64,000 bases of DNA. Source: Acidimicrobiales bacterium (GTDB lineage: Bacteria > Actinomycetota > Acidimicrobiia > Acidimicrobiales > Aldehydirespiratoraceae). Position 1 is the first letter of the stretch; each line of letters opens with the position of its first letter. The translations under genes were made by a program, and so were the position numbers. The stretch lies in assembly GCA_029247365.1 (NCBI GenBank), contig JAQWLJ010000002.1, positions 73,111 to 137,110 on the forward strand, in the 5' to 3' direction. A model generated the notes under the pieces. It ran no database searches, had not been told where the DNA came from, and saw only the letters and a list, made by a program, of their open reading frames with translations. Below, piece after piece: positions 1-64,000 of the stretch.

Positions 1-972
1 GTGGCGATGAATGGGCTGACCGTCAATCTCCACCTCCTCATGATCAGCTTCTACCGCCCAACGCCGGAACGCCACAAGGTTCTGATTGAGGCACATGCGT
101 TCCCGTCGGATCACTTCGCGGCCGAGTCGCAGATCCGCCAACGGGGATTCGACCCGGCCGAGTCGCTGATCACCCTGGCCCCCAGGTCGGGTGAGGAAAC
201 CCTTCGAGGCGACGACATCCTCAGCGCAATTGCGGCGCACGGCGATGAGCTTGCGCTGATCATGCTCCCGGGCGTGCAGTACTACACCGGCCAAGTCATG
301 CCAATGGCAGCCATCACCCGTGCCGGGCACGCTGCCGGCGCGGTGGTCGGCTTTGATCTTGCCCACGCAATCGGCAACATCGAGCTCGACCTGCACGAAT
401 GGAATGTCGACTTTGCTGCGTGGTGTTCCTACAAGTACCTCAACAGCGGCCCCGGGGGCGTCGCTGGCGCCTACGTCCACCGCCGCCACGTCGCCGACCC
501 GTCGCTGCCGAAACTCCTCGGCTGGTGGGGAACCAACACGTCGACCCGCTTCGAGATGACGACCGAGTTCGATGCCATCCCCACCGTCGAGTCGTGGCAG
601 CTTTCCAACGCGCCCGTGCTCGCAATGGCGGCTCTTCGCGCATCGCTCGACCTCTTCGATGAGGCCGGCGGGATCGCCGCGCTCCGGGCCAAGTCCGAGC
701 GCCAGATCGGCTTCTTCGATCGACGCCTGACCGAAGTGCTCGGCGACCGGGTGATCAACATCACACCCACTGCGCTCGAGGAGCGCGGTTGCCAGTTCGC
801 GCTGCGCGTTGCGGCTGGCGACGGCAAGCGGGTGTACGAAGAACTTGAGGCGGCCCGTGTCCTCTGCGACTGGCGCGAGCCAGATGTCATCCGAGTGGCG
901 CCGGTGCCCCTCTACAACTCGTTCGCCGACATTGAGCGCTTCATCGAGATCCTCGACGGGATCGTGCAATGA
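1..972 (+). CDS. kynU: Kynureninase (PLP-dependent), N-terminus cut by window edge
   Basis: Frame is open from base 1. The 323-aa C-terminal part has kynureninase-like blocks (HAFPSDHFA, CSYKYLNSGPGG, LLGWWG). Its stop overlaps the next start (ATGA at 969-972). Confidence 0.85.
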   Translation: MAMNGLTVNLHLLMISFYRPTPERHKVLIEAHAFPSDHFAAESQIRQRGFDPAESLITLAPRSGEETLRGDDILSAIAAHGDELALIMLPGVQYYTGQVMPMAAITRAGHAAGAVVGFDLAHAIGNIELDLHEWNVDFAAWCSYKYLNSGPGGVAGAYVHRRHVADPSLPKLLGWWGTNTSTRFEMTTEFDAIPTVESWQLSNAPVLAMAALRASLDLFDEAGGIAALRAKSERQIGFFDRRLTEVLGDRVINITPTALEERGCQFALRVAAGDGKRVYEELEAARVLCDWREPDVIRVAPVPLYNSFADIERFIEILDGIVQ

Positions 973-2327
973 GCGCCCTCCGTCCCCCGATCGTCGTGGC
1001 CGGTGCTGGGCCGGCTGGATCACTGCTGTCGATCTATCTCGCTCGCCAGGGGCACGACGTAACCGTGTACGAGGGTCGGGCCGATCTCCGCACGACCGAC
1101 GTCGACGCGGGACGTTCGATCAACCTCGCCCTCGCGACTCGCGGCATCGTCCCTCTGGTCGACGTGGGTGCCATCGAACGGGTCGACGAGATCACGATCC
1201 CGATGCGCGGCCGGATGATCCACGCCGAGAACGATCCGACGCCCGAGTTGCAGCCCTACGGTTCCCAACCCCACGAGGTCATCCACTCCGTGTCGCGCCG
1301 CGACCTCAACGCGATTCTGCTCGACACCGCTGAAGCAACGGGGCGGGTCCGAATCGAGTTCGGACGCCGACTCGAGGCCGTCGACTTCGACACGTCGACA
1401 CTCACGTTCCAGGACGGTTCGTCCGAACCGTTCGGCGTGGTGTTCGGGTGTGATGGTGCCGGCTCGCCGGTGCGCAAGGCGATCGAAGTGGCCGGCTCGT
1501 GCACCGCCCGCACCGAATGGCTCGACCACGACTACAAGGAGCTGACCCTCCCGCCGGATGGAGACGGTTCTCACCGCCTCGATCCCCATGCGCTGCACAT
1601 CTGGCCACGGGGCGAGCTGATGTTGATCGCGCTCGCCAACCCCACAGGCGACTTCACCGTGACCCTCTTCGCACCGAAGGCTGTCTTCGCCGACCTCATC
1701 GACGCCGACGCGGTCGAGGCGTTCTTCACCGACGAGTTCCCCGACTTCGCTGCGCTCGTGCCCGACCTCACCGACCAGTTCGCACACAATCCGACCGGCC
1801 CGCTCGGCACCCTTCACGTCGACGGTTGGAGCCACCGCGACCAGGCGATCGTGCTCGGTGATGCCGCCCACGCCATCGTGCCCTTCCACGGCCAGGGCAT
1901 GAATGCTGCGATGGAGTCCGCCCGCTCACTCGCAGCACATCTCGCCGCCACGCCCGACGACCTCGCCGGGGCGTTCCAGCGTTACGAGACCAGTCGCAAA
2001 CCCGACGCCGACGCCATCGCCCGAATGGCTCTCGACAACTACATCGAGATGCGGGCCGGCGTCGTCGACCCCGACTATGTGGCCCGTCGCGCGCTGGCCC
2101 TCGAACTCGAGCGACGTCACCCGACTCACCTGAGCCCTCGCTACAACATGGTCATGTTCTCGACCATGCCGTACGCCGAGGCGCACCGTCGAGCTGCGCG
2201 GCAAAGCGAGATCATTGGCGACGCTCTCGCCGACCCCGGCGTCGACATCGACTCACTCGTGCGTGGTCTCCCGCCGCTCCCACCCCTTGATGCACTCGCC
2301 GACCCGGAGGCGTTGTCCGTCTCATGA
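969..2327 (+). CDS. kmo: Kynurenine 3-monooxygenase (FAD-dependent)
   Basis: 452 aa with an N-terminal GAGPAGS dinucleotide fold. GRSINLALATRG and IPMRGRMIH blocks match bacterial KMO as I remember it. ATGA coupling at both ends. Confidence 0.85.
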   Translation: MSALRPPIVVAGAGPAGSLLSIYLARQGHDVTVYEGRADLRTTDVDAGRSINLALATRGIVPLVDVGAIERVDEITIPMRGRMIHAENDPTPELQPYGSQPHEVIHSVSRRDLNAILLDTAEATGRVRIEFGRRLEAVDFDTSTLTFQDGSSEPFGVVFGCDGAGSPVRKAIEVAGSCTARTEWLDHDYKELTLPPDGDGSHRLDPHALHIWPRGELMLIALANPTGDFTVTLFAPKAVFADLIDADAVEAFFTDEFPDFAALVPDLTDQFAHNPTGPLGTLHVDGWSHRDQAIVLGDAAHAIVPFHGQGMNAAMESARSLAAHLAATPDDLAGAFQRYETSRKPDADAIARMALDNYIEMRAGVVDPDYVARRALALELERRHPTHLSPRYNMVMFSTMPYAEAHRRAARQSEIIGDALADPGVDIDSLVRGLPPLPPLDALADPEALSVS

Positions 2328-3121
2328 GCTCCGAACCACTCACCTACGCGAACTACCTGCGAGTCAACGACCTGCTCAGTCTCCAGGACTGCCGGTCGAT
2401 CGATCCAGATACGGGCGAGGCCGAACACGATGAGCTGCTGTTCATCGTGATCCACCAGGTGTACGAGCTTTGGTTCAAGCAACTCTTGCACGAACTCGAA
2501 TACGTGGTGGCAGCGATGTTCGCGAACAACCTGGCGACGGCGCGGCTCCATATGAAGCGCGTGCTCAAGATTTTGAAGACGCTCGTCGGCCAAGTCGACA
2601 TCCTCGAGACGATGACACCGGCAGAGTTCGCGAGCTTCCGCGAGTTCCTCGACACGGCGAGTGGGTTCCAGTCCGCCCAGTTCCGCGAACTCGAGTTCAT
2701 GCTCGGCATCAAGGACCGCGTCCAGCTCGATTGGTTCTCGGGCCCAGAACGCGACTGCCTCGAGCGGCGCTTTGCCGAGCCGACGCTCTGGGACGCCTTC
2801 ATTGCCGCAATGGTCCGCCACGGCATGGACGTCCCGGCGAGCGCGACTGGACGCAACGTCACCGAGACCGTGGTCGAAGACCCGGCGCTACAGGCCCTCA
2901 TCGTGCGCGAATACCACGACGAGGCCTTCGCCGCCGTGTGCGAGACGCTGACCGATCTTGACGAAGGCCTTCAGGAGTGGCGTTATCGCCACGTGATGAT
3001 GGTGCGCCGCACCATCGGCACCAAGCACGGCACCGGTGGATCCGACGGCGCCGCCTACCTCCAAACCACCCTCTTTCGCCCTGCGTTCCCGGACCTGTGG
3101 GCGATCCGCACCGAGTTCTGA
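2324..3121 (+). CDS. kynA: Tryptophan 2,3-dioxygenase
   Basis: 265 aa. YANYLRVNDLLSLQ and HDELLFIVIHQVYELWFKQ blocks are typical of bacterial TDO. The start overlaps the kmo stop. Confidence 0.85.
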   Translation: MSSEPLTYANYLRVNDLLSLQDCRSIDPDTGEAEHDELLFIVIHQVYELWFKQLLHELEYVVAAMFANNLATARLHMKRVLKILKTLVGQVDILETMTPAEFASFREFLDTASGFQSAQFRELEFMLGIKDRVQLDWFSGPERDCLERRFAEPTLWDAFIAAMVRHGMDVPASATGRNVTETVVEDPALQALIVREYHDEAFAAVCETLTDLDEGLQEWRYRHVMMVRRTIGTKHGTGGSDGAAYLQTTLFRPAFPDLWAIRTEF

Positions 3122-3135
3122 GCGAAAGCGCACCG

Positions 3136-4572
3136 ATGCCTACCTACCCCGAGCTTCGACTCTTCATCGGCGGCGAGTGGCGGACCAGTACCAACACGCT
3201 GCCCGTCATCAATCCGTCCACAGGAAACGCGATTGGCCACCTTCCCATCGCATCACCAGCTGACCTCGACGACGCCCTTGAGGCCGCCCAACGCGGCTTC
3301 AAAATCTGGCGGGCCACCGCACCGCGGGCACGGGCCGACCTTATTCGCGACGCGGCGCGCCTGATGCGCGAGCGGCAGGACGAGATCGCCCACTCGATCA
3401 CCCTTGAGCATGGCAAGCCGTACCCTCAGGCTCGCCTCGAGGTCATCCGGGGCGCCGAGTTCTTCGAGTGGGATGCCGGCGAAGCAGTCCGCACATACGG
3501 CCGGGTGATCCCGAGCGCACCAGGCGTCCGCTACATCGTCCATCATCAACCGATCGGGCCCGTCGCCGCGTTCTCGCCATGGAACTTCCCGATGAGCCAG
3601 CCGGCCCGCAAGGTCGCCAGCGCGCTCGCAAGCGGTTGCTCGATCATCCTCAAGGCCGCCGAGGAGACACCCGCTGGCGCGATGCACATCGCGAAGGCCT
3701 TCGAGGATGCCGGCCTGCCCGCAGGGGTACTCAACCTCGTCTTCGGCGTCCCCGCCGAGATCTCCCAACACCTCATTCCCAGCCCGGTCACCAGGCTCGT
3801 GGCCTTCACCGGCTCGACCGTGATCGGTCGACATCTGACCGGGATTGCATCAGACCACATGACCCCGGTGCTGATGGAACTCGGCGGCCACGCCCCCGTG
3901 ATCGTGTGTGAGGACACCGACGTCGACGCCGCTGCAGCCACATCCGCTGTCCGCAAGATGCGCAACGCCGGGCAGGTGTGCACCTCCCCCACCCGGTTCT
4001 TCATTCACGAGCAGATCTACGACCAATTCCTCGACCGTTTCGCCGATCGGTGTGCAGCCACGGTCGTCGGTGACGGCTTTGCCGATTCCGTCGAGATGGG
4101 CCCCCTCGCCAACGACCGCCGGATCACGGCGCTCACCGACTTTGTGACCGATGCCGTCGACACCGGAGCCACCCTCGTCACCGGAGGCAGCCGAATCGAT
4201 CGCCCCGGCTACTTCTTCGAGCCGACCGTGCTCGCCGGCGTGCCCGACGACGCCCGCGTGATGCAGGAGGAACCGTTCGGACCGCTCGCCATCGTCAATT
4301 CGTTTGCGTCGCTCGACGAAGCGATCGCGAAGGCCAACAGCGTGCCGTACGGACTCGCGGCCTACGGCTTCACCGACCGGGCCGACTACGCCGACCGCAT
4401 GGTCGACCACGTCGAGGCCGGCAACCTGTCGATCAACACGCTCGAAGCGTCACTCCCCGAGACCCCGTTCGGCGGCGTGAAGTCGAGTGGTTACGGCCGC
4501 GAGGGCGGGGCCGAAGGCCTCCACCACTACACGGTCGTGAAGAACGTGTCCCACAGCATGACGATCGTCTGA
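3136..4572 (+). CDS. NAD(P)-dependent aldehyde dehydrogenase (substrate unknown; succinate-/2-oxoglutarate-semialdehyde DH-like)
   Basis: Start moved to ATG 3136 (MPTYPELRLFIGGEW) because the tracked 2977 start overlaps kynA. Has the catalytic Glu block LMELGGHAP and the Cys block GQVCTSPTR. Confidence 0.85.
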   Translation: MPTYPELRLFIGGEWRTSTNTLPVINPSTGNAIGHLPIASPADLDDALEAAQRGFKIWRATAPRARADLIRDAARLMRERQDEIAHSITLEHGKPYPQARLEVIRGAEFFEWDAGEAVRTYGRVIPSAPGVRYIVHHQPIGPVAAFSPWNFPMSQPARKVASALASGCSIILKAAEETPAGAMHIAKAFEDAGLPAGVLNLVFGVPAEISQHLIPSPVTRLVAFTGSTVIGRHLTGIASDHMTPVLMELGGHAPVIVCEDTDVDAAAATSAVRKMRNAGQVCTSPTRFFIHEQIYDQFLDRFADRCAATVVGDGFADSVEMGPLANDRRITALTDFVTDAVDTGATLVTGGSRIDRPGYFFEPTVLAGVPDDARVMQEEPFGPLAIVNSFASLDEAIAKANSVPYGLAAYGFTDRADYADRMVDHVEAGNLSINTLEASLPETPFGGVKSSGYGREGGAEGLHHYTVVKNVSHSMTIV

Positions 4573-4588
4573 GGAGAACGGACCACCG

Positions 4589-5542
4589 ATGCAGTACACC
4601 AAAGCCGGAGCGAAGGATCACGCCCTCGCGACCATGACCGGTATCTGGGCCGCCGCCCTCATGCCGTTCGACGATCAGCTTCGGATCGATGAGGACGGTT
4701 TTCGAGCGAACGTTCACCACTGGACGCAGGACCTCGGCATCGAGGGCCTCTTCATCTCGGGGAAGCAGGGCGAGTTCTATGCCATGACCCTCGAGGAACG
4801 AAAACGAAGCTTTGAACTCGCCGTTGAAACCACCGGCGACCACGCCCAGACGATCATGTCGTGCAGCGACCAGAACATGGACGTGGCCATTGAGCTCGCC
4901 TGCCACGCCGAGGACTGCGGCGCCGACTACATCGTTGTGCACGCGCCGCTGCTTCACTTCACCAAGGCGCAGGACGAAACGCTGCTGCGCTACTACCAAA
5001 CGATCGCTGATTCGGTCGATATTGGCATTGCTCTGTGGAGCCACCCCGACAGCGGGTACCTGATGTCTCCTGACCTCTGCAACCGCCTCGCCGACATCGA
5101 CAACGTGATCGCCATTAAGTACTCGGTGCCACGCAAGATGTACGCCGAACTCAGCGAACTCGCGTCCGATCGCATCCATGTCAGCACATCGGCTGAAAAC
5201 GAGTGGCTCGACAACATCATCGAGCTCGACTGGAAGCTCTACCTCTGCTCCTCACCCCCGTTCCTCATCCAGACTGCGACCGACCGACGGATGCACGACT
5301 ACACCGAGGCAGCGTTCGCCGGCCGCGTCGACGAGGCCCGGGCCATCAGCGCGACGCTGCAGCCGCTACGCGATGCCCTGATGGGCACCCGACCGGTTGA
5401 GAAGCCACATGCGCACCAGAAGTACTGGCAAGAACTCCTCGGGCAGGTCGGCGGCCGGGTCCGAGCCCCCATGCTCGAACTGACCGATGACGAGAAGGCT
5501 GTCACACGCGCGGCCTTCGAACAGTGCGGGCTGCGGGTGTGA
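4589..5542 (+). CDS. DHDPS/N-acetylneuraminate-lyase superfamily protein, atypical active-site blocks
   Basis: 317 aa with the Schiff-base Lys block VIAIKYS. The usual GTTGE block reads GKQGEF and the LYNxP block reads LWSHP. A GAGGAG-type RBS lies upstream. Confidence 0.7.
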   Translation: MQYTKAGAKDHALATMTGIWAAALMPFDDQLRIDEDGFRANVHHWTQDLGIEGLFISGKQGEFYAMTLEERKRSFELAVETTGDHAQTIMSCSDQNMDVAIELACHAEDCGADYIVVHAPLLHFTKAQDETLLRYYQTIADSVDIGIALWSHPDSGYLMSPDLCNRLADIDNVIAIKYSVPRKMYAELSELASDRIHVSTSAENEWLDNIIELDWKLYLCSSPPFLIQTATDRRMHDYTEAAFAGRVDEARAISATLQPLRDALMGTRPVEKPHAHQKYWQELLGQVGGRVRAPMLELTDDEKAVTRAAFEQCGLRV

Positions 5543-6330
5543 GCCTACGGGTCGTCCTTGTCGGCTGGGGTGCGATCGGCCGTACCGTTGCCACGTTGCT
5601 CCCTATCGACGGCATTGAGATCGTGGGCGTTGGCGTTCGGTCCGACCGCAGGCTCCCCGGCCTCCCCACCACGGCAACCGTCATTACCGATCCGGCCGAG
5701 CTCGCTGCGCTCGCACCTGACGTCGTTGCCGAAGCAGCTGGCCGCGAGACGGTGGTCCCCTGGGGTCGGGCTGCGCTGACCGTCGGTGCCGACATTGTGG
5801 TGTCGTCGGTCTCGGCTTTCGCCGATCCCGACGCGCTGGCCGACCTTCAATCCGTTGCCATCGAGTGCGGCACGCAGATCCAGATCCAAGCCGGAGCGCT
5901 TACCGGCATTGATGCGCTCGTCGCGGCCCGACCCATGGGTCTCGATGTCGTCCGCCACCGCATCGTCAAGCCACCGGCCGCATGGAAGGGAACGCCCGCC
6001 GAGGAGCTGTGCGCCCTCGACGGGCTCACCGCGCCAACCGTGTTCTCCCGCAGCGCTGCCGCTGAGGCGGCTCGGATGTTCCCGAAGAACGCCAACGTGG
6101 CCATGACCACCGCCCTGGCCGGTATCGGACCCGACAAAACCGAGATCGAGCTCGTCGCCGACCCCACCGCGACAACGAACCGTCATGAACTTCATGCTGA
6201 GGGCGGCTTCGGCACAATGGACGTCGTGATGGCCAACAACCCGCTCCCAGCCAACCCGAAGACGTCGGCCATGGCCGCGCTGAACCTCGCGCGGGCGATC
6301 GAGAACCGAGCGGCGCCGATCGTTATGTAG
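5539..6330 (+). CDS. nadX: L-aspartate dehydrogenase
   Basis: GTG 5539 overlaps the upstream stop (GTGA). VLVGWGAIG fold, FPKNANVA, ADP..T.N.H and NPKTSAMAA blocks match NadX as I remember it from Thermotoga. Confidence 0.8.
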   Translation: MSLRVVLVGWGAIGRTVATLLPIDGIEIVGVGVRSDRRLPGLPTTATVITDPAELAALAPDVVAEAAGRETVVPWGRAALTVGADIVVSSVSAFADPDALADLQSVAIECGTQIQIQAGALTGIDALVAARPMGLDVVRHRIVKPPAAWKGTPAEELCALDGLTAPTVFSRSAAAEAARMFPKNANVAMTTALAGIGPDKTEIELVADPTATTNRHELHAEGGFGTMDVVMANNPLPANPKTSAMAALNLARAIENRAAPIVM

Positions 6331-6339
6331 GCCCGACGA

Positions 6340-7251
6340 TCAGACGATCGTTTGCCAGTCCAGCCCGAGGTCGAGCACCCGCACCGAATGGGTGAGTTCG
6401 CCGACAGCGATGTAATCGACTCCCGTCGCTGCCACCTCAGCTGCCGTCTCAAGGGTCAGACCGCCGCTCGCTCCCAACCCAACAGCGGGACCGATCTCAT
6501 CACGTAACGCCACTGCGGCGCGCATCTGGTCGATCGTGAAGTTGTCGATCAGCACCGCTTCAGCGCCGGCCTCGATTGCGATACGGAGCCCATCGAGACT
6601 GTCGACTTCGATCTCGACTGGGATCGTCCCTTCCAGATCGCGAACCGCGGCATAGGCCTCAGCGACGCCACCGGCACTCGCCACGTGGTTGTCCTTGACC
6701 AGTGCAGCGTCGTAAAGACCCATCCGATGGTTGACCCCGCCGCCACAGCGAACCGCGTACTTCTGGAGTGCCCGCAGGCCAGGCAGCGTCTTGCGGGTGT
6801 CGCGCACCGACGCGTTGGTTCCATGAAGCGCCGCCGACCAACGCGCGGTCTGCGAAGCCACGCCCGACAGATGACAGACCAGGTTGAGAGCAGTCCGTTC
6901 CGCGGTCAGCATCAGTGCCGTCGGTGCCGTGACCCGGGCGACAACCGAACCCGGCCGAGCCGCATCGCCGTCGGAGACCAGATAGTCGAAGGCGCCCGCC
7001 GTGTCACCACACACCATTTCAACCACCGCAGCGGCCACGGGAAGGCCGGCGACGACGCCAGCGTCGCGGGCCCCGAAGGTCACGACGCACCGCTGGTCGG
7101 CAGGGATCGTGGCGGTCGACGTGACGTCGAACCCGTCAGCGAGATCCTCGACAAGGGCGACTCGGATCAGCTCCTCAACTGCCTCGGGGTCGAGGCCAGC
7201 CGCAGCAAGCCGAGCGACGGTATCGGCGGAGAGCGAATGAAGAACGACCAC
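6340..7251 (-). CDS. nadC: Nicotinate-nucleotide (quinolinate) pyrophosphorylase
   Basis: 303 aa. The RKTLPGLRALQKYAVRCGGGVNHRMGLYDAALVKDNH block is typical of QPRTase. Convergent with nadX, with 9 nt between the stops. Confidence 0.85.
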   Translation of the reverse strand: MVVLHSLSADTVARLAAAGLDPEAVEELIRVALVEDLADGFDVTSTATIPADQRCVVTFGARDAGVVAGLPVAAAVVEMVCGDTAGAFDYLVSDGDAARPGSVVARVTAPTALMLTAERTALNLVCHLSGVASQTARWSAALHGTNASVRDTRKTLPGLRALQKYAVRCGGGVNHRMGLYDAALVKDNHVASAGGVAEAYAAVRDLEGTIPVEIEVDSLDGLRIAIEAGAEAVLIDNFTIDQMRAAVALRDEIGPAVGLGASGGLTLETAAEVAATGVDYIAVGELTHSVRVLDLGLDWQTIV

Positions 7252-7383
7252 ACCGCGACGCTAGCCAGATCCCGAGGTGGCGTCGCCACGCGTGTCCTTG
7301 ACCATCTCCGCCGTGGCCCCGACCGGGTTCACGACCCTTACCCCACCTCCCCACCGGCCCAAGGGGTCGCCTACGGTTCAACA

Positions 7384-8262
7384 ATGGCAAATTCTCCGGC
7401 CGATGCCGTTTCAGAGCTGCGTGACCGGCTCGGTCGCGGCGTTCGCGCACTGTTGGCCGGTGACCCCGAACCCCGGGCGTTGCCGCCTCTCGACGACGAC
7501 CGACGCTTCCCGCCGACGTCTGCCATATGGGCGGTCCACAGCGATGCCGCCATGCTCGTTGGCGGGCTACGAGCACTATTGCTCCAGACCTTGCATCCAC
7601 CGACACTGGCAGGCGTCACCCAACACTCCACCTACCGCACTGATCCGCTCGGACGCCTCCAACGCACGGGTTCGTTCGTCGGAACCACCACATTTGGTTC
7701 CCGAGCCGAGGCCGACCAGGCGGTGGCGGTCGTACGTGCCGTCCACGAACACATCGTCGGTACGACCACCACCGGAACGCCGTACGCGGCGACCGATCCA
7801 CATCTGCTCGCCTGGGTCCACTGCACCGAAGCCGACAGCTTCCTGCGCGCCCGTATGCGCTACGGCGCCGAACCACTCGCTCCCGGCGTGGCCGATCGCT
7901 ACGTTGGCGAGATCGGCGAGATCGGCGCCGAGCTGGGCGTGATCGACCCACCGCAGAGCCGACAGGAACTCCGGGTACGTCTTCAGAGCTACCGGTTGGA
8001 GTTGGCGACGTCTGCCGACACCCACGAGACCGTGCGTTTCCTCACCTTCCCACCCCTGTCGCTGGGAGCTCGGGGTCCGTACGGCGTTGTCTTCGCTGCC
8101 GCAGCCTCGATGCTGCCTGGCTTCGCGCGGCGCCAACTGCGCCTGCCCCTCCTGCCGCTGGCAGAGCCACTCGCGATTCGGCCAGCTGCCACGTTGCTTC
8201 TTCGCACGATCGGTTGGGCGCTCGGTGAACACCCTGCCCGCGCCGCAGCCCAAGACGCCTGA
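7384..8262 (+). CDS. MpaB/DUF2236-family (haem oxygenase-like) protein
   Basis: Start set at ATG 7384 because the tracked 6685 start runs antisense through nadC. GGLRALLLQTLHP, RTGSF..TTFG and DPHLLAWVH blocks recall DUF2236. Confidence 0.6.
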   Translation: MANSPADAVSELRDRLGRGVRALLAGDPEPRALPPLDDDRRFPPTSAIWAVHSDAAMLVGGLRALLLQTLHPPTLAGVTQHSTYRTDPLGRLQRTGSFVGTTTFGSRAEADQAVAVVRAVHEHIVGTTTTGTPYAATDPHLLAWVHCTEADSFLRARMRYGAEPLAPGVADRYVGEIGEIGAELGVIDPPQSRQELRVRLQSYRLELATSADTHETVRFLTFPPLSLGARGPYGVVFAAAASMLPGFARRQLRLPLLPLAEPLAIRPAATLLLRTIGWALGEHPARAAAQDA

Positions 8263-8276
8263 CTACGATCGCCGGC

Positions 8277-8528
8277 ATGGAACTGGCCGAACTGCAGCGG
8301 TTGATGGAAGAGCTCTACGGCGAAGCCGACCGCGAACGCGGCATCCCCTCGACCGTTGCCTGGCTGGCCGAAGAACTCGGTGAACTGGCCCAAGCAGTCC
8401 GCAAGGGCACCCGCGAACAACAAGTTCACGAGTTCGGCGACGTGTTGGCTTGGCTTGCGTCGCTCGCAAACCAGATGGACATCACCCTCGACGAAGCGAT
8501 GCAGCGCTACGTCGACAACCCGCCCTAA
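8277..8528 (+). CDS. MazG-like nucleotide pyrophosphohydrolase domain protein
   Basis: 83 aa. EELGELAQAV and EFGDVLAWL helix pairs resemble the small MazG family. Confidence 0.7.
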   Translation: MELAELQRLMEELYGEADRERGIPSTVAWLAEELGELAQAVRKGTREQQVHEFGDVLAWLASLANQMDITLDEAMQRYVDNPP

Positions 8529-9679
8529 CTGGCGCCCAGCCGCTGGGCCGCCCAGCGAGCAAAGTGGTGCGACGTTGCGTCCATCACTTCAGAGAAGCGG
8601 CCACCGTCGAACGCCGGTGAATGACGGCCACGCTGCATACCTTCGACCACGGCAAGGTCCTCGGTGAAGACCTCCTTCCACGCCTCGGTGCGCTGTGCTC
8701 GAACGGTGGCCATGTCGGCCGACAGTGCCCGCTCATCGAAGTAGTAGATCTGCAGGACGTCGATGGATCGGTCAGGAGTGATGGGTTCGATCCGCCGGGT
8801 CCAGAAGTGATCGCACTGCAAGCCGAGGAACAGGTTGGGGTAGAGCGTTGGGTACTCGGCCGACAACCCCGGCCAGCCGTCGATCACCGAGAACGCGTCG
8901 CCCGTGATCGACTTGTGGTCGTAACCGCGCGTGATCTGGCCAGCGAACCCGTCGCCGAAGAACATCTCGTGCTCCTCGAGTGGCGACAGTGCTGCGAGGT
9001 TCGGATGGACCCACGGAAGGTGATAGGCCTCGAGGTTGTTCTCGACGCACAGCTTCCAGTTCCCCTGGAACGCGAAGGAAAGTGTCCCGAGTTCGGTGTC
9101 GGCGTGCATACGGTCAAACCACACGGGATCGGCCAGCGAGTCGAGGCGGGCTTGGAGTGGCGCAATGAACTCGTTGAACGGTGGAGCGTCTGCGGAGACG
9201 TTCACAAACACCTGATCGAGCCAGACGGCCGAGCGGGCCGGCACGAGGCCGCACGAAGCCGGGTCGATCGACTCGAGGTGATGCACACCCGGGCCACCGA
9301 CATGTGGGGTGGCCCGCAGGTCTCCCTCAAGCCCGTACGTCCAGGAGTGATAGGGGCAACGGATAGCGCCGCCGGCATTGCCGGCAGCGCCCACCAGTTC
9401 ACTGCCACGGTGTCGGCATACGTTATGGAACACGTTGATGCGACCGTCGGCGGAGCGCACCAACACGAGGGGCGCGCCCAGCCACGAAACCGGGCGGACG
9501 TCGCCGAGGCGAGGGATTGAAGAACCGGTGCCGACACAGACCCAGGTCGGGCCGAATACGTTCGTCCGCTCGTGTTCGAGAAACGCCGGGTCGACGTACG
9601 CCCGGTTGGGTAACGCCGCCGCAGTAGCCGTCGGTCGATCGATCGACGCAACCTCGTCGTTCGTGAGCCCGATGCTCAC
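8525..9679 (-). CDS. Rieske non-haem iron oxygenase, alpha subunit
   Basis: CRHRGSEL..CPYHSWTY Rieske motif plus a NNLEAYHLPWVHP mononuclear-iron motif. GTG 9679 overlaps the upstream stop (GTGA). Confidence 0.85.
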   Translation of the reverse strand: MSIGLTNDEVASIDRPTATAAALPNRAYVDPAFLEHERTNVFGPTWVCVGTGSSIPRLGDVRPVSWLGAPLVLVRSADGRINVFHNVCRHRGSELVGAAGNAGGAIRCPYHSWTYGLEGDLRATPHVGGPGVHHLESIDPASCGLVPARSAVWLDQVFVNVSADAPPFNEFIAPLQARLDSLADPVWFDRMHADTELGTLSFAFQGNWKLCVENNLEAYHLPWVHPNLAALSPLEEHEMFFGDGFAGQITRGYDHKSITGDAFSVIDGWPGLSAEYPTLYPNLFLGLQCDHFWTRRIEPITPDRSIDVLQIYYFDERALSADMATVRAQRTEAWKEVFTEDLAVVEGMQRGRHSPAFDGGRFSEVMDATSHHFARWAAQRLGAS

Positions 9680-10281
9680 GCCAACCCAATCGCCTCCCCG
9701 GGGCAAAGGTGCACCGGGTCGAAAGCGGGTCGAGCGAAGACCTCGGTCAGCTCGGGACGAAAACGTTCCATCGAGTCGGCCTCGTAGCCGGGGTCAAAGC
9801 TGACCTGGTCCCAGCGAGCGCAGAACATCGCAGCTGCGTCGAAGTGCGGATGAGCACGGAACGTCTCGCGCGCGTCGGGATCGGTCCCATTCATGGGGCC
9901 GGAATGGTGCTGTTGAAAAATCGGGTGGTGGGCGACGACCCACGTGACCTCCTCGCGCACGAATGGACGAATGATCTCGGCAGCCATGCGGCCATGGTTC
10001 ATTGGCGAGAGCGCGTCGCCGATGTCGTGCAGCAAGGCTGCGACGATCCAATCGGCATCGGCACCGTCGCGCCGGGCCCGCGTCGCCGCCTGCAGAGCGT
10101 GCTCGCAGCGATCGATTGGATAACCCGAAGAACGTTCGTGGCGTTGGGCCTCGAGCGCTGCGATGTAGCGGTCAGGCGATTCGGTCATATACGGCTCGAA
10201 CTTGCGGGCGAGGAGGTCGTAGTCAGCCTTCGTGCCTGCGTCCATGCGGGTGAAAGAAACGGTCTCGTTGGACGTGGTCAC
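9676..10281 (-). CDS. HD-domain protein, PhnZ/TmpB-like (possible diiron oxygenase)
   Basis: 201 aa. CEHALQAATRA..GADADWIVAALLHDIGD, NHGRMAAEI, VVAHH and ARWDQ blocks. The GTG start overlaps the upstream stop. Confidence 0.65.
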   Translation of the reverse strand: MTTSNETVSFTRMDAGTKADYDLLARKFEPYMTESPDRYIAALEAQRHERSSGYPIDRCEHALQAATRARRDGADADWIVAALLHDIGDALSPMNHGRMAAEIIRPFVREEVTWVVAHHPIFQQHHSGPMNGTDPDARETFRAHPHFDAAAMFCARWDQVSFDPGYEADSMERFRPELTEVFARPAFDPVHLCPGEAIGLA

Positions 10282-10715
10282 GGCGATACACCTAGGACCC
10301 GGGTCGGCTCAACGAGGACCGCAACGCGGCCCTCAGCGGCCATCACGCGGTCGTATTCGTCCCAGTCATCGTGACTCCCGCCCGCCGCGACAAACACGCG
10401 TCGCAAGAACAGGGCCAGGCCGACGTCACCAGCCGTCGCACCAGAATCGATGACGGTCGCCGGGCCCTCAATACCCGCCCAACGCCAGCCTCGCCGAAAC
10501 GTGACGGAGAGCCGGCCGGTACGCCGCACATAGCCGAGCTTGGCCGAGTCGTCCCGCACGACAAGTCCAATGCACTCCACCCCAGTGACGGGGTGCGCAA
10601 TAGGGCCTGCGTTGACGACTGAGGCATGCGCAGAGCCATCGGGACGCGTTGTAGCGACGACACAGAGTCCGACCTCTTCGGCGGCGAAGCGCCGCACATC
10701 TTCGAATGTGGCCAT
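10278..10715 (-). CDS. Pyridoxamine 5'-phosphate oxidase-family (flavin/F420-type) protein
   Basis: 145 aa. The N-terminal GLCVVATTRPDGSAHASVV strand pattern is typical of the PPOX split barrel. Confidence 0.6.
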   Translation of the reverse strand: MATFEDVRRFAAEEVGLCVVATTRPDGSAHASVVNAGPIAHPVTGVECIGLVVRDDSAKLGYVRRTGRLSVTFRRGWRWAGIEGPATVIDSGATAGDVGLALFLRRVFVAAGGSHDDWDEYDRVMAAEGRVAVLVEPTRVLGVSP

Positions 10716-10757
10716 CTGCGGAGGCTAGGCCAGGAACGCCGAGCGGTCAGCCTCTGA

Positions 10758-11882
<1,125 letters not shown>

Positions 11883-11906
11883 TCAGAAGCCGGAGTGTCC
11901 CAGACG

Positions 11907-12404
11907 TCAGCCCATCTTGGCCGCACAGCTCACTGGCGGGTCATCGATGAAGCGGCCGCCGCAGGTGTTGCCGAAATCCTCATATCGGCTGTTGAACGGC
12001 GAGGTGAGGTACAGGTCATCGCAGGCGGCGCCGTCTCCGTCTCGGCACGACTCAAACATGGCGTCAAGTTCCGGATCGTCCCCATAGTCGTCGACCGCCG
12101 CACCGCTGCCGCCGATTCCGGCATCGTCGACGACGCCCTCCTGCATCTCGGCGAGGTCCATGCCTAGGAAACACGCAGCGGTGATCTCCAGAGCTTCGAT
12201 CGGTGGGTCGTCGTCACCCAGGTTTTCATCGGTCAGGTCAGCCGGATCAATCCCGGCTTCTTCGAGGCCATCGATGGTGCAATCGGCCTGTTCCTCGCTG
12301 AACCCATCGTCGATCAACGAGTCGCGGAATTGCTCCTCGGTGGAGCTACATGCTCCGGACAAAAGGACGCCGATTGCGGCGATCAGAAAAAGGCGGCGCT
12401 TCAC
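11907..12404 (-). CDS. Acidic Cys-rich lipoprotein, function unknown
   Basis: Signal peptide MKRRLFLIAAIGVLLSGAC with a lipobox. The mature part is very acidic and contains several Cys residues. Confidence 0.55.
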   Translation of the reverse strand: MKRRLFLIAAIGVLLSGACSSTEEQFRDSLIDDGFSEEQADCTIDGLEEAGIDPADLTDENLGDDDPPIEALEITAACFLGMDLAEMQEGVVDDAGIGGSGAAVDDYGDDPELDAMFESCRDGDGAACDDLYLTSPFNSRYEDFGNTCGGRFIDDPPVSCAAKMG

Positions 12405-12541
12405 GGTCTGAACCTCGTTCGGTCAGCGGGACGTCGCGCCACCTTACTGACCGATCACAAGGGGCCGAGACCTGAACCCAGAATCAGCTCGTCAGCGGTC
12501 AACCTCCTGCGTCGCTCTCATCAGCGCCATGATCCAGCCAG

Positions 12542-13330
12542 CTAGTCCAGCGAGGCGTAGTACTCCCGAATCCGAGTTTCAAGCTCGGCATCGGAGAGTT
12601 CACCTTCGTCGCGCTTCAGTTCCATGAGCCACGTCATAATCTGGCCCACTTGCCGGCTCGGTTCGATGCCAAGGAGGGTCATGACCCGATCACCGTCGAA
12701 CTGGGGCCGTTCGGCGGCCCGGCGGTCCTCGTCGGCGAGTTCACCGACGCGACGTTCGAGGTCATCGATCGATTCCTGGAGCGCCTGCGCTTTGTTGCGA
12801 TTGCGGGTGGTGCAATCGCTACGAATCAGCGCGTTGAGCTGACCAAGCAGTGGGCCCGCCTCGCGGGCGTAACGCCGGACCGCAGAATCGGACCAGCCAT
12901 CGCCATCGCTGTAACCCTTGAACCGCCCCGACATCCGAACCAGCTCGGACACGGACTCGATCATCGACTCGTCGTAGCCCATCGCCGTCATGCGCTTCTT
13001 CGTTATGCGGGCCCCGACCACCTCGTGATGGCGAAACGTCACCCCGCCGTGCTCGAAGCTGCGGGTATTGGGCTTGGCGATGTCGTGGAAGAGCGCAGCA
13101 AGCCGAACAGCCAGATCAGCCGGCGTCTTTGCGACGACCGCGACTGTGTGGGACAACACGTCCTTGTGACGATGGATCGGGTCCTGCTCCATCCGCAAGG
13201 CGGGAAGCTCGGGGACAAGCTCGTCGATGCGGCCACTGTCGATCTCAGACCACAGCGAGGCCGAGACGTCGTCAGCCATCAGGATCATGTTGAGCTGATG
13301 GGCTGGGGAGGGAGAGGAGGAAGCAGGCAT
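12542..13330 (-). CDS. HD-domain protein resembling only the C-terminal half of actinobacterial CCA-adding enzyme
   Basis: ELPALRMEQDPIHRHKDVLSHT and LAALFHDIAKP blocks. No nucleotidyltransferase head is encoded upstream. Confidence 0.6.
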   Translation of the reverse strand: MPASSSPSPAHQLNMILMADDVSASLWSEIDSGRIDELVPELPALRMEQDPIHRHKDVLSHTVAVVAKTPADLAVRLAALFHDIAKPNTRSFEHGGVTFRHHEVVGARITKKRMTAMGYDESMIESVSELVRMSGRFKGYSDGDGWSDSAVRRYAREAGPLLGQLNALIRSDCTTRNRNKAQALQESIDDLERRVGELADEDRRAAERPQFDGDRVMTLLGIEPSRQVGQIMTWLMELKRDEGELSDAELETRIREYYASLD

Positions 13331-13501
13331 TGCGCATGGAAGTCTACGGCGGGCCTCCCGACCCTCGGCGCCGTTTGAGCCCTATGTGGGCAACGACAGC
13401 GCCGCGGGAGCGTCACAGAGTGACACCCAACAGTGGTCCGAGGTCGCATTCGCCCGGGTGGACCAGGTTCCCCGAGAGCCGCGCGGTCTACGGTCTGGAC
13501 C

Positions 13502-14290
13502 GTGGTGCTCGAACAGTTCAGGCTTGACGGCAAGGTGGCGATCGTGTCCGGCTCCGGCCGCGGGATCGGCGCAGCGTGCGCCGAGGCCTTCGCCGAGGCC
13601 GGTGCCGACGTGGTGATCGGGGCCCGGTCAGCCGACCAACTAGCCGACACCGCAGCTGCGGTCGAGTCTCACGGGGGGCGGGTGGTGGTCGTCAGCGGTG
13701 ACCTCTCGACTCGTGACGGGATGGCAGGTCTCGTCGACGCAGCCACCGACGAACTCGGTGGGATCGACGTGGTCGTCAACAACGTGGGCGGCGCGATGCC
13801 CGCCGGCTTCCTCGACACCTCCGAGCAGGCATTCGACGCAGCGCTGCAGTTCAACGTCACCACGGCGTTCAACCTCACCCAGCTCGCCGTCCCGGCGATG
13901 CTCGCCCGCGGGAGCGGAGCGGTCGTCAACATCACCTCCACCGCCGGACGGTTCGCGATCCGCGGCATGTCCGCCTACGGCACGGCGAAGGCGGCGCTCA
14001 TCCATCTCACCCGGGAGCTCGCGGCGGACCTCGCGCCGAAGATCCGGGTCAATGCTGTGAACCCTGGAGCGACCGCCACGTCGGCGCTTGAGATCGTCAC
14101 CGACTCGCCGGAGCTCACCAACGCCATGGTGGCGGGCACACCCCTCAAACGCCTGGGCGAACCGTGGGAGATCGCCGCCGCCGCGCTCTATCTGGCGTCG
14201 CCCGCGGCGGCGTACATCACCGGTGAGATCCTGTCGGTCTCGGGTGGCATTCAGGGGAGCACTCTCGACCTGGGGCTCCCCGACCTCTAG
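13502..14290 (+). CDS. Short-chain dehydrogenase/reductase
   Basis: GSGRGIG cofactor motif, NNVG, and the YGTAK catalytic motif. The start (GTG 13502 or 13505) was chosen just before the Rossmann fold. Confidence 0.85.
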   Translation: MVLEQFRLDGKVAIVSGSGRGIGAACAEAFAEAGADVVIGARSADQLADTAAAVESHGGRVVVVSGDLSTRDGMAGLVDAATDELGGIDVVVNNVGGAMPAGFLDTSEQAFDAALQFNVTTAFNLTQLAVPAMLARGSGAVVNITSTAGRFAIRGMSAYGTAKAALIHLTRELAADLAPKIRVNAVNPGATATSALEIVTDSPELTNAMVAGTPLKRLGEPWEIAAAALYLASPAAAYITGEILSVSGGIQGSTLDLGLPDL

Positions 14291-14312
14291 CCACCGGTCG
14301 TAGGCTCTCCCG

Positions 14313-15083
14313 ATGGCCGAAACCGCACCCGCCTCTCCCCTCGCCGCCCTCATCCGCTCCGATGACGGAGACGAATTCGTCCCTTCCAAAGCACTCGTGA
14401 TCGTCGCCCATCCCGACGACATCGACTTCGGCACTGCAGGCACCGTGGCGACACTGACCGACCACGGCATCGAGGTCGTCTATGGACTCGTCACCTCGGG
14501 CCAGGCAGGTGAGCCGGCCGGCCTCTCCCCGACCGACCTTGCCCAACTACGCGAGGCCGAGCAGGCCGCCGCCGCAAACATCGTCGGTGTGACCGAGCTG
14601 CACTGGCTCGGGTTTCCCGACGGTGCAGTGGTCGCCGATCTCGAACTACGCAAAGCAGTTTCGCGGCTCATTCGTATCGTTCAACCCGACCTGGTGATCA
14701 CCCAGACACCGGAACGAAACTTCGAGCGAATCTACGCTGCCCATCCCGACCATCTCGCCACTGGCGAGGCCGTCGTCAGCGCCGTCTATCCCGACGCTCG
14801 CAACGCCAAGTCGTTCCCCGAGCTCCTCGAGGAAGGTCATGAGCCCCACGCCGTTCCGCGGGTGTGGCTGATGGCCGGTTCGGCCGCCACCACCAACCTG
14901 CACGTCAACATCTCGGCAAACCTCGACCGCAAGATCAGGGCCCTCATGGCCCACGACAGTCAGAACGGCCCACGAGCCGACGTCCTCCCGGACATGATCC
15001 GCGAATGGGCGACCGCCAACGGTGCGGCGTCCGAGACGGGTTGGGCGGCGGTCGAGAGCTTCCGACGGATCCACACGGAATAG
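14313..15083 (+). CDS. PIG-L/LmbE-family deacetylase
   Basis: VAHPDDIDFG metal motif and a downstream HPDH block. Confidence 0.75.
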   Translation: MAETAPASPLAALIRSDDGDEFVPSKALVIVAHPDDIDFGTAGTVATLTDHGIEVVYGLVTSGQAGEPAGLSPTDLAQLREAEQAAAANIVGVTELHWLGFPDGAVVADLELRKAVSRLIRIVQPDLVITQTPERNFERIYAAHPDHLATGEAVVSAVYPDARNAKSFPELLEEGHEPHAVPRVWLMAGSAATTNLHVNISANLDRKIRALMAHDSQNGPRADVLPDMIREWATANGAASETGWAAVESFRRIHTE

Positions 15084-15108
15084 CCGCCTGGCTGCGCTTG
15101 CGTCCGAC

Positions 15109-15735
15109 TTAGTCGGCGGGAAAATACCGGGAGGCAATACCGTCGAGAACGGCCTCAAGGCCCTCCTCGAAGCGTTCATCGCGGCCGATCTCAACGAGCA
15201 GCGCCATCCGGAAGGCAGCGACTCGCTCGAAGCCTTCAACTGCCGGCTCGGGGGCGTCGCCCGAAGCGGCGTCGAACTGCTGGACCAGAGTGCCGACCAC
15301 CCAGTTCGCAACCACGGAGAACGCCAGTGCGGCGACCCGGAGATCCTCGGTGACGTCGTCGAAGATGGCGACGACGCGATCGAGAAACTCCAAGCGCGCC
15401 GGCGCCTCGGGCGAGCGGTTCAATAAGACCGGCAATGCCCTCGGATGAGCGGATGCGACCTCGACGTAGCTTGCCGCGATCCGTCGGGCCTTGGTGCGCC
15501 AGTCGCCCGCCGGGTCGCCGTACGCCACGAGCACCTGGGTGTAGAGCGCGTTGCCGACCGAGTCGAGGAGGTCGTCTTTGTTGGCGACGTGATTGTAGAG
15601 CGACATCGCTTCGACACCCAGTTCGGCACCGAGCTTTCGCATGCTCAGGGCGGCAAGGCCGTGGTCGTCAATGAACTGCAGCGCCGTGTCGGCGATGCGT
15701 TCACGAGAGAGCGGTAGGCGCTCGACGACAGTCAT
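15109..15735 (-). CDS. TetR-family transcriptional regulator
   Basis: Start set at ATG 15735 (MTVVERLPLSRERI). The HTH block is LSMRKLGAELGVEAMSLYNHVANKDDL. Confidence 0.8.
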   Translation of the reverse strand: MTVVERLPLSRERIADTALQFIDDHGLAALSMRKLGAELGVEAMSLYNHVANKDDLLDSVGNALYTQVLVAYGDPAGDWRTKARRIAASYVEVASAHPRALPVLLNRSPEAPARLEFLDRVVAIFDDVTEDLRVAALAFSVVANWVVGTLVQQFDAASGDAPEPAVEGFERVAAFRMALLVEIGRDERFEEGLEAVLDGIASRYFPAD

Positions 15736-15968
15736 GCGGGCGAGTGTAGGCCCCCAAGCAGGCCCTGAGAGCCTACGTGCTATCTCCAGTTCGTGAACTG
15801 GTGGAGTCCCTTGGCGACGGCGTACACGTCGACTTCGGTGTCGCAGGGGATGCCGAACTCGAGGAGTGCCATCCCGAAAGGATCGATCATCGACCCCACA
15901 TCCTGCGAGTGATGCCCGATTCATTCCCCGCATGCGCCGCAGCACCAACAACCCACGACCAGTCGACT

Positions 15969-17015
15969 TCAACATCCCGATCGGTGTGCCTCGGGTTCCC
16001 ACTCAAGAACGTGGAATCCACCGAACCCAGCGGCGTCGAGCAGGGCCTCAGCTTCTCGGAGACGACTCCGGCCCTTCAGCGCAGCAAGGTCGCCAACTGC
16101 GGAGCCGGCGTGCCACGCAGCCCGACCCTGATCAACGAGCTGGTCGATCCCGTGAGCTCGCAGAAAGTCGGCCTGCAGACGCACGCTCGTGGGGTGGAGT
16201 GCCAGGAGTTCGTCCAGCGGGAGGTCGACGGTGATGTCAACCAGGCCTGGATCAGCGAGCCAGTCGTCGATTCGATCGTGGTCTCGGTAGGCGCGTAGCC
16301 AGCCACCGTCACGAGTGACGAGTTCCTCCGCGGTGGCCATGTAGTCGAGCACAACGAGTCGTGCACTTGGGTGGCGCGCCCGCTGTGCAACCACCCAAGC
16401 AGCGGCGTTGTCGACACGCGGCAGCCTCGCACCATTTGCAATGGGCGGTGGAGCGACTGGGGGACCATCGACCAGGACAAACCGTCCGTCATCGATATCG
16501 ATGGCGAGCGCAACGCCTCGATCGCCGCGGCGGGCGACGATGTCGAACGGGAGGTTGTCGAGTAGCTCATTGGCGAAGACAACGTCCACGAGACCCTCCA
16601 CCTCGCTGGCGTCGGCGAAGGAGCTGAGAAAAGCACCTCCCGGGTGAGCTTCGCGCTGCGAAGCTGACGGTTCGATCATCACCCACCGAAGCGCTCCAGC
16701 GGCGAAACAGCCACCCTCCGCGGCCATGACGGTGCGCGCCAGCGTGCCCGGCCCAGCGCCGTGCTCAACAACAGTGAACCTCGCGGGTCGACCGGCTGAT
16801 TCCCACCACGAGTCGACGGCACCGCTGATGACGGCACCGAAAAGGGGCCCAACTTCGGGTGCCGTCAGAAAATCGCCGTGCCGTCCTGCCCGGCCGCCAA
16901 CCACATAGAAGCCTTCATGCTCGTCGTAGAGCGCAGCCTCAACGAACGTCGAGACGGGGATCGGGCCCTGATCGCGGATCTGGGCACGGAGGCGGTCGGC
17001 CAGCGGGGCCGCCAC
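15969..17015 (-). CDS. MidA/NDUFAF7-family SAM-dependent methyltransferase
   Basis: GFYVVGGRAGRHGDFLTAPEVGPLFG block. GTG 17015 lies 4 nt downstream of the nuoN stop (17020-17022); the tracked 17114 start would overlap nuoN. Confidence 0.7.
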   Translation of the reverse strand: MAAPLADRLRAQIRDQGPIPVSTFVEAALYDEHEGFYVVGGRAGRHGDFLTAPEVGPLFGAVISGAVDSWWESAGRPARFTVVEHGAGPGTLARTVMAAEGGCFAAGALRWVMIEPSASQREAHPGGAFLSSFADASEVEGLVDVVFANELLDNLPFDIVARRGDRGVALAIDIDDGRFVLVDGPPVAPPPIANGARLPRVDNAAAWVVAQRARHPSARLVVLDYMATAEELVTRDGGWLRAYRDHDRIDDWLADPGLVDITVDLPLDELLALHPTSVRLQADFLRAHGIDQLVDQGRAAWHAGSAVGDLAALKGRSRLREAEALLDAAGFGGFHVLEWEPEAHRSGC

Positions 17016-17019
17016 CGGA

Positions 17020-18528
17020 TCAGCCGCCGATACCAGCGAGGAGGCTGACGTCGAACTCGCTGATGAGCGACGGATACACACCGAAGGCGATCGTGACGCC
17101 GGCGGTGATGCCAAGGGCAGCCATCAGCGACGGGGTGACGCGCACCGGGGTGACGTCGCCGTCGGGAGCTTCTTCAGCCCACATTCCGAGGCCGATCCGG
17201 GCGTAGTAGTACAGCGCGATGACCGAGTTGACGGCGACGAACACTCCGAGCACCACACCCGAAGCAGTGTTGGCATCGATGACGGCTTCCATCACCCGGA
17301 ACTTGGCCCACCAGCCACCGAGCGGCGGAATGCCTGCAAGAGAGAACAAGAAGATCGTCATCGCAACCGTGAGCCCTGGCGCGTAGTGGAAGAGCCCGCC
17401 GAAGCTGTTGATCTCGGCCGAGCGGGTCTTGCGGGCGACGGCCATGACGACGGCGAAGGCCCCGAGGTTCATCGCTGCGTAAACGACGAGATAGGTCACC
17501 GTCGCCTCGAGCGCAACATCGCCGACAGTGCCCGCAACTGCGAGCGGCGCCAGCATGTAACCCGCCTGCGCGACGCCGGAGTAGGCGAGCATGCGGACGA
17601 TGTTGGTCTGTCGCAAAGCGATCAGGTTGCCGACCGTCATCGATGCCGCAGCGAGGATCCAGAGCACTGGCTCGTAGACATCGTCGCGGCCGAAGAAGCC
17701 GAGGAACAAGAGGTTCATCAGCGCCACAAAGCCGGCCGCCTTGGAGGCGACAGAAAGGAACGCGGTGACCGGGGTGGGGGCACCCTCGTAGGTGTCGGGT
17801 GCCCAGGTGTGGAACGGGAACGCCGACACCTTGAAGGCAAAGCCGATGATCACGAAGATGATGCCGAGTACGACCACGGCCGATGGGTTGCCGGCGGCAC
17901 TGATGGCCTCGTTGATGTTGACGAGCAGCGTTGAGCCAGCACCGCCGTAGAGCAGCGACATTCCGTAGAGCATGATCGCCGAGGCGAACACCCCCATCAG
18001 GTAGTACTTCAGACCCGCCTCGTTGCTCTTGAGGTCGCGCTTGCGCCAGGTTGCGAGCATGTACGCCGGAATCGACAGCAGCTCGAGCGCCACGAAGATC
18101 GTGATGAGGTCACGGGCTGAGGCCATGAGGACCATACCGAGCACCGAACTCAACAGGAGGCTGTAGTACTCGTTCTCCCAGTAGTCGCCCTCGGCGATGT
18201 AGTTCGTCGAGAGCAACACCACGACGTAGGCCGACAGCACGAACAGCGCCTTCATGACCAAGGCGTAGTTGTCGACGACAAACGCTCCGTTGAACATCGA
18301 ACGATCGGCACCGTCGACAGCCAGCGTGATGATCGGCACCATGGTGGCCAGCAGGCCAAGCGACGCCAGCAGCGGCGCCAGCCGACGCCCGCGCTCAAGC
18401 CAGATGATGTCCACCAACGTGAGCAATGCGCCGGCACCGAGCAGCGTGAGCTCGGGCGCGGCGGCGTGCCAGTCGATGGGGGGCCGGACGAAGTCCCCGG
18501 CGGACTGAGCGAGCTGGGCGAGCATCAT
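17020..18528 (-). CDS. nuoN: NADH-quinone oxidoreductase subunit N (EFG-less set)
   Basis: 502-aa polytopic antiporter-like subunit. Its start overlaps the nuoM stop by 1 nt. Confidence 0.9.
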   Translation of the reverse strand: MMLAQLAQSAGDFVRPPIDWHAAAPELTLLGAGALLTLVDIIWLERGRRLAPLLASLGLLATMVPIITLAVDGADRSMFNGAFVVDNYALVMKALFVLSAYVVVLLSTNYIAEGDYWENEYYSLLLSSVLGMVLMASARDLITIFVALELLSIPAYMLATWRKRDLKSNEAGLKYYLMGVFASAIMLYGMSLLYGGAGSTLLVNINEAISAAGNPSAVVVLGIIFVIIGFAFKVSAFPFHTWAPDTYEGAPTPVTAFLSVASKAAGFVALMNLLFLGFFGRDDVYEPVLWILAAASMTVGNLIALRQTNIVRMLAYSGVAQAGYMLAPLAVAGTVGDVALEATVTYLVVYAAMNLGAFAVVMAVARKTRSAEINSFGGLFHYAPGLTVAMTIFLFSLAGIPPLGGWWAKFRVMEAVIDANTASGVVLGVFVAVNSVIALYYYARIGLGMWAEEAPDGDVTPVRVTPSLMAALGITAGVTIAFGVYPSLISEFDVSLLAGIGG

Positions 18529-20126
18529 CAGCCTCCGGACGCCGCCTTGGCTGCATCGGCGACACCCTCACAGCCGTCAGGCAGCTGCAGGCAGTTGTTG
18601 AGCGACTCGACGACGGCCGGGTCGGTGACCTCGAAGATCAGACCGGGGGCGACACCGAAGAGCACGATCAGGAAGAGCAGCGGCGACCACGCAATCCACT
18701 CGAACGTGTTGACGTCGGTGATCTCGGGATCGTCTTTGAACTCATCGGGTGGCTCACCCATCGCAGTGCGCTGCAGCAACCACAGCAGGTAGCCGGCGGC
18801 AAGGACGGTGCCGATGGCGGCGACGACCATGTAGCCGCGGAAGGTTTCCTCGGCGAGACCGTTGGCCGGGTTGTAGGCCGACAGAATCGCCGGGAACTCA
18901 CCCCAGAAGCCGGCGAGGCCAGGCAGGCCGAGCGACGCCATCGCGGTGAAGCCCAGGATCCACCCGAGGTGCGGCGCCTGCACCAGCATGCCGCCAAGGC
19001 GGCCGATCTCGAGGGTGTGATAGCGCTCTTTCACCGAACCGGCGACGAAGAAGAGCATGCCGGTAATCAGGCCGTGAGCGACCATGCCAAAGATGGCGGC
19101 GTTGATACCGAAGTCGGTGAGGGTGGCGATGCCGAGCATTACGAAGCCCATGTGAGCCACCGACGAGAACGCGATCAGGCGCTTCATGTCGGTCTGGGCC
19201 AGACAGCCGAGAGCGCCGTAAATGATGCCGATGACGGCGAGCAGACCAATGTACGGAGCCCACGCCTCGGCCGCCTCGGGCAGCATCGGGATGGCGATGC
19301 GGATGAAGCCGTATGTCCCGAGCTTCAGAAGCACGGCCGCCAGAATGACCGAACCCTGGGTGGGTGCCTGGGTGTGGGCGTCCGGCAGCCAGGTGTGGAA
19401 CGGGAACATCGGGACCTTCACACCGAAGCCAAGGAACATGCCACCGAAGATCAGCAGCTGGCTGCTTCGGGTGATGCCGAGGCCCGCATTGTTCGTGAGG
19501 TCGACCATGTTGAAGGTGTGTTCACCGAGCGAGTCGGCCGACAAGAAGAACAGCGCGAGGAATCCCAGCAGCATGAGTGCCGACCCAAACAGCGTGTAAA
19601 GGAAGAACTTCAGCGACGCATAGCGGCGATCCTCGCCACCCCACACCGCGATCATGAAGAACATCGGGAGCAAGACGACCTCGAAGAAGACGAAGAACAA
19701 GATGAGGTCCTGCGCCACGAAGGTGCCGAGCATGCCCGTCTCAAGGATGAGCATCAGCATGAGGAATGCTTTGGCGTTACCCGGTGACGGGATGTGGTCC
19801 CACGAGTAGATGAAGACCAGCGGCATCACGAGCACGGAGAGCGCGATGAGCGGCAGGGACATGCCGTCGACGCCGATCGTATAGCCCGCGCCAATGACCT
19901 CGATCCATTCCTTGTCGAGCCAGTACTGGATCTGGCCGGCATTGTCGTAGTCGAAATCGAGCAACAACCAGACGCCGAGGCCAAGGGTGACCAGCGACGT
20001 GAGGAGGGCGAGCTGCTTGTGCAGCCCCTCTTCTTCGGAGGGGAAAAGCGCCATGATGAGCGCACCTGCCAGCGGGGCGAAGACCAGAGCGGTCAGCAGC
20101 CAGTCGTTTCCTGCGATGGGATCCAT
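18528..20126 (-). CDS. nuoM: NADH-quinone oxidoreductase subunit M (EFG-less set)
   Basis: 532-aa antiporter-like subunit with FPFHTWLPDAH and KLGTYG blocks. Confidence 0.9.
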   Translation of the reverse strand: MDPIAGNDWLLTALVFAPLAGALIMALFPSEEEGLHKQLALLTSLVTLGLGVWLLLDFDYDNAGQIQYWLDKEWIEVIGAGYTIGVDGMSLPLIALSVLVMPLVFIYSWDHIPSPGNAKAFLMLMLILETGMLGTFVAQDLILFFVFFEVVLLPMFFMIAVWGGEDRRYASLKFFLYTLFGSALMLLGFLALFFLSADSLGEHTFNMVDLTNNAGLGITRSSQLLIFGGMFLGFGVKVPMFPFHTWLPDAHTQAPTQGSVILAAVLLKLGTYGFIRIAIPMLPEAAEAWAPYIGLLAVIGIIYGALGCLAQTDMKRLIAFSSVAHMGFVMLGIATLTDFGINAAIFGMVAHGLITGMLFFVAGSVKERYHTLEIGRLGGMLVQAPHLGWILGFTAMASLGLPGLAGFWGEFPAILSAYNPANGLAEETFRGYMVVAAIGTVLAAGYLLWLLQRTAMGEPPDEFKDDPEITDVNTFEWIAWSPLLFLIVLFGVAPGLIFEVTDPAVVESLNNCLQLPDGCEGVADAAKAASGG

Positions 20127-20156
20127 GAGTCAGTGCTTCCTAAATGGATGTGAGTG

Positions 20157-22499
20157 CTAGAGGGCGAGAAGGATGACGAAGGCGCCAGCCAAGAGGGCAG
20201 CGCCGGCAAACATGATTGCGGCGTAGTTCTGGACCTTGCCGGAGTTGATGGCGCGGAGTTCTTCGCCGGAGGCGTCGGAGACACGACCCGACAGGTTGAC
20301 GGCGCCGTCGACGATGGTCTGGTCGATCTTGTGGTACACGAGTTGGCCGGTCTGCACGGCGGACTCGCCCGCCTTGTTGACCATGCCGTCGATGACGTTC
20401 TGGTTGACCCAGTTCACCGCTCGAGCGAGCGGGCCCTTTGTGAACCCGGCGATGACGCCGGTGTACAGGTGATCGAGGTAGTACTTGTTCACCAGCAGGT
20501 TGTGGCCGGCCCGGGCAAAAACGTTGGTGGTAGTAACCCCGTTGGGCATGCCGACCAGCGACTCGCCAAGTTGCTTGGAAAGTCGGTCGAGTCGAACGAA
20601 GTAGTAGTAGTACGCGAACGCGGCACCCACGACGGCGACCAGCGACGCAACGATGGCGAGCGACCAGCTCGGTGTGGCGTGTCCCACTGCAGGGAAGTAC
20701 GACGAACCAGCGGGTTCGATGAAGTGGAGGAAGCGTTCCTGCCAGCCTGAGGGATTCTTCTTCGAACCGGTGAGGAAACCGGGCGGGAAGTTGACGAAAC
20801 CAATGAGGATCGAGAACGCCGACAGGATGTAGAGCGGGTAGAGGATTCGAGGGCCCGATTCATGCGGCTCACCATGGTGAGCATGATCGTCGGCGTGGTC
20901 GTCGGCGTGGTCCTCATGATGGCCACCGCGGTACTCGCCGTGGAACGTGAGGTAGACGCAGCGGGTCATGTAGGCGGCAGTGAGCGCAGCGCCGATCATG
21001 CCCATGACGAAGTGGAAGGTGTAACTGCCCGGAGCCGCACCGCTACCGCCGAGCACACCCCACCCACCGGTGTTGACAAGAATCTCATCCTTGGACCAGA
21101 AGCCCGCGAGCGGGAACACACCGGCAAGCGCCAGCGAACCGATCACAAACGTGATGTAGGTCTTCGGCATGAACTTCCGCATACCGCCCATGTCGCGCTT
21201 CATGTCGAAGCTGTGGACGGCATGCGCAACCGAGCCCGAACCGAGGAACAGGTTGGCCTTGAAGAAAGCGTGGGTGAAGAGGTGGAACACTGCCGCAGTC
21301 CAGGCGCCAACGCCAAGGGCCATCGCCATGTAGCCGAGCTGCGAAACCGTCGAGTAGGCGAGCACCTTCTTGATGTCGTCCTGCACAAACGCCAGCAGAC
21401 CCGCACCGACCACGGTGATCGCACCAACGGTGGCGAGCAGGTTGATGCTCGAGCCTTCGATCTGCATGCCTTCCCAGAAGACCGGGTACAGGCGGGCGAC
21501 CATGTAGATACCGGCGACGACCATGGTGGCGGCGTGGATGAGCGCCGACACAGGCGTCGGACCGGCCATGGCGTCGGGCAGCCAGGTATGCAGCACGAAC
21601 TGGCCCGACTTCGACATGACGGCGGCTGTGAGACACGCCGCCGCAACGACCAGCGCTGTGTGGCTGACGCCACCCTGCACGATGGCCTCGTTGATCTTGA
21701 TGGTGTCGAAGGTCGTGCCACCACCGGCAGCGAAGAAGAGCGTGATCATGCCAACCAAGAGGCCAACGTCGCCGACACGGTTGGTGAGGAAGGCCTTCAG
21801 CGCGGCATCGCTGTTGGGCTTCTCTTCCCACCAGTGGCCGATAAGGGCGAACGAACAGACACCGACGAGCTCCCAGCCGACGATCATCTGAAGAATGTTG
21901 TCGCTGAGGACGAAGAACAGCATCGACGCAGTGAACAGTGACAAGAACGCAAAGAAGTGCGTATAGCGCCGATCGCCGCTGACATAGTCGGTCGAGTAGA
22001 TGTGCACCAGCAGCGAGATGAACGTGACGACGAAGAGCATCATCACGCTGAGGCCATCGACCATGATCCCGGCGTTGAATTCGATACCCCCAGACTGCAG
22101 CCACTGGGTGGACTGCTGCACGGCGACGTAGGCGTGGGTCCCGCCGTCGCCCGCTTCAGCAGCGAGGGTGCCAACCGCGTACTCGGCGGTGTCGCTCGCA
22201 GAGCCCGCACCGTCGCTCAAGGCAATGGCGTGCTCGTCGTCGTGCTTTTCGAGCTCGAAGTTGTCGCGGTGATCCATCCACGCAACACCGCTGAGGATCG
22301 CAAGGACGAACGACGCTGACACGGCAGCGATGCCGATCTCGGCGCCCTTGTATGGCATGCGCTTGCCGAAGAACAGGATCAGGACGAATGAGATCGCCGG
22401 GAGCAGTGGGATGATCCACGCGTTCTCCAGGAACCAGTTGGCGTCGTTGGTGACGGTGGTGACCTTCGAGACGGCGTCGGCAGCGAGGGTGGCGAACAC
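20157..22499 (-). CDS. nuoL: NADH-quinone oxidoreductase subunit L (EFG-less set), extended
   Basis: 780 aa. HTWLPDAMAGPTPVSALIHAATMV block and a C-terminal lateral-helix region. Has an extra N-proximal insertion and a His/Asp-rich loop. Confidence 0.9.
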   Translation of the reverse strand: MFATLAADAVSKVTTVTNDANWFLENAWIIPLLPAISFVLILFFGKRMPYKGAEIGIAAVSASFVLAILSGVAWMDHRDNFELEKHDDEHAIALSDGAGSASDTAEYAVGTLAAEAGDGGTHAYVAVQQSTQWLQSGGIEFNAGIMVDGLSVMMLFVVTFISLLVHIYSTDYVSGDRRYTHFFAFLSLFTASMLFFVLSDNILQMIVGWELVGVCSFALIGHWWEEKPNSDAALKAFLTNRVGDVGLLVGMITLFFAAGGGTTFDTIKINEAIVQGGVSHTALVVAAACLTAAVMSKSGQFVLHTWLPDAMAGPTPVSALIHAATMVVAGIYMVARLYPVFWEGMQIEGSSINLLATVGAITVVGAGLLAFVQDDIKKVLAYSTVSQLGYMAMALGVGAWTAAVFHLFTHAFFKANLFLGSGSVAHAVHSFDMKRDMGGMRKFMPKTYITFVIGSLALAGVFPLAGFWSKDEILVNTGGWGVLGGSGAAPGSYTFHFVMGMIGAALTAAYMTRCVYLTFHGEYRGGHHEDHADDHADDHAHHGEPHESGPRILYPLYILSAFSILIGFVNFPPGFLTGSKKNPSGWQERFLHFIEPAGSSYFPAVGHATPSWSLAIVASLVAVVGAAFAYYYYFVRLDRLSKQLGESLVGMPNGVTTTNVFARAGHNLLVNKYYLDHLYTGVIAGFTKGPLARAVNWVNQNVIDGMVNKAGESAVQTGQLVYHKIDQTIVDGAVNLSGRVSDASGEELRAINSGKVQNYAAIMFAGAALLAGAFVILLAL
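20889..20912. repeat. Perfect 12-bp tandem duplication (GTCGGCGTGGTC x2) inside nuoL
   Basis: Read directly from the sequence. On the coding strand it gives DHADDHAD within HHEDHADDHADDHAHHGEPHE. Confidence 0.9.
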
Positions 22500-22503
22500 A
22501 GCG

Positions 22504-22803
22504 TCAGCCCTTCAGCAGATCGGCCTCAGAGAGGTCGATACTGCGGCGGTTGCGGTACATGAGCAAGACGATGGCAAGACCGATGCCGACTTCGGCGGCA
22601 GCGACTGCGATCGTGAAGAGGGCGAACACGGCACCACCGACATCGTCGGTGAGCGTGCCGAACGCCACGAGGTTGATGTTGACGGCGTTGAGGATCAACT
22701 CAATCGACATCAATACGAGCATGCCGTTCTTGCGAACGAGGACGCCGTACACGCCGATACAGAACAGCACGGCGGCAAGCAGGAGGAACTGGTTGAGCAG
22801 CAT
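22504..22803 (-). CDS. nuoK: NADH-quinone oxidoreductase subunit K (EFG-less set)
   Basis: 99 aa with 3 TM segments and a [10 protein letters not shown] block. Confidence 0.9.
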
Positions 22804-22815
22804 GAGCGATCCTCC

Positions 22816-23346
22816 TCAGTCCTGCCGGGCCACGACGATGGCCCCGATGAGGGCGGCGAGCAGAAGCACGGACACGGCCTCGAACGGCACGATGTACTGG
22901 CTGAAGATCGAGTCGGACACCGTGGCCACCGACTGCGGTTCGTCCGCAGTGATCTCGGTATCGTCGAAGGAATCGACGAGTGCAAGGGCCATCACAGCGA
23001 AGAGCAGGATGCCGACGACGCTGGCCATCGCCCTTTTCTCATCGGCGACAGTTTCGTCGTCGCCCATCGACGCCCGCGTGAGCATGACACCGAACAAGAA
23101 CAGCACGATCACCGCGCCGATGTAGACAAGAATCTGCGTCACGGCGACAAACTCGGCACCGAGGAAGAGGAACTGGACGGCGACGCCGGCGAGCACGACG
23201 ACCAGCCACAGGGCGGCGTGTACCACGTTCTTGGTGGTCACGACCCGCAGCGCTGCGTAGACCATCACGGCGGCAATGACGCCCCAGAACGAGTTGACCA
23301 CCCACTTCTCGGTGGTGGTGAACTCGGCGAGAAGAAGACCGGTCAC
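22816..23346 (-). CDS. nuoJ: NADH-quinone oxidoreductase subunit J (EFG-less set)
   Basis: GTG 23346 overlaps the nuoI stop (GTGA). [26 protein letters not shown] blocks. Confidence 0.85.
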
Positions 23347-23882
23347 GTTGCCGGCACCGTCTTCACCTTGGCCTCTGAACCAGCCTCGTAGGGCTCGAAG
23401 GCCGGGACCGTCTCCATCCACTCCGCAAGGCGCGACTTGTCATGGAGCAGGTCAGCGATGCGGGGCTCAGAGAACTCGTACTCCGGGCTCCAGAAGAGCG
23501 CATCGAACGGACAGACCTCGACACAGATGCCGCAATACATGCACAGCGCAAAGTCAATGTCGAAGCGATCGAGCGCGTTGACCTGACGGGGCTTGCCGCC
23601 GGCCCGGCGAGGTGGTGCCTTCTCCTTGTGGCCCTCGATATAGATGCACCAATCGGGGCACTCACGGGCACAGAGCATGCACGCCGTGCAGTTCTCCTCG
23701 TGCAGGGCGATGACGCCGCGGGCACGCGCCGGCGGTTCTTCCTTCTCGTGCGGGTACTGCACGGTCTCGGCGCCCTTGACGGGGTTCGGGATCGGCTTCT
23801 TGATCCCGTCAGGAAAGACGGTCCGCAAGATGGTGCCACCGGTGACACCGAGCCCCTTGATAAGTCCTGGTACGAGTCCCAT
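23343..23882 (-). CDS. nuoI: NADH-quinone oxidoreductase subunit I (EFG-less set)
   Basis: Start set at ATG 23882. Two CxxCxxCxxxCP motifs ([24 protein letters not shown]). Confidence 0.9.
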
Positions 23883-23890
23883 AGCGAGTC

Positions 23891-24919
23891 CTAGAAGGCG
23901 ACCTTGAGCACGCCGGTGACCACGATGTTGGCCAGGGCGATTGGAATGAGGACCTTCCACGCCAGCTTCTGGAGCTGATCCTCGCGGAAGCGGGGGAAGG
24001 TGAAGCGAACCCAGAACACGACGAACGTGAGCACGACGATCTTCGTGATCAACACGATCGGGCCGAGGACGTTCATGATGTTGTCGGCAGGGTCGATACC
24101 GGGGATGTACCAGCCGCCGAGGAAGAGCACCGCAGCAATCGCGCTGAACACGCCAGCGGTGGCGAACTCGCCGATGAAGAAGAGCAGGAACCGCATACCG
24201 GAGTACTCGGTCATATAGCCAGTGACCAGCTCCGACTCGGCGATCGGCATGTCGAACGGGGTCTGGGTGAGCTCGGCCTGCATCGCAACCATGAAGATCA
24301 GGAATGCCACACCCTGGGTCAGGATGTACGGGTTACCGATGACCCCCCAGCCGAAGATCTCGCCCTCGGCCTGGGCGAGCACGATGCCCTGCATGTTCAT
24401 TGTCTCAGCCTGGATGACGACGCCGAGCACGGCGAGAATCAGCGGCAGCTCGTAGGCAATGAGCTGGCCCGTAGCGCGCAGGCCGCCGAGCAGCGAATAC
24501 TTGGACGCGGAACCCCAACCAGCCATGAGAATGCCGATGACCGACACTGACGACACGGCCATCCCGAGGTAAATGCCGATCTCAGAGTCGACGAACCAGG
24601 CGTCGGGACCGCCGGGCACCACGACCACCAGCAGGAAGGTCGACATGAGCACCACGAATGGCGCCGCTGCGAAGACGAAGCGATCGGCCTTGCGAGGGAA
24701 GATGTCTTCCTTCTGGATGAACTTGCCTACCTCAGCGAGCAGCTGGAGCGAGCCGAACGGGCCCGCTTCCATCGGGCCGAGCCGGCTCTGCATGAACGAC
24801 ACCAGTTTGAACAGGTGGAGATACACCAGGGTGCCGGCGACCAGCAGCACAGCTGCGAGACCGCCCACGACGCGCAGCGTGGTCTGAGCCCACCAGGGAT
24901 CGGTGATAGCCGCGATCAT
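23891..24919 (-). CDS. nuoH: NADH-quinone oxidoreductase subunit H (EFG-less set)
   Basis: ATG 24919 overlaps the nuoD stop (ATGA). [14 protein letters not shown] and EYSGMRF blocks. Confidence 0.9.
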
Positions 24920-26088
24920 CGGTCGATGTCCCCCAAGATGAAGTACAGCGATCCCAGGATCGTGATGATGTCGGGCACGTAGACGCCCTTCAGCAGCCAC
25001 GGCGTGATCGAGATGTTGTTGAACGACGCCGAACGGATCTTGACTCGATACGGAACGAGATCGCCCTTCGACACGACGTAGTACCCCATCACGCCCAGCG
25101 GATTTTCGGTCTCGACGTAGGCCTCACCGGCGGGCACCTTGATGATGCGCGGCACCTTCGCCATGATCGGGCCGCCGGGCAGCCCATCGAGCAGCTGATC
25201 AACCATCTTCGTGCTCTCGCGCACCTCCTGGAGACGGACCCAGAAGCGGGCGAACGAATCACCGTCGACGTGGGTCCAGACCTTCCAGTCGAGCTCGTTG
25301 TGCACGAGGCCGCCCGGATTGTCGCGGCGGGTATCCCAGTCAACGCCCGAGGCGCGAATGTTGGCACCCGACAGGCCGTAGCTAAGACCGACGTCGGCAG
25401 GGATGACACCAATGCCACGGGTACGGGCCTCGAAGATCTCGTTGCCCTGCAACAGGCCTTCGATCTCGTCGCAGAAGTTGCGCATCTTCTTCATGGCGCG
25501 CTTGGTCTCAGTAATCCAGCCGGCTGGCAGGTCGTCCTTCAGGCCGCCGATGCGATCGAAGTTCGGATGGAAGCGGCCACCAGTGGCTGCCTCGATCTGG
25601 TTGAGGACGTGCTCACGGTCGCGGAAGGCGAAGAAGGCGGGGGTGACTGCGCCGACCTGCAGGCCCATGTCGCCGAGGAACAGCGAGATGTTGGCGATTC
25701 GGCTCATCTCGAAGAGGATCGTTCGGATCCACTGGGCTCGAGGCGGCGCCTCGACCTCCATGAGTTTCTCGGCGGCGAGGATGAACGGGACCTCGTTCGC
25801 GAAGCTACCGACCCAATCGATGCGGTTAATAAGGGTGGTGACCTGCGGGTACGTGCGAACCTCAGCGAGCTTCTCGTACCCGCGGTGCATGTAGCCCATG
25901 ATCGGATCAACCGCGATGACCTGCTCACCGTCGAGCTTGGCGACGATGCGCAACGTGCCATGTGTGGCCGGGTGCTGGGGCCCGATGTTGAGGGTCATGC
26001 CCTCAGTCTCAAGCTCTACGTTGACGCGGGCATCGGCGGCCTGGGCTGCGATGTAGGCGAGCTGCTCCCGATCCGAAATCGCCGTCAC
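24916..26088 (-). CDS. nuoD: NADH-quinone oxidoreductase subunit D (EFG-less set)
   Basis: GTG 26088 overlaps the nuoC stop. IGPQHPATHGTLRIV block and a C-terminal [11 protein letters not shown]. Confidence 0.9.
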   Translation of the reverse strand: MTAISDREQLAYIAAQAADARVNVELETEGMTLNIGPQHPATHGTLRIVAKLDGEQVIAVDPIMGYMHRGYEKLAEVRTYPQVTTLINRIDWVGSFANEVPFILAAEKLMEVEAPPRAQWIRTILFEMSRIANISLFLGDMGLQVGAVTPAFFAFRDREHVLNQIEAATGGRFHPNFDRIGGLKDDLPAGWITETKRAMKKMRNFCDEIEGLLQGNEIFEARTRGIGVIPADVGLSYGLSGANIRASGVDWDTRRDNPGGLVHNELDWKVWTHVDGDSFARFWVRLQEVRESTKMVDQLLDGLPGGPIMAKVPRIIKVPAGEAYVETENPLGVMGYYVVSKGDLVPYRVKIRSASFNNISITPWLLKGVYVPDIITILGSLYFILGDIDR

Positions 26089-26780
26089 GATGCGTCTCCA
26101 CTCTCGTCGTCGTCGCCGGGCATCTGTTCGACGTCGACAATGCCAGGCCACGGCTTCAGGCGGCGGGCGAGCAGCGGGTAGTCCTTGCGCAGCGGGTTCC
26201 CTTCGAAACCGCTCGGCAGATAGATGTGGCGCAGGCCCGGATGACCGTCGAAGGAGATTCCGTACATTTCCCAGCACTCACGCTCGTGCCAGTCAGCGCC
26301 AGCGAACACACCGGTCCACGAGGCGAGGGTGAGGTCGTCGTCGGGGACGTCAACCTTCAAGGTGACGCCGAGTCCGTTGACGATGTCATTGACACGGGCG
26401 AAGACTTGGAACCGGGTCTCGCCGCCGGTGACCCCATGTTCGAGCGAAGAGTCGATCTCGGAGGCCTCGTCGTGACCCAGCTCGATGTCGACTTGGGAGT
26501 CCATGTCGCGACCGAAGGGCGACGGCATCCAGTCGATAGCCGACAGGAAGTTGAAGTACTGGAAGCCCAGACCGGTCTTGAGGTAGTCGCCAGCGTCGAC
26601 CCACGCCTCGCGGGTGACACGGATCCAAAGATCGTCGTCGGGCGCGAGGTGGCTCTCGACCAGACCGTCACCAAGTTGGGCGGCGAGATGGGTGAGGAGG
26701 TCGCTGCGGGCGTTGTCGACGGCAGCCTCAGCCACGTCGGCGGTCTCTTCAGGGGTGTCAGTCGACGACAACCGGCTCAC
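26085..26780 (-). CDS. nuoC: NADH-quinone oxidoreductase subunit C (EFG-less set)
   Basis: 30-kDa subunit blocks ([28 protein letters not shown]). The start is uncertain; GTG 26780 is the nearest in-frame candidate to the nuoB stop. Confidence 0.8.
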
Positions 26781-27258
26781 CCTTCCAACGCTCAGCCATG
26801 TCTTCGTTTTGGATGCGCTCCTGAAGCAACACGATGCCCTCAAGGAGCGCTTCGGGGCGAGGCGGACAGCCAGGTACATAGACGTCGACGGGGATGATCT
26901 GGTCGACACCCTTCGTGACGGAGTACGAGTCCCAATACGGGCCGCCACAGTTGGCACACGAGCCCATCGAGATCACGTACTTGGGTTCGGGCATCTGCTC
27001 GTACAGCCTTTTGACCGACGGGACCATCTTGTCGGTGACCGTGCCTGACACGACGAGGAGGTCGGCTTGGCGAGGAGATGCCGGCAACGGAATGACGCCG
27101 AGACGCATAACGTCGTAACGAGGCGACGCGAAGGCGGCGCCCATCTCGATCGCGCAGCACGCGAGACCCCACTGGTACACCCACATGGAGTACTTGCGGC
27201 TCATGTTCAGCAGCGTCTGGAGACCACCGCCGACCTTTCCGGATTCGACTAGGCCCAC
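26758..27258 (-). CDS. nuoB: NADH-quinone oxidoreductase subunit B (EFG-less set)
   Basis: N2-cluster ligand blocks [19 protein letters not shown] and GCPPRPE. Confidence 0.9.
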
Positions 27259-27614
27259 TTGAGCACTCCCTTGCGCCAGGCGTAGATCAGGCCCAGCAAG
27301 AGGATGAAGATGAAGATCGCCATCTCGATAAGGCCGAAGACTTCGTAAACCTCAAGCCGGGTAGCCCAGGGGAAGATGAAGACCGCTTCGACGTCGAACA
27401 TGACGAAGAGCAGGGCAAAGACGTAGTACCGGATGTTGGCCTGGGACCACATGTCGCCGGTGGGGTCGACGCCCGATTCATAGGCCTCGAGCTTGGCTTC
27501 GGTGGGCTTGCTGGGTCGGAAAATACGACCAAGACCAAGGAACGCGCCGACCAGCGCAACGCCGGTGAGACCGAAGATCCCAACGGTCAGGTAACTACGA
27601 AGAAAATCCGACAC
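27249..27614 (-). CDS. nuoA: NADH-quinone oxidoreductase subunit A (EFG-less set)
   Basis: 121 aa with 3 TM segments. YESG.DP and FDVE..F..PW blocks. GTG start. Confidence 0.9.
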
Positions 27615-27870
27615 GAAAGGCGAGCCTACTCAGGGAATTTTGGGCAGAACAAAGCCGGGCACAGCACGTTTCCCAGCGCCGTGAGGCTACCGCCGAGCAG
27701 GGCTGTTCACCGTGATCAGGCCTCGCATTTTTGTGCTGACACTGCAGGAAATGAAGGCGACCCAGTCTTGGCCACCGTTCTCGGTCGCACATCGTCGGCG
27801 CTGGGGCCGAAACCGGGCGCATGTGTCTCGATGACGCAAGCCAGAGCTGGGCCGAACTGACCGGCCTCAA
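27615..27870 (-). promoter_or_regulatory. 256-nt gap, the only sizeable gap in the respiratory array; presumed promoter/leader of the EFG-less nuo operon
   Basis: Assigned by position only. No convincing -35/-10 or terminator could be read. The tracked ORF 27595-27870 lacks coding character. Confidence 0.3.
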
Positions 27871-28929
27871 TCATTCGGCGTACACGTCGTGTGGCGTGAC
27901 GGCATTCCAGAGGATGGTGCTCGGGTTGTAGGACACCGAGTCGGGCTGCGTTGTGCCGGTCGAATCGGTAGCCCGGGTACGGATCTGGTGGAGACCAGGG
28001 GTCAGCTCGGCTCGAAGCCGAAACGGCGTCCACGACCACCGGCCGGGCAGCTCAAGGAGTTCGGCGTCGTGCCATGGGCCGCCATCGAGCGACCAGTCAA
28101 CGGCAGTGACGCTGCCGGCACCACTTCGGGCATACCCGAGCACGTCAAGTGGGCCCGATACGACGACCTCACCCCACTCGAGTGCCAGTGAGCTCTTCAC
28201 CGGATGGATCGTGGCTGGGCCCCGATCGGTGCCATCGGGGTCGCGGTGGCGGTAGTAGATATCGTTGCGCCACGACGGAACCCACTCGACCGCAATGTCG
28301 ATCTGCTCGACCCACTTCATCGAGTAGGCACCGATCCAACCAGGCACGAGCAGGCGAGCGGGTGCGCCGTGGGCGGCGGTCAGCAGTTGGCCGTTCATCT
28401 CGAGCGCGATGAGCGTGTCAGGGTCACGGGCCTTGTCCAGCGGCATGCACATCCGGGGCGCTTCGCCCTCGGCGTTGTCATGATCAAGACCTCGGGGACT
28501 GACCCAGGCCGCCGCCGCAGCGGGCTCGGCGAGCGCGAGGACGTCGGCGAGGCGGGGGCCACGCCACGACGCCATGCCCATCGCACCGAGGATCCACTGG
28601 GTATCAGCTTCCAGCTTCGAGGGGGCGCGGCCGCCGACGAACTCGAATAACCGACGACCGTTCCCCGCGCACTCCAACCAGGCATCAACGTCGTACTGGG
28701 GTAGCGCCTGCAGATCGCTAAGCGACACGGTGACGGTTCGGCCCGCCGCGTCGCCAGCGATGGTGAGCGACCAACTGTCGGCATCGACTGCGGGAGCGTC
28801 ATCAACGTTGCAGACGAAGAAGCGATCGATCGGCGTCTGGTCGACCCCCAGCGCCATCGTGGTCGGCTCAAGGCTCCGCTTGTGCACCCGAAAGCCGACG
28901 TCGGACTTGCCGAAACCCGAGCCGGTCAT
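27871..28929 (-). CDS. Sulfite-oxidase-family molybdopterin oxidoreductase (Mo domain plus dimerisation-type domain), no evident signal peptide
   Basis: LECAGNGRR block (Mo-ligating Cys context CAGNxR). ATG 28929 overlaps the upstream stop (ATGA). Confidence 0.75.
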   Translation of the reverse strand: MTGSGFGKSDVGFRVHKRSLEPTTMALGVDQTPIDRFFVCNVDDAPAVDADSWSLTIAGDAAGRTVTVSLSDLQALPQYDVDAWLECAGNGRRLFEFVGGRAPSKLEADTQWILGAMGMASWRGPRLADVLALAEPAAAAAWVSPRGLDHDNAEGEAPRMCMPLDKARDPDTLIALEMNGQLLTAAHGAPARLLVPGWIGAYSMKWVEQIDIAVEWVPSWRNDIYYRHRDPDGTDRGPATIHPVKSSLALEWGEVVVSGPLDVLGYARSGAGSVTAVDWSLDGGPWHDAELLELPGRWSWTPFRLRAELTPGLHQIRTRATDSTGTTQPDSVSYNPSTILWNAVTPHDVYAE

Positions 28930-29396
28930 GGAGGCGTTCCGGCGAAGGGCACGACGCGAAGCGCCAACCACCGTGCGGTAGCCGCGAGCATCCCTCCTGG
29001 GCCACTGCGCGCCATCACGATCTGCAGCCGCCCAGCCACACCGGCTCCCGACGGGCGGGTTAGTTCGACCGTCATCGCCGCGACGGCAAAGATCACGATC
29101 ACCAACGCGACACCCGCTACCCCTCGACGCAGCGCCGGTACGACATCGACCGGTGGGGTCACCGCCACGACGAGCGCAGCGGCGAGGATGAGTAGACCGG
29201 TTGAGGGGCTTGCGTTGCGGGTCAGTTCAGCAACGTCGTCGCCCAACGAGAACCCGCTGAAGCGATCGTCGATGTACCCGACCACGGGCCCAAGGAGCAT
29301 GAGTGCTGCTGCGGCGGCGGTGACCACGATGACGACCTCACGCGCCTCGTCCCACGGAATCGGCAGTTCATCGGCGGGGGCATCGTCGGCCGCCAC
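28926..29396 (-). CDS. Small integral membrane protein, His-free, unknown function
   Basis: GTG 29396 lies 4 nt after the nuoN stop. About 156 aa with 3-4 hydrophobic segments. It is sandwiched by coupling overlaps. Confidence 0.5.
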   Translation of the reverse strand: MAADDAPADELPIPWDEAREVVIVVTAAAAALMLLGPVVGYIDDRFSGFSLGDDVAELTRNASPSTGLLILAAALVVAVTPPVDVVPALRRGVAGVALVIVIFAVAAMTVELTRPSGAGVAGRLQIVMARSGPGGMLAATARWLALRVVPFAGTPP

Positions 29397-29400
29397 GAGG

Positions 29401-31089
29401 TCAGCCTGCCGCGACCAGCTGTGGGATCGCCTCGCGAGTGATCGAGTCGAGCTCGCCCGGCAACACACCGAACACGATCGTGACGGCAACAGCGATCGCA
29501 ATCGCCACACCGGCGGTACGCGGCACGTGGATTGCCGGCGCGTCGTCGGCCGCCTGACCGAGATAAATCGACAGGATGATCCGTAGGTACAGGAACGCCG
29601 AGACGACAGCGGTCACCATGGCAGCAAGAGCCAACCAGTACGAACGGGCCTCCACTGCGGCACCGATCACCTCGAACTTGGCGACGAACCCTGACGTCAA
29701 GGGAACGCCGGCCTGTGCCAGCAGGAAGATCGTGAGCGCAAACGCCAGGGCGGGTCGCCGCGTTGAGAGACCGTCGAGGTCATCGAGGCTCGTGGAACGG
29801 TCACCCTGACCGCTGACCAGCGAAAGCACACCGAAACTACCGATGACAAGGAACGTGTAGGCGACCGCATAGAACGCCACCGCATTGACACCTTCGGGGC
29901 TGGCGGCTTGGACGCCAACAAGAATGAAACCGGCGTGACTGATCGACGAGTAGGCCAGCATGCGCTTGGCGTCGCGCTGAACGATCGCCATGAATGAACC
30001 GACGACCAGCGTGAGCAGGGCGAGGCCGTAGACGGCGGGTTGCCAGTCGGCCGCATAGTCACCGAAGGTCACCATGAACACCCGCACGATGGCAGCGAAG
30101 CCGGCGGCCTTCACCACCGAGGCCATGAACGCGACGACCGGTGTCGGGGCGCCCTGGTAGACGTCGGGAGTCCACGCGTGGAACGGCGCGGCCGCGACTT
30201 TGAAGCCGAGACCAACGAGCAGCATGGCAAAGCCAACCATCAGCAAGCCGTTGTCGATCAACACGATCGCATCGAGGAAGAAGCGGATCTCGATCAGATT
30301 CGTCGAGCCGGTAGCGCCGTAGACGAGGGCGATTCCGTAGAGCAGGAACGCGGACGCAAACGCGCCGAGCACGAAGTATTTGAGGCCCGCTTCCTGGCTC
30401 TCACTGCGTCGACTGTGCATCGCCGCCATGACGTAGACCGCAATGCTCAGGGTCTCGAGACCGAGAAACAGCACGATCAGGTCGTTGGCACCAGCCATGA
30501 CCACACCACCGGCTGCAGAGAACAGCATGAGGACGTACATCTCAACGCCGTCGATGCCCTCACGCCGCAGGTAGTCGTCGAGCAGGAACGACACCAGCAC
30601 GACCGACGCTGCGATCACACCGGTGATCACCAGCGCAAAACCGTCGATGCCGTACTGATCGCCAAGAGCGCCGAACGCGCCACTGGCTCCGAACCGGCCA
30701 TTCCACAGACCGAACGTGGCAGCAAGCGCGACGAGACCCACCGCCGAGGCGAGCGCCGCATCGAGACCGATCCGCAGCGATCGAGCGCTGACGGCCCCGA
30801 GCCCCATGGCGACCGCGAGGCCGACGTAGTACGCACCGTCACCCACGTCAGAGCGGGTAGCTGCGAACGCAACCTCGGTTCCGGCGAGTCCGTGGGCGGC
30901 CCACATGCCGACCACAGTCATGGCGCCGACAGCTGGGATGGCCTGGCCGGTAGCGGCCACCGGCAGTTGCTTGACAACCGACCGGAACATGACGATCAGC
31001 AGCGCTCCTGCACCGAGGATCATCAAGGGTGCGAGGCCCTCCCACACGATCTCGGGGCGAACGACAGGAAGGGAGGCCTGGGCGAACAT
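29401..31089 (-). CDS. nuoN: NADH-quinone oxidoreductase subunit N (14-subunit set)
   Basis: 562-aa antiporter-like subunit with a 1-nt overlap with nuoM. Confidence 0.9.
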   Translation of the reverse strand: MFAQASLPVVRPEIVWEGLAPLMILGAGALLIVMFRSVVKQLPVAATGQAIPAVGAMTVVGMWAAHGLAGTEVAFAATRSDVGDGAYYVGLAVAMGLGAVSARSLRIGLDAALASAVGLVALAATFGLWNGRFGASGAFGALGDQYGIDGFALVITGVIAASVVLVSFLLDDYLRREGIDGVEMYVLMLFSAAGGVVMAGANDLIVLFLGLETLSIAVYVMAAMHSRRSESQEAGLKYFVLGAFASAFLLYGIALVYGATGSTNLIEIRFFLDAIVLIDNGLLMVGFAMLLVGLGFKVAAAPFHAWTPDVYQGAPTPVVAFMASVVKAAGFAAIVRVFMVTFGDYAADWQPAVYGLALLTLVVGSFMAIVQRDAKRMLAYSSISHAGFILVGVQAASPEGVNAVAFYAVAYTFLVIGSFGVLSLVSGQGDRSTSLDDLDGLSTRRPALAFALTIFLLAQAGVPLTSGFVAKFEVIGAAVEARSYWLALAAMVTAVVSAFLYLRIILSIYLGQAADDAPAIHVPRTAGVAIAIAVAVTIVFGVLPGELDSITREAIPQLVAAG

Positions 31090-32716
31090 CAGTGGTCCTC
31101 TTCCTCGTGATCGGGATCATCGCCGTGGTCATCACCGTGATTCAGATGATCGAGGTCAACCGATGGCATTACATCGGCCTCAGGCTCTTCGAAGTCGTCG
31201 ACGTTGGCTTCAACGTGGGAGATGAGGGCGTCGACCGCCGGCTCTATCCGCTCGAGGACCGGCTTCGGGTAGAGGCCCATGAAGAAAATAGCGATGAGGA
31301 ACGGCAAAATAACTGCACCCTCGGACCAGGTGAGGTCGGCCATGTCGGCGTTGTCACCCTCGACCGGGCCGTGAAACACGCGCTGGTAGGCCCACAACAG
31401 GTACAGGGCTGCAATGATCACGCCGGCCGCGGCCACGATCGCCCACCACCTGAAGGCGGCGAACGCCCCAAGCAGCGCCAGGAATTCGCCGACGAACCCG
31501 TTCATGCCGGGTACGCCGATCGAGCTGAGCATCACGACCATAAATACTGCGGCGAATATCGGCGCTGGCTTCTGGAGGCCGCCGAGCTTCGCGATCTCAC
31601 GGGTGTGGCGGCGGTCGTAGAGCCAACCGACCAGCAGGAAAAGCGCGCCGGTAGAGATGCCGTGGTTCACCATCTGTAACAAACCACCGGACATACCCTC
31701 GGTATTGAGGGCGAAGGTGCCAATGACGATGAAGCCGAGGTGGGCCACCGATGAGTAGGCGACCAGGCGCTTGAGGTCCTTCTGCATTGTGGCGGCGATA
31801 GCGCCGTAGATGATGCCGATCGTGCCGAGGGCGACCAGTGCAGGGGCGAAGAACACCGCCGCCTCTGGAAACAGATAGATGCCGAAGCGAAGGAAGCCGT
31901 AGGTGCCGAGCTTCAACATGACGCCTGCGAGAATCACTGAACCCGCAGTGGGTGCGTTGGTGTGCGCGTCGGGGAGCCACGTGTGGACCGGGAACAACGG
32001 CACCTTGACCGCAAACGCGACTGCAAAGCTGAGGAAGATCCACCGAGCAGTATTGGTGGCGAGCGCCTGTGTCTCAGCCAGGGTCACGAGGTCGAACGTG
32101 ACCGGATTGCCGGTTTCTGCAGCCGTGAGGAACGCCGTCGCAAGAATGCCAACCAGCATCAAGGCCGAACCAAACATCGTGTAGACGAAGAACTTTGTGG
32201 CGGCGTAGGCCCGCTCACCGTGACCCCATTGGCCGATGAGGAAGTACATCGGCACGAGCACGATCTCGAAGAACACGAAGAAGGCGAACAGGTCGAGCGC
32301 CAAGAAGACACCGAGACAGCCGGCCTCGAGGACCAGAAGCCACGCGTAGTAGGCCTTGGGAGTGTGTTCGGCTTCGATCGCAATGATCGCAAGCGGGAAC
32401 AGCGCCACCGTCAGCACAACCAGCCACAGCGAGATGCCATCAAGACCGAGGCTCCACGAGATGCCGAGGCTCTCGATCCAGGTCCACGAGTCGACGAACT
32501 GCATGTCGGCAGCGCTGCTCTTGTCGAACTCGAGCATTACCCAGGTCGCAATACCGGCCGTGGCGACAGCGAACAGGAAGGCGACTTCCTTGAAGTAGCC
32601 CTCGCGGTTCTTGGGAAGCACCAGGAGCGTGATGGCGCCGATGAGCGGCAGCACGACGATCGTGGTGAGGACCGGGAAGGAGACCGAAGCCGACGACGCG
32701 GCGAGTAGTGACTGCA

Positions 32717-32717
<1 letters not shown>
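31089..32717 (-). CDS. nuoM: NADH-quinone oxidoreductase subunit M (14-subunit set), His/Asp-rich C-terminal tail
   Basis: 542 aa. FPVHTWLPDAH block. The tail reads DLDHLNHGDDHGDDPDHEEEDH. Confidence 0.9.
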
Positions 32718-35011
<2,294 letters not shown>

Positions 35012-35025
35012 GGTCAGTCCCTCAC

Positions 35026-35343
35026 CTAGCCCCTGAGCAGCGCCACGTCATCGGCGGTCGCATCCCGGCGACGACGGTTGATCGCCACAACGATGGCGAG
35101 GCCGACGACGACCTCCACCGCAGCGACGACGAGAACGAAAAACACGGCCAACTGGCCACCGACGTCATTGAGGTCGGCACCGAAGGCCACAAACGAGATA
35201 TTGACCGCGTTGAGCATCAGTTCGACACACATGAACATCACCAGCGGGTTGCGTCGGATCAGCAGACCGGCTGCGCCGATGGCAAACATCAGCGCCGACA
35301 GCACGAGGTAGTACGAGGTCGTGAGTTCGAGTTCGGCAGGCAT
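35026..35343 (-). CDS. nuoK: NADH-quinone oxidoreductase subunit K (14-subunit set)
   Basis: 105 aa with 3 TM segments and a [12 protein letters not shown] block. Confidence 0.9.
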
Positions 35344-35996
35344 CAGACGACCTCCCCTCGTGCAGGCTCGTCAACCGGCTCGTGGTGATCTTCATCGTTG
35401 GCTCCCGCAGGAGCAAGCGGTGCAAGATCCATACTGGCGGGCTCGAGATCATCGAGCAGATCGTCGGCCTTGACCGTGCGGGTGAGCACGACAGCGCCCA
35501 CGACGGCGATGGTAAGGAGGGCAGCGGTGATTTGGAACGCCAACAGGTAGTCGGTGAACAGCACGCGGCCGATGCGTTCAATATCGGTGTAGCCGTTGTC
35601 GAGCGCATCCTCACCGATGCCCGGTGCCGACACCGAACCGGTGGCGCCATCGACAGCTGCGACGACGGTGATGATCCCGCCCGCTGCGAGTGCAGCACCG
35701 ATCACGGCGGCAAGCGGCTTCTGCCCGGCAATCGGTTCGACGCCGAGGTCTTCTGCCTTGTCGACACCCAGCAACATAATGACGAACAGAAAGAGGATGA
35801 CGATCGCACCTGCGTACACGACCACCTGAACGGCGGCGAGGAAGTGTGCTTCCTGGATCACGAAGAGGACCGCGACCCCAATCAGCGTCTGAATCAGGAA
35901 CAGCGCAGAGTGCACCGGGTTGCGGGCTGCGATCACGCCCAACCCTCCGGTAACGATCACGACGGCGGCCACAAAGAAGGTCATGAACTCAGCCAT
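35343..35996 (-). CDS. nuoJ: NADH-quinone oxidoreductase subunit J (14-subunit set)
   Basis: Start set at ATG 35996 ([13 protein letters not shown]); the tracked 36572 start runs through nuoI. Acidic/His C-terminal tail. Confidence 0.85.
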
Positions 35997-36624
35997 CGGA
36001 GGATTCCTCCTGTGCTGGCTCCGGATCGCGAACGCCGTAGCCGAGCTCGCCCGCCCAGTGCACAACACCTTCGTAACGGTGATCCCCTGCTGGGGACGTG
36101 GCCCGCATCCAGCCAGAGGTGAGTTCGTCATCACCTGGTCGCCAGTCTTCCCACGGAAGTTGCTGGGGCTTGCCGTTATCGCCGACGAGCAGCTCGTCCT
36201 TGGTGTAAATCGCATCGCTGCGGTTCGTGAACGAGAACTCGAACAGCTTCGACTCGGTGATCGCCTGGGTGGGGCACGCCTCAACACACAGATCACAGTG
36301 GATGCACCGGAGGTAGTTGATCTCGTACACGTAGCCGAAGCGTTCGCCCGGCGAGGCTGGCGCGGCCGGGTCGTTGTCTGCGCCACGCACATAGATGCAC
36401 TTGGCGGGGCACACACCGGCGCAGAGCTCACAGCCGATGCACTTCTCCATACCGTCCTCGTAGCGGTTGAGGACGTGGCGACCGTGGAAGCGTTCGGGTT
36501 TCGCCCGCTTTTCGTCGGGCGCGCCTTCCTTCGCCTTGCCACCGCGGTAGTCACCGGTGACACGGTCTTCAAACAGCTTCTTGAAGGTGACCACGAAGCC
36601 TTTGAGGTACGAACCGTCAGCCAC
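35989..36624 (-). CDS. nuoI: NADH-quinone oxidoreductase subunit I (14-subunit set)
   Basis: [12 protein letters not shown] and [12 protein letters not shown] motifs. The start is either GTG 36624 (8-nt overlap with nuoH) or ATG 36663. Confidence 0.9.
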
Positions 36625-37846
36625 GACTGGCCTCCTTCTCCGCCGCTTCGGCAAGCCGCTCACTTCGCGCCGTGTTCATCGCCATCGCCAAAAGGCCGCT
36701 GAGAAGGGCCACACCGGCGAACCAGCCGATGAACCAGGCGGCGTAGTTACCCAGCCCCCAGTCGTTGCCATCACCAATGCGCAGGCCGGCCAGCAGGATC
36801 AACCAGAACAGCGATAGTGGGATGAGGAACTTCCAACCCAGATCCATCAGCTGGTCGTAGCGGAAGCGGGGCAGCGTGGCTCGGATCCAGACGAAAGCAA
36901 AGAGGAAGAACGACAGCTTCAGGAAGAACCAGATGGTGCCGACCCACCAGCCGTCGGGAAGGAACAGCGACGGACCATGCGGACCACCCAGGAACATGGT
37001 GACGACGATGGCACTGATCGTGATCTGGTTCATGAACTCCGCGAGGAAGAACAACGCGAATCGGATCGATGAGTATTCGGTGTGGAAGCCACCGACGAGC
37101 TCCTGTTCGGCCTCGACGAGGTCGAACGGTGGGTGGTTGAGCTCGGCAGTGCCCGCAATGAAAAAGACGACAAAGGGCACGACGCCGGTCGTGACAATCG
37201 CCCAGTTGGCAAGCCCACCACTCTGAGACAGCACCATGTCGTGAGTCGAGAGCGATCCCGACTGGAGCACCACAGCCGCCACGGCCAAGCCGAGCGCGGC
37301 TTCGTACGACACCATCTGGGCAGACGCACGCACCGAGCCGAGCAGCGGGTACTTCGAGCCAGAACTCCATCCGGCAAGCATCACGCCATAGATCGCGAGC
37401 GACGACATGGCGAGGAAGAAAAGGATGCCGATCGGCGGATCAGCAACCTGCAAGAACGTGGGCTTGCCGAGGATCGTTACGAGACCGTCGCGGCTGCCAT
37501 CGCCGTTGAAATCGCCACCGACCGGCACGATCGCAAACGTCAGGAATGCCGGGACGAGCGAGAGGTACGGCGCCAACTTGAACGTGAACCGGTCGGCGTT
37601 GTCCGGGATGAGGTCTTCCTTGAAGAAGAGCTTGATGCCGTCGGCGAGGGTCTGAAGGATGCCCCACGGACCAGCGATGTTTGGGCCGATGCGGTTCTGG
37701 AAGTCGGAGATGACCTTCCGGAGAAACCAGATATTGAGCATCACCGACACGAGCAAGAACACGAACGCCGCGACCGCCTTGAGCAACGTGACGGGCAGCG
37801 CGTCCCAGATATCGCCTGCGTAGAGCGGATCTTGTCCGAGAATCAT
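36617..37846 (-). CDS. nuoH: NADH-quinone oxidoreductase subunit H (14-subunit set)
   Basis: 409 aa. [23 protein letters not shown] block. ATGA overlap with nuoG. Confidence 0.9.
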
Positions 37847-40320
37847 GCGCGCTCCACTCGCACGTCGGTCACCAACGTCGTGGCGTCGATCAGTCGGTTG
37901 GCGTTGACGTCTGGCGCGTTGGCTGGGATGGCCGCAGAGCCAACCGGCACCCCGACATCGATCGCCACCGGCGCCATGAGTTCGCCTTTGCCGGACAAGA
38001 CCTTGACGATCGCACCGGGTTCGACACCAAGCTTGTCGAAGTCAGCCGGGTTCAGCCGGACCTGCACTGCTGCGGCGAGACCAGCACTCGCCGGGCAGGC
38101 CTGGACCATCGTGCCGTTGTCGTACATCCGTCGGGTGGCAACGAGCCGAAGCGAATACGCATCGTTCGCTGGAGCCATCGAACCGCTTGCCGTGGGCGCC
38201 GAGATCGACCCTCCCGACAGCAGGACGCCCTCGACCGGGTCGGTGGCGAGCGCCTCTTCGGTGACCGTGGCGTGCACATCAGATACTGCGGCCATCTCAG
38301 CGCGGATGGCCTCGACGGATGCGAGACCGAGATCGACGCCGAGGCGGCTACCAATCTCTGCTGCAATCTGCCAGTCGGCGCGGGCGGTACCCGGGGCCGT
38401 AACTTTTTGCGCACTGATGCTTACTCGGCCTTCCAGGTTGGTAAAGGTGCCGGCGGACTCGGTGGGAGCCGCAGCTGGGAGCACGATGTGGGCGTAGCCC
38501 GTGGTCGAGGCATTGGGCAGGGTTTCAACTGCGAGAATCGTGCCGACCCCGGCCAGTGCTCGTTGGGCGAGTTCATTGTCGGGGAAGTCAGCGAGTGGAT
38601 CGGCGCCGAGTAGCACCAAGACGTCGAGCGAGCCGGCGGCAGCAGCAGTCAGCATCGCCGCGGTATCCATGCCGGCTGTGGTCGGCACCGAGCCCCAGAT
38701 GTCGGCAACTGCGCCAGCATCAGTAAGCGTACGGCGTCCGGGCAGCAGGCCCGGAGCCATGCCAGCCTCGAAGGCGCCGTGCACGTTGCCGCGCCGCAGC
38801 GCCGACAGGAAGCCCACCCCATCGATGGCATTCAGTGCGACGGCTGCGTCGACGACCGCTTCGGCGGATTCAGCGGTCGAAGCTCGGCCGAGCACGACGG
38901 TTACCGGTCCGCTGATGGCGTTCGCTGCATCGGCAATCGCGCTGGCAGACACGCCAGCCGCCTCGATAGCGGTGCCCCGGCGAGCCGATGCAAGCGCATG
39001 GGCCAACTGACCGACTTCTCCGGGGCGCGGATGCAGCGAGTGGGCGGCGATCCCACTCAAGCCGGTGCGGGTCGGCGTCAGCTCGATGAGTGTCGTGCCG
39101 TCGTTCACGACCGCATGACGCAGCCGAAGGAACAGCGCGCCAAGATCTTCCTTCGGGTCGGGTCCAACGAGGATGACCGTGCCCCCCGGCTGACAGGCGT
39201 CGGCGATCGTGGCGCGGGGCAACCCAAGCACAACCTCGGCGGGGATCCCATCGCTGAGCTGCGCATCGACGTTGTCGGTGCCGATGACCCCCTTGGCCAG
39301 CTTGGTCCACGCGTACTGTGACTCGTTGGTGAGGCGGGCGCCGCCCACGACACCGACCCGGGCCGGATCGACACCGGCGAACGCGGTGGCCACACGGCTC
39401 ATCGCCGCACCCCAACCAATCGGGGCGAGTTCGCTGTCGGCGCCGGCTCGCACGAGCGGCGTGGTCAGACGGGCGTCGGCGTTGAGCGCCTCGAACCCGA
39501 AGCGCTCCTTGTCGGACAACCAACCCCAGTTGACAGCATCGGAGTCGACGCCGAGCAGGCGCAAGACCTGATTGCGGCTCGATTGCACCGTGACGCGGGA
39601 ACCAACCGAGTCGGTCCAAGCGGTCGAGACCGTCTCTTCGAGATCCCAGGGGCGGGCCTTAAAGCGGTAAGGCTTGGCGGTGAGGGCACCGACCGGGCAG
39701 ATCTGCACGGTGTTCCCGGAGAAGTACGAGGCAAACGGCTCGTCGGGGAAGGTGTTGACCTGGGTGTTGTTGCCCCGGTCCATGAAGTGGATCAGCGTGT
39801 CACCGGCGACCTCGTCGGCGAAGCGGGTGCAGCGATCGCACAAGATGCAGCGCTCGCGGTCGAGGTAGACCGTGTCGCTGATCGGCATCGGCTTCTCGAA
39901 GTGGCGCTTCTCTTCAACAAACCTCGACTCACCCGGCCCGAAAGCCATGGTCTGATCCTGAAGTGGGCATTCGCCGCCCTTATCGCAGACCGGGCAGTCG
40001 AGCGGATGGTTGATCAGCAGGAACTCGAGCACACCGTCCTGGGCCTTCTTGGTGGCATCGGATTCGGTGTCGACGGTCATGCCATCGGAAACCGGAATCA
40101 TGCAGCTCGGCTGCAACGCCGGGCCGCGGCCCGAGTCGACCTCGACAAGGCACATCCGGCACATGCCGACCGGCTTCATACGCGAGTGGTAACAGAATCG
40201 GGGGATGTACGTGCCGGTGCGCTCGGCGGCATCGATGAGGAGTTCGCCGGGCGCAGCGTGGATCTCGACGCCGTTGATGGTGACGGACACCGTGCTGGTG
40301 TCGTTCTGCGTGTCGGTCAT
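37843..40320 (-). CDS. nuoG: NADH-quinone oxidoreductase subunit G
   Basis: 825 aa. CYHSRMKPVGMCRMCLVE, HPLDCPVCDKGGECPLQD and CILCDRCTRF cluster motifs. Confidence 0.9.
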   Translation of the reverse strand: MTDTQNDTSTVSVTINGVEIHAAPGELLIDAAERTGTYIPRFCYHSRMKPVGMCRMCLVEVDSGRGPALQPSCMIPVSDGMTVDTESDATKKAQDGVLEFLLINHPLDCPVCDKGGECPLQDQTMAFGPGESRFVEEKRHFEKPMPISDTVYLDRERCILCDRCTRFADEVAGDTLIHFMDRGNNTQVNTFPDEPFASYFSGNTVQICPVGALTAKPYRFKARPWDLEETVSTAWTDSVGSRVTVQSSRNQVLRLLGVDSDAVNWGWLSDKERFGFEALNADARLTTPLVRAGADSELAPIGWGAAMSRVATAFAGVDPARVGVVGGARLTNESQYAWTKLAKGVIGTDNVDAQLSDGIPAEVVLGLPRATIADACQPGGTVILVGPDPKEDLGALFLRLRHAVVNDGTTLIELTPTRTGLSGIAAHSLHPRPGEVGQLAHALASARRGTAIEAAGVSASAIADAANAISGPVTVVLGRASTAESAEAVVDAAVALNAIDGVGFLSALRRGNVHGAFEAGMAPGLLPGRRTLTDAGAVADIWGSVPTTAGMDTAAMLTAAAAGSLDVLVLLGADPLADFPDNELAQRALAGVGTILAVETLPNASTTGYAHIVLPAAAPTESAGTFTNLEGRVSISAQKVTAPGTARADWQIAAEIGSRLGVDLGLASVEAIRAEMAAVSDVHATVTEEALATDPVEGVLLSGGSISAPTASGSMAPANDAYSLRLVATRRMYDNGTMVQACPASAGLAAAVQVRLNPADFDKLGVEPGAIVKVLSGKGELMAPVAIDVGVPVGSAAIPANAPDVNANRLIDATTLVTDVRVERA

Positions 40321-41744
40321 CAGCCGGCCTCGCTGTTGCCAGGAGCGGAGCTCATGAGTGCAGCGCTGACCGGGATGGAGTCGCGCTTGGTGATCTTGGC
40401 CTCGTATTCATGGCGGAACCGACGAATCGTCGAGGTGATGGGCGCAACCGACGACGGGCCAAGGGGGCAGATCGTGGTCTGTTTGGGCGGGAACGGCACA
40501 GCCGCAAGACCCTGATTCGGATCGGCCGCGACCGGGTACGGGCCAGGGCTGATGTTGTCGGCAATGTCGAGCAGCATGTCGATGTCGCTCGGTCGGCCCT
40601 CGCCGTCGAGGATGCGTTGCAACACTCGCTCTTCCCAGGTGGTGCCTTCACGGCAGGGGGTGCACTTTCCGCACGACTCACGAGCGTAGAAGCGGACGAG
40701 TCGAAGAGCGGCCTTGACCGCATCGGTGGTTTCGTCCATCACAATGATGGCGCCGGAGCCGAGCATCGAGCCCTCTCCGCTGACGACGCGGCCCTCGAGT
40801 GGTACATCGAGCTGCTCAGGGAAGAACCAGGGCGCAGATCCACCGCCCGGCACGAACATCTTCAGCCCGTTGTCCTCGCGAATGCCCTGGCAGAAGTCGT
40901 CGCCATAGAACAGATCGCGGAAGGTGGTGACGCCCTGCTCGATCTCGTACACACCGGGTCGCTTCACGTGACCAGACACCGCCACCATGCGGGTGCCCGG
41001 CGAGGCCTCGGAACCGAACTGCTTGTAGGCCTCGGCGCCGTTCATCATCAGCCACGGCAGGTTGCTGAGTGTCTCGACATTGTTGACGATTGTCGGCTGG
41101 CCGTAGAGCCCGATGGCCGCCGGGAAGTACGGAGGCTTGAGGCGGGGCATGCCTCGGTTGCCCTCGAGCGACTCGATGAGCGCCGTCTCCTCGCCGACGA
41201 TGTACGCCCCTGCCCCCCAGGTGAGGGTGATGTCGACGCTGAAGTCAGTGCCGAGGATGTTCTTCCCGACGTAGCCCTCGGCATAGGCGTCGTTGAGCGC
41301 CTGCGCGATACGTTCCTGTGCGAGCGCCATCTCACCGCGGACATAGAGGAAGCACTGGGCGAGGCCCAAGGCGTAGCACGTGATGAGGCAGCCCTCGATC
41401 AGTTGGTGGGGATCGCGCTCCATGAGGAGACGATCCTTGTAGGTGCCCGGTTCGGACTCGTCACCGTTGACAACGAGGTAGTAGGGGAACTTGCCGGGCG
41501 GCATGAAGCCCCACTTGACGCCGGCGGGGAAGCCAGCACCGCCCCGACCGAGGACGGTGGCTTCACGGACCTCGTCGTGGACCTCAGCCGGCGTGCGGTC
41601 GAGCGCGCGGCGCAGACCCTGGTAGCCGTCGGTCGCCTCGTAGCGGTCGAGAGTGAAGCTGTCACCGTGCTCGAAGCGCGACGTAACGATCTTGGGTCCG
41701 CCGTTGTCGACATAGCCGGGAGCGTGGGGAACGGAGTGGCTCAC
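40320..41744 (-). CDS. nuoF: NADH-quinone oxidoreductase subunit F
   Basis: GRGGAGFPAGVKW (FMN/NADH site) and ESCGKCTPCREG (N3 cluster). Confidence 0.9.
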   Translation of the reverse strand: MSHSVPHAPGYVDNGGPKIVTSRFEHGDSFTLDRYEATDGYQGLRRALDRTPAEVHDEVREATVLGRGGAGFPAGVKWGFMPPGKFPYYLVVNGDESEPGTYKDRLLMERDPHQLIEGCLITCYALGLAQCFLYVRGEMALAQERIAQALNDAYAEGYVGKNILGTDFSVDITLTWGAGAYIVGEETALIESLEGNRGMPRLKPPYFPAAIGLYGQPTIVNNVETLSNLPWLMMNGAEAYKQFGSEASPGTRMVAVSGHVKRPGVYEIEQGVTTFRDLFYGDDFCQGIREDNGLKMFVPGGGSAPWFFPEQLDVPLEGRVVSGEGSMLGSGAIIVMDETTDAVKAALRLVRFYARESCGKCTPCREGTTWEERVLQRILDGEGRPSDIDMLLDIADNISPGPYPVAADPNQGLAAVPFPPKQTTICPLGPSSVAPITSTIRRFRHEYEAKITKRDSIPVSAALMSSAPGNSEAG

Positions 41745-42385
41745 ACTTCCTCACCTTCCGCGGCTCCAGCAGGGGCCGGCTCATCATTGCGGGCCAACCA
41801 GACGGGACGCACGTTGGCCTGCTCGGGGGGCACGATGCCGGCCATAGCGTCGACCGGAATGTGCTGACGAACGCGGCCGAGCGTGCCGTGCTCGGGGATG
41901 TCGTCGGCGCGACTATTGCGAATGTCGTCGATCAGATCGTCGAAGTCCTCGTCGGTGACGCGTAGGCGGTAGCGGTAGTTGACCTGGAGACACGGGGCCT
42001 CGGTGCACGCAGCGATGCACTCGACGTCTTCGATGGTGAACATGCCGTCGGCGGTGGTGCCACCGGCCTTCACGCCGAGCGTCTTCTCGGCGTGGGCGAG
42101 AAGTTCCTCACCGCCAAGGAGTTGGCACGACAGGTTGGTGCACACGTTGACCATGTACTTTCCGACCGGGTGGAACTTGAACATCTCGTAGAACGACCCG
42201 GTTCCCTTGACCTCGGCCGGGGTGGTGTCGGTCAGCTCTGCGATCTGGCGCATGGCTGCGTCGGTGACCCAGCCCTCCTGCTCCTGGGCTAGGTGCAACA
42301 GCGGGATCAGGGCCGACTTGGCGACCGGGTAACGCGAGATGATCTCATCGGCGATCGCGAGATTGTCGGGCGTGAAGTAACTCAT
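41741..42385 (-). CDS. nuoE: NADH-quinone oxidoreductase subunit E
   Basis: CTNLSCQLLGG and CIAACTEAPC 2Fe-2S ligand blocks. Confidence 0.9.
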   Translation of the reverse strand: MSYFTPDNLAIADEIISRYPVAKSALIPLLHLAQEQEGWVTDAAMRQIAELTDTTPAEVKGTGSFYEMFKFHPVGKYMVNVCTNLSCQLLGGEELLAHAEKTLGVKAGGTTADGMFTIEDVECIAACTEAPCLQVNYRYRLRVTDEDFDDLIDDIRNSRADDIPEHGTLGRVRQHIPVDAMAGIVPPEQANVRPVWLARNDEPAPAGAAEGEEV

Positions 42386-43680
42386 CGGTCGACCTCGCCC
42401 ATGATCGGGTCGACACTCGAGATGATGGCGACGCCGTCGGCGATCATGCCGCCCTGCATGAGGTGCGGCATGGTCTGCAGGTTGATGTAGCTCGGGCCGC
42501 GCACGTGCATGCGATATGGCGTGGAGCTGCCGTCGCTCACCATGTAGATACCGAGTTCGCCGCGCGGCGACTCGACCGCTGCGTACGCCTCGCCCTCGGG
42601 CACCTGGTAGCCCTCGGTGAAGATCTTGAAGTGATGAATCAGCGCTTCCATCGACTGGTCGATACGCACCCGAGGGGGGGGCGTGACCTTCTTGTCCTGT
42701 ACGCGGTAGTCCCCAGCCGGCATGCGATCAAGAATCTGTTCGACGATGCGCATCGACTCGCGGATCTCGTTGAGGCGGATCGCATAGCGGTCGTAGCTGT
42801 CGCCGAACGAGCCGACGATGACATCGAAGTCAACCTCGGGGTATGCGAGATACGGCTCGTCGCGGCGAAGATCCCATGCGTAACCAGTGGAACGCAGGAT
42901 CGGACCAGTGGCCGATAATGCCAACGCCTCGTCGGCGTTGAGCACACCCACACCTTGGAGTCGCTCGCGCCAGATCGGCTGGCCGGTCATGAGGATGTCG
43001 TACTCCTCGAGGCGGGGTGGGATCAGCTCGAGCAGGTGCTCGACGTCGGCCTGCCAACCGTCGGGGAGATCGGCCGCCACACCGCCGGGGCGGATGTAGT
43101 TATGGTTCATGCGAAGGCCGGTGACCTTCTCAAAGAACCGGAGAACTTCCTCTCGTTCCCGCCAGCCGTAGATCATCATCGACACGGCGCCGAGGTCCAT
43201 GCCGTTGGTGGCCATGAACAGCAGATGCGAGCTCATGCGGTTGAGTTCGCTCATCAGCATGCGGATCCACACAGCACGCTCCGGGACTTCGATGCCAAGG
43301 AGCTTCTCGGTCGCGAGGCTGAACGCCAGCTCGGTGAAGAGTGGCGAGGCGTAGTCCATGCGGGTGACGTTGGTGCAGCCCTGCAGGTAGGTGAGCTGCT
43401 CAGCCTGCTTCTCCATCCCCGTGTGGAGATAGCCGACAACCGGCTTGCTGCGCAGGACGGTTTCGCCCTCCATCTCGAGCATGAGGCGCAGCACGCCGTG
43501 GGTCGACGGGTGCGACGGACCCATGTTGAGAAGGACCCGCTCATCTTCATCGGGCGCGTCAGGGTCAGCGCCGATCATTGCGGCTTCGGCTTCGCTCAGG
43601 CGGAGAACCGCGGAGTCGTCGCCGCGACGCTTCACCCGCTCGGCGCCGTCAAGAACCTCAGTGTTTTCGGTAACCGTCAT
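42382..43680 (-). CDS. nuoD: NADH-quinone oxidoreductase subunit D (14-subunit set)
   Basis: MGPSHPSTHGVLRLMLE block and a C-terminal DPIMGEVDR. Confidence 0.9.
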   Translation of the reverse strand: MTVTENTEVLDGAERVKRRGDDSAVLRLSEAEAAMIGADPDAPDEDERVLLNMGPSHPSTHGVLRLMLEMEGETVLRSKPVVGYLHTGMEKQAEQLTYLQGCTNVTRMDYASPLFTELAFSLATEKLLGIEVPERAVWIRMLMSELNRMSSHLLFMATNGMDLGAVSMMIYGWREREEVLRFFEKVTGLRMNHNYIRPGGVAADLPDGWQADVEHLLELIPPRLEEYDILMTGQPIWRERLQGVGVLNADEALALSATGPILRSTGYAWDLRRDEPYLAYPEVDFDVIVGSFGDSYDRYAIRLNEIRESMRIVEQILDRMPAGDYRVQDKKVTPPPRVRIDQSMEALIHHFKIFTEGYQVPEGEAYAAVESPRGELGIYMVSDGSSTPYRMHVRGPSYINLQTMPHLMQGGMIADGVAIISSVDPIMGEVDR

Positions 43681-44201
43681 CGTTCGTTGCTCGCTGCTTT
43701 GAACTGCACAGGGATCGAACCGATGGCGTAGTCCTTGCGGAGCGGATGCCCTACCCAGTCCTCGGGCATCAGAACCCGGCTCATGTCGGGGTGGTCGGTG
43801 AACTCAATGCCGAACATGTCGAAAACCTCCCGCTCGAGATTTTCGGCGCCAGGCCAAAGATCGAACAGCGTGGGGATGACTGGCTCATCAGCATTGACCT
43901 GCATCCGAATACGAACGCGTTCGCGGGTGGTGTGGTTGATCAGCTGGGTGACGAGCTCGAAGCGCTCGGCCTCAATGCCGGCAGGCAGGTTCCGGGGCGC
44001 GGCATAGGTGAGGTAGTCGACCGCGGTCAGATCGACGAGCTGGCCGAAACCGTCGGCCTGCGCCTCCGTGCAGCCGTCGAGGTAGGTGTCGACAAACGCG
44101 TGGAGCACGCCGTCACCGGCGTCGACCATTCCGTATCGCATCGCGACCGGGGTCGCGGCCTCGTCCGTCGCCTCCTCGGCGATTTCCGGTTCGTCGCTCA
44201 C
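43677..44201 (-). CDS. nuoC: NADH-quinone oxidoreductase subunit C (14-subunit set)
   Basis: 174 aa with a LEREVFDMFGIEFTDHPD block. Confidence 0.9.
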   Translation of the reverse strand: MSDEPEIAEEATDEAATPVAMRYGMVDAGDGVLHAFVDTYLDGCTEAQADGFGQLVDLTAVDYLTYAAPRNLPAGIEAERFELVTQLINHTTRERVRIRMQVNADEPVIPTLFDLWPGAENLEREVFDMFGIEFTDHPDMSRVLMPEDWVGHPLRKDYAIGSIPVQFKAASNER

Positions 44202-44203
44202 CG

Positions 44204-44797
44204 TCAGCCCCCGATCGTCAGGCCGGCGGTCTGACCGTCGCGCTGCTCGATGGTGATACCGGCGCCGCCCCCGTTTGCCTGACGGCGCTGGGTGAGTTCA
44301 CCGGATTGGATCTTCTCGTGCACAGTGAAGATCGCGTGAAGGAGCGTTTCGGGGCCCGGAGGGCAACCCGGCGCGTACACGTCGACGGGCACAACCTGAT
44401 CGACGCCCTGCACGATCGCGTAGTTGTTGAACATCCCGCCGCTCGATGCGCACACGCCCATGGAGATGACCCATTTGGGCTCCATCATCTGGTCGTAGAC
44501 CTGTCGCAGCACTGGCGCCATCTTCTGGCTCACACGGCCCGCAACGATCATGAGATCGGCCTGACGGGGGGACGCCCGGAAGGTTTCCATGCCGTATCGG
44601 GCGAGGTCGTAGTGCGCCGCGCCGGTGGCCATCATCTCGATCGCGCAACAGGCGAGGCCAAACGTCGCTGGCCACAGGCTGCGGGCGCGGGCCCACTGGA
44701 CGAGGTTCTCGATGTTGCCGGTGAGGAAGTTGTGCTCGAACCCCTCGAGGCCGTGGTCGGCAATATCGCCGACGTCGCCGATCCCAGGAATCTTCAT
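44204..44797 (-). CDS. nuoB: NADH-quinone oxidoreductase subunit B (14-subunit set)
   Basis: [21 protein letters not shown] and GCPPGPE blocks. Confidence 0.9.
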
Positions 44798-45252
44798 CAG
44801 GCCGCCTCGCGTCCGTCGGTACCGACCCGTCGGATCGTGGACTCGGCGGTGCGTTCAGGCGACACAGCCCCTGACGGCGCCATGGTCTGTTTGAGCGGAC
44901 CCCACTCCAGGGCACCGTTGGAGATCAGGTACACGAACGACTCGAAGACAGCGAATGTGAACACCATGATCACGACGAGGCCGAAGAAGCCGAGACCCCC
45001 GAAGGCCACCGCATACGGGTAGAAGAAAATGATCTCAATGTCGAAAACGATGAAGATCATCGCAACGAGGAAGAACTTCACCGGAAAACGCTCGGGCGTC
45101 TCTTTGGTCGGCACGATGCCGCACTCGTAGGCCGCACGCTTGGCGTGCGTGGGGTTACGGGGAGCCAAAAGTCCTGAGGCGATGAAACTGCCGGACGCAA
45201 ACAAGAATGCCAGCACGAACAGCGCCAGCAATGGGAGGTACTGGCCCAGCAT
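44797..45252 (-). CDS. nuoA: NADH-quinone oxidoreductase subunit A (14-subunit set), extended C-terminus
   Basis: YECG and [10 protein letters not shown] blocks. 151 aa. Confidence 0.9.
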
Positions 45253-45255
45253 GGC

Positions 45256-46374
45256 TTACGCCCCTTCGAACTCGGCCCGGCGCGCCATCACGAGTTTGTC
45301 CCGCTCATGAAGCATGTAGCAGAGGGCGAAGAAGATCAGCAGGGAGCCGATCGTGACCATGGCCGGCCGGAAACGAACGTTGCCGAGGTCACGGATCATC
45401 ACGACCGAGACGACTGGCTCTTCGGTATCGACCACGGGACGCTGGGGAGCGGTACCCGGCAGGTTGGTGATCGACTCCTCGGTAACTTGCTGAAGCTGGA
45501 CGATGCCGTAGCGGGTCGGATGGGTGATCTGCGCGGTCTGGCGGACCTTGGTCCAGACGCGGTCCCAGACATTCGGATCGTCGGGCAGGCCTTCCTTGCC
45601 GCCGATGGTGAAGGCATCGAGCAGCTTGAACTCCACCTGACTACCGAACGAGAAGTCGTTCGATTCAAGGACAATCGCAATCGCCGATGCTTGCGCTTCG
45701 CCGGATTCGGCAGTGGAGAGGAGGGTCCAGCCGCCGAGCTCGTCAGCGTCCGGATCGATGATCCCCGGGGCGACCGCAGCAAGCTCGGAGAGTGTCGTGG
45801 CCTCGTTCTTTGACTGCTCTTCGGCGGCGAGGTCGTCGATCTCCGCGTCGCTGAGACCTTCCGTCTGATCGGCGGTGAGGGTGTCGGCGGTGACGGTGCC
45901 AAACTCGAGCCAGGCTGTCTGCACCTCACCCAGGTGGGCCACCTCGTCGCTGGTCAGGCCACCTGTTCCCATGGTGAGCCAATTCGACCCATAGTCAGAC
46001 TCGGCAGCCGCGCCGGCATCGACCACGATCTCGTGAGCAGTCGGCAGCGACTCCGCCTGGAGAATGTTGGCCTCGTCGAGCGCGGCGTAGGTCAGGCGAC
46101 CCTCGTCGTCGGTTCCCTCGACGATCTCAACCTCGACCCAGGTAGGGGCATCCCCCGCCCAGCCGATGCCGTAGATCCACCAGATTGAACCCATGATTGC
46201 CATCCAGCCGAACAAGGCAGCAAGCGCAAGAAGGGTGCCGAGGCGGGGACCGGAGTTGGAGCTCAGGAGCAACCAAACCGAGCCCATCAAGGTGACCGCC
46301 ATGGCGAGCACCGCAAGGAAACCGCGGATTTCAGGGTCCCAGGCAAGACCTGCGATCAGGTCGAGCATCTCCAT
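45256..46374 (-). CDS. Membrane protein with large acidic soluble domain, unknown function
   Basis: 372 aa with N-terminal hydrophobic segments, an acidic middle and a C-terminal TM. The start shares 1 nt with the cytochrome c stop. The stop lies 3 nt before the nuoA start. Confidence 0.55.
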   Translation of the reverse strand: MEMLDLIAGLAWDPEIRGFLAVLAMAVTLMGSVWLLLSSNSGPRLGTLLALAALFGWMAIMGSIWWIYGIGWAGDAPTWVEVEIVEGTDDEGRLTYAALDEANILQAESLPTAHEIVVDAGAAAESDYGSNWLTMGTGGLTSDEVAHLGEVQTAWLEFGTVTADTLTADQTEGLSDAEIDDLAAEEQSKNEATTLSELAAVAPGIIDPDADELGGWTLLSTAESGEAQASAIAIVLESNDFSFGSQVEFKLLDAFTIGGKEGLPDDPNVWDRVWTKVRQTAQITHPTRYGIVQLQQVTEESITNLPGTAPQRPVVDTEEPVVSVVMIRDLGNVRFRPAMVTIGSLLIFFALCYMLHERDKLVMARRAEFEGA

Positions 46375-47864
46375 CAGAGTGTCCTCTCGAACGCAACGAT
46401 CGCATCGATCTGGTCAGCGGTGAGTAGCGCCGGGTACCGGAACTCGACGCCGGTACCCGGGCCCATACCAGGGCCCTGGGGGTTCGATTCGGTGAGCGGC
46501 CCGAAGCCGGGCATCTGGCCATTGCCACCCGAGCCGCCACGGCCGTAGGGAGCACCCATGGCCTGGCCCCGCTCGATGAAGGTCGCGTGACCCGCAGCCG
46601 TCTCGAACTGGTCGAGTGTGGAGCCGCCACGGAGGTTCGGGCCAAAGAAGCCACCACCCTGGACGTACTCGTCGAGGATGGCTTCGTCGGTGCCATTCGC
46701 CTCGATCATGTACGGGCCGGTCGCATCAAAGCTCCAGCCATAGGTATGGCAACGGGCGCAGCTATAGGTACCGGCAGCCGCCTCGTTGGCGAACAGGATT
46801 TCGCCGTACTGCAGGTAGGCAGCCTGACCCTCGAACGAGTCAGGGGTCGACAGGATCTCGAGCGCCGCGAAGCGCCACTTTTCCTCGTTGCCCCCGTCGT
46901 CGAGCGACGGGTCGGCCTCGAGAGCAATCTCTCGAGCGGTCTGCTGGGCGGACTGGACGTCGGCCCACCAGGCGTCGAATGCGGACTGCAGCGGCTGGTC
47001 TGCTGCGCTGTTCGACGTCTTGAGCGCCTCTCGCGCCGCCATATCGGCGTCGCATTCCGGCACCCCATCGGCTGCAGCACAGTCGAAACCGAACTCGTCA
47101 CGAGCGATGAGCCTCACAGCCCACGCGGCCTCGTCAGCGCTGGCCTGCGCAGCGCGCAGATCGACGGCCCACGACTCGTCGCTCGTTGCCATGATCAGAT
47201 CTTTTGCACCGTCCTCAACTCCGCTCGCGACCTGCTCACGGATCTCATCTTCGGTGATCTGGATGTTGCGAAGATAAAAGAGGATCTCTTCGAGTTGCTG
47301 ATCGGTGAGCGGACCACCGCCGCCGGCACCCCAGGCCGGCATGACACCGTTGCGGCCGTAATTCAGGGTGTGGAGAACTTCGTCTTCGGTGTAGCGCGAC
47401 AGCACAGTGTCGATTGCAGGCGCCTTCCATGACACTTGGGCGACGAACTCACCCGACGCGGATGTGATCGCGGTGCTGACCGCACCGCCCGAGCCCTCGG
47501 GGCCGTGACAGCTGACGCACTGGGCGCCCTCGACGTAGATCTCCTCGCCACGGTTGGTGAAGATCCGCCAGGTATCGATGTCGCGGCCTTCGTGCCGGCC
47601 CGGCTCGCCAAGCCAGTAGAGCGGCAACGTGACCGCTGTAATAGTGAGCAGCACAAGGCTGGTGCCAAGCGCTAGGTCGAGCTTCTTGCCCTCAAGATCC
47701 TCGTCGGACAGGTACGGCTTCCGGTTCGAGGCAAGCTCGAGCTCAGATCCGATCTCATCTCGAGCTGAGCGGATGTTGAAATAGATGTAGACGAGCCCAC
47801 CAAAAAAGACGATCGCCAAAATGACGAGGCCGATGGTTCGTTGTGTTGATGCAGCGAACAACAT
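46374..47864 (-). CDS. Membrane-anchored dihaem c-type cytochrome (two class-I domains split by a long linker)
   Basis: CVSCH (about aa 116) with GVMPAWG, and CARCH (about aa 369) with GQMPGFG. Two N-terminal hydrophobic helices. Confidence 0.8.
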   Translation of the reverse strand: MLFAASTQRTIGLVILAIVFFGGLVYIYFNIRSARDEIGSELELASNRKPYLSDEDLEGKKLDLALGTSLVLLTITAVTLPLYWLGEPGRHEGRDIDTWRIFTNRGEEIYVEGAQCVSCHGPEGSGGAVSTAITSASGEFVAQVSWKAPAIDTVLSRYTEDEVLHTLNYGRNGVMPAWGAGGGGPLTDQQLEEILFYLRNIQITEDEIREQVASGVEDGAKDLIMATSDESWAVDLRAAQASADEAAWAVRLIARDEFGFDCAAADGVPECDADMAAREALKTSNSAADQPLQSAFDAWWADVQSAQQTAREIALEADPSLDDGGNEEKWRFAALEILSTPDSFEGQAAYLQYGEILFANEAAAGTYSCARCHTYGWSFDATGPYMIEANGTDEAILDEYVQGGGFFGPNLRGGSTLDQFETAAGHATFIERGQAMGAPYGRGGSGGNGQMPGFGPLTESNPQGPGMGPGTGVEFRYPALLTADQIDAIVAFERTL

Positions 47865-47909
47865 GCGCGTGACGGAGTTTCTCGGGTTCTGAGTCGAAAG
47901 GGGTGGTTA

Positions 47910-48794
47910 CTAGTGCGAAGACTGGCCGATGCAGTTGGGCCCCTCGGCCTCCTGGCCGGTGGTATTGGTGCCGATCGGCGGGCCCTGGATGATCGTGCCG
48001 GTGTCGACGGTGAGGGTGCCGGCCGCATCGACACTCATGGCGAAGCGGTCCATGCCGCGCGGGGCTGGGCCACCACGCTTCTCGCCTACGCGGTTGTACT
48101 GCGAGCCGTGGCAAGGGCACTCAAACCACTGTGAGGTGACGCACTCGGGAACACGGCAGCCGAGATGCGGACACTTCTGATAGATCGCGATGACGCCGCC
48201 GTCGAGGCCAAGGTTGATACCCGCTTCCATACCAGCGAGCTCAGGCGCCGAGTAGGCGACCCGCGCCTTCTCAACCGCTCCGTTGGGATACTCGGTGAGC
48301 CACATCCGACCCTCGGCGCGGTACAAAAAGCCGTTGCTGTTGCGGATCTCTGTGAGCACGTCGCTGACGAAACCAACCTTGATAGCGGAACCGAAGCCAC
48401 CGCCGAGTTGGGGCCAGAGGAAGGCAATGCACGCCAGACCGAAGCCACCGAGGCCGATCTGCATCATGAGGATGATCGTTCGGTTGAAGAACTGACGTCG
48501 ACTGACCCCGATGACCTCGGGATCTGGCGGCACGTACGGAGCCGGTGGGGCCGACTGCCGGGCGGCAAGCACCAGCTCATTAGACGCAGCCTTGCGCTCA
48601 AGGACCTGTGCCTTCTCGACCTGCTTACCGGTGAGCGCTGACTCCTCGCCGAGCACGGTCGACGGCTTGTCACGCTTGCGCGTTTCTCCGGACAGCACAC
48701 CGACAGCCTCGTCAGCGTCCCGACCCTTGAGGGTCACGAGCGCGGCGAGGCCACCGAGGACCACCAACACGATGAGAGCGATTGCGAGTGCCAT
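47910..48794 (-). CDS. Rieske [2Fe-2S] subunit of a Rieske/cytochrome b complex
   Basis: CPHLGC ... CPCHGSQY boxes and an N-terminal TM anchor. Confidence 0.85.
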   Translation of the reverse strand: MALAIALIVLVVLGGLAALVTLKGRDADEAVGVLSGETRKRDKPSTVLGEESALTGKQVEKAQVLERKAASNELVLAARQSAPPAPYVPPDPEVIGVSRRQFFNRTIILMMQIGLGGFGLACIAFLWPQLGGGFGSAIKVGFVSDVLTEIRNSNGFLYRAEGRMWLTEYPNGAVEKARVAYSAPELAGMEAGINLGLDGGVIAIYQKCPHLGCRVPECVTSQWFECPCHGSQYNRVGEKRGGPAPRGMDRFAMSVDAAGTLTVDTGTIIQGPPIGTNTTGQEAEGPNCIGQSSH

Positions 48795-48810
48795 AGGTGA
48801 ATCTCCTCGA

Positions 48811-49596
48811 TCAGAGCTCGAAGAACAGGCCGGCTTCCCATGGGAAGACGAAGTTGAAGCCAGGACCGCGGAAGAAAGAACCGATCATGACGAGTACCGC
48901 CCAGAACATCAGATGGACGGTCATGAGCGAGATCGCAAACTTGCGGTCTTCGGGCTTCGGGGACGGGTTGCGGTCGATGTACGGCGCAAACATGAGGATG
49001 AAGAGGCCGATACCCGGGATGGTCACGCCGGCGACCATCGGGTGGAACATGGTGAGCAGCTCCTGCAGGCCGAGGAAATACCACGGCGCCTTGGAGGGGT
49101 TCGGGGTCTCGTTGAAGTTGGCCAACTCGAGCAACGGGGCGTTGACAAAGATCGAGAAGATCAGGGTGAATGCCGTGATGAAGAGCGCTGCGGCGAACTC
49201 GACCACGAGCAGGTGCGGCCACGTGTGGACCTTGTCCTGAGGCAAGCCCTTGACGTCTTGAATCGAACCGGACTTGACCACCGTAAGCAGGCGCTGGGTG
49301 TGACCACCCGGGCCGGTCGGGACCGGACCGCCACCCGAGGCTGCGGGCGCAGCCGCGGTGGGCGCCGTGGCGACGGCGGTGCCGCCACCGGCGTCGTCGC
49401 CACCATCGGCCTTGGCCTTGGCCGCGCGCGAACGCTCAAGCAAGTGCGCGGGGATCTTGCTGGCTGCTTCCTGCTGCTCGGCCGACATTGCCTCGACAGG
49501 AGCTTCCGGTGGAGCATCGGCAGCAGCCTTGGCGGCCGCGGCCTTGGCGCGAGCCTCTTCGGCTCGCTTCCGGAGATGTTCGGGGACTTCGGTCAT
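48811..49596 (-). CDS. Cytochrome b C-terminal part / subunit-IV (PetD-like), with ~110-aa Ala/Lys-rich N-terminal extension
   Basis: HTWPHLLVVEF and SKAPWYFLGLQELL (Qo-site PEWY position) blocks. Confidence 0.8.
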   Translation of the reverse strand: MTEVPEHLRKRAEEARAKAAAAKAAADAPPEAPVEAMSAEQQEAASKIPAHLLERSRAAKAKADGGDDAGGGTAVATAPTAAAPAASGGGPVPTGPGGHTQRLLTVVKSGSIQDVKGLPQDKVHTWPHLLVVEFAAALFITAFTLIFSIFVNAPLLELANFNETPNPSKAPWYFLGLQELLTMFHPMVAGVTIPGIGLFILMFAPYIDRNPSPKPEDRKFAISLMTVHLMFWAVLVMIGSFFRGPGFNFVFPWEAGLFFEL

Positions 49597-49614
49597 CGAC
49601 TTCTCTCCTTCGCC

Positions 49615-50409
49615 TTAGAGCGGACCTGAGATGCCGCCATCTTTGCGGACCCGCCAGAAGTGGATCGCCATAAAGATGACGAGCACGAACGGAAGCAAGA
49701 GGACGTGCAGCACGTACCAACGTAACAATGTGTCGGTGCCGATCTCGACGCCACCGAGCAGCACGAATCGAACCTGTTCACCAAAGACTGGCGTGTACCC
49801 CATCATGTTGGTACCCACCGTCACCGCCCAGAGGGCCAACTGATCCCAGGGCAAGAGGTAGCCGGTGAACGAAAGCAGCAAAGTGAACTGTAGTAGATTG
49901 ACGCCGATCACCCAGTTGAACTCTCGAGGGGCCTTGTAGGCGCCGTGGTAGAAGACGCGCGCCATGTGCAAGAACACCGACAGGACCATGAGGTGCGCGG
50001 CCCATCGATGCATGTTTCGCACAAGCAGACCGAACGTCACCGAGTTCTGCAAGGTGTAGATGTCGTCCCAGGCCGCGGCGGCGGTCGGACGGTAGAAGAA
50101 CATCAAGAAGATGCCGGTAACCGTCAACAGGATGAAGAGGAAGAAGCTCAGGCCGCCAAGGCACAGCGTGTAGCTGACCTTGACCGCATGACGCTTCACC
50201 TTCACCGGGTGCAGGTGGTACAGCACCGAGTTCATGATCACATAGCTGCGGTTTCGGGGGCTGTCGGTGTAGCCCTTTCGAAAGATCGAGCCGGGGCGGA
50301 AGATGGAGTTCCAGGCCTGGCTGCCCTGCACCTGGTCGGTGAGGTTCGCCATCTGGTCCTGCATCCGCTGCGGTAGCGGCTTCTTGACTTCGTCATCGGT
50401 GGTCGCCAT
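49615..50409 (-). CDS. Cytochrome b6-type (N-terminal four-helix) subunit
   Basis: Haem ligand pairs MHRWAAHLMVLSVFLH (H-x13-H) and HVLLLPFVLVIFMAIH (H-x14-H). TLCLGG block. Confidence 0.85.
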   Translation of the reverse strand: MATTDDEVKKPLPQRMQDQMANLTDQVQGSQAWNSIFRPGSIFRKGYTDSPRNRSYVIMNSVLYHLHPVKVKRHAVKVSYTLCLGGLSFFLFILLTVTGIFLMFFYRPTAAAAWDDIYTLQNSVTFGLLVRNMHRWAAHLMVLSVFLHMARVFYHGAYKAPREFNWVIGVNLLQFTLLLSFTGYLLPWDQLALWAVTVGTNMMGYTPVFGEQVRFVLLGGVEIGTDTLLRWYVLHVLLLPFVLVIFMAIHFWRVRKDGGISGPL

Positions 50410-50438
50410 TGAAATGTGGTTTCTCCCGCGTGCCCGGC

Positions 50439-50855
50439 TCAGCCGAGACGCATTCCGTATCCGTAGCCGTGCGAGTTGGTGCGCTGGTGAGCATCGCCAC
50501 CGGCGGCAGGATCACCGATCTTGCCGAGGATGATGACGCCCGTGGGGCACCGATCGACACAGAGTGCACACCGGGTGCACACGTCGTCATCAATCGTAAA
50601 GATCACTTTGTCGTTAGGGTCGTCGCCCGGGAGTTCGGTACCGATCGCCTCATCGACGGCATCGGTTCGCACCATGTGGATGCACTTCCACGGGCAGATG
50701 TCAACGCAGCCCTCGCACATGATGCACTCGGACTGGTCGATATGGATGAACTGCTTTGGCTTGACCTGCGAGGTGAGCCACGCAGCGTCGACCTGCTGCA
50801 GGACGTAGTCGTCGCGGAACTCCGGGAGCGGAGGATTCGCGTCGGTCGTGGTCAC
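50439..50855 (-). CDS. 2x[4Fe-4S] dicluster ferredoxin-like protein
   Basis: CIMCEGCVDICP and CTRCALCVDRCP motifs. GTG 50855 overlaps the upstream stop (GTGA). Confidence 0.75.
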   Translation of the reverse strand: MTTTDANPPLPEFRDDYVLQQVDAAWLTSQVKPKQFIHIDQSECIMCEGCVDICPWKCIHMVRTDAVDEAIGTELPGDDPNDKVIFTIDDDVCTRCALCVDRCPTGVIILGKIGDPAAGGDAHQRTNSHGYGYGMRLG

Positions 50856-51304
50856 GACTCTGCCCCCTCCTTCACCAGAGGACGACCAAAGTGGCTGCGC
50901 GCGACCGGCTTCTCGGCCTGCTGCTCGCCACGCTTTTGCCAGGCGGACCACATCCAGATGTTGCCGCCGAGGGCAACGATGTAGATGCCGACAGCGATGA
51001 GGTCACGCAGGACGATGTAGGTGATGCGGATCGGCGACCAGCCGCCGTCCTCTTGGCTCTTCAGAATGTCACCGGGGCCAAAGAGGATCTTGTCGACGCG
51101 CCAGTTGAGTTCATTGTCGGCCCAGGTCAGCCACTGATGCGGCACGACGCCGTACACCCAGAACATGAGGAAGAAGACGACCAGCGAGCCCATCATCGCC
51201 TCGCCCCAGGTCAGGACTTGGTCGGCCGGGCGGCGCTTCTGGTATGCGAGGATGCCACCCACGATGAGGGCAGTGACGATCAGCGATGTCACGAAGGCAA
51301 CCAC
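50852..51304 (-). CDS. Small membrane protein (about 3 TM), unknown function; first gene of the array
   Basis: 150 aa. GTG start with an AGGAG 8 nt upstream (51312-51316 on the + strand). Confidence 0.55.
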   Translation of the reverse strand: MVAFVTSLIVTALIVGGILAYQKRRPADQVLTWGEAMMGSLVVFFLMFWVYGVVPHQWLTWADNELNWRVDKILFGPGDILKSQEDGGWSPIRITYIVLRDLIAVGIYIVALGGNIWMWSAWQKRGEQQAEKPVARSHFGRPLVKEGAES

Positions 51305-51591
51305 GCGTCAACTCCTGAAGGCAGGATGGGCTCACGGACTTCGTGAATCCATGCACAAGTGTAGTCCGGTAGGCCAGCGGCCCTCGGATCCGGGGACAGA
51401 TTTATCACGCAGTTTTCCGATTTCAGACATCCGGCGGGCAGCAAATTTGTCGTCGGAAATTCATCCGATGATTCCGCTCCAGCTTGGTCGGACGTGCGAC
51501 ACTGCCTCTATCCTCAGGTGGTCGACTGTCACGCTGCCTCGCGGCGTTGCAACTCTTCTCCTGTAACCCTTCCCATCCAGCGGAGACCCTG
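51305..51591. promoter_or_regulatory. Divergent intergenic region between the respiratory array and the monohaem cytochrome c gene
   Basis: 287 nt and locally AT-richer. 7-nt inverted repeat TTTCCGA (51414-51420) / TCGGAAA (51453-51459). No promoter hexamers could be assigned with confidence. Confidence 0.35.
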
Positions 51592-52386
51592 GTGACCGAA
51601 GTACCCGAGCACCTTTTACAGCGAGCCGCCGAGGCCCGCGCTCGCCTCTCTGGAGGGCCCGCGCCCGACTCAGGCGGAGGCGAGAGCGCTGCCGCACCGG
51701 TTCCGGCCGTCGCCGCGCCCGACCCCACGCCGGCCGTGCCCGAGGAGCCCAAGGCTCCCGAGCCGGTTGCGCCCTACGTCGAGGCACGTATTCGCCGTAA
51801 GACGCTGCCGATCTGGATCATCCCCGTTCTCATCTTCCTGCCGTTCTGGGCGATCTACTACGTCGGCTACCTCGAGAACCCCACCGTTACCGGTGGCTTC
51901 GCCTTCGAAGGGGGAGAGGCCTACGGCGGCCAGTGCGCCGGCTGCCACGGCGGTGCAGGCGGCGGTGGCACCGGTCGCCAGCTCAGCGGAGGCGAGGTCA
52001 TCGCCACCTTCCCCGCCAACGACGAGGGCGTCGCCCAGATGGTGTACTGGGTATCCAGCGGCACGGCGGGCGCAGTCGACGGCGTGTACGGCGACCCTGC
52101 CCGCAGCGGCGGCCAACGCCAGGCCGGATCGTTCGGCGTCATGGGCGGATTCGGTGGCAGCCTGTCGACCGAGGAACTCGCTGCAGTCGTGTACCACGAG
52201 CGTGCGGCCTTCGGTAATCTTGATGACGCCACAATCGAGCACGAGATTCACCTGCTCGAAGAACTGGTGCATGTGGTCGACGACGCTGGCGAGAGCTTCG
52301 ACGGCGCCTCCCTTGACGACGTCCGTCTCTGGGTCGACGCAGCAAGCGCAAAGCTCGTCGCCGACGGCGAAATGGCTGCCGAGTAG
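51592..52386 (+). CDS. Membrane-anchored monohaem c-type cytochrome
   Basis: GTG 51592 preceded by GGAGA. One TM (LPIWIIPVLIFLPFWAIYYVG), one CAGCH motif, and an acidic C-terminal domain. Confidence 0.75.
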   Translation: MTEVPEHLLQRAAEARARLSGGPAPDSGGGESAAAPVPAVAAPDPTPAVPEEPKAPEPVAPYVEARIRRKTLPIWIIPVLIFLPFWAIYYVGYLENPTVTGGFAFEGGEAYGGQCAGCHGGAGGGGTGRQLSGGEVIATFPANDEGVAQMVYWVSSGTAGAVDGVYGDPARSGGQRQAGSFGVMGGFGGSLSTEELAAVVYHERAAFGNLDDATIEHEIHLLEELVHVVDDAGESFDGASLDDVRLWVDAASAKLVADGEMAAE

Positions 52387-52471
52387 CCGACGTCTGCGGC
52401 ACATCTGAACGAGCGGTCCAACGTCTCGCGACGCCTGGCGTCCTCAGGTCAGTCGATAAGACGTCGATTCG

Positions 52472-53113
52472 TCAGTCGTCGATGAGGCCGGCGCCTGCGC
52501 CGCGCAGACGTGACGCCTCGGTGTCGGGTGCGTAGGTCCGGTGGGCGTACGCCTCCAGGCGGGCCCACGCCGATGGGTCGACCGTCCAGCCCTCAGCCGG
52601 TGCCGTCAGCCGGTCACCATTGAGGTGACCTGGTTCGACGATGACGTTCGCCTCCGTCGCAAACAACGAGCCCTGCCCAGTGGCGTGGTCAGCTGCGACC
52701 CCGAGCGCCGAGTCGTCCCAGCGGCCGACCAATGCCGTTGCGGTGCGTGCAGCTACGACCGACAGGGCGAAGCCGAGAAGCAGCGGCTGCCGAACCCGCC
52801 CGAGCTCAACGCGCCCTTCGGCAAGCCGCCCCGCCAGATCGGCACACACCGTGCCGACCACAACCGGGTCGAGTGCCAGGGGGTGATCGGCCCATGCAAG
52901 CCCAACATCAGGTGGGGCAACCTCGACATGGGACCGCCCGTCGCGCCAGTCGAGAAGGTCGACCAGTAGTTCCGGCCCGGGGAGCCCGTGATCGGCGAGC
53001 CACCGGGCGACTCTGCCGGCGTCGGATGCCAGCCCCCACGGCATGCCCGCACCCTTCGCCGCCTTCTTTGCCATCGCATCGATCTCGTTCGACGACAGAA
53101 CCAACGCTGTCAC
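52472..53113 (-). CDS. Hypothetical protein (reminiscent of DUF3726)
   Basis: 213 aa. The N-terminal block SNEIDAMAKKAAKGAGMPWGLASDAGRVARWLADHGLPG recalls DUF3726 from memory only. ATGA overlap with the upstream gene. Confidence 0.5.
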   Translation of the reverse strand: MTALVLSSNEIDAMAKKAAKGAGMPWGLASDAGRVARWLADHGLPGPELLVDLLDWRDGRSHVEVAPPDVGLAWADHPLALDPVVVGTVCADLAGRLAEGRVELGRVRQPLLLGFALSVVAARTATALVGRWDDSALGVAADHATGQGSLFATEANVIVEPGHLNGDRLTAPAEGWTVDPSAWARLEAYAHRTYAPDTEASRLRGAGAGLIDD

Positions 53114-54846
53114 CGCGCGCCGACCTCGCCGAGCGGCGGGTAACCCCAGTCATCGATGGTGTCGACGGGCAGGTCGTCGAGCTCGTCCGGGAACGGGGCG
53201 TGGCGAAACATGATGATGCGCACCCAGCGATCGGAGCGCGGATCGAACCGGGTGGCACCGAAGTACGACAGCTTGCAGCGGAGCATGTCGATCGGAAGCA
53301 CGTCAGCCGAGATCGTGTTGTCGCGGATCTCCGCATACGGAAAGGCGACCGACTGCTGGGCTCGGCGGGTCACAAACCGATGCTCGGGGTGCACGAGCAG
53401 GAAAGCGGCGACTGTCGCCTCGCCGTCCCAGGCGAGAAGGTCAGCGTGCAGCTTCGCAGCGTCGCGCCCGGGCGCAAGCGGCGACTCATAGGGCTCGATG
53501 AGTTCCTCGTGTCGCTCCCCCATTCGCGGCTCGAGCTTGTCCTCCGAGACGTACCAGGCCCGCGCTGTCTCATGGTGGGTGTCCCAGTCGATACCAATCG
53601 CCCAGCCGTAGACGTCGGCGACCAGTGCCGTGAGCTCGCTGGTAGTCATTGAGCCCTCGATTGCGAAGAACGCGCCCTCGTCGGACCCCATCTCGGTGGC
53701 GAGATCGTCGACTAGGTCGCTGTACGGCTCGAGCACCAGCGACACGAGCTGCTCCTGGCCCTCGAGATCGAGCGCGTCGTCGGCCCAGCGGACCAATCGG
53801 TCCCAAGGCTCGGGTCCTGCGATTAGTGCGGGAGCAATGTCGGCGAGGGCGTCGAGGTCGGCAACCAACGCCGCAACCTTCTCCATCTGGAGCTCGTGAA
53901 CAGACCGCCAGCTGGCTGCGTTTACCTGCGCTCGTTCGAGGAGCTCAAGGAACCGAGTTTGGGCCTCGAGTCCAGCCGTCGGCAACGCCCGCACCCGTGC
54001 GAGCGCCGTCTCCTTTGCCACGATCCAGTTGCTGAACAGCGACGGATGGTTGATGACAAACGGCGCCATGCCGAGCCCGGTGGCGTTGCCGACCCCGAGA
54101 CTCCGCCGCAAGGCTGGATCCATCGGAACCGCTGTAGCCGGTGAACGAAGCGTCGCGAGGTGCTCGACAAGGTCGAGGGTGAAGGCCCGGATCAAAAAAA
54201 CCGTGAGCATCTCGGCCTGGAACGGGCCCTCGAGTTCGGGGCGGTCGGCGATCCGCTCACGGTCGGCAAGGCCGAACTTGCCCGACCCGTAAACCGCAGT
54301 CGTCCGCATGAGGTAGCCGACCTCGTCGAGCTTGGCGGGCTCGGGTTGCTCGCCGGCGGCGAGGCGATCGACCACGTGTTCGAACAGGCGCACCGACCGG
54401 TTGGCTCGGGACAGGGTCAGCTCGCCTGCCGAGACCCGTCCGGCCTCCTGGAGCGGGACGTTGGCGGCAAGGCGTTCGATCGTCGCATCGTCGGCGACAC
54501 CGTCGACGAGTGCGTACGTCGAGTCCCATGCCTGAGCGATCACCCGATCCGACCGCTGGTCAGCCGGCAGGTCGTGAGCGAAGGCGACCAGGCTGTAGGT
54601 GCGCTCGGGACCACGGGCCTCATAGACCGCGACGCCCACACCCGGCTCGGCGATGTCGAACCGAACCCGCTCGAACGTCCAGCGCTCGCGGGCGAGTCGG
54701 CGAAGAAGGACCCGCATGAACGACAAGCGCGACTGATGGAAGGAGCCGAGCCGGGCAAGCTTCATCACGGTGTTGGGCGGGCGCAGCTCTACCGCAGGCG
54801 GTGTCGTCACGGCGCTAACGTACCGCGGACCCGTGGCCCGCAACAC
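53110..54846 (-). CDS. Large conserved-looking hypothetical protein, no family recognised
   Basis: 578-aa uninterrupted ORF with strong GC3 bias. An alternative start is ATG 54765 (MKLARLGSFHQSRL). Confidence 0.6.
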   Translation of the reverse strand: MLRATGPRYVSAVTTPPAVELRPPNTVMKLARLGSFHQSRLSFMRVLLRRLARERWTFERVRFDIAEPGVGVAVYEARGPERTYSLVAFAHDLPADQRSDRVIAQAWDSTYALVDGVADDATIERLAANVPLQEAGRVSAGELTLSRANRSVRLFEHVVDRLAAGEQPEPAKLDEVGYLMRTTAVYGSGKFGLADRERIADRPELEGPFQAEMLTVFLIRAFTLDLVEHLATLRSPATAVPMDPALRRSLGVGNATGLGMAPFVINHPSLFSNWIVAKETALARVRALPTAGLEAQTRFLELLERAQVNAASWRSVHELQMEKVAALVADLDALADIAPALIAGPEPWDRLVRWADDALDLEGQEQLVSLVLEPYSDLVDDLATEMGSDEGAFFAIEGSMTTSELTALVADVYGWAIGIDWDTHHETARAWYVSEDKLEPRMGERHEELIEPYESPLAPGRDAAKLHADLLAWDGEATVAAFLLVHPEHRFVTRRAQQSVAFPYAEIRDNTISADVLPIDMLRCKLSYFGATRFDPRSDRWVRIIMFRHAPFPDELDDLPVDTIDDWGYPPLGEVGAR

Positions 54847-54899
54847 CGCGAGGCCCGCGAGTTGTTCGCGTGGGCCGCGTCCACCGAGAGGGAATTTTC

Positions 54900-56345
54900 G
54901 TGACCACTGCCAAAACCGGCGCTCATCTCATCGACGGCGAGTGGGTTACCAGCCCCACCACCGGCGTCAGTATCAACCCTGCCCGACCCGACGAGCCCGT
55001 GGGTGACTACTCCCTGGGCGACGCCAGCACGGCTGCCGACGCCATCGGTGCAGCGACTGTCGCCCTCAACGGCTGGGCGACGACCTCGTTCGGGGCGCGG
55101 GCGAAGCTCATGGAGCAGACCGCCGTCCTCATCGAGAGCCGGATCGAGGAGCTCGCCACGCTCTGCACCCTCGAGGAGGGCAAGACGTTGCCTGAGTCGC
55201 GCGGCGAGGTAGCACTCGCGGCTGAGACGTTCCGGTTCCACGCCGGCATGGCGAAGACCTCGACCGAACGCATCTTCCCCTCCCCCACCCCCGGCGAGAC
55301 GATCCGTACCGTACGAAGCCCGCTCGGCGTGGTCGGCGTGATCACGCCGTGGAACTTCCCGATCCAGATCCCGGCGTGGAAGATCGCCCCCGCCCTCGCA
55401 GCGGGCAACACAGTTGTGTGGAAGCCGGCGAGCAATACGCCGCTGCTCGCAGTGGCACTCGCTCGCATCCTTCACGAGGCAGGTTTCCCGCCCGGCGTTG
55501 TCAACCTCGTGCTCGGACCCGGCTCGATGGGTCAGGCCATGGTCGATGACGAGCGGGTGCACGGCATCACCTTCACCGGCTCGGTTCCGGTTGGGGTCGG
55601 AATTCGCGACGCGGTCACCGCCCGGAATGCTCGAGTGCAACTCGAGTTGGGCGGCCACAACCCAGCGATCGTGTGCGACGACGCCGACCTCGATCTCGCC
55701 GTGCCCGCCATCGTCGCCGGAGCGATGGGTGCCACCGGTCAGAAGTGCACGGCAACGCGTCGCATCATCGCAACGCCTGGTATTCACGACGAACTCACAG
55801 AACGACTGATCGCTGCGGTATCGGCGCTGCAGGTCGGTGACGGCATGCACGAGGGCATCGGTATCGGTCCGCTCGTCTCGCCCGGTGCTCGAGCCGAAGT
55901 AGCCGAGGCCTACGACGCAGTCGTGGCCGAGGGAGCCGAGATCCTCGCCTCGGCCGAGGCGCCCACTGGCGGATTCTACTTCGCCCCAACGCTGTTTGCC
56001 GGTTCGCCCGACCTCTCGATCGGTCGCGATGAGGTGTTCGGCCCACTCTCGCTGGTGCTCGCGGCGGACTCCGACGACGAGGCGTTCGCCATGGCCAACG
56101 ACACCGAGTTCGGCTTGTCGGCCTCAGTCTTCACCAACGATCTGTGGCGGATCGACCGGGCCTTGCACGAGCTCCAGGCGGGCGTGATCAAGATCAACGC
56201 GCCGACTACCGGCACCGAACTCCACGCGCCGTTCGGCGGCGACAAGGCTTCGTCTGGTCACGCCGCCCGCGAACAGGGCGACACTGCAGTCGATTTCTTC
56301 ACCCGGACCCGCACCGCCTACATCCGACCCGGAAGGCCGGCATGA
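54900..56345 (+). CDS. NAD(P)-dependent aldehyde dehydrogenase
   Basis: GTG 54900 preceded by GAGAGGGA. ELGGHNP and GQKCTATRR catalytic blocks. Confidence 0.85.
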
Positions 56346-57316
56346 GCATCGCCAGCGTCCCGATGGTCGTCGATGGCCTTCAGATCAACGACTGGTCTCG
56401 GCCCATCATCGAAGAGGTCCGATCGGGCGGTGTTGACATCGTCCATGCAACCGTCGGCGTGTGGGAGGACACCGCAGCGACATTCACCCGCATCGGCGCC
56501 TTCCGCCACCTATGTCGGGTGAACGACGACATCATCCGAATCGTGCGCACAGTCGATGACATGCACAGAGCGAAAGCCGATGGCGTGCTCGGTGTGGTCC
56601 TCGGCTTCCAAAACAGCTCGATGATCGGGGACGACCCCGAGCTCGTCGGCATGTTTTCTGACGTCGGTGTGCGGATCATTCAACTCACCTACAACATCGC
56701 CAACCACCTCGGGTCGAGTTGCTACGAACCGATCGACGCCGGCCTCACTCGCGCTGGTCATCGCATGGTCGACGCGTTCGATCGCGAAGGCGTCCTGATC
56801 GACATCAGCCATGTCGGCAACGTCACCGGCCGCGATGCCTGCGAGGCGTCGCGCAACCCGATCGCGATCACCCACGGCAACCCGTACTCGTTCTGCGAAG
56901 CGCCGCGGAACAAGCCGATGGACCTGATCGAAGCCGTCGCGGCCCGTGGGGGCATCGTCGGTTGCACCTTTTATCCGCTCTTCGCCGGCGGCGCGGGCAC
57001 GACCCGCGAGCAGTACTGCGAAATGCTGTACGACCTGGCCGAGCGGATCGGTGTCGACCATGTCGCAATCGGCACCGACGCCGTACTCGGCTGGGCGCCC
57101 GACGCGCTCGGCTGGATGCGCAGCGGTCGGTGGGACCGCCCCACCAAACCCAGCGAGATCCCCGAGTTCCCGCCCTGGTTCGACTGGTTCCAGGGCCCGA
57201 AGGACTTTCCGAACCTGGCCGAGGGCCTAACCGAGGCTGGGTTCTCAAACGAGGACCGCGACAAAATCCTCGGCGGCAACTGGATACGCCTCTTCGGCAC
57301 CGTCTTTCCGTCGTAG
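56342..57316 (+). CDS. Membrane-dipeptidase (M19/renal dipeptidase) family hydrolase
   Basis: ATG 56342 overlaps the ALDH stop (ATGA). DGLQIN, IIQLTYN, IDISH and HVAIGTD blocks. Confidence 0.75.
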   Translation: MSIASVPMVVDGLQINDWSRPIIEEVRSGGVDIVHATVGVWEDTAATFTRIGAFRHLCRVNDDIIRIVRTVDDMHRAKADGVLGVVLGFQNSSMIGDDPELVGMFSDVGVRIIQLTYNIANHLGSSCYEPIDAGLTRAGHRMVDAFDREGVLIDISHVGNVTGRDACEASRNPIAITHGNPYSFCEAPRNKPMDLIEAVAARGGIVGCTFYPLFAGGAGTTREQYCEMLYDLAERIGVDHVAIGTDAVLGWAPDALGWMRSGRWDRPTKPSEIPEFPPWFDWFQGPKDFPNLAEGLTEAGFSNEDRDKILGGNWIRLFGTVFPS

Positions 57317-57359
57317 CGAACGCGGCGGCGGACCGCAGCGTTGGGCACTCGAAGGCTGA

Positions 57360-58346
57360 TCAGGCCGCTGCGAGTTCCTGCATGAGGATCCAGGTCGTGT
57401 CGTCGACATCGACGGCGTCGGGCAACGGGGTCGGTACCCCCGGCAGGCGGGCGCCTGGCTGTTCGTCGACCGTCGCTGCAAGCGCCTCAATCCGATCGTG
57501 GAAGCCCGACCCGGCATACCCCCCCGGGTCAATCAGCACGTAAAACTGGCCGAGGTCGTGCGGGCCACCGTCGACCGCCTTCAGCGGCTCCATCTCCCAG
57601 CTCGAGATGCCAGCGGTCAAGGCGGAGGCAAGGACCTCGACCATCAGACCAATCCCATAACCCTTGTAGCCGCCGGCGGACACGAGCGACCCTCGCAACG
57701 CCGCATGGGGATCAGTGGTCGGCTCACCGTTCTCGTCGACTGCCCAACCGAGCGGGATCGTCTCATCGGCCGCAGCCGCCATCGTGATCTTGCCGAGCGC
57801 GACTGCGCTCGTCGAGAAGTCCCACTGGAAGGCGACACCGCTGCCACGGCCCGGGACCGCCATCGCAAACGGGTTGGTGCCGAGGAGCGGCTTGGCGCCG
57901 CCCGGCGGCGCGACACGAGCAGTGGAGTTGGTGGCGCCGATCGCAATGAGCCCAGCTTCGGCAAGCTGTTCGGTGAAGTAGCCGAGTGACGTGCAGGTGT
58001 GACTGTGCTCGATCGAGTAGCCACACACGCCGCCAGCCTTTGCTGCTTCGACCGCCTCGTCGAACCCTGCCGCAAATGCGGGCTGGGCGAAGCCGAAGCC
58101 GGCATCGACGCGCACGGCACCCGCTTTTTCGTGGGTGACGACCGGATCAACGGTTCCATGCACTCGGCCCGACACCAACTGCCGGCAGTACGACTCAACG
58201 TAGTACAGGCCACAGATCTTGTTGCCCTTTGCCTCGGCCACCCGAACAGCCCGGGCGACGGATGCAGCGACAGCAGGCGCTGCTCCATGAGCTTCGAGCG
58301 CGGTGGCGACGGTCGACTCAATCTCGGTCAGCGCGATCTTCGGCAT
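57360..58346 (-). CDS. Ldh_2-family (malate/L-lactate/sulfolactate-type) oxidoreductase
   Basis: 328 aa. [12 protein letters not shown] and [13 protein letters not shown] blocks. Confidence 0.75.
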
Positions 58347-58684
58347 GGCCCGTCAGCTTGCCACAACCGATCGAAGTACCGGCGAGTATTGGCGTTCATG
58401 ACCTACTCGTCGACGACGTCACCAGTCATCCCGATGCCGACACCGTTGGACCAGAACATCGCAGCAAACACCTTGAGCAGCCTCTCACCGAAGGCACAGC
58501 CGAACTCGATACAGATGCCGTTGTTCGCCGCTGTCGAGGGGGCCACGGTGACGTCCGGCGCGACGGGAGTGAGGTACAGGAGCGTGTTCGAATCTCTTGG
58601 CTCTACCTCCTGGCCCAGCTGAGGTATTCACACTACATCAAACGGGTCACCGGGCCGAGGGGTCGCGCCCGCGAGACTGACGTC

Positions 58685-60325
58685 GTGGACCTCACCCAGA
58701 CGGATGCATGGCGGGCATTGGAAACCCACGCCACAGAGTTCGATCGGCTGGATCTTCGCGAGCTCTTCGCCAACGATCCCGCCCGGGTCGATCAGATGAC
58801 GCGCGCATGCGGCGACCTGACCATCGACTGGTCGAAGCACCTAGTCACACCGGCCATTGTCAACGGTCTCATCGCGCTGGCCGAGGAGGCTGGGCTCGCG
58901 GGAACGATCGCGGCGATGATGCGCGGCGATCGCATCAACACGACCGAGGACCGCGCCGTGTTGCACACCGCGTTGCGAGCACCCCGCGGCACCACGGTGA
59001 TGGAGGCAGGCGAGGACGTGGTCGCAGGGGTGCATGACGTGCTCGACGGTATGGCCGCATTGAGCGGGCGGGTGCGCAACGGCGACTGGCTCGGGGTAAC
59101 CGGCCTCGAGATCGAGACCGTGGTGAACATCGGTATCGGCGGATCCGACCTCGGTCCGGTCATGGCCTACGAAGCCCTCGCCGCCTTCCGCCACCCGCGT
59201 CTCCGCTGTCGGTTCGTCAGCAATGTCGACGGCAGCGACCTGGTCGCTGCCCTGCACGATCTCGACCCTGCCACGACGCTCTTCGTCATCGCATCAAAGA
59301 CGTTCACGACCCAGGAGACCCTCGCCAACGCACGCTCTGCGCGCACCTGGCTCACGGGTGCGCTGGGCCACGATGCTGTGGCCAAGCACTTCGTCGCCGT
59401 ATCGACCAACGCCGACGAGGTCGCAGCATTCGGGATCGATCCCGACAACATGTTCGGTTTTTGGGACTGGGTCGGCGGCCGATACTCGATCGACTCCGCG
59501 ATCGGGCTGTCCTTGATGATCGCAATCGGCGCCCCCGGATTCCGCGACATGCTCGCGGGCTTCCGAGCCGTCGACGAACACTTCGCCTCTGCGCCTCTCG
59601 CCGAGAACGTGCCTGCGCTCCTCGGTCTTATCGAGGTCTGGTACCGGACGTTTTGCGGTCTGCAGAGCCGAGCGATCCTTCCTTACTCGCGCTACCTCCA
59701 CCGGTTTCCCGCCTACCTCCAACAGCTCGACATGGAAAGCAACGGCAAGCGCACGCGGGTCGGCGGAGAACCTGTGACCTACGAGACCGGACCGGTCATC
59801 TGGGGCGAACCGGGCACCAACGGCCAGCATTCGTTCCACCAACTCCTCCACCAGGGAACCACGGTCATCCCGGCCGACTTCGTGGTGTTCGGGACGCCCG
59901 ATCATCGCGATGTCGAACTCGACGGCATTGAGGCGCATCACGACCTCCTCGTGGCGAATTGTCTCGCCCAAAGCGAGGCGCTGGCATTCGGCAAGACCGC
60001 CGAAGAGGTCGCTGCGACCGAACCGAATCCGCTGCTGGTGTCGCACCGGACCTTCCCCGGCAACCGACCGTCGACCACGATCATGGCTCCCGCTCTCACG
60101 CCGTCGCTGCTCGGCCAACTCGTCGCGCTGTACGAACACCAGGTGTTCACCCAAGGGGTCATCTGGGGGCTCAACAGCTTCGATCAGTGGGGGGTCGAGC
60201 TCGGCAAGCACCTTGCGGCGGCGATTATCCCCGAGCTCACAGCCAACGAGGCACCTGCGCTTGCCCACGACCCAAGCACCAATGCACTCATCGATCGCTA
60301 CCGCTCGATGCGGGGCCGGCCCTAG
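58685..60325 (+). CDS. pgi: Glucose-6-phosphate isomerase
   Basis: Start set at GTG 58685 ([12 protein letters not shown]), giving 546 aa. [19 protein letters not shown] and MESNGK blocks. Confidence 0.9.
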
Positions 60326-60339
60326 AGCGGCAGACCAGG

Positions 60340-60367
60340 CGCGTCGGTCGCCTCGTCGACCGACGCG
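60340..60367 (+). terminator. Candidate hairpin terminator after pgi
   Basis: Perfect 11-bp GC-rich stem CGCGTCGGTCG / CGACCGACGCG with a 6-nt loop. It is followed only by TTC, so the U-tract is poor. Confidence 0.35.
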
Positions 60368-60379
60368 TTCATCGCACGC

Positions 60380-60397
60380 AAAAGCAGAGCGCTCTGC
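60380..60397 (-). terminator. Candidate intrinsic terminator after the YceI-like gene
   Basis: 14-nt palindrome GCAGAGCGCTCTGC followed by TTTT on the minus strand. Confidence 0.35.
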
Positions 60398-60482
60398 CAC
60401 CGAGACCGACGAATTGTCGCTGCTTCACCTCAAGCGACGCACGCGAACCGCGCTGGCGCAGCCGACGCCACGCCCTCGAGGC

Positions 60483-61295
60483 TCAGCCCTTGGCGACGAT
60501 CAGTTGGAACTCGACGATGCCGCTCTCGTCGATCGACACGACGATCGGAGCAGTCGGTGGCGTCACGTCGAAATCCTCGAAGACAATCTCCGTCGACCCG
60601 GTGACGATGCCGAATCCGTCGTCGCGTAGCAACGCGTCGATCGTGAACGTGGCGGGGTTGGTGACGCCGTTGACCGTCAACGTGCCCACGGCCTCGATCC
60701 TGACGACTTCGCCGTCGGCGAGTCCGGCCGGTAGATCGACCGGATCACCCAGCACGAAGGTCGCAGTCGGGTTGGTCGAGGCACCGACGGCGCGTCGGAT
60801 CGCGCCTTCACGGCGACTGTCGTTCGACACGATCTCGTTCATGTCGACGACGACCTCGGTGGCCACCAGACGGCCGTCGCTGATAGTCAATGAACCGGTC
60901 ACGCCACCGGAACGACCAACCGCCACTACCTTGCCGACCGTGAGTTCCTCGTCGACGCGGAACCCAGCGAAGCTCCCACTCGCCGTCTCGAAGTCAAAGT
61001 CTCCGATCTCGTCGTCGATGATCCAGACCCCGTCGACGATGAGGTCGACTGCGCCGTCATCGTTGCCAGTCGAGGCAACGTCCTCGCCAGCCTCCTCGTC
61101 GACTCCTGCGCTCTCATCATCGACGGCATCGAGGGTGGTGGTCGACGCAGCGAGGTCCTCATTGAGTTGCGCGTTGGCAGCGACGACATCGACGGCATCG
61201 GGGGTGTCCCCTCGGAAGAACAGGAACCAGGCCGCGAAAACAATTCCGAGTGCGCCGAAGCCGATCAGCAACCACTTTTTGTTCATCGCATTCAT
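60483..61295 (-). CDS. Membrane-anchored YceI-like domain protein
   Basis: N-terminal TM, an acidic linker, and a C-terminal beta-rich domain with YceI-like blocks (GSFAGFRVDE, GVTGSL, TLTVNGVTNP). Confidence 0.6.
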   Translation of the reverse strand: MNAMNKKWLLIGFGALGIVFAAWFLFFRGDTPDAVDVVAANAQLNEDLAASTTTLDAVDDESAGVDEEAGEDVASTGNDDGAVDLIVDGVWIIDDEIGDFDFETASGSFAGFRVDEELTVGKVVAVGRSGGVTGSLTISDGRLVATEVVVDMNEIVSNDSRREGAIRRAVGASTNPTATFVLGDPVDLPAGLADGEVVRIEAVGTLTVNGVTNPATFTIDALLRDDGFGIVTGSTEIVFEDFDVTPPTAPIVVSIDESGIVEFQLIVAKG

Positions 61296-61363
61296 CTCCT
61301 GTTTCGCGTAATCAGATTCTGGTACGGCGCTTCGTCTCGGCGGGCGAGAGCGGGGAACTGTGA

Positions 61364-62620
61364 TCAGAGGGTCGATGCCACTTCGGCGACCGCCTCAATC
61401 GTGGCATCGATCTCGGCCGTACCGTGGGCGAGGGACGGGAAGAGTGCCTCATAAGCGCCAGGAGCGAGGGCAATGCCTCGATCGAGCATGCCGTGGAAGA
61501 ACCGCGGGTACACGCCGTTGTCGGCGGCAGCCTTGGCTGAGTCGAAGTCGTGGGGTTCGATGTCGGTGAAGAACAGGCCCAGCAATGGGCCCACTCGCGG
61601 CAACACCGCGCTGACTCCAGCAGCTGCGAAGGCGTCGAGCATGCCCTCCTGGAGCCGGCTGGCGGTGGCGGTGAGCTGCTCGTAGGCATCGGTGGTGAGA
61701 TGGCTCAGTGCCGCAAGACCGGCGGCGGTGGCGAGCGGGTTCCCCGACAGCGTCCCGGCTTGATACACACCGCCGAGCGGGGCCAGGTTTCCCATGGCCT
61801 CGCGGCTGGCCCCGAATGCGCCCATCGGCAGACCGCCACCGATGACTTTGCCAAAACACCAGACGTCGGGCTGGACACCGAACCACGCAGCTGAACCACC
61901 CCGACAGAGTCGGAAGCCGGTGATGACTTCGTCGAACAACAGGAGCGCACCGACGCGATCGCATTCGGCGCGAAGCCCTTCGAGAAAGCCAGGTGCTGGG
62001 GCGACGAGGCCCATGTTGGCTGCCACCGGTTCGACGCAGACGACGGCGATCGACTCGTCGAGTTCGGGCACGACGTTGTACGGCGCCACGATGGTGTCGG
62101 CGATCGCCCCGGCGGTGACGCCCTCAGAGCCCTTGAGACCCTGCTGAGCCACGCCAGAGCCACCGGCAACGAGCAGTGAGTCGGTGTGGCCGTGATAGTT
62201 GCCGGCGAACTTCACGATCTTGTCGCGACCGGTCGCGCCCCGGGCGAGGCGGATCGCACTCATCGCAGCCTCGGTGCCGCTCGACACCAATCGCACCATC
62301 TCCATCCCAGCCACGCGATCGCACATCTCTTCCGCGATACGGACCTCATTTTCGGTCGGCGCGCCGTAACTCGTCCCTCGCGACGCAGCATCGTTGATCG
62401 CCGCGAGGATCGCCGGATGGGCGTGGCCGAGGATGCTCGGGCCATAGCTCTGGACGAAATCGATATAGCGCTTGCCTTCGACGTCGTAGACGAAGGGCCC
62501 TTCGCCACGCTCGACGAAGTATGGCCTGCCCCCAACCGAACCAAAGGCCCGCACTGGTGAGTTGACGCCGCCGGGGATGACGGCCTGGGCGCGTTCGAAG
62601 AGGGATTCGTTGGTGGTCAC
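61364..62620 (-). CDS. hemL: Glutamate-1-semialdehyde 2,1-aminomutase
   Basis: 418 aa. GGVNSPVRAF, LLFDEVITGFR and GKVIGGG (PLP Lys) blocks. Confidence 0.9.
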   Translation of the reverse strand: MTTNESLFERAQAVIPGGVNSPVRAFGSVGGRPYFVERGEGPFVYDVEGKRYIDFVQSYGPSILGHAHPAILAAINDAASRGTSYGAPTENEVRIAEEMCDRVAGMEMVRLVSSGTEAAMSAIRLARGATGRDKIVKFAGNYHGHTDSLLVAGGSGVAQQGLKGSEGVTAGAIADTIVAPYNVVPELDESIAVVCVEPVAANMGLVAPAPGFLEGLRAECDRVGALLLFDEVITGFRLCRGGSAAWFGVQPDVWCFGKVIGGGLPMGAFGASREAMGNLAPLGGVYQAGTLSGNPLATAAGLAALSHLTTDAYEQLTATASRLQEGMLDAFAAAGVSAVLPRVGPLLGLFFTDIEPHDFDSAKAAADNGVYPRFFHGMLDRGIALAPGAYEALFPSLAHGTAEIDATIEAVAEVASTL

Positions 62621-63597
62621 TGCAGCCCTTCGGCGATCAGTCGGGAGAAATAGGTCAGGACCAGGTCGGCGCCGGCTCGCTTGATAGCCCCCACGTGCTC
62701 GAACGCAATCGCGTCGAGTTCGAGCCAGCCATGCTGGGCGGCGGCGTGCACCATCGCGTACTCGCCACTCACGTGGTACGCCGCGATCGGGATGTCGAGC
62801 TCCTGGCGGGCACGGGCGATGAGGTCGAGGTAGGGCATGGCGGGCTTGATCATCACCATGTCGGCACCTTCGCCGATGTCTTCTCGGATCTCTTCCATCG
62901 CCTCGCGGGTGTTGGCGACGTCTTGCTGGTACCCCTTGCGATTGCCGCCACCTTCGATGGTGACATCAACGGCGTCGCGGAACGGGCCGTAGAGGGCGGT
63001 GGCGAACTTGGCTGCGTAGGCGAGGATCGCGACCTGGTCGAAGCCGGCGTCGTCGAGCGCCTCGCGAATCGCAAAGACCTGGCCATCCATCATTCCGCTC
63101 GGCGCGCAGATGTCGGCCCCGGCGGTCGCCTGAGCAACGGCGATCTGCTCGTAGAGCTCGAGCGTGGCGTCGTTGTGGGGCTGACCGTGCTCGTCGAGCA
63201 CCCCGCAGTGCCCGTGGCTGGTGTACTCGTCGACGCACAGATCGGCGATTACCACGAGGTCGTCGCCGTGATCGTCCTTCAGATCCTGAATGGCCAGCTG
63301 AATGATGCCATCGGGATTCCACGCCTCGGAGCCTTCCGGGTCCTTGTGCTCAGGCAGACCGAACAAGACAACGGCTGGGACGCCAAGGCCGATGAGCTCG
63401 CTGACCTCCTGGCGGAGCGATTCGCGGGTGTGCTGGAACTGGCCAGGAAGCGAACTGATCGGGATTGGCGCGTCGCCGCCTTCCTTGACGAAGAGCGGCG
63501 CGATCAGGTCATCAGGATGCAGTCGGCTCTCGCGAACCATGCGACGAAGGGGCTCGGTACGACGAAGCCGACGGAGACGGCGCTGTGGGAAGGTCAC
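62617..63597 (-). CDS. hemB: Porphobilinogen synthase (ALA dehydratase)
   Basis: 326 aa. PQRRLRRLRR start, DLCVDEYTSHGHCG and MIKPAMPYLD blocks. 4-nt overlap with hemL. Confidence 0.9.
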   Translation of the reverse strand: MTFPQRRLRRLRRTEPLRRMVRESRLHPDDLIAPLFVKEGGDAPIPISSLPGQFQHTRESLRQEVSELIGLGVPAVVLFGLPEHKDPEGSEAWNPDGIIQLAIQDLKDDHGDDLVVIADLCVDEYTSHGHCGVLDEHGQPHNDATLELYEQIAVAQATAGADICAPSGMMDGQVFAIREALDDAGFDQVAILAYAAKFATALYGPFRDAVDVTIEGGGNRKGYQQDVANTREAMEEIREDIGEGADMVMIKPAMPYLDLIARARQELDIPIAAYHVSGEYAMVHAAAQHGWLELDAIAFEHVGAIKRAGADLVLTYFSRLIAEGLQ

Positions 63598-63694
63598 ATG
63601 CTGAGGCTAGCCATCCGCGAACTCTGTAGGCCACGGCGGCGTTGATGCATACGGTCGCCGCCGGCGCGAACCAGGTGGCCAGATCGGCGGACGG

Positions 63695-64000
63695 TCAGAG
63701 CGAGTCGAGGTGGGACACCACCGCATCGGCGAAGACCTGACAGCCGAGGACGATGTCGTCGTCATGAGAGTCCTCAGCGAAATCGTGACTCACCCCACCG
63801 ATGCTGGGGATGAAGAGCATGCCCGAGGGGATGTGCGGTGCGAACGTGTTGGCATCGTGGCCCGCGCCGCTGGGCATCTCGACCCAGGCGTCCGGGATCC
63901 GCCGCTCGGCAGCCGCACCGATAGCCCTGACGATCGTTGCATCCATCGTCACCGGGGCCATGCCCTTGTCGCCCCGCTCCATCGAGACGGCGCACGGACC
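63695..64000 (-). CDS. M20-family amidohydrolase (allantoate amidohydrolase / N-carbamoyl-amino-acid hydrolase type), C-terminal part only
   Basis: MPSGAGHDA block. The frame stays open to the window edge. Confidence 0.6.
   Translation of the reverse strand, partial: GPCAVSMERGDKGMAPVTMDATIVRAIGAAAERRIPDAWVEMPSGAGHDANTFAPHIPSGMLFIPSIGGVSHDFAEDSHDDDIVLGCQVFADAVVSHLDSL

Follow-up and report, generated by a model that had tools for sequence, protein, structure and literature searches.

A split cytochrome b6 and subunit IV pair of the APWY clade, with a candidate haem ci cysteine, in Acidimicrobiales

Introduction

The closest described systems to the locus studied here are the cytochromes b of the APWY clade. 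Kao & Hunte (2014) described this clade as one of split cytochromes b carrying a CxGG motif; in the passages of that paper that deal with it, the clade is drawn from mixed phyla, Actinobacteria are listed within it, and the Acidimicrobidae genome of Ilumatobacter coccineum is counted among the split forms (PMC4122944). WCMGG is the commonest form of helix A in the clade without being a defining one (PMC4122944). More generally, the presence of CxGG correlates with a short, split cytochrome b (PMC4122944, PMC5600118), and a Tyr or Phe directly before the cysteine is conserved in the lineages with proven haem ci (PMC4122944). The APWY clade appears to be the same as subfamily G of Dibrova et al. 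2013/2017, with which the cytochrome b/SUIV complexes of anammox bacteria have been grouped (PMC5600118). As of 2014 there were no biochemical data on any APWY-clade complex (PMC4122944). Our search of the literature found none published since, and it found no work on the respiratory chain of Acidimicrobiia specifically.

We analysed a stretch of 64,000 nucleotides (the window) from a genome of the order Acidimicrobiales (class Acidimicrobiia, Actinomycetota). All positions below are those of the window.

Results

A split cytochrome b6 and subunit IV

Two open reading frames 18 nt apart encode the cytochrome b of this locus. Both lie on the minus strand, exactly where a first-pass annotation of the DNA had placed them (48811-50409), and they carry the following features.

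49615..50409, minus strand: cytochrome b6-type subunit, 264 aa, four helices (Pfam PF00033/PF13631, NCBIfam ExtP, PDB b6)
50152..50172, minus strand: YTLCLGG motif; Cys83 (codon 50161-50163) is the candidate covalent haem ci ligand (alignment to b6 FYCLGG/Cys35)
49966..50010, minus strand: helix B haem ligands His134-x13-His148 (aligned to b6 His86/His100)
49660..49707, minus strand: helix D haem ligands His235-x14-His250, with b6-type spacing (HVLLLPFVLVIFMAIH), kept in 80/80 loci
48811..49596, minus strand: subunit IV (PetD-like), 261 aa (Pfam PF00032, Cytochrom_B_C; profile matches; hydropathy)
49078..49089, minus strand: APWY Qo (Qp) motif, residues 170-173, replacing PEWY
49552-49587 and 49420-49455 (span 49420..49587), minus strand: two copies of (T)E[IV]PEHL[LR]KR[AS]..A within the cytoplasmic extension at the N-terminus of subunit IV, conserved across related loci

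The 264-aa protein matches the Pfam families Cytochrome_B (1.4e-44) and Cytochrom_B_N_2. Its top PDB matches by phmmer are the cyanobacterial and plastid b6 proteins, with which it is 42% identical over 186 residues (E 4e-47) and unambiguously aligned. The 261-aa protein begins with a cytoplasmic extension of about 120 residues rich in Ala, Pro and Gly and continues with three transmembrane helices; its profile matches both bc1 cytochromes b, in their C-terminal half, and b6f subunit IV (1q90_D). A b6 together with a separate three-helix subunit IV is a split cytochrome b, and the original reading of the pair as a b6 gene and a PetD-like gene was borne out by the Pfam and PDB matches, by the C-terminus GISGPL that the protein has in common with PDB and plastid b6, and by the match to 1q90_D. 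The b6 spacing claimed for helix D held as well, His235 and His250 being aligned to the b6 ligands.

Overall, the likeness to the cyanobacterial and plastid b6f complex (PetB/PetD/PetC) covers the four helices, the H-x13-H and H-x14-H pairs, the cysteine at the Cys35 position, the C-terminus, the separate subunit IV and the Rieske box CPCHGSQY. By contrast, the window has APWY where b6f has PEWY, a dihaem cytochrome c where b6f has cytochrome f, and a respiratory rather than photosynthetic setting, and it adds about 48 N-terminal residues to b6 beside the extension of subunit IV. In profile alignments APWY is in register with PEWY and PVWY, its second residue is Pro, and the claim that this Qo motif contains no acidic residue was thus upheld.

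Relatives of the b6 protein were found in at least 586 species genomes, and the best 80 of these at least 586 were used for the comparison of loci. All of the 80 are labelled Acidimicrobiia or Actinomycetota, except for two short MAG contigs and one 'uncultured bacterium', and the divergence of b6 across the Acidimicrobiales species reaches about 84% identity overall. Wherever a locus contains the whole subunit IV gene, APWY is kept (72/72), and with the conservation of YTLC[L/F]GG and H-x14-H in 80/80 loci this shows that the motifs are no chance occurrence. Seeming losses of CxGG in five loci and of APWY in four turned out to be artefacts of open reading frame extraction or contig ends. Judging by these loci, the split b6/subunit IV arrangement is universal in Acidimicrobiales and nothing out of the ordinary there.

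The cysteine of helix A

The window's VSYTLCLGG aligns to VNIFYCLGG of b6 with no gaps around helix A (phmmer), which places Cys83 on Cys35. The proposed homology of the two cysteines is confirmed by this gap-free alignment; an alignment separating them, named beforehand as an outcome that would tell against the proposal, was not seen. The match to the context (Y/F)C(L/F)GG, which had been quoted for the haem ci ligand, proved only partly correct: the window reads T-L-C-L-G-G, with Leu in place of the preceding Tyr or Phe, so that only the C-x-G-G core fits. Relative to the APWY clade, YT[L/F]CLGG in these loci also differs from the typical WCMGG, which we found in other representatives.

The motif YTLC[L/F]GG is kept in 80/80 loci, where the cysteine and both following glycines are invariant in Acidimicrobiales species despite b6 identities of about 84%. 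This invariance and the published correlation of CxGG with the short, split form (PMC4122944, PMC5600118) speak against a second reading, in which the cysteine is kept but haem-free and each b6 of the complex has just its two b haems, as in the members of the clade that bear Gly. Within the wider clade Cys is often replaced by Gly, many close relatives carrying YTWGLGG, so the cysteine is dispensable for some members. The haem-free reading can further appeal to the Leu that stands here for the aromatic residue of the proven haem ci lineages, and to the scan of the proteins of the Rieske/b6 cluster against Pfam and NCBIfam, which turned up nothing of the CCB type that matures haem ci; two membrane proteins of the cluster matched neither a CCB-type nor any other family. 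To our knowledge, however, Firmicutes have no CCB either, and because of this its absence from the cluster is weak evidence. We consider a haem-free Cys83 improbable.

Placement in the APWY clade

We compared the b6 protein with the models of neighbouring families. It passes the cut-off of NCBIfam ExtP (NF040969; 305 bits, cut-off 290) and fails those of the Firmicute b6 (PRK03735; 212 bits, cut-off 325) and of actinobacterial QcrB (NF050120; 120 bits, cut-off 500). Among the best 150 representatives of clusters at 50% identity, scores ranged from 182 to 508 bits, and in a separate PDB search cyanobacterial b6 reached about 164 bits. Of the representatives that extend into the subunit IV part, most carry APWY. 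In a neighbour-joining tree, computed with no bootstrap, the window's b6 lies inside the APWY radiation and far from plastid b6, and the nearest relatives outside Acidimicrobiia are APWY-bearing cytochromes b. These representatives come from metagenomic sources, and the phylum composition of the clade is taken from the literature.

The pair also differs from both known Gram-positive types. The Firmicute QcrA/QcrB/QcrC complex ('b6c') is likewise Gram-positive, of a non-photosynthetic b6 type and presumably oxidises menaquinol. Covalent haem ci is proven in Bacillus, and Cys83 of the window is a candidate ligand. Firmicute QcrC is a subunit IV fused to cytochrome c, and the Qo motif is PDWY, whereas subunit IV of the window lacks CxxCH and the dihaem cytochrome c is a separate protein; the window's b6 also falls short of the PRK03735 cut-off. 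With the actinobacterial bcc complex (QcrCAB) the locus shares its phylum, a dihaem cytochrome c and a Rieske protein with extra N-terminal transmembrane segments. There, however, QcrB is unsplit (~540 aa), has no CxGG cysteine and carries PDWY.

The first-pass annotation was therefore right that this is not a canonical QcrB, the gene being split and the QcrB score far below its cut-off, and the host, which it had named conditionally, is indeed an actinobacterium. Its view that lineage and architecture make an unusual combination does not hold: the pair belongs to a published clade that includes Actinobacteria, and the architecture is the norm in Acidimicrobiales. The annotation had itself named placement within an already described split clade as evidence against its view, and this is where the pair falls. 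A split b6 with the haem-ci cysteine and APWY is real and was correctly recognised, but it is ordinary and already published.

The passed ExtP cut-off raises one further identity, that of an ExtP/ExtQ-type module for selenite/tellurite reduction or extracellular electron transfer. NCBI records of Acidimicrobiales homologues are automatically named in this way. Nevertheless, subunit IV failed the ExtQ model (NF040970; 49 bits, cut-off 150), and the cluster lacks the defining neighbours of the extHIJKLMNOPQS cluster of Geobacter, namely the multihaem proteins ExtKL/M/N/S, the porin ExtI and the rhodanese ExtH, and is joined to complex I genes instead. In Geobacter, too, what ExtP does is a matter of inference. 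The gene context effectively rules out a selenite/tellurite module, and we regard this identity as extremely improbable.

The automatic NCBI name 'selenite/tellurite reduction operon cytochrome ExtP' is misleading for the Acidimicrobiales proteins.

The gene cluster and its neighbours

The pair lies within a compact cluster that runs, in order, from a small membrane protein through a 2x[4Fe-4S] protein, b6, subunit IV, a Rieske protein and a dihaem cytochrome c to a second membrane protein, followed by nuoA-N. The gaps between genes are 1-45 nt and contain no terminator-like site. The features around the pair are as follows.

50852..51304, minus strand: membrane protein of 150 aa, encoded at the head of the cluster, with about three transmembrane helices and no family match
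50439..50855, minus strand: 2x[4Fe-4S] ferredoxin-like protein, 138 aa (Pfam Fer4 families)
47910..48794, minus strand: Rieske iron-sulfur protein, 294 aa (Pfam PF00355; NCBIfam b6f PetC is the top match but below threshold)
48156-48173 (CPHLGC) and 48102-48119 (CPCHGSQY), minus strand: Rieske cluster boxes
46374..47864, minus strand: membrane-anchored dihaem cytochrome c, 496 aa, with CVSCH at residue 116 and CARCH at residue 369 (Pfam Cytochrome_CBB3/Cytochrom_C)
45256..46374, minus strand: conserved 372-aa membrane protein of no assigned family, its gene flanked by those of cytochrome c and nuoA
29401..45252, minus strand: full complex I operon, with nuoA-H and nuoL-N identified
51484..52386, plus strand: divergent mono-haem cytochrome c (CAGCH) with one transmembrane helix, present in most related loci

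Gene order is identical in every one of the 80 loci whose contig is long enough. The 150-aa membrane protein is present in 77/80, the other three contigs ending short of the gene, and the dihaem cytochrome c gene is syntenic across related loci. The start of nuoA lies 3 nt past the preceding gene, with no terminator-like site between them, and in each locus of sufficient length the cluster is followed by nuoA and nuoB. The Rieske protein has an N-terminal transmembrane helix, a twin-arginine motif (SRRQFF) at residue 98 and a second transmembrane helix. Boxes like its CPCHGSQY usually go with a high potential, which would be unusual beside a menaquinone pool. The mono-haem cytochrome c has a cytoplasmic N-terminus with an EVPEHLL motif (51601-51636), as in subunit IV. 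This common motif, the co-encoded Fe-S protein and the unbroken run into nuoA-N are the less described parts of the cluster.

Taken together, these observations very probably identify the pair as the cytochrome b6 and subunit IV of the Rieske/cytochrome b complex that is standard in Acidimicrobiales, a member of the APWY clade. This assignment is built on homology, on motifs in register, on their conservation, on synteny and on membership of the clade, and the complex would be a complex III, not necessarily the only one in these genomes.

A proposed mechanism

As a menaquinol:cytochrome c oxidoreductase the complex would run a Q cycle, with a quinone that we take to be menaquinone from the taxonomic descriptions of cultured Acidimicrobiia. 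Turnover is predicted in the direction of quinol oxidation, at a Qo pocket that b6 and subunit IV would build together. The Rieske cluster would take up the first electron and hand it to its likely acceptor, the dihaem cytochrome c. The second would cross the membrane through haems bL and bH, held by the pairs His134/His235 and His148/His250, and pass from bH to a haem ci thioether-linked to Cys83, where quinone would be reduced on the cytoplasmic side. Since Pro occupies position 2 of the Qo motif, no Glu or Asp side chain offers the quinol proton an exit there, and the proton would leave via the backbone, water or another residue.

The Fe-S protein and the anammox comparison

The 138-aa Fe-S protein could alter this scheme. 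Its gene stands directly upstream of b6 in 80/80 loci (59-90% identity), and its GTG start codon and the stop codon of the preceding gene overlap (GTGA), which couples the two translationally. We looked for a transmembrane helix, a signal peptide and a hydrophobic segment in the protein and found none, which predicts a cytoplasmic location. Its top PDB matches are the polyferredoxin modules of FwdF and MvhB, which act as Fe-S wires, and it is on FwdF, as a structural homologue, that the Fe-S wire of the anammox complexes was modelled (PMC12954380). At another locus (L084), a GltD-like NAD(P) oxidoreductase of 666 aa has a C-terminal dicluster domain to which the protein also aligns, even across the exceptionally long stretch that separates its two Cys motifs, and the L084 gene occupies the same place upstream of a b6 that is ~54% identical to the window's.

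All of this is consistent with a protein that docks on the n-side of b6 and trades electrons with haem bH or ci. The complex would then run no plain Q cycle: its low-potential branch would deliver electrons to a redox partner in the cytoplasm or receive them from one, as a minimal form of the NAD(P)-linked Rieske/cytochrome b complex put forward for anammox bacteria or an analogue of ferredoxin-driven quinone reduction by b6f. The N-terminal extension of b6 is highly conserved, with a near-invariant His in F-L-H-x-H-P across the clade, which recalls the N-terminal His proposed in anammox models for an extra haem b (PMC12954380). However, His65 is a putative counterpart of the Kuenenia ligand, gene adjacency is the sole link of the Fe-S protein to the complex, and no FAD or NAD(P) domain accompanies the dicluster protein in the cluster. 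In other clade members the gene context is variable: some members are linked to cytoplasmic Fe-S/NAD(P) oxidoreductase genes, and of those we examined, one (L084) has such an oxidoreductase and the others have no Fe-S gene nearby. The Fe-S link is thus no property of the clade as a whole. Compared with the rest of the APWY clade, the accessory protein of the window is just a dicluster module, and its cluster is joined to nuoA-N. We hold an n-side Fe-S port of this kind to be tentative and, on balance, unlikely.

Database entries that join Fer4 to b6 were also inspected. Most of them are frameshift artefacts, with frameshifted linkers in P0005, P0006 and P0087 among others, and P0069 alone is plausibly in frame. 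The two genes are in one frame in none of the 80 genome loci. Gene fusion is therefore not used here as evidence.

Compared by description, the anammox NAD(P)-linked complexes (Kuste4569-74, Kustd1480-85) resemble the window in the co-encoded cytoplasmic FwdF-like Fe-S protein and in a Rieske protein of the high-potential type. They differ in having a FAD/NAD(P) domain and multihaem or HAO-like partners, which are absent here; the 138-aa dicluster protein of the window is homologous to the C-terminal domain of such an oxidoreductase at L084. Acidimicrobiales are presumably a lineage of aerobic heterotrophs, unlike anammox bacteria.

A still more elaborate arrangement can be imagined, which we regard as improbable. 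The seven proteins of the cluster would form one Rieske/b6 complex with an obligate Fe-S subunit wired to bH/ci on the n-side, perhaps via an extra haem on the N-terminal His; the complex would be expressed with complex I from one operon and perhaps be physically coupled to it, and the cytoplasmic EIPEHLL motifs of subunit IV and of the neighbouring cytochrome c would serve for docking.

Discussion

For the most part, our analysis confirms published comparative genomics, in that deep-branching Actinobacteria would use a b6-type complex with CxGG and APWY and not the mycobacterial QcrCAB bcc complex. The standard complex proposed here makes two questions, haem ci in the APWY clade and proton release with no acidic Qo residue, addressable in aerobic, culturable Acidimicrobiales. 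Specialists may wish to look at the Fe-S gene, present in every locus compared, and at the way in which the cluster leads directly into the complex I operon. If the wider arrangement were true, this would be a complex III with a second, low-potential electron port, the first of its kind in an abundant lineage of aerobic heterotrophs, and it would offer a culturable model of the proposed anammox-type mechanism.

Organization of the split cytochrome b and its gene cluster

The cytochrome b6-type protein (b6) and the PetD-like protein (subunit IV) are encoded by genes 3 and 4 of a tightly packed co-directional cluster, with 18 nt between them.

Genes of the cluster and the adjoining cytochrome c gene (window coordinates)
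50852-51304, minus: membrane protein, 150 aa (gene 1)
50439-50855, minus: 2x[4Fe-4S] protein, 138 aa, two CxxCxxCxxxCP motifs (gene 2)
49615-50409, minus: b6, 264 aa, Pfam Cytochrome_B (E 1.4e-44) and Cytochrom_B_N_2
48811-49596, minus: subunit IV, 261 aa, Pfam Cytochrom_B_C
47910-48794, minus: Rieske protein, SRRQFF Tat motif, boxes CPHLGC and CPCHGSQY
46374-47864, minus: dihaem cytochrome c, membrane-anchored
45256-46374, minus: membrane protein, 372 aa
51484-52386, plus: divergent mono-haem cytochrome c, single TM helix

In a PDB sequence search with b6, the top matches were cyanobacterial and plastid cytochromes b6 (E 4e-47 to 1e-45), with bc1 and actinobacterial bcc cytochromes b ranking far below. 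Identity to Nostoc b6 was 42% over 186 residues, and GISGPL forms the C-terminus of both the window protein and PDB cytochrome b6. The ligand spacings are those of b6, namely His134-x13-His148 in helix B and His235-x14-His250 in helix D (HVLLLPFVLVIFMAIH). The helix A alignment is gap-free and places window V78-S-Y-T-L-C83-L-G-G on b6 V30-N-I-F-Y-C35-L-G-G.

Subunit IV consists of a cytoplasmic Ala/Pro/Gly-rich extension of ~120 residues followed by three hydrophobic helices. A profile of this protein and 16 relatives matched the C-terminal half of bc1 cytochrome b and Chlamydomonas b6f subunit IV (1q90_D), with A170-P-W-Y173 in register with PEWY/PVWY. Just after APWY lies an invariant Q-E-L-L, which contains Glu179.

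The structural reading in the first-pass annotation was therefore right: the split into b6-like and PetD-like genes, the H-x14-H spacing and the non-acidic Qo motif were all confirmed. Of the proposed haem ci context, the cysteine stands, since Cys83 aligns with b6 Cys35. The residue directly before it does not fit, being Leu rather than the Tyr or Phe conserved in lineages with demonstrated haem ci.

Subunit IV carries two copies of the motif (T)E[IV]PEHL[LR]KR[AS]..A[KR]A in its cytoplasmic N-terminal extension (49552-49587 and 49420-49455, minus), and the mono-haem cytochrome c has one copy at its cytoplasmic N-terminus (51601-51636, plus). The motif is kept across related loci and might be a docking site shared by the two proteins.

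Linkage to complex I

The GTG start of the 2x[4Fe-4S] gene overlaps the stop of gene 1. At the other end of the cluster, nuoA begins 3 nt past the gene for the 372-aa membrane protein, and the full nuoA-N set (nuoA-H and nuoL-N being the members identified) then extends to 29401. No terminator-like site was found between genes of the cluster and the nuo operon; the four matches all lay inside coding sequence and were within random expectation. Because the genes are contiguous across this short gap and free of such intergenic sites, the sequence suggests that the Rieske/b6 cluster and the complete nuoA-N (29401-51304, minus) form one ~22 kb transcription unit for a complex III-type enzyme and complex I.

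The surroundings hold further genes. A second complex-I-like set at 17020-26957 (minus) comprises NuoC, NuoD, NuoH, NuoI-like, NuoL, NuoM and NuoN homologues; NuoE, NuoF and NuoG were not seen among the ORFs scanned, and the set may encode an enzyme of the 11-subunit type that takes its electrons from another donor. Between the two complex-I gene sets lies a sulfite-oxidase-like molybdoenzyme (27871-28971). On the other side, 52472-54846 (minus) adjoins the cluster and encodes a 213-aa DUF3726 protein and, overlapping it, a protein of 578 aa without a Pfam match.

Occurrence in Acidimicrobiales and relation to the APWY clade

With one genome taken per species and close relatives counted as a lower bound, a close relative of b6 is encoded in at least 586 genomes. 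The best 80 of these are 84-96% identical to b6 and come from Acidimicrobiales/Acidimicrobiia MAGs and from the cultured Aquihabitans sp. G128 and Salinilacustrithrix flava. A 'Ca. Microthrix sp.' MAG (96%) is the nearest of them, followed by Acidimicrobiaceae NAT108 (95%). When the cluster proteins were searched against these 80 loci with tblastn, the order membrane protein, Fe-S protein, b6, subunit IV, Rieske protein, cytochrome c, membrane protein, nuoA, nuoB was identical in every locus long enough. YTLC[L/F]GG and H-x14-H were present in all 80 b6 genes (80/80) and APWY in all complete subunit IV genes (72/72); loci that seemed to lack a motif reflected extraction artefacts or contig truncation. 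Since the same gene order and motifs recur across related loci, the split b6/APWY architecture is the rule for Acidimicrobiales and not a single-genome oddity.

Two loci were labelled otherwise, one in a Verrucomicrobiota MAG (L038) and one in an Acidobacteria MAG (L072). Both are short contigs with Acidimicrobiales synteny and a b6 92% and 86% identical to that of the window, respectively, and are probably mis-binned contamination.

APWY is one of six major Qo motifs, and the 'APWY clade' includes δ-Proteobacteria, Chloroflexi, Nitrospirales, Planctomycetes, Actinobacteria, Symbiobacterium and Thermaerobacter (Kao & Hunte 2014, PMC4122944). Split forms made up 5 of 618 actinobacterial homologues, in Rubrobacteridae and the Acidimicrobidae strain Ilumatobacter coccineum; as of 2014 no APWY-clade protein had been characterised, and haem ci binding 'needs to be experimentally verified' (PMC4122944). 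Dibrova et al. 2017 (PMC5600118) described a diverse subfamily G of cytochromes b, which we take to be the same group; short length correlates with CxGG, and genes for cytoplasmic NAD(P)/Fe-S oxidoreductases often co-occur with the subfamily. We found no paper on the Acidimicrobiia Rieske/b6 complex itself. The pair had been considered an unusual combination of lineage and architecture. That claim fails because a described split-cytochrome-b clade already includes this taxon (PMC4122944): the pair is of a known kind in a reported taxon, and the earlier interpretation is only partly supported.

Family assignment

Scores against NCBIfam models
ExtP (Geobacter cytochrome b beside a Rieske protein): b6, 305 bits, cut-off 290, pass
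Firmicute-type b6 (PRK03735): b6, 212 bits, cut-off 325, fail
Actinobacterial QcrB: b6, 120 bits, cut-off 500, fail
ExtQ: subunit IV, 49 bits, cut-off 150, fail

The Acidimicrobiales homologues P0014 and P0033 are named 'selenite/tellurite reduction operon b-type cytochrome ExtP' by the NCBI pipeline. This function is unsupported here, with subunit IV falling short of the ExtQ cut-off and the Geobacter ext neighbour genes all missing around window b6. The naming is likely a systematic over-annotation, as the score barely exceeds the equivalog cut-off and the context disagrees.

An exhaustive HMMER search with b6 found 150 proteins at 182-508 bits among 50%-identity cluster representatives; cyanobacterial b6 scored ~164 bits with the same query, but in the separate PDB search. 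The nearest representatives outside Acidimicrobiia (45-57% identical to b6) are of two kinds: long fused cytochromes b with APWY and a Gly at the Cys position (YTWGLGG), and short forms with YTWCMGG. In a neighbour-joining tree, a sketch without bootstrap support, the window b6 grouped with named Acidimicrobiales sequences inside the APWY radiation, far from plastid b6.

The Fe-S protein as a possible electron port

The 138-aa Fe-S protein has no TM helix or signal peptide. Across the 80 loci its conservation equals that of subunit IV, and its gene always lies directly ahead of b6. The protein might be an n-side electron port of the b6 complex. Its sequence matches (E 4e-12, 35% identity) the dicluster domain at the C-terminal end of a 666-aa GltD-like NAD(P) oxidoreductase at L084, the locus of a more distant clade member, and the alignment takes in the spacer between the motifs, which is unusually long. 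There the oxidoreductase gene occupies the place of the Fe-S gene, ahead of a b6 ~54% identical to ours. The best PDB matches are the polyferredoxin wires FwdF and MvhB; FwdF was also the template from which Fe-S clusters were placed when the anammox NAD(P)-linked Rieske/cytochrome b complexes were modelled with AlphaFold3, and each cytochrome b there is predicted to hold an extra haem b through an N-terminal His (2025 study, PMC12954380). The conserved N-terminus of b6 recalls this prediction, and its His65 motif may be a candidate counterpart. However, gene adjacency is the sole evidence for a port, other examined clade members lack such an Fe-S gene, and most database Fer4-b6 'fusions' are frameshifts.

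The N-terminal extension concerned (residues 28-66; 50212-50328, minus; GSQAWNSIFRPGSIFRKGYTDSPRNRSYVIMNSVLYHLHP) is nearly invariant across Acidimicrobiales. The core of the extension, W.SIFR...PRNR...N.FLH.HP, recurs across the APWY radiation and includes a near-invariant His (His65 of window b6, in L-Y-H-L-H-P).

As for the fusions, the 'Fer4-b6' or 'b6-subunit IV' database proteins P0005, P0006, P0087, P0010 and P0063 have frameshifted Arg/Pro-rich linkers and probably arose through errors in assembly or gene calling. P0069 is plausibly the sole real in-frame Fer4-b6 fusion among the homologues.

Proposed mechanism and significance

By homology, the core most likely works as a Q-cycle quinol:cytochrome c oxidoreductase. 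Quinol would be oxidized between b6 and subunit IV, the first electron passing to the Rieske cluster and on to the dihaem cytochrome c. The second would pass through bL and bH, and then haem ci if Cys83 is occupied, to quinone on the cytoplasmic side. Menaquinol is presumably the substrate of the Acidimicrobiales complex, given the chemotaxonomy of cultured Acidimicrobiia. The second residue of the Qo motif is Pro, which leaves no side chain there to accept the proton. Water- or backbone-mediated binding has been suggested for the APWY Qo site (Kao & Hunte, PMC4122944); Glu179 is, speculatively, a candidate alternative proton acceptor.

The value of the finding is carried by the haem ci question, with Cys83 as the candidate, by the invariant Fe-S gene and by the linkage to complex I.

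Follow-up and report, generated by a model that had tools for sequence, protein, structure and literature searches.

The dicluster ferredoxin analysed here and the three-helix protein encoded directly before it (TM150) are fixed parts of a cytochrome b6-type module in Acidimicrobiia. Judging from sequence, the ferredoxin is probably the cytoplasmic-side Fe-S subunit, or electron wire, of an APWY-lineage b6-type complex, where it would act as a dedicated subunit of a menaquinol:cytochrome c oxidoreductase and would likely be held in place by TM150. In textbooks, Rieske/cytochrome b complexes are built on an invariable core of three subunits. To our knowledge, a cytoplasmic Fe-S arm has been described solely for the complexes of anammox bacteria, which are hard to grow and in which the arm is known from models only. 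The module would be a stripped-down form of this arm, consisting of the dicluster domain and a small membrane protein alone.

The window, that is, the whole stretch of 64,000 nucleotides that was analysed, carries the module as seven genes, all on the minus strand, in the order TM150, ferredoxin, cytochrome b6, subunit IV, Rieske protein, cytochrome c and a 372-aa protein. These genes, and a complex I operon that bears on their interpretation, are:

50852..51304, minus strand, TM150, three-helix protein of 150 aa, GTG start with AGGAG 6 nt upstream, gene 1 of the module
50439..50855, minus strand, dicluster ferredoxin of 138 aa, GTG start at 50855, stop at 50441..50439
49615..50409, minus strand, cytochrome b6-like protein of 264 aa (PF00033), ATG at 50409
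48811..49596, minus strand, subunit IV (PetD-like) of 261 aa (PF00032)
47910..48794, minus strand, Rieske [2Fe-2S] protein of 294 aa (PF00355)
46374..47864, minus strand, dihaem cytochrome c of 496 aa (Pfam cytochrome c families)
45256..46374, minus strand, 372-aa membrane protein, family unassigned, final gene of the seven-gene module
27614..27249 (nuoA) to 18528..17020 (nuoN), second complex I operon, 11 subunits, no EFG

The first-pass annotation had described a GTGA overlap between the TM150 and ferredoxin genes, and a gap of 29 nt between the ferredoxin stop and the ATG of cytochrome b6. Both are exact: plus-strand positions 50852-50855 read tcac, and the gap spans 50410..50438, with GGGAG inside it. 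A Shine-Dalgarno sequence, GAAGGAGG, lies about 8 nt upstream of the ferredoxin GTG. We rejected a 170-aa version of the ferredoxin starting at 50951, which comes from a mechanical list of open reading frames, in favour of 138 aa, because length and N-terminus are uniform among homologues: among the matches listed, 120 of 120 are 137-138 aa long and begin M-x-x-T-D-A-N-P-P. With 2115 homologues of the ferredoxin and 1709 of TM150, both are real genes rather than chance open reading frames. Promoter and terminator scans returned matches no more numerous than in shuffled sequence.

The coupling of the two genes to the Rieske/cytochrome b genes, claimed initially for this locus, is supported: ferredoxin and TM150 are adjacent to cytochrome b6 in 80 of 80 Acidimicrobiales loci, and the genes for subunit IV, Rieske protein, cytochrome c and the 372-aa protein then follow wherever the contig continues. 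Synteny in relatives had been set beforehand as the test on which the claim could fail, and synteny is kept. The seven-gene order also recurs in five distant actinobacterial lineages (L081, L082/83, L084/85, L086/87 and L114), in which the ferredoxins are 34-61% identical and the flanks differ, with ccm, resB, cox or cbb3 genes and no nuo genes. Cytochrome c keeps its place in the module in all lineages, and the distance from the TM150 stop to the ferredoxin start is -4 to +22 nt in 78 of the 80 loci. Across Acidimicrobiales the ferredoxin has a fixed length and 78-94% identity. In the 80 loci its identity is 80-94%, compared with 82-96% for cytochrome b6 (full-length matches) and 38-84% for TM150; by these alignments it is as conserved as cytochrome b6, including its tails, both of which contribute to 74 invariant columns. 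Such near-invariant tails outside the cluster motifs are more in keeping with a subunit that is buried than with a carrier that moves freely. Apparent TM150-ferredoxin or ferredoxin-cytochrome b6 fusions (P0245, P0290, P0282, P0309, P0252, P0265 and others) are frameshifted or chimeric reads, and are thus not usable as Rosetta-stone evidence; the search of representative proteins found no natural ferredoxin-cytochrome b fusion. Two peripheral members of the ferredoxin family lie away from cytochrome b, namely a truncated 116-aa paralogue beside nuoABC on one metagenomic contig (L112) and a singleton with an altered first motif (L113).

The ferredoxin itself contains the two CxxCxxCxxxCP motifs that had been noticed in it, CIMCEGCVDICP and CTRCALCVDRCP, and matches the Pfam families Fer4, Fer4_21, Fer4_10, Fer4_7 and Fer4_9, all above their cut-offs and with E-values down to about 1e-10. 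By motif and profile it is a 2x[4Fe-4S] protein of the dicluster type in the Fer4 clan. The eight cluster cysteines are invariant in 32 of 32 aligned homologues, and both complete motifs in every lineage that keeps the module; around them are a conserved N-terminal lead-in of about 40 aa, an insert of about 35 aa between the motifs and, at the C-terminus, a conserved tail rich in Gly and Tyr. No signal peptide, Tat motif or membrane segment was seen in the sequence, and because signal and Tat motif are absent we infer a cytoplasmic location. A PDB search returned generic matches only, and an AlphaFold2 model built on the 32-sequence alignment reached a pLDDT of 38, unusable for fold comparison. 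Among 1.84 billion representative proteins the ferredoxin has only 627 matches at E<=1e-3, and in a one-genome-per-species collection it occurs in at least 578 genome stretches. A literature search found no description of either protein, though an earlier mention in passing is possible; current annotations read '4Fe-4S binding protein' for the ferredoxin family and 'hypothetical protein' for the TM150 family, to which the module gives a context and names.

The closest relatives of the ferredoxin outside its own clade are, by blastp, dicluster domains at the C-terminus of GltD-like flavoproteins whose genes lie beside Rieske/cytochrome b genes. Its out-of-clade matches include P0380 and P0387, both GltD/NfnB-like flavoproteins; the C-terminal dicluster domain of P0380 aligns with ferredoxin residues 1-112 at E 4e-21 and that of P0387 matches at 2e-18, against only 3e-5 for the NuoI encoded in the window. 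The gene for P0380 overlaps that for a Rieske protein. A protein search with the domain only uncovered three metagenomic clusters (L109, L110 and L111) that comprise flavoprotein, ferredoxin domain, Rieske protein, cytochrome b, subunit IV and cytochrome c, whereas a metagenome scan with the whole of P0380 yielded only generic GltD/NfnB relatives without Rieske/cytochrome b context. It is through metagenomic clusters of this kind, which have the architecture of the Kuenenia (anammox) complexes, that the ferredoxin can be matched at the sequence level to the C-terminal dicluster domain of the Kuenenia-type flavoprotein. The flavoprotein itself has no equivalent: a GltD-like gene is present in L088, L109, L110 and L111, and no Pyr_redox or GltD-like gene was found in the window module or in the related ferredoxin loci. 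In AlphaFold3 models of the Kuenenia complexes, a reductase with four Fe-S clusters sits on the n-side of the cytochrome b dimer, with the dicluster domain between cytochrome b and the flavin site (PMC12954380).

The likeness extends to cytochrome b. Cytochrome b6 of the module has a conserved N-terminal cytoplasmic extension of about 57 aa with the motif W-x-S-I-F-R-P-G (W.SIFRPG in 79 of 80 loci), and the extension is homologous (W.SIFR.G) in the flavoprotein-type clusters, the pattern S[IV]FR[PH] being common to the ferredoxin clade and to three of three such clusters. The two groups differ at one position, where the His of the flavoprotein-type FRHG/FRHK is Pro in 79 of the 80 ferredoxin-clade loci. 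In Kuenenia, His43 of Kuste4571 and His62 of Kustd1481 have been proposed as ligands of an inter-monomer haem b (PMC12954380); if the FRHG His corresponds to this ligand, the extra-haem relay would be missing here. The flavoprotein-type cytochromes b (L109, L110 and L111) in turn have no haem ci cysteine (WGLGG, FGLG), yet keep the ferredoxin domain.

The best PDB match of cytochrome b6 is cyanobacterial b6 (2zt9_A, E 4e-47), in an alignment that begins at residue 78, sets CLGG against CLGG, extends to the C-terminal GISGPL and includes all four haem histidines. The haem ci/cn cysteine motif YTLCLGG is present in 79 of 79 loci, and split b6 and subunit IV genes, four His and Cys-x-Gly-Gly together mark the core, as far as motifs can, as one with a haem ci of the b6f/b6c type. 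Among NCBIfam models, cytb_ExtP scores 305 bits (cut-off 290) over residues 58-261 only, compared with 212 for the cytochrome b6 subfamily and 120 for actinobacterial QcrB. Subunit IV has an N-terminal extension of about 100 aa starting MTEVPEHLRKRAEEARA, a weak NCBIfam match to ExtQ, and the Qo motif APWY (SKAPWYFLG in the window); SKAPWY was found in 67 of 70 loci and in the four distant lineages checked. Box II of the Rieske protein reads CPCHGSQY, and CPCHGS.Y is found in 50 of the 51 loci that yielded the box (the exception reads CPCHGTQY, and 14 further loci did not yield it) as well as in four of four distant lineages checked. The best PDB matches of the Rieske protein are 9rk4_A (E 8e-14) and 9rk3_A (E 4e-11), ahead of b6f PetC (1e-10) and QcrA (4.5e-5); from names, match and timing, we take these two structures to be the Rieske proteins of the Kuenenia Rieske/cytochrome b complexes. 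The Ser and Tyr pattern of the box has been linked to a high midpoint potential (PMC3509893), and values of +303 and +335 mV have been measured for the Rieske proteins of Kuenenia (PMC12954380). By its Qo motif the core falls into the APWY lineage of Rieske/cytochrome b complexes, also called subfamily G (PMC4122944), and in profile and structure searches its subunits match this clade better than they match b6f, bc1 or actinobacterial QcrABC. The cytochrome c is membrane-anchored with two CxxCH motifs (CVSCH and CARCH), and is presumably the acceptor of electrons from the Rieske protein.

TM150 has no Pfam or NCBIfam family match (E<=0.01), fold and profile searches against the PDB gave only noise, with no structural or sequence relative, and every one of its 1709 homologues is annotated as hypothetical. 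AlphaFold2 gives three long helices (2-24, 33-74 and 96-124) at a mean pLDDT of 79, and the positive-inside rule predicts an outward N-terminus and a cytoplasmic C-terminal tail, making the protein a candidate anchor or accessory subunit. It carries a Trp-rich loop, VPHQWLTWADNELNW. In the distant lineages its place is taken by a small protein of weak homology (E 7e-7 and 1e-3) with which it shares the motif [VI]P[SH]xWLxxAD. The 372-aa protein at the other end of the module, present in the 59 loci where the contig extends that far, likewise has no Pfam or NCBIfam match. It has helices at its N-terminus, an acidic domain in the middle and a further helix at its C-terminus; the five distant lineages have in its place a protein of 166-341 aa without Pfam match, which shows weak homology to it in the N-terminal part (E 1e-6 to 3e-4).

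Taken together, these relationships suggest an extra cytoplasmic-side electron route on a b6-type complex. The ferredoxin would dock on the n-side face formed by the N-terminal extension of cytochrome b6, and through its two [4Fe-4S] clusters electrons would pass between the low-potential chain (haem bH / haem ci, Qi site) and a redox partner in the cytoplasm. It would thereby be a stand-alone counterpart of the anammox-type dicluster domain, which bridges cytochrome b and the NAD(P)/FAD flavoprotein to which it is fused. In an outward flow, quinol oxidation at Qo would pass one electron to the high-potential Rieske protein and cytochrome c, and the other through the b haems and the clusters to a soluble acceptor. 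Actinobacteria use low-potential menaquinone, and because this is paired here with a Rieske protein of the high-potential Ser/Tyr type we lean toward the outward direction; an inward flow, in which the Qi site would receive electrons from reduced ferredoxin or from a flavoprotein, has almost the same likelihood. That the Fe-S module could add a low-potential entry or exit had been proposed from the window at the start, and such a route is plausible, given that the nearest relatives of the ferredoxin are anammox-type dicluster domains and that an n-side path has been modelled for these (PMC12954380). The module encodes no flavoprotein or other obvious partner as donor or acceptor for the clusters, and a need for quinol-driven low-potential reductant is not obvious, since the hosts live as aerobic heterotrophs and possess a complete complex I that oxidises NADH. 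We regard it as a tentative possibility, rather less likely than the subunit role as such, that the menaquinol:cytochrome c step of aerobic Acidimicrobiia and related Actinomycetota goes through a b6-type complex that has the dicluster ferredoxin hard-wired beside haem ci, and that this complex would work as a quinol-driven bifurcating ferredoxin reductase or as a Qi-site ferredoxin:quinone reductase.

One could instead suppose that the ferredoxin is an ordinary soluble carrier, merely co-transcribed with the bc genes and serving other enzymes or a complex I without NuoEFG, much as cyanobacterial ferredoxin feeds NDH-1. The protein has no membrane segment, and an 11-subunit complex I without NuoEFG is indeed encoded in the same window. 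The first-pass annotation had suggested that the ferredoxin could be the missing donor of an EFG-less complex I lying downstream; yet the adjacent operon (nuoA 45252..44797 onward) has NuoE, NuoF and NuoG, and some 23 kb separate the ferredoxin from the second operon, the one without EFG, so that the donor role is not supported. Nor do the gene neighbourhoods support a conserved genomic linkage with the 11-subunit operon, as none of the five distant lineages has nuo genes beside the module and the ferredoxin is always with cytochrome b6. Near-invariant tails and an overlap with a membrane-protein gene would also be unusual for a free carrier, and the closest relatives of the protein are the Rieske/cytochrome b-linked flavoprotein domains, not NDH-1 partners. 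A soluble carrier thus appears unlikely. The only hint toward complex I is the truncated paralogue next to nuoABC on a single metagenomic contig, which is divergent from an FAD-oxidoreductase-nuoA-nuoB-nuoC operon.

The haem ci cysteine, conserved in cytochrome b6 in 79 of 79 loci, raises the different idea that TM150 and the ferredoxin serve in assembly or maturation of the enzyme and are not part of its finished form, for example in attaching haem ci to Cys83 of cytochrome b6. In cyanobacteria and chloroplasts this is done by the CCB proteins; we know of no CCB homologues outside oxygenic phototrophs, and no CCB-type genes were seen in the module, of which TM150, with its Trp-rich loop, is the first gene. 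TM150, however, matches no Pfam or NCBIfam family, those of CCB included, and the positive-inside rule predicts its loop on the outer side, opposite to the cytoplasmic side where haem ci becomes attached; on these grounds we rejected TM150 as a CCB-like maturation factor. A redox-active dicluster protein conserved like a catalytic subunit and homologous to an electron-wire domain is not what this idea leads one to expect, and the ferredoxin domain is kept in L109, L110 and L111, where the cysteine is absent; we consider an assembly role quite improbable. To a third reading, in which a complex-bound ferredoxin senses redox state or oxygen, or serves as a purely structural Qi-side cap, without passing electrons through, we likewise assign a low probability. 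It would account for the lack of a partner enzyme in the module, and the Pro in place of the FRHG His may mean that a relay cofactor is absent, but wherever the module is kept, neither of the two complete cluster motifs varies, and the published flavoprotein-type models place the homologous domain between cytochrome b and the flavin. The role of a wired Fe-S subunit is the one we favour.

Set against known systems, the module comes closest to the Rieske/cytochrome b complexes of the anammox/Kuenenia type. Both have a split cytochrome b with an N-terminal cytoplasmic extension, an APWY-type Qo site, a Ser(/Tyr)-type Rieske protein, with the Kuenenia structures as its best PDB match, and a homologous dicluster [4Fe-4S] module encoded beside the Rieske and cytochrome b genes. 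They differ in that the Fe-S part is here a free-standing 138-aa protein without FAD/NAD(P) domain in the module, preceded by a clade-specific three-helix protein, and in that the cytochrome c is dihaem rather than hexa- or octahaem and the hosts are aerobic actinobacterial heterotrophs. With cyanobacterial and chloroplast b6f, the module has in common the split into b6, the best-scoring solved relative of its cytochrome b6, and subunit IV, and the Cys-x-Gly-Gly motif of haem ci; it is without cytochrome f and without PetG/L/M/N genes, has APWY instead of PEWY, and its b6 is about 57 residues longer at the N-terminus. Delivery of electrons by ferredoxin or FNR to the n-side haem ci of b6f has long been proposed (PMC5600118). 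The Rieske protein is the sole Fe-S subunit of b6f, whereas the ferredoxin of the module has its gene inside the operon and seems to be a dedicated one. NuoI/NdhI, PsaC and PscB, which are among the weak PDB and NCBIfam matches of the ferredoxin, resemble it in size, in their two CxxCxxCxxxCP motifs with an insert, in their docking extensions and in being cytoplasmic-face subunits, but the similarity is generic (E 1e-5 to 1e-10, far below family cut-offs) and none of them is associated with a Rieske/cytochrome b complex.

If the complex works in either of the two modes named above, the module would offer a minimal natural model for two debated ideas, cyclic flow from ferredoxin to haem ci in b6f and the bifurcation proposed for the anammox Rieske/cytochrome b complexes, and as a bifurcating ferredoxin reductase it would make low-potential reductant from respiration. 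Carriers of the ferredoxin are abundant, aerobic and partly cultivable Acidimicrobiia from marine, freshwater, soil and activated-sludge habitats, which makes two questions approachable by experiment: whether the low-potential chain of a b6-type complex can exchange electrons with cytoplasmic Fe-S centres, and what role a high-potential Rieske protein has when paired with menaquinone.

The comparison with Geobacter ExtOPQ (Cbc6; extHIJKLMNOPQS cluster) finally bears on annotation. Cytochrome b6 of the module passes the ExtP equivalog cut-off and both belong to the APWY lineage; the ext cluster differs in having multihaem cytochromes and no ferredoxin, and ExtM, considered as a counterpart of the ferredoxin, was rejected as a 12-haem cytochrome (PMC5877670). 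ExtP is also without the N-terminal extension, its model starting at residue 58 of the module cytochrome b6, and the NCBIfam ExtP label 'selenite/tellurite reduction' should not be transferred to the cytochrome b6 genes of the module.

Re-reading of the window showed that the first-pass annotation had accurately described a small ferredoxin gene coupled to a membrane-protein gene in front of cyt b6, including the coordinates, the overlap, the intergenic gap and the cluster motifs. These genes belong to a seven-gene module that runs into a complex I operon, with a second complex I operon further downstream.

Genes of the module and the complex I genes downstream (window positions)
51304..50852, minus: TM150, 150-aa three-helix membrane protein
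50855..50439, minus: ferredoxin, 138 aa
50409..49615, minus: cyt b6-like protein, 264 aa
49596..48811, minus: subunit IV-like protein, 261 aa
48794..47910, minus: Rieske protein, 294 aa
47864..46374, minus: dihaem cytochrome c, 496 aa
46374..45256, minus: 372-aa membrane protein
45252 onward, minus: nuoA, then the remaining complex I operon
nuoA 27614..27249 to nuoN 18528..17020, minus: 11-subunit complex I operon lacking nuoEFG

The ferredoxin, which matches Pfam Fer4 families and carries the cluster motifs CIMCEGCVDICP and CTRCALCVDRCP, starts at a GTG that forms a GTGA overlap with the TM150 stop codon (TGA), and 29 nt separate its stop from the downstream cyt b6 ATG; good Shine-Dalgarno sequences are found at the starts of both TM150 and the ferredoxin. 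A 170-aa version in the mechanical ORF list was ruled out, since all 120 listed homologues are 137-138 aa long, and the 138-aa start is therefore correct. TM150 matched no family in Pfam or NCBIfam searches, and AlphaFold2 predicts three long helices for it (pLDDT 79). The 372-aa protein (45256..46374, minus), likewise of no known family, is the last module gene in every lineage examined; its counterparts elsewhere are 166-341 aa long, with detectable conservation only in the N-terminal helices and the C-terminal helix.

A genome scan with one genome per species matched at least 599 stretches, at least 578 of them encoding a ferredoxin relative, and the best 80 of these were examined for synteny. 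All 80 have TM150, ferredoxin and cyt b6 side by side in this order, the ferredoxin starting -4 to +22 nt from the TM150 stop in 78; wherever the contig extends far enough, subunit IV, Rieske, cyt c, the 372-aa protein, nuoA and nuoB come next. The top database hits are MAGs carrying the names Ilumatobacteraceae, Acidimicrobiaceae or Acidimicrobiales, and the window comes from an Acidimicrobiales member of marine type. Because the 80 loci are fairly close relatives, a wider protein search was made. When 1.84 billion representative proteins were searched exhaustively, only 627 matched the ferredoxin at E<=1e-3, and the distant full-length ones (34-61% identity) come from other Actinomycetota MAGs. 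Contigs of five distant actinobacterial lineages (L081, L082/83, L084/85, L086/87 and L114) encode a small no-Pfam protein, ferredoxin, cyt b, subunit IV, Rieske, cyt c and a no-Pfam protein, amid very different flanks (Ccm or ResB cytochrome c maturation, cox, cbb3 oxidase) that include no nuo genes. The conserved unit is therefore the seven-gene module, and its connection with complex I is a local feature of Acidimicrobiales. The synteny of ferredoxin and membrane protein with cyt b genes, whose absence would have spoken against the earlier proposal, thus holds in the 80 loci and in the five distant lineages. Two peripheral relatives, on contigs L112 and L113, are off-pattern, that of L113 being a singleton with an altered first motif.

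Across the 80 loci, identity to the window proteins is 80-94% for the ferredoxin, 82-96% for cyt b6 (full-length matches) and 38-84% for TM150. In 32 homologues, 74 of the 138 ferredoxin positions are invariant, including the C-terminal HGYGYGMRLG tail and much of the 40-residue N-terminal lead-in. Against four distant lineages compared by blastp, identities are 34-49% for the ferredoxin, 40-47% for Rieske and 68-72% for cyt b6, so that the ferredoxin diverges at about the rate of the Rieske protein. Judged from the alignments, this is the conservation pattern of a protein having large fixed interfaces.

Solved structures and curated families gave only generic dicluster matches to the ferredoxin (FwdF/G, NdhI/NuoI, PscB). 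The representative search also returned P0380 (615 aa) and P0387, GltD/NfnB-like NAD(P)/FAD flavoproteins that end in a dicluster domain. That of P0380 matches ferredoxin residues 1-112 at E 4e-21, spanning the lead-in and the long inter-motif insert, against merely 3e-5 for the window's own NuoI, and the P0380 gene overlaps a Rieske gene. A domain-only search identified three metagenomic clusters (L109, L110, L111) of flavoprotein, ferredoxin domain, Rieske, cyt b, subunit IV and cytochromes c, the ferredoxin of L111 being called as a separate 125-aa gene with a 4-nt overlap with the flavoprotein gene. This layout is the architecture described for anammox Rieske/cyt b complexes containing an NAD(P) reductase (PMC5600118; PMC12954380).

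By sequence comparison, the core complex is of the same lineage as these flavoprotein-type complexes. The best solved relatives of the window Rieske protein, above b6f PetC, are 9rk4_A (E 8e-14) and 9rk3_A (4e-11), which from names, match and timing we take to be the Kuenenia (anammox) Rieske structures of a 2025 paper. Box II reads CPCHGS(Q/K)Y in 41 and CPCHGS.Y in 50 of the 51 loci with the box recovered, and CPCHGSKY in all four distant lineages; the Ser and Tyr pattern is associated with 300-350 mV (PMC3509893), and measurements on the Kuenenia proteins gave +303 and +335 mV (PMC12954380). The Qo motif of subunit IV is APWY in the window, as it is in 67 of 70 loci and in the four distant lineages. 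The APWY clade, heterogeneous and with all members then uncharacterised, was defined by Kao and Hunte, who noted split cyt b in Ilumatobacter (PMC4122944). The best alignment of cyt b6 is to cyanobacterial b6 (E 4e-47); its four haem histidines all fall in register there, as does the haem ci motif (YTLCLGG), which is present in 79 of 79 loci. A subunit IV Glu (W-P-H-L-L-V-V-E-F) appears to lie, against a Bacillus sequence, where the firmicute glutamate ligates low-potential haem ci. The NCBIfam equivalog model for ExtP, the Geobacter 'selenite/tellurite reduction operon b-type cytochrome', accepts the window cyt b6 (49615..50409, minus) at 305 bits against a cut-off of 290, covering residues 58-261 only. 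The Geobacter ext cluster, unlike the module, has no ferredoxin, and automatic ExtP annotation of this actinobacterial cyt b6 would mislead.

Whichever topology is taken, that of b6 or of bc1, the N-terminal ~57 residues of cyt b6 face the cytoplasm. This extension (W-x-S-I-F-R-P-G-S...) is conserved in every ferredoxin-carrying lineage and has homologues (V-W-R-S-I-F-R-H-G..., S-K-S-V-F-R-H-K...) in all three flavoprotein-type clusters, that of L111 after correction of its cyt b gene start; ExtP and cyanobacterial b6 lack it. The extension so tracks the ferredoxin module and is, from its sequence, a candidate docking surface. For the Kuenenia complexes, AlphaFold3 modelling puts the reductase against the cyt b dimer on the n-side, and predicts an additional haem b that has a histidine of the cyt b extension as ligand (PMC12954380). 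In the window clade, proline replaces the sole histidine of the flavoprotein-type motif, the putative counterpart of this ligand.

Alongside the homology, synteny and motifs observed, we infer a location, a binding partner and an electron-transfer role for the ferredoxin. Its sequence has neither a signal nor a Tat motif, and it is therefore presumably cytoplasmic. Most likely it would be a dedicated n-side subunit of the Rieske/cyt b6 complex, perhaps held in part by the conserved, predicted cytoplasmic C-terminal tail of TM150, and its two clusters would link haem bH / haem ci with some partner in the cytoplasm. Menaquinone is the quinone of actinobacteria; with a high-potential-type Rieske protein, electrons could be driven out to the Fe-S centres from a haem bL of very low potential, the same energetic argument as for Kuenenia. 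By this analogy we lean weakly towards outward flow; inward flow, with reduced ferredoxin or flavoprotein feeding the Qi site, is almost as plausible, and feeding of haem ci by ferredoxin has long been proposed for b6f (PMC5600118). The hosts live as aerobic heterotrophs and have a complete NADH dehydrogenase.

One could also speculate that the ferredoxin is a free soluble carrier, or the donor to an EFG-less complex I, which the first-pass annotation had placed downstream. The adjacent operon has NuoE, NuoF and NuoG, although a second, 11-subunit operon without them does exist, ~23 kb from the ferredoxin, and we consider this reading unlikely. Still less probable, to a similar degree, are an assembly factor, for instance for haem ci, and a protein bound to the complex in a sensory or structural role.

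The two complex I operons stand in tandem within 17020..45252 (minus), the first having 14 subunits (45252..~29400), with a gene for a sulfite-oxidase-like molybdoenzyme (28971..27871) between them. NuoI of the first was not located as a separate ORF; the mechanical ORF with NuoJ (35343..36572, minus) has 409 aa, with the NuoJ domain at residues 210-363 only, and its first ~200 codons may overlap NuoI in another frame, or its start may be later. The sole hint linking this ferredoxin family to complex I is L112 (1..3628), where a 116-aa paralogue without the N-terminal lead-in (55% identity to the L082 ferredoxin core) is divergent from an FAD-dependent oxidoreductase-nuoA-nuoB-nuoC operon, with no cyt b within 6 kb.

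In anammox bacteria, genomics, complexome data and models have already revealed Fe-S and NAD(P) oxidoreductase partners for subfamily G cyt b. A full-text literature search, with two key reviews outside its coverage, found no description of a dicluster ferredoxin that stands alone beside a dedicated three-helix membrane protein, of a seven-gene module conserved in Acidimicrobiia and related Actinomycetota, or of a ferredoxin-tracking cyt b6 extension.

Subunit IV (49596..49540, minus) and a divergent monohaem cytochrome c (51592..51650, plus; likely start GTG at 51592) begin with a near-identical cytoplasmic peptide, M/V-[TV]-E-[VI]-P-E-H-L-[RL]-x-R-[AS]-x-E/Q-A-R, which could be a shared docking or targeting peptide; both copies are present in 41 of the 80 related loci (L004, L006, L007, L009 and others), and the distant lineages are without it. 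Just past this cytochrome c gene, the gene for a 578-aa no-Pfam protein (54846..53110, minus) overlaps that of a DUF3726 protein (53113..52472) by 4 nt. The haem biosynthesis genes hemL (Aminotran_3) and hemB (ALAD) lie ~10 kb upstream of the window module (61364..63597, minus), and an Aminotran_3 gene also stands beside the module in two distant lineages (L081 12555..16052, with ALAD; L082 9562..10845).
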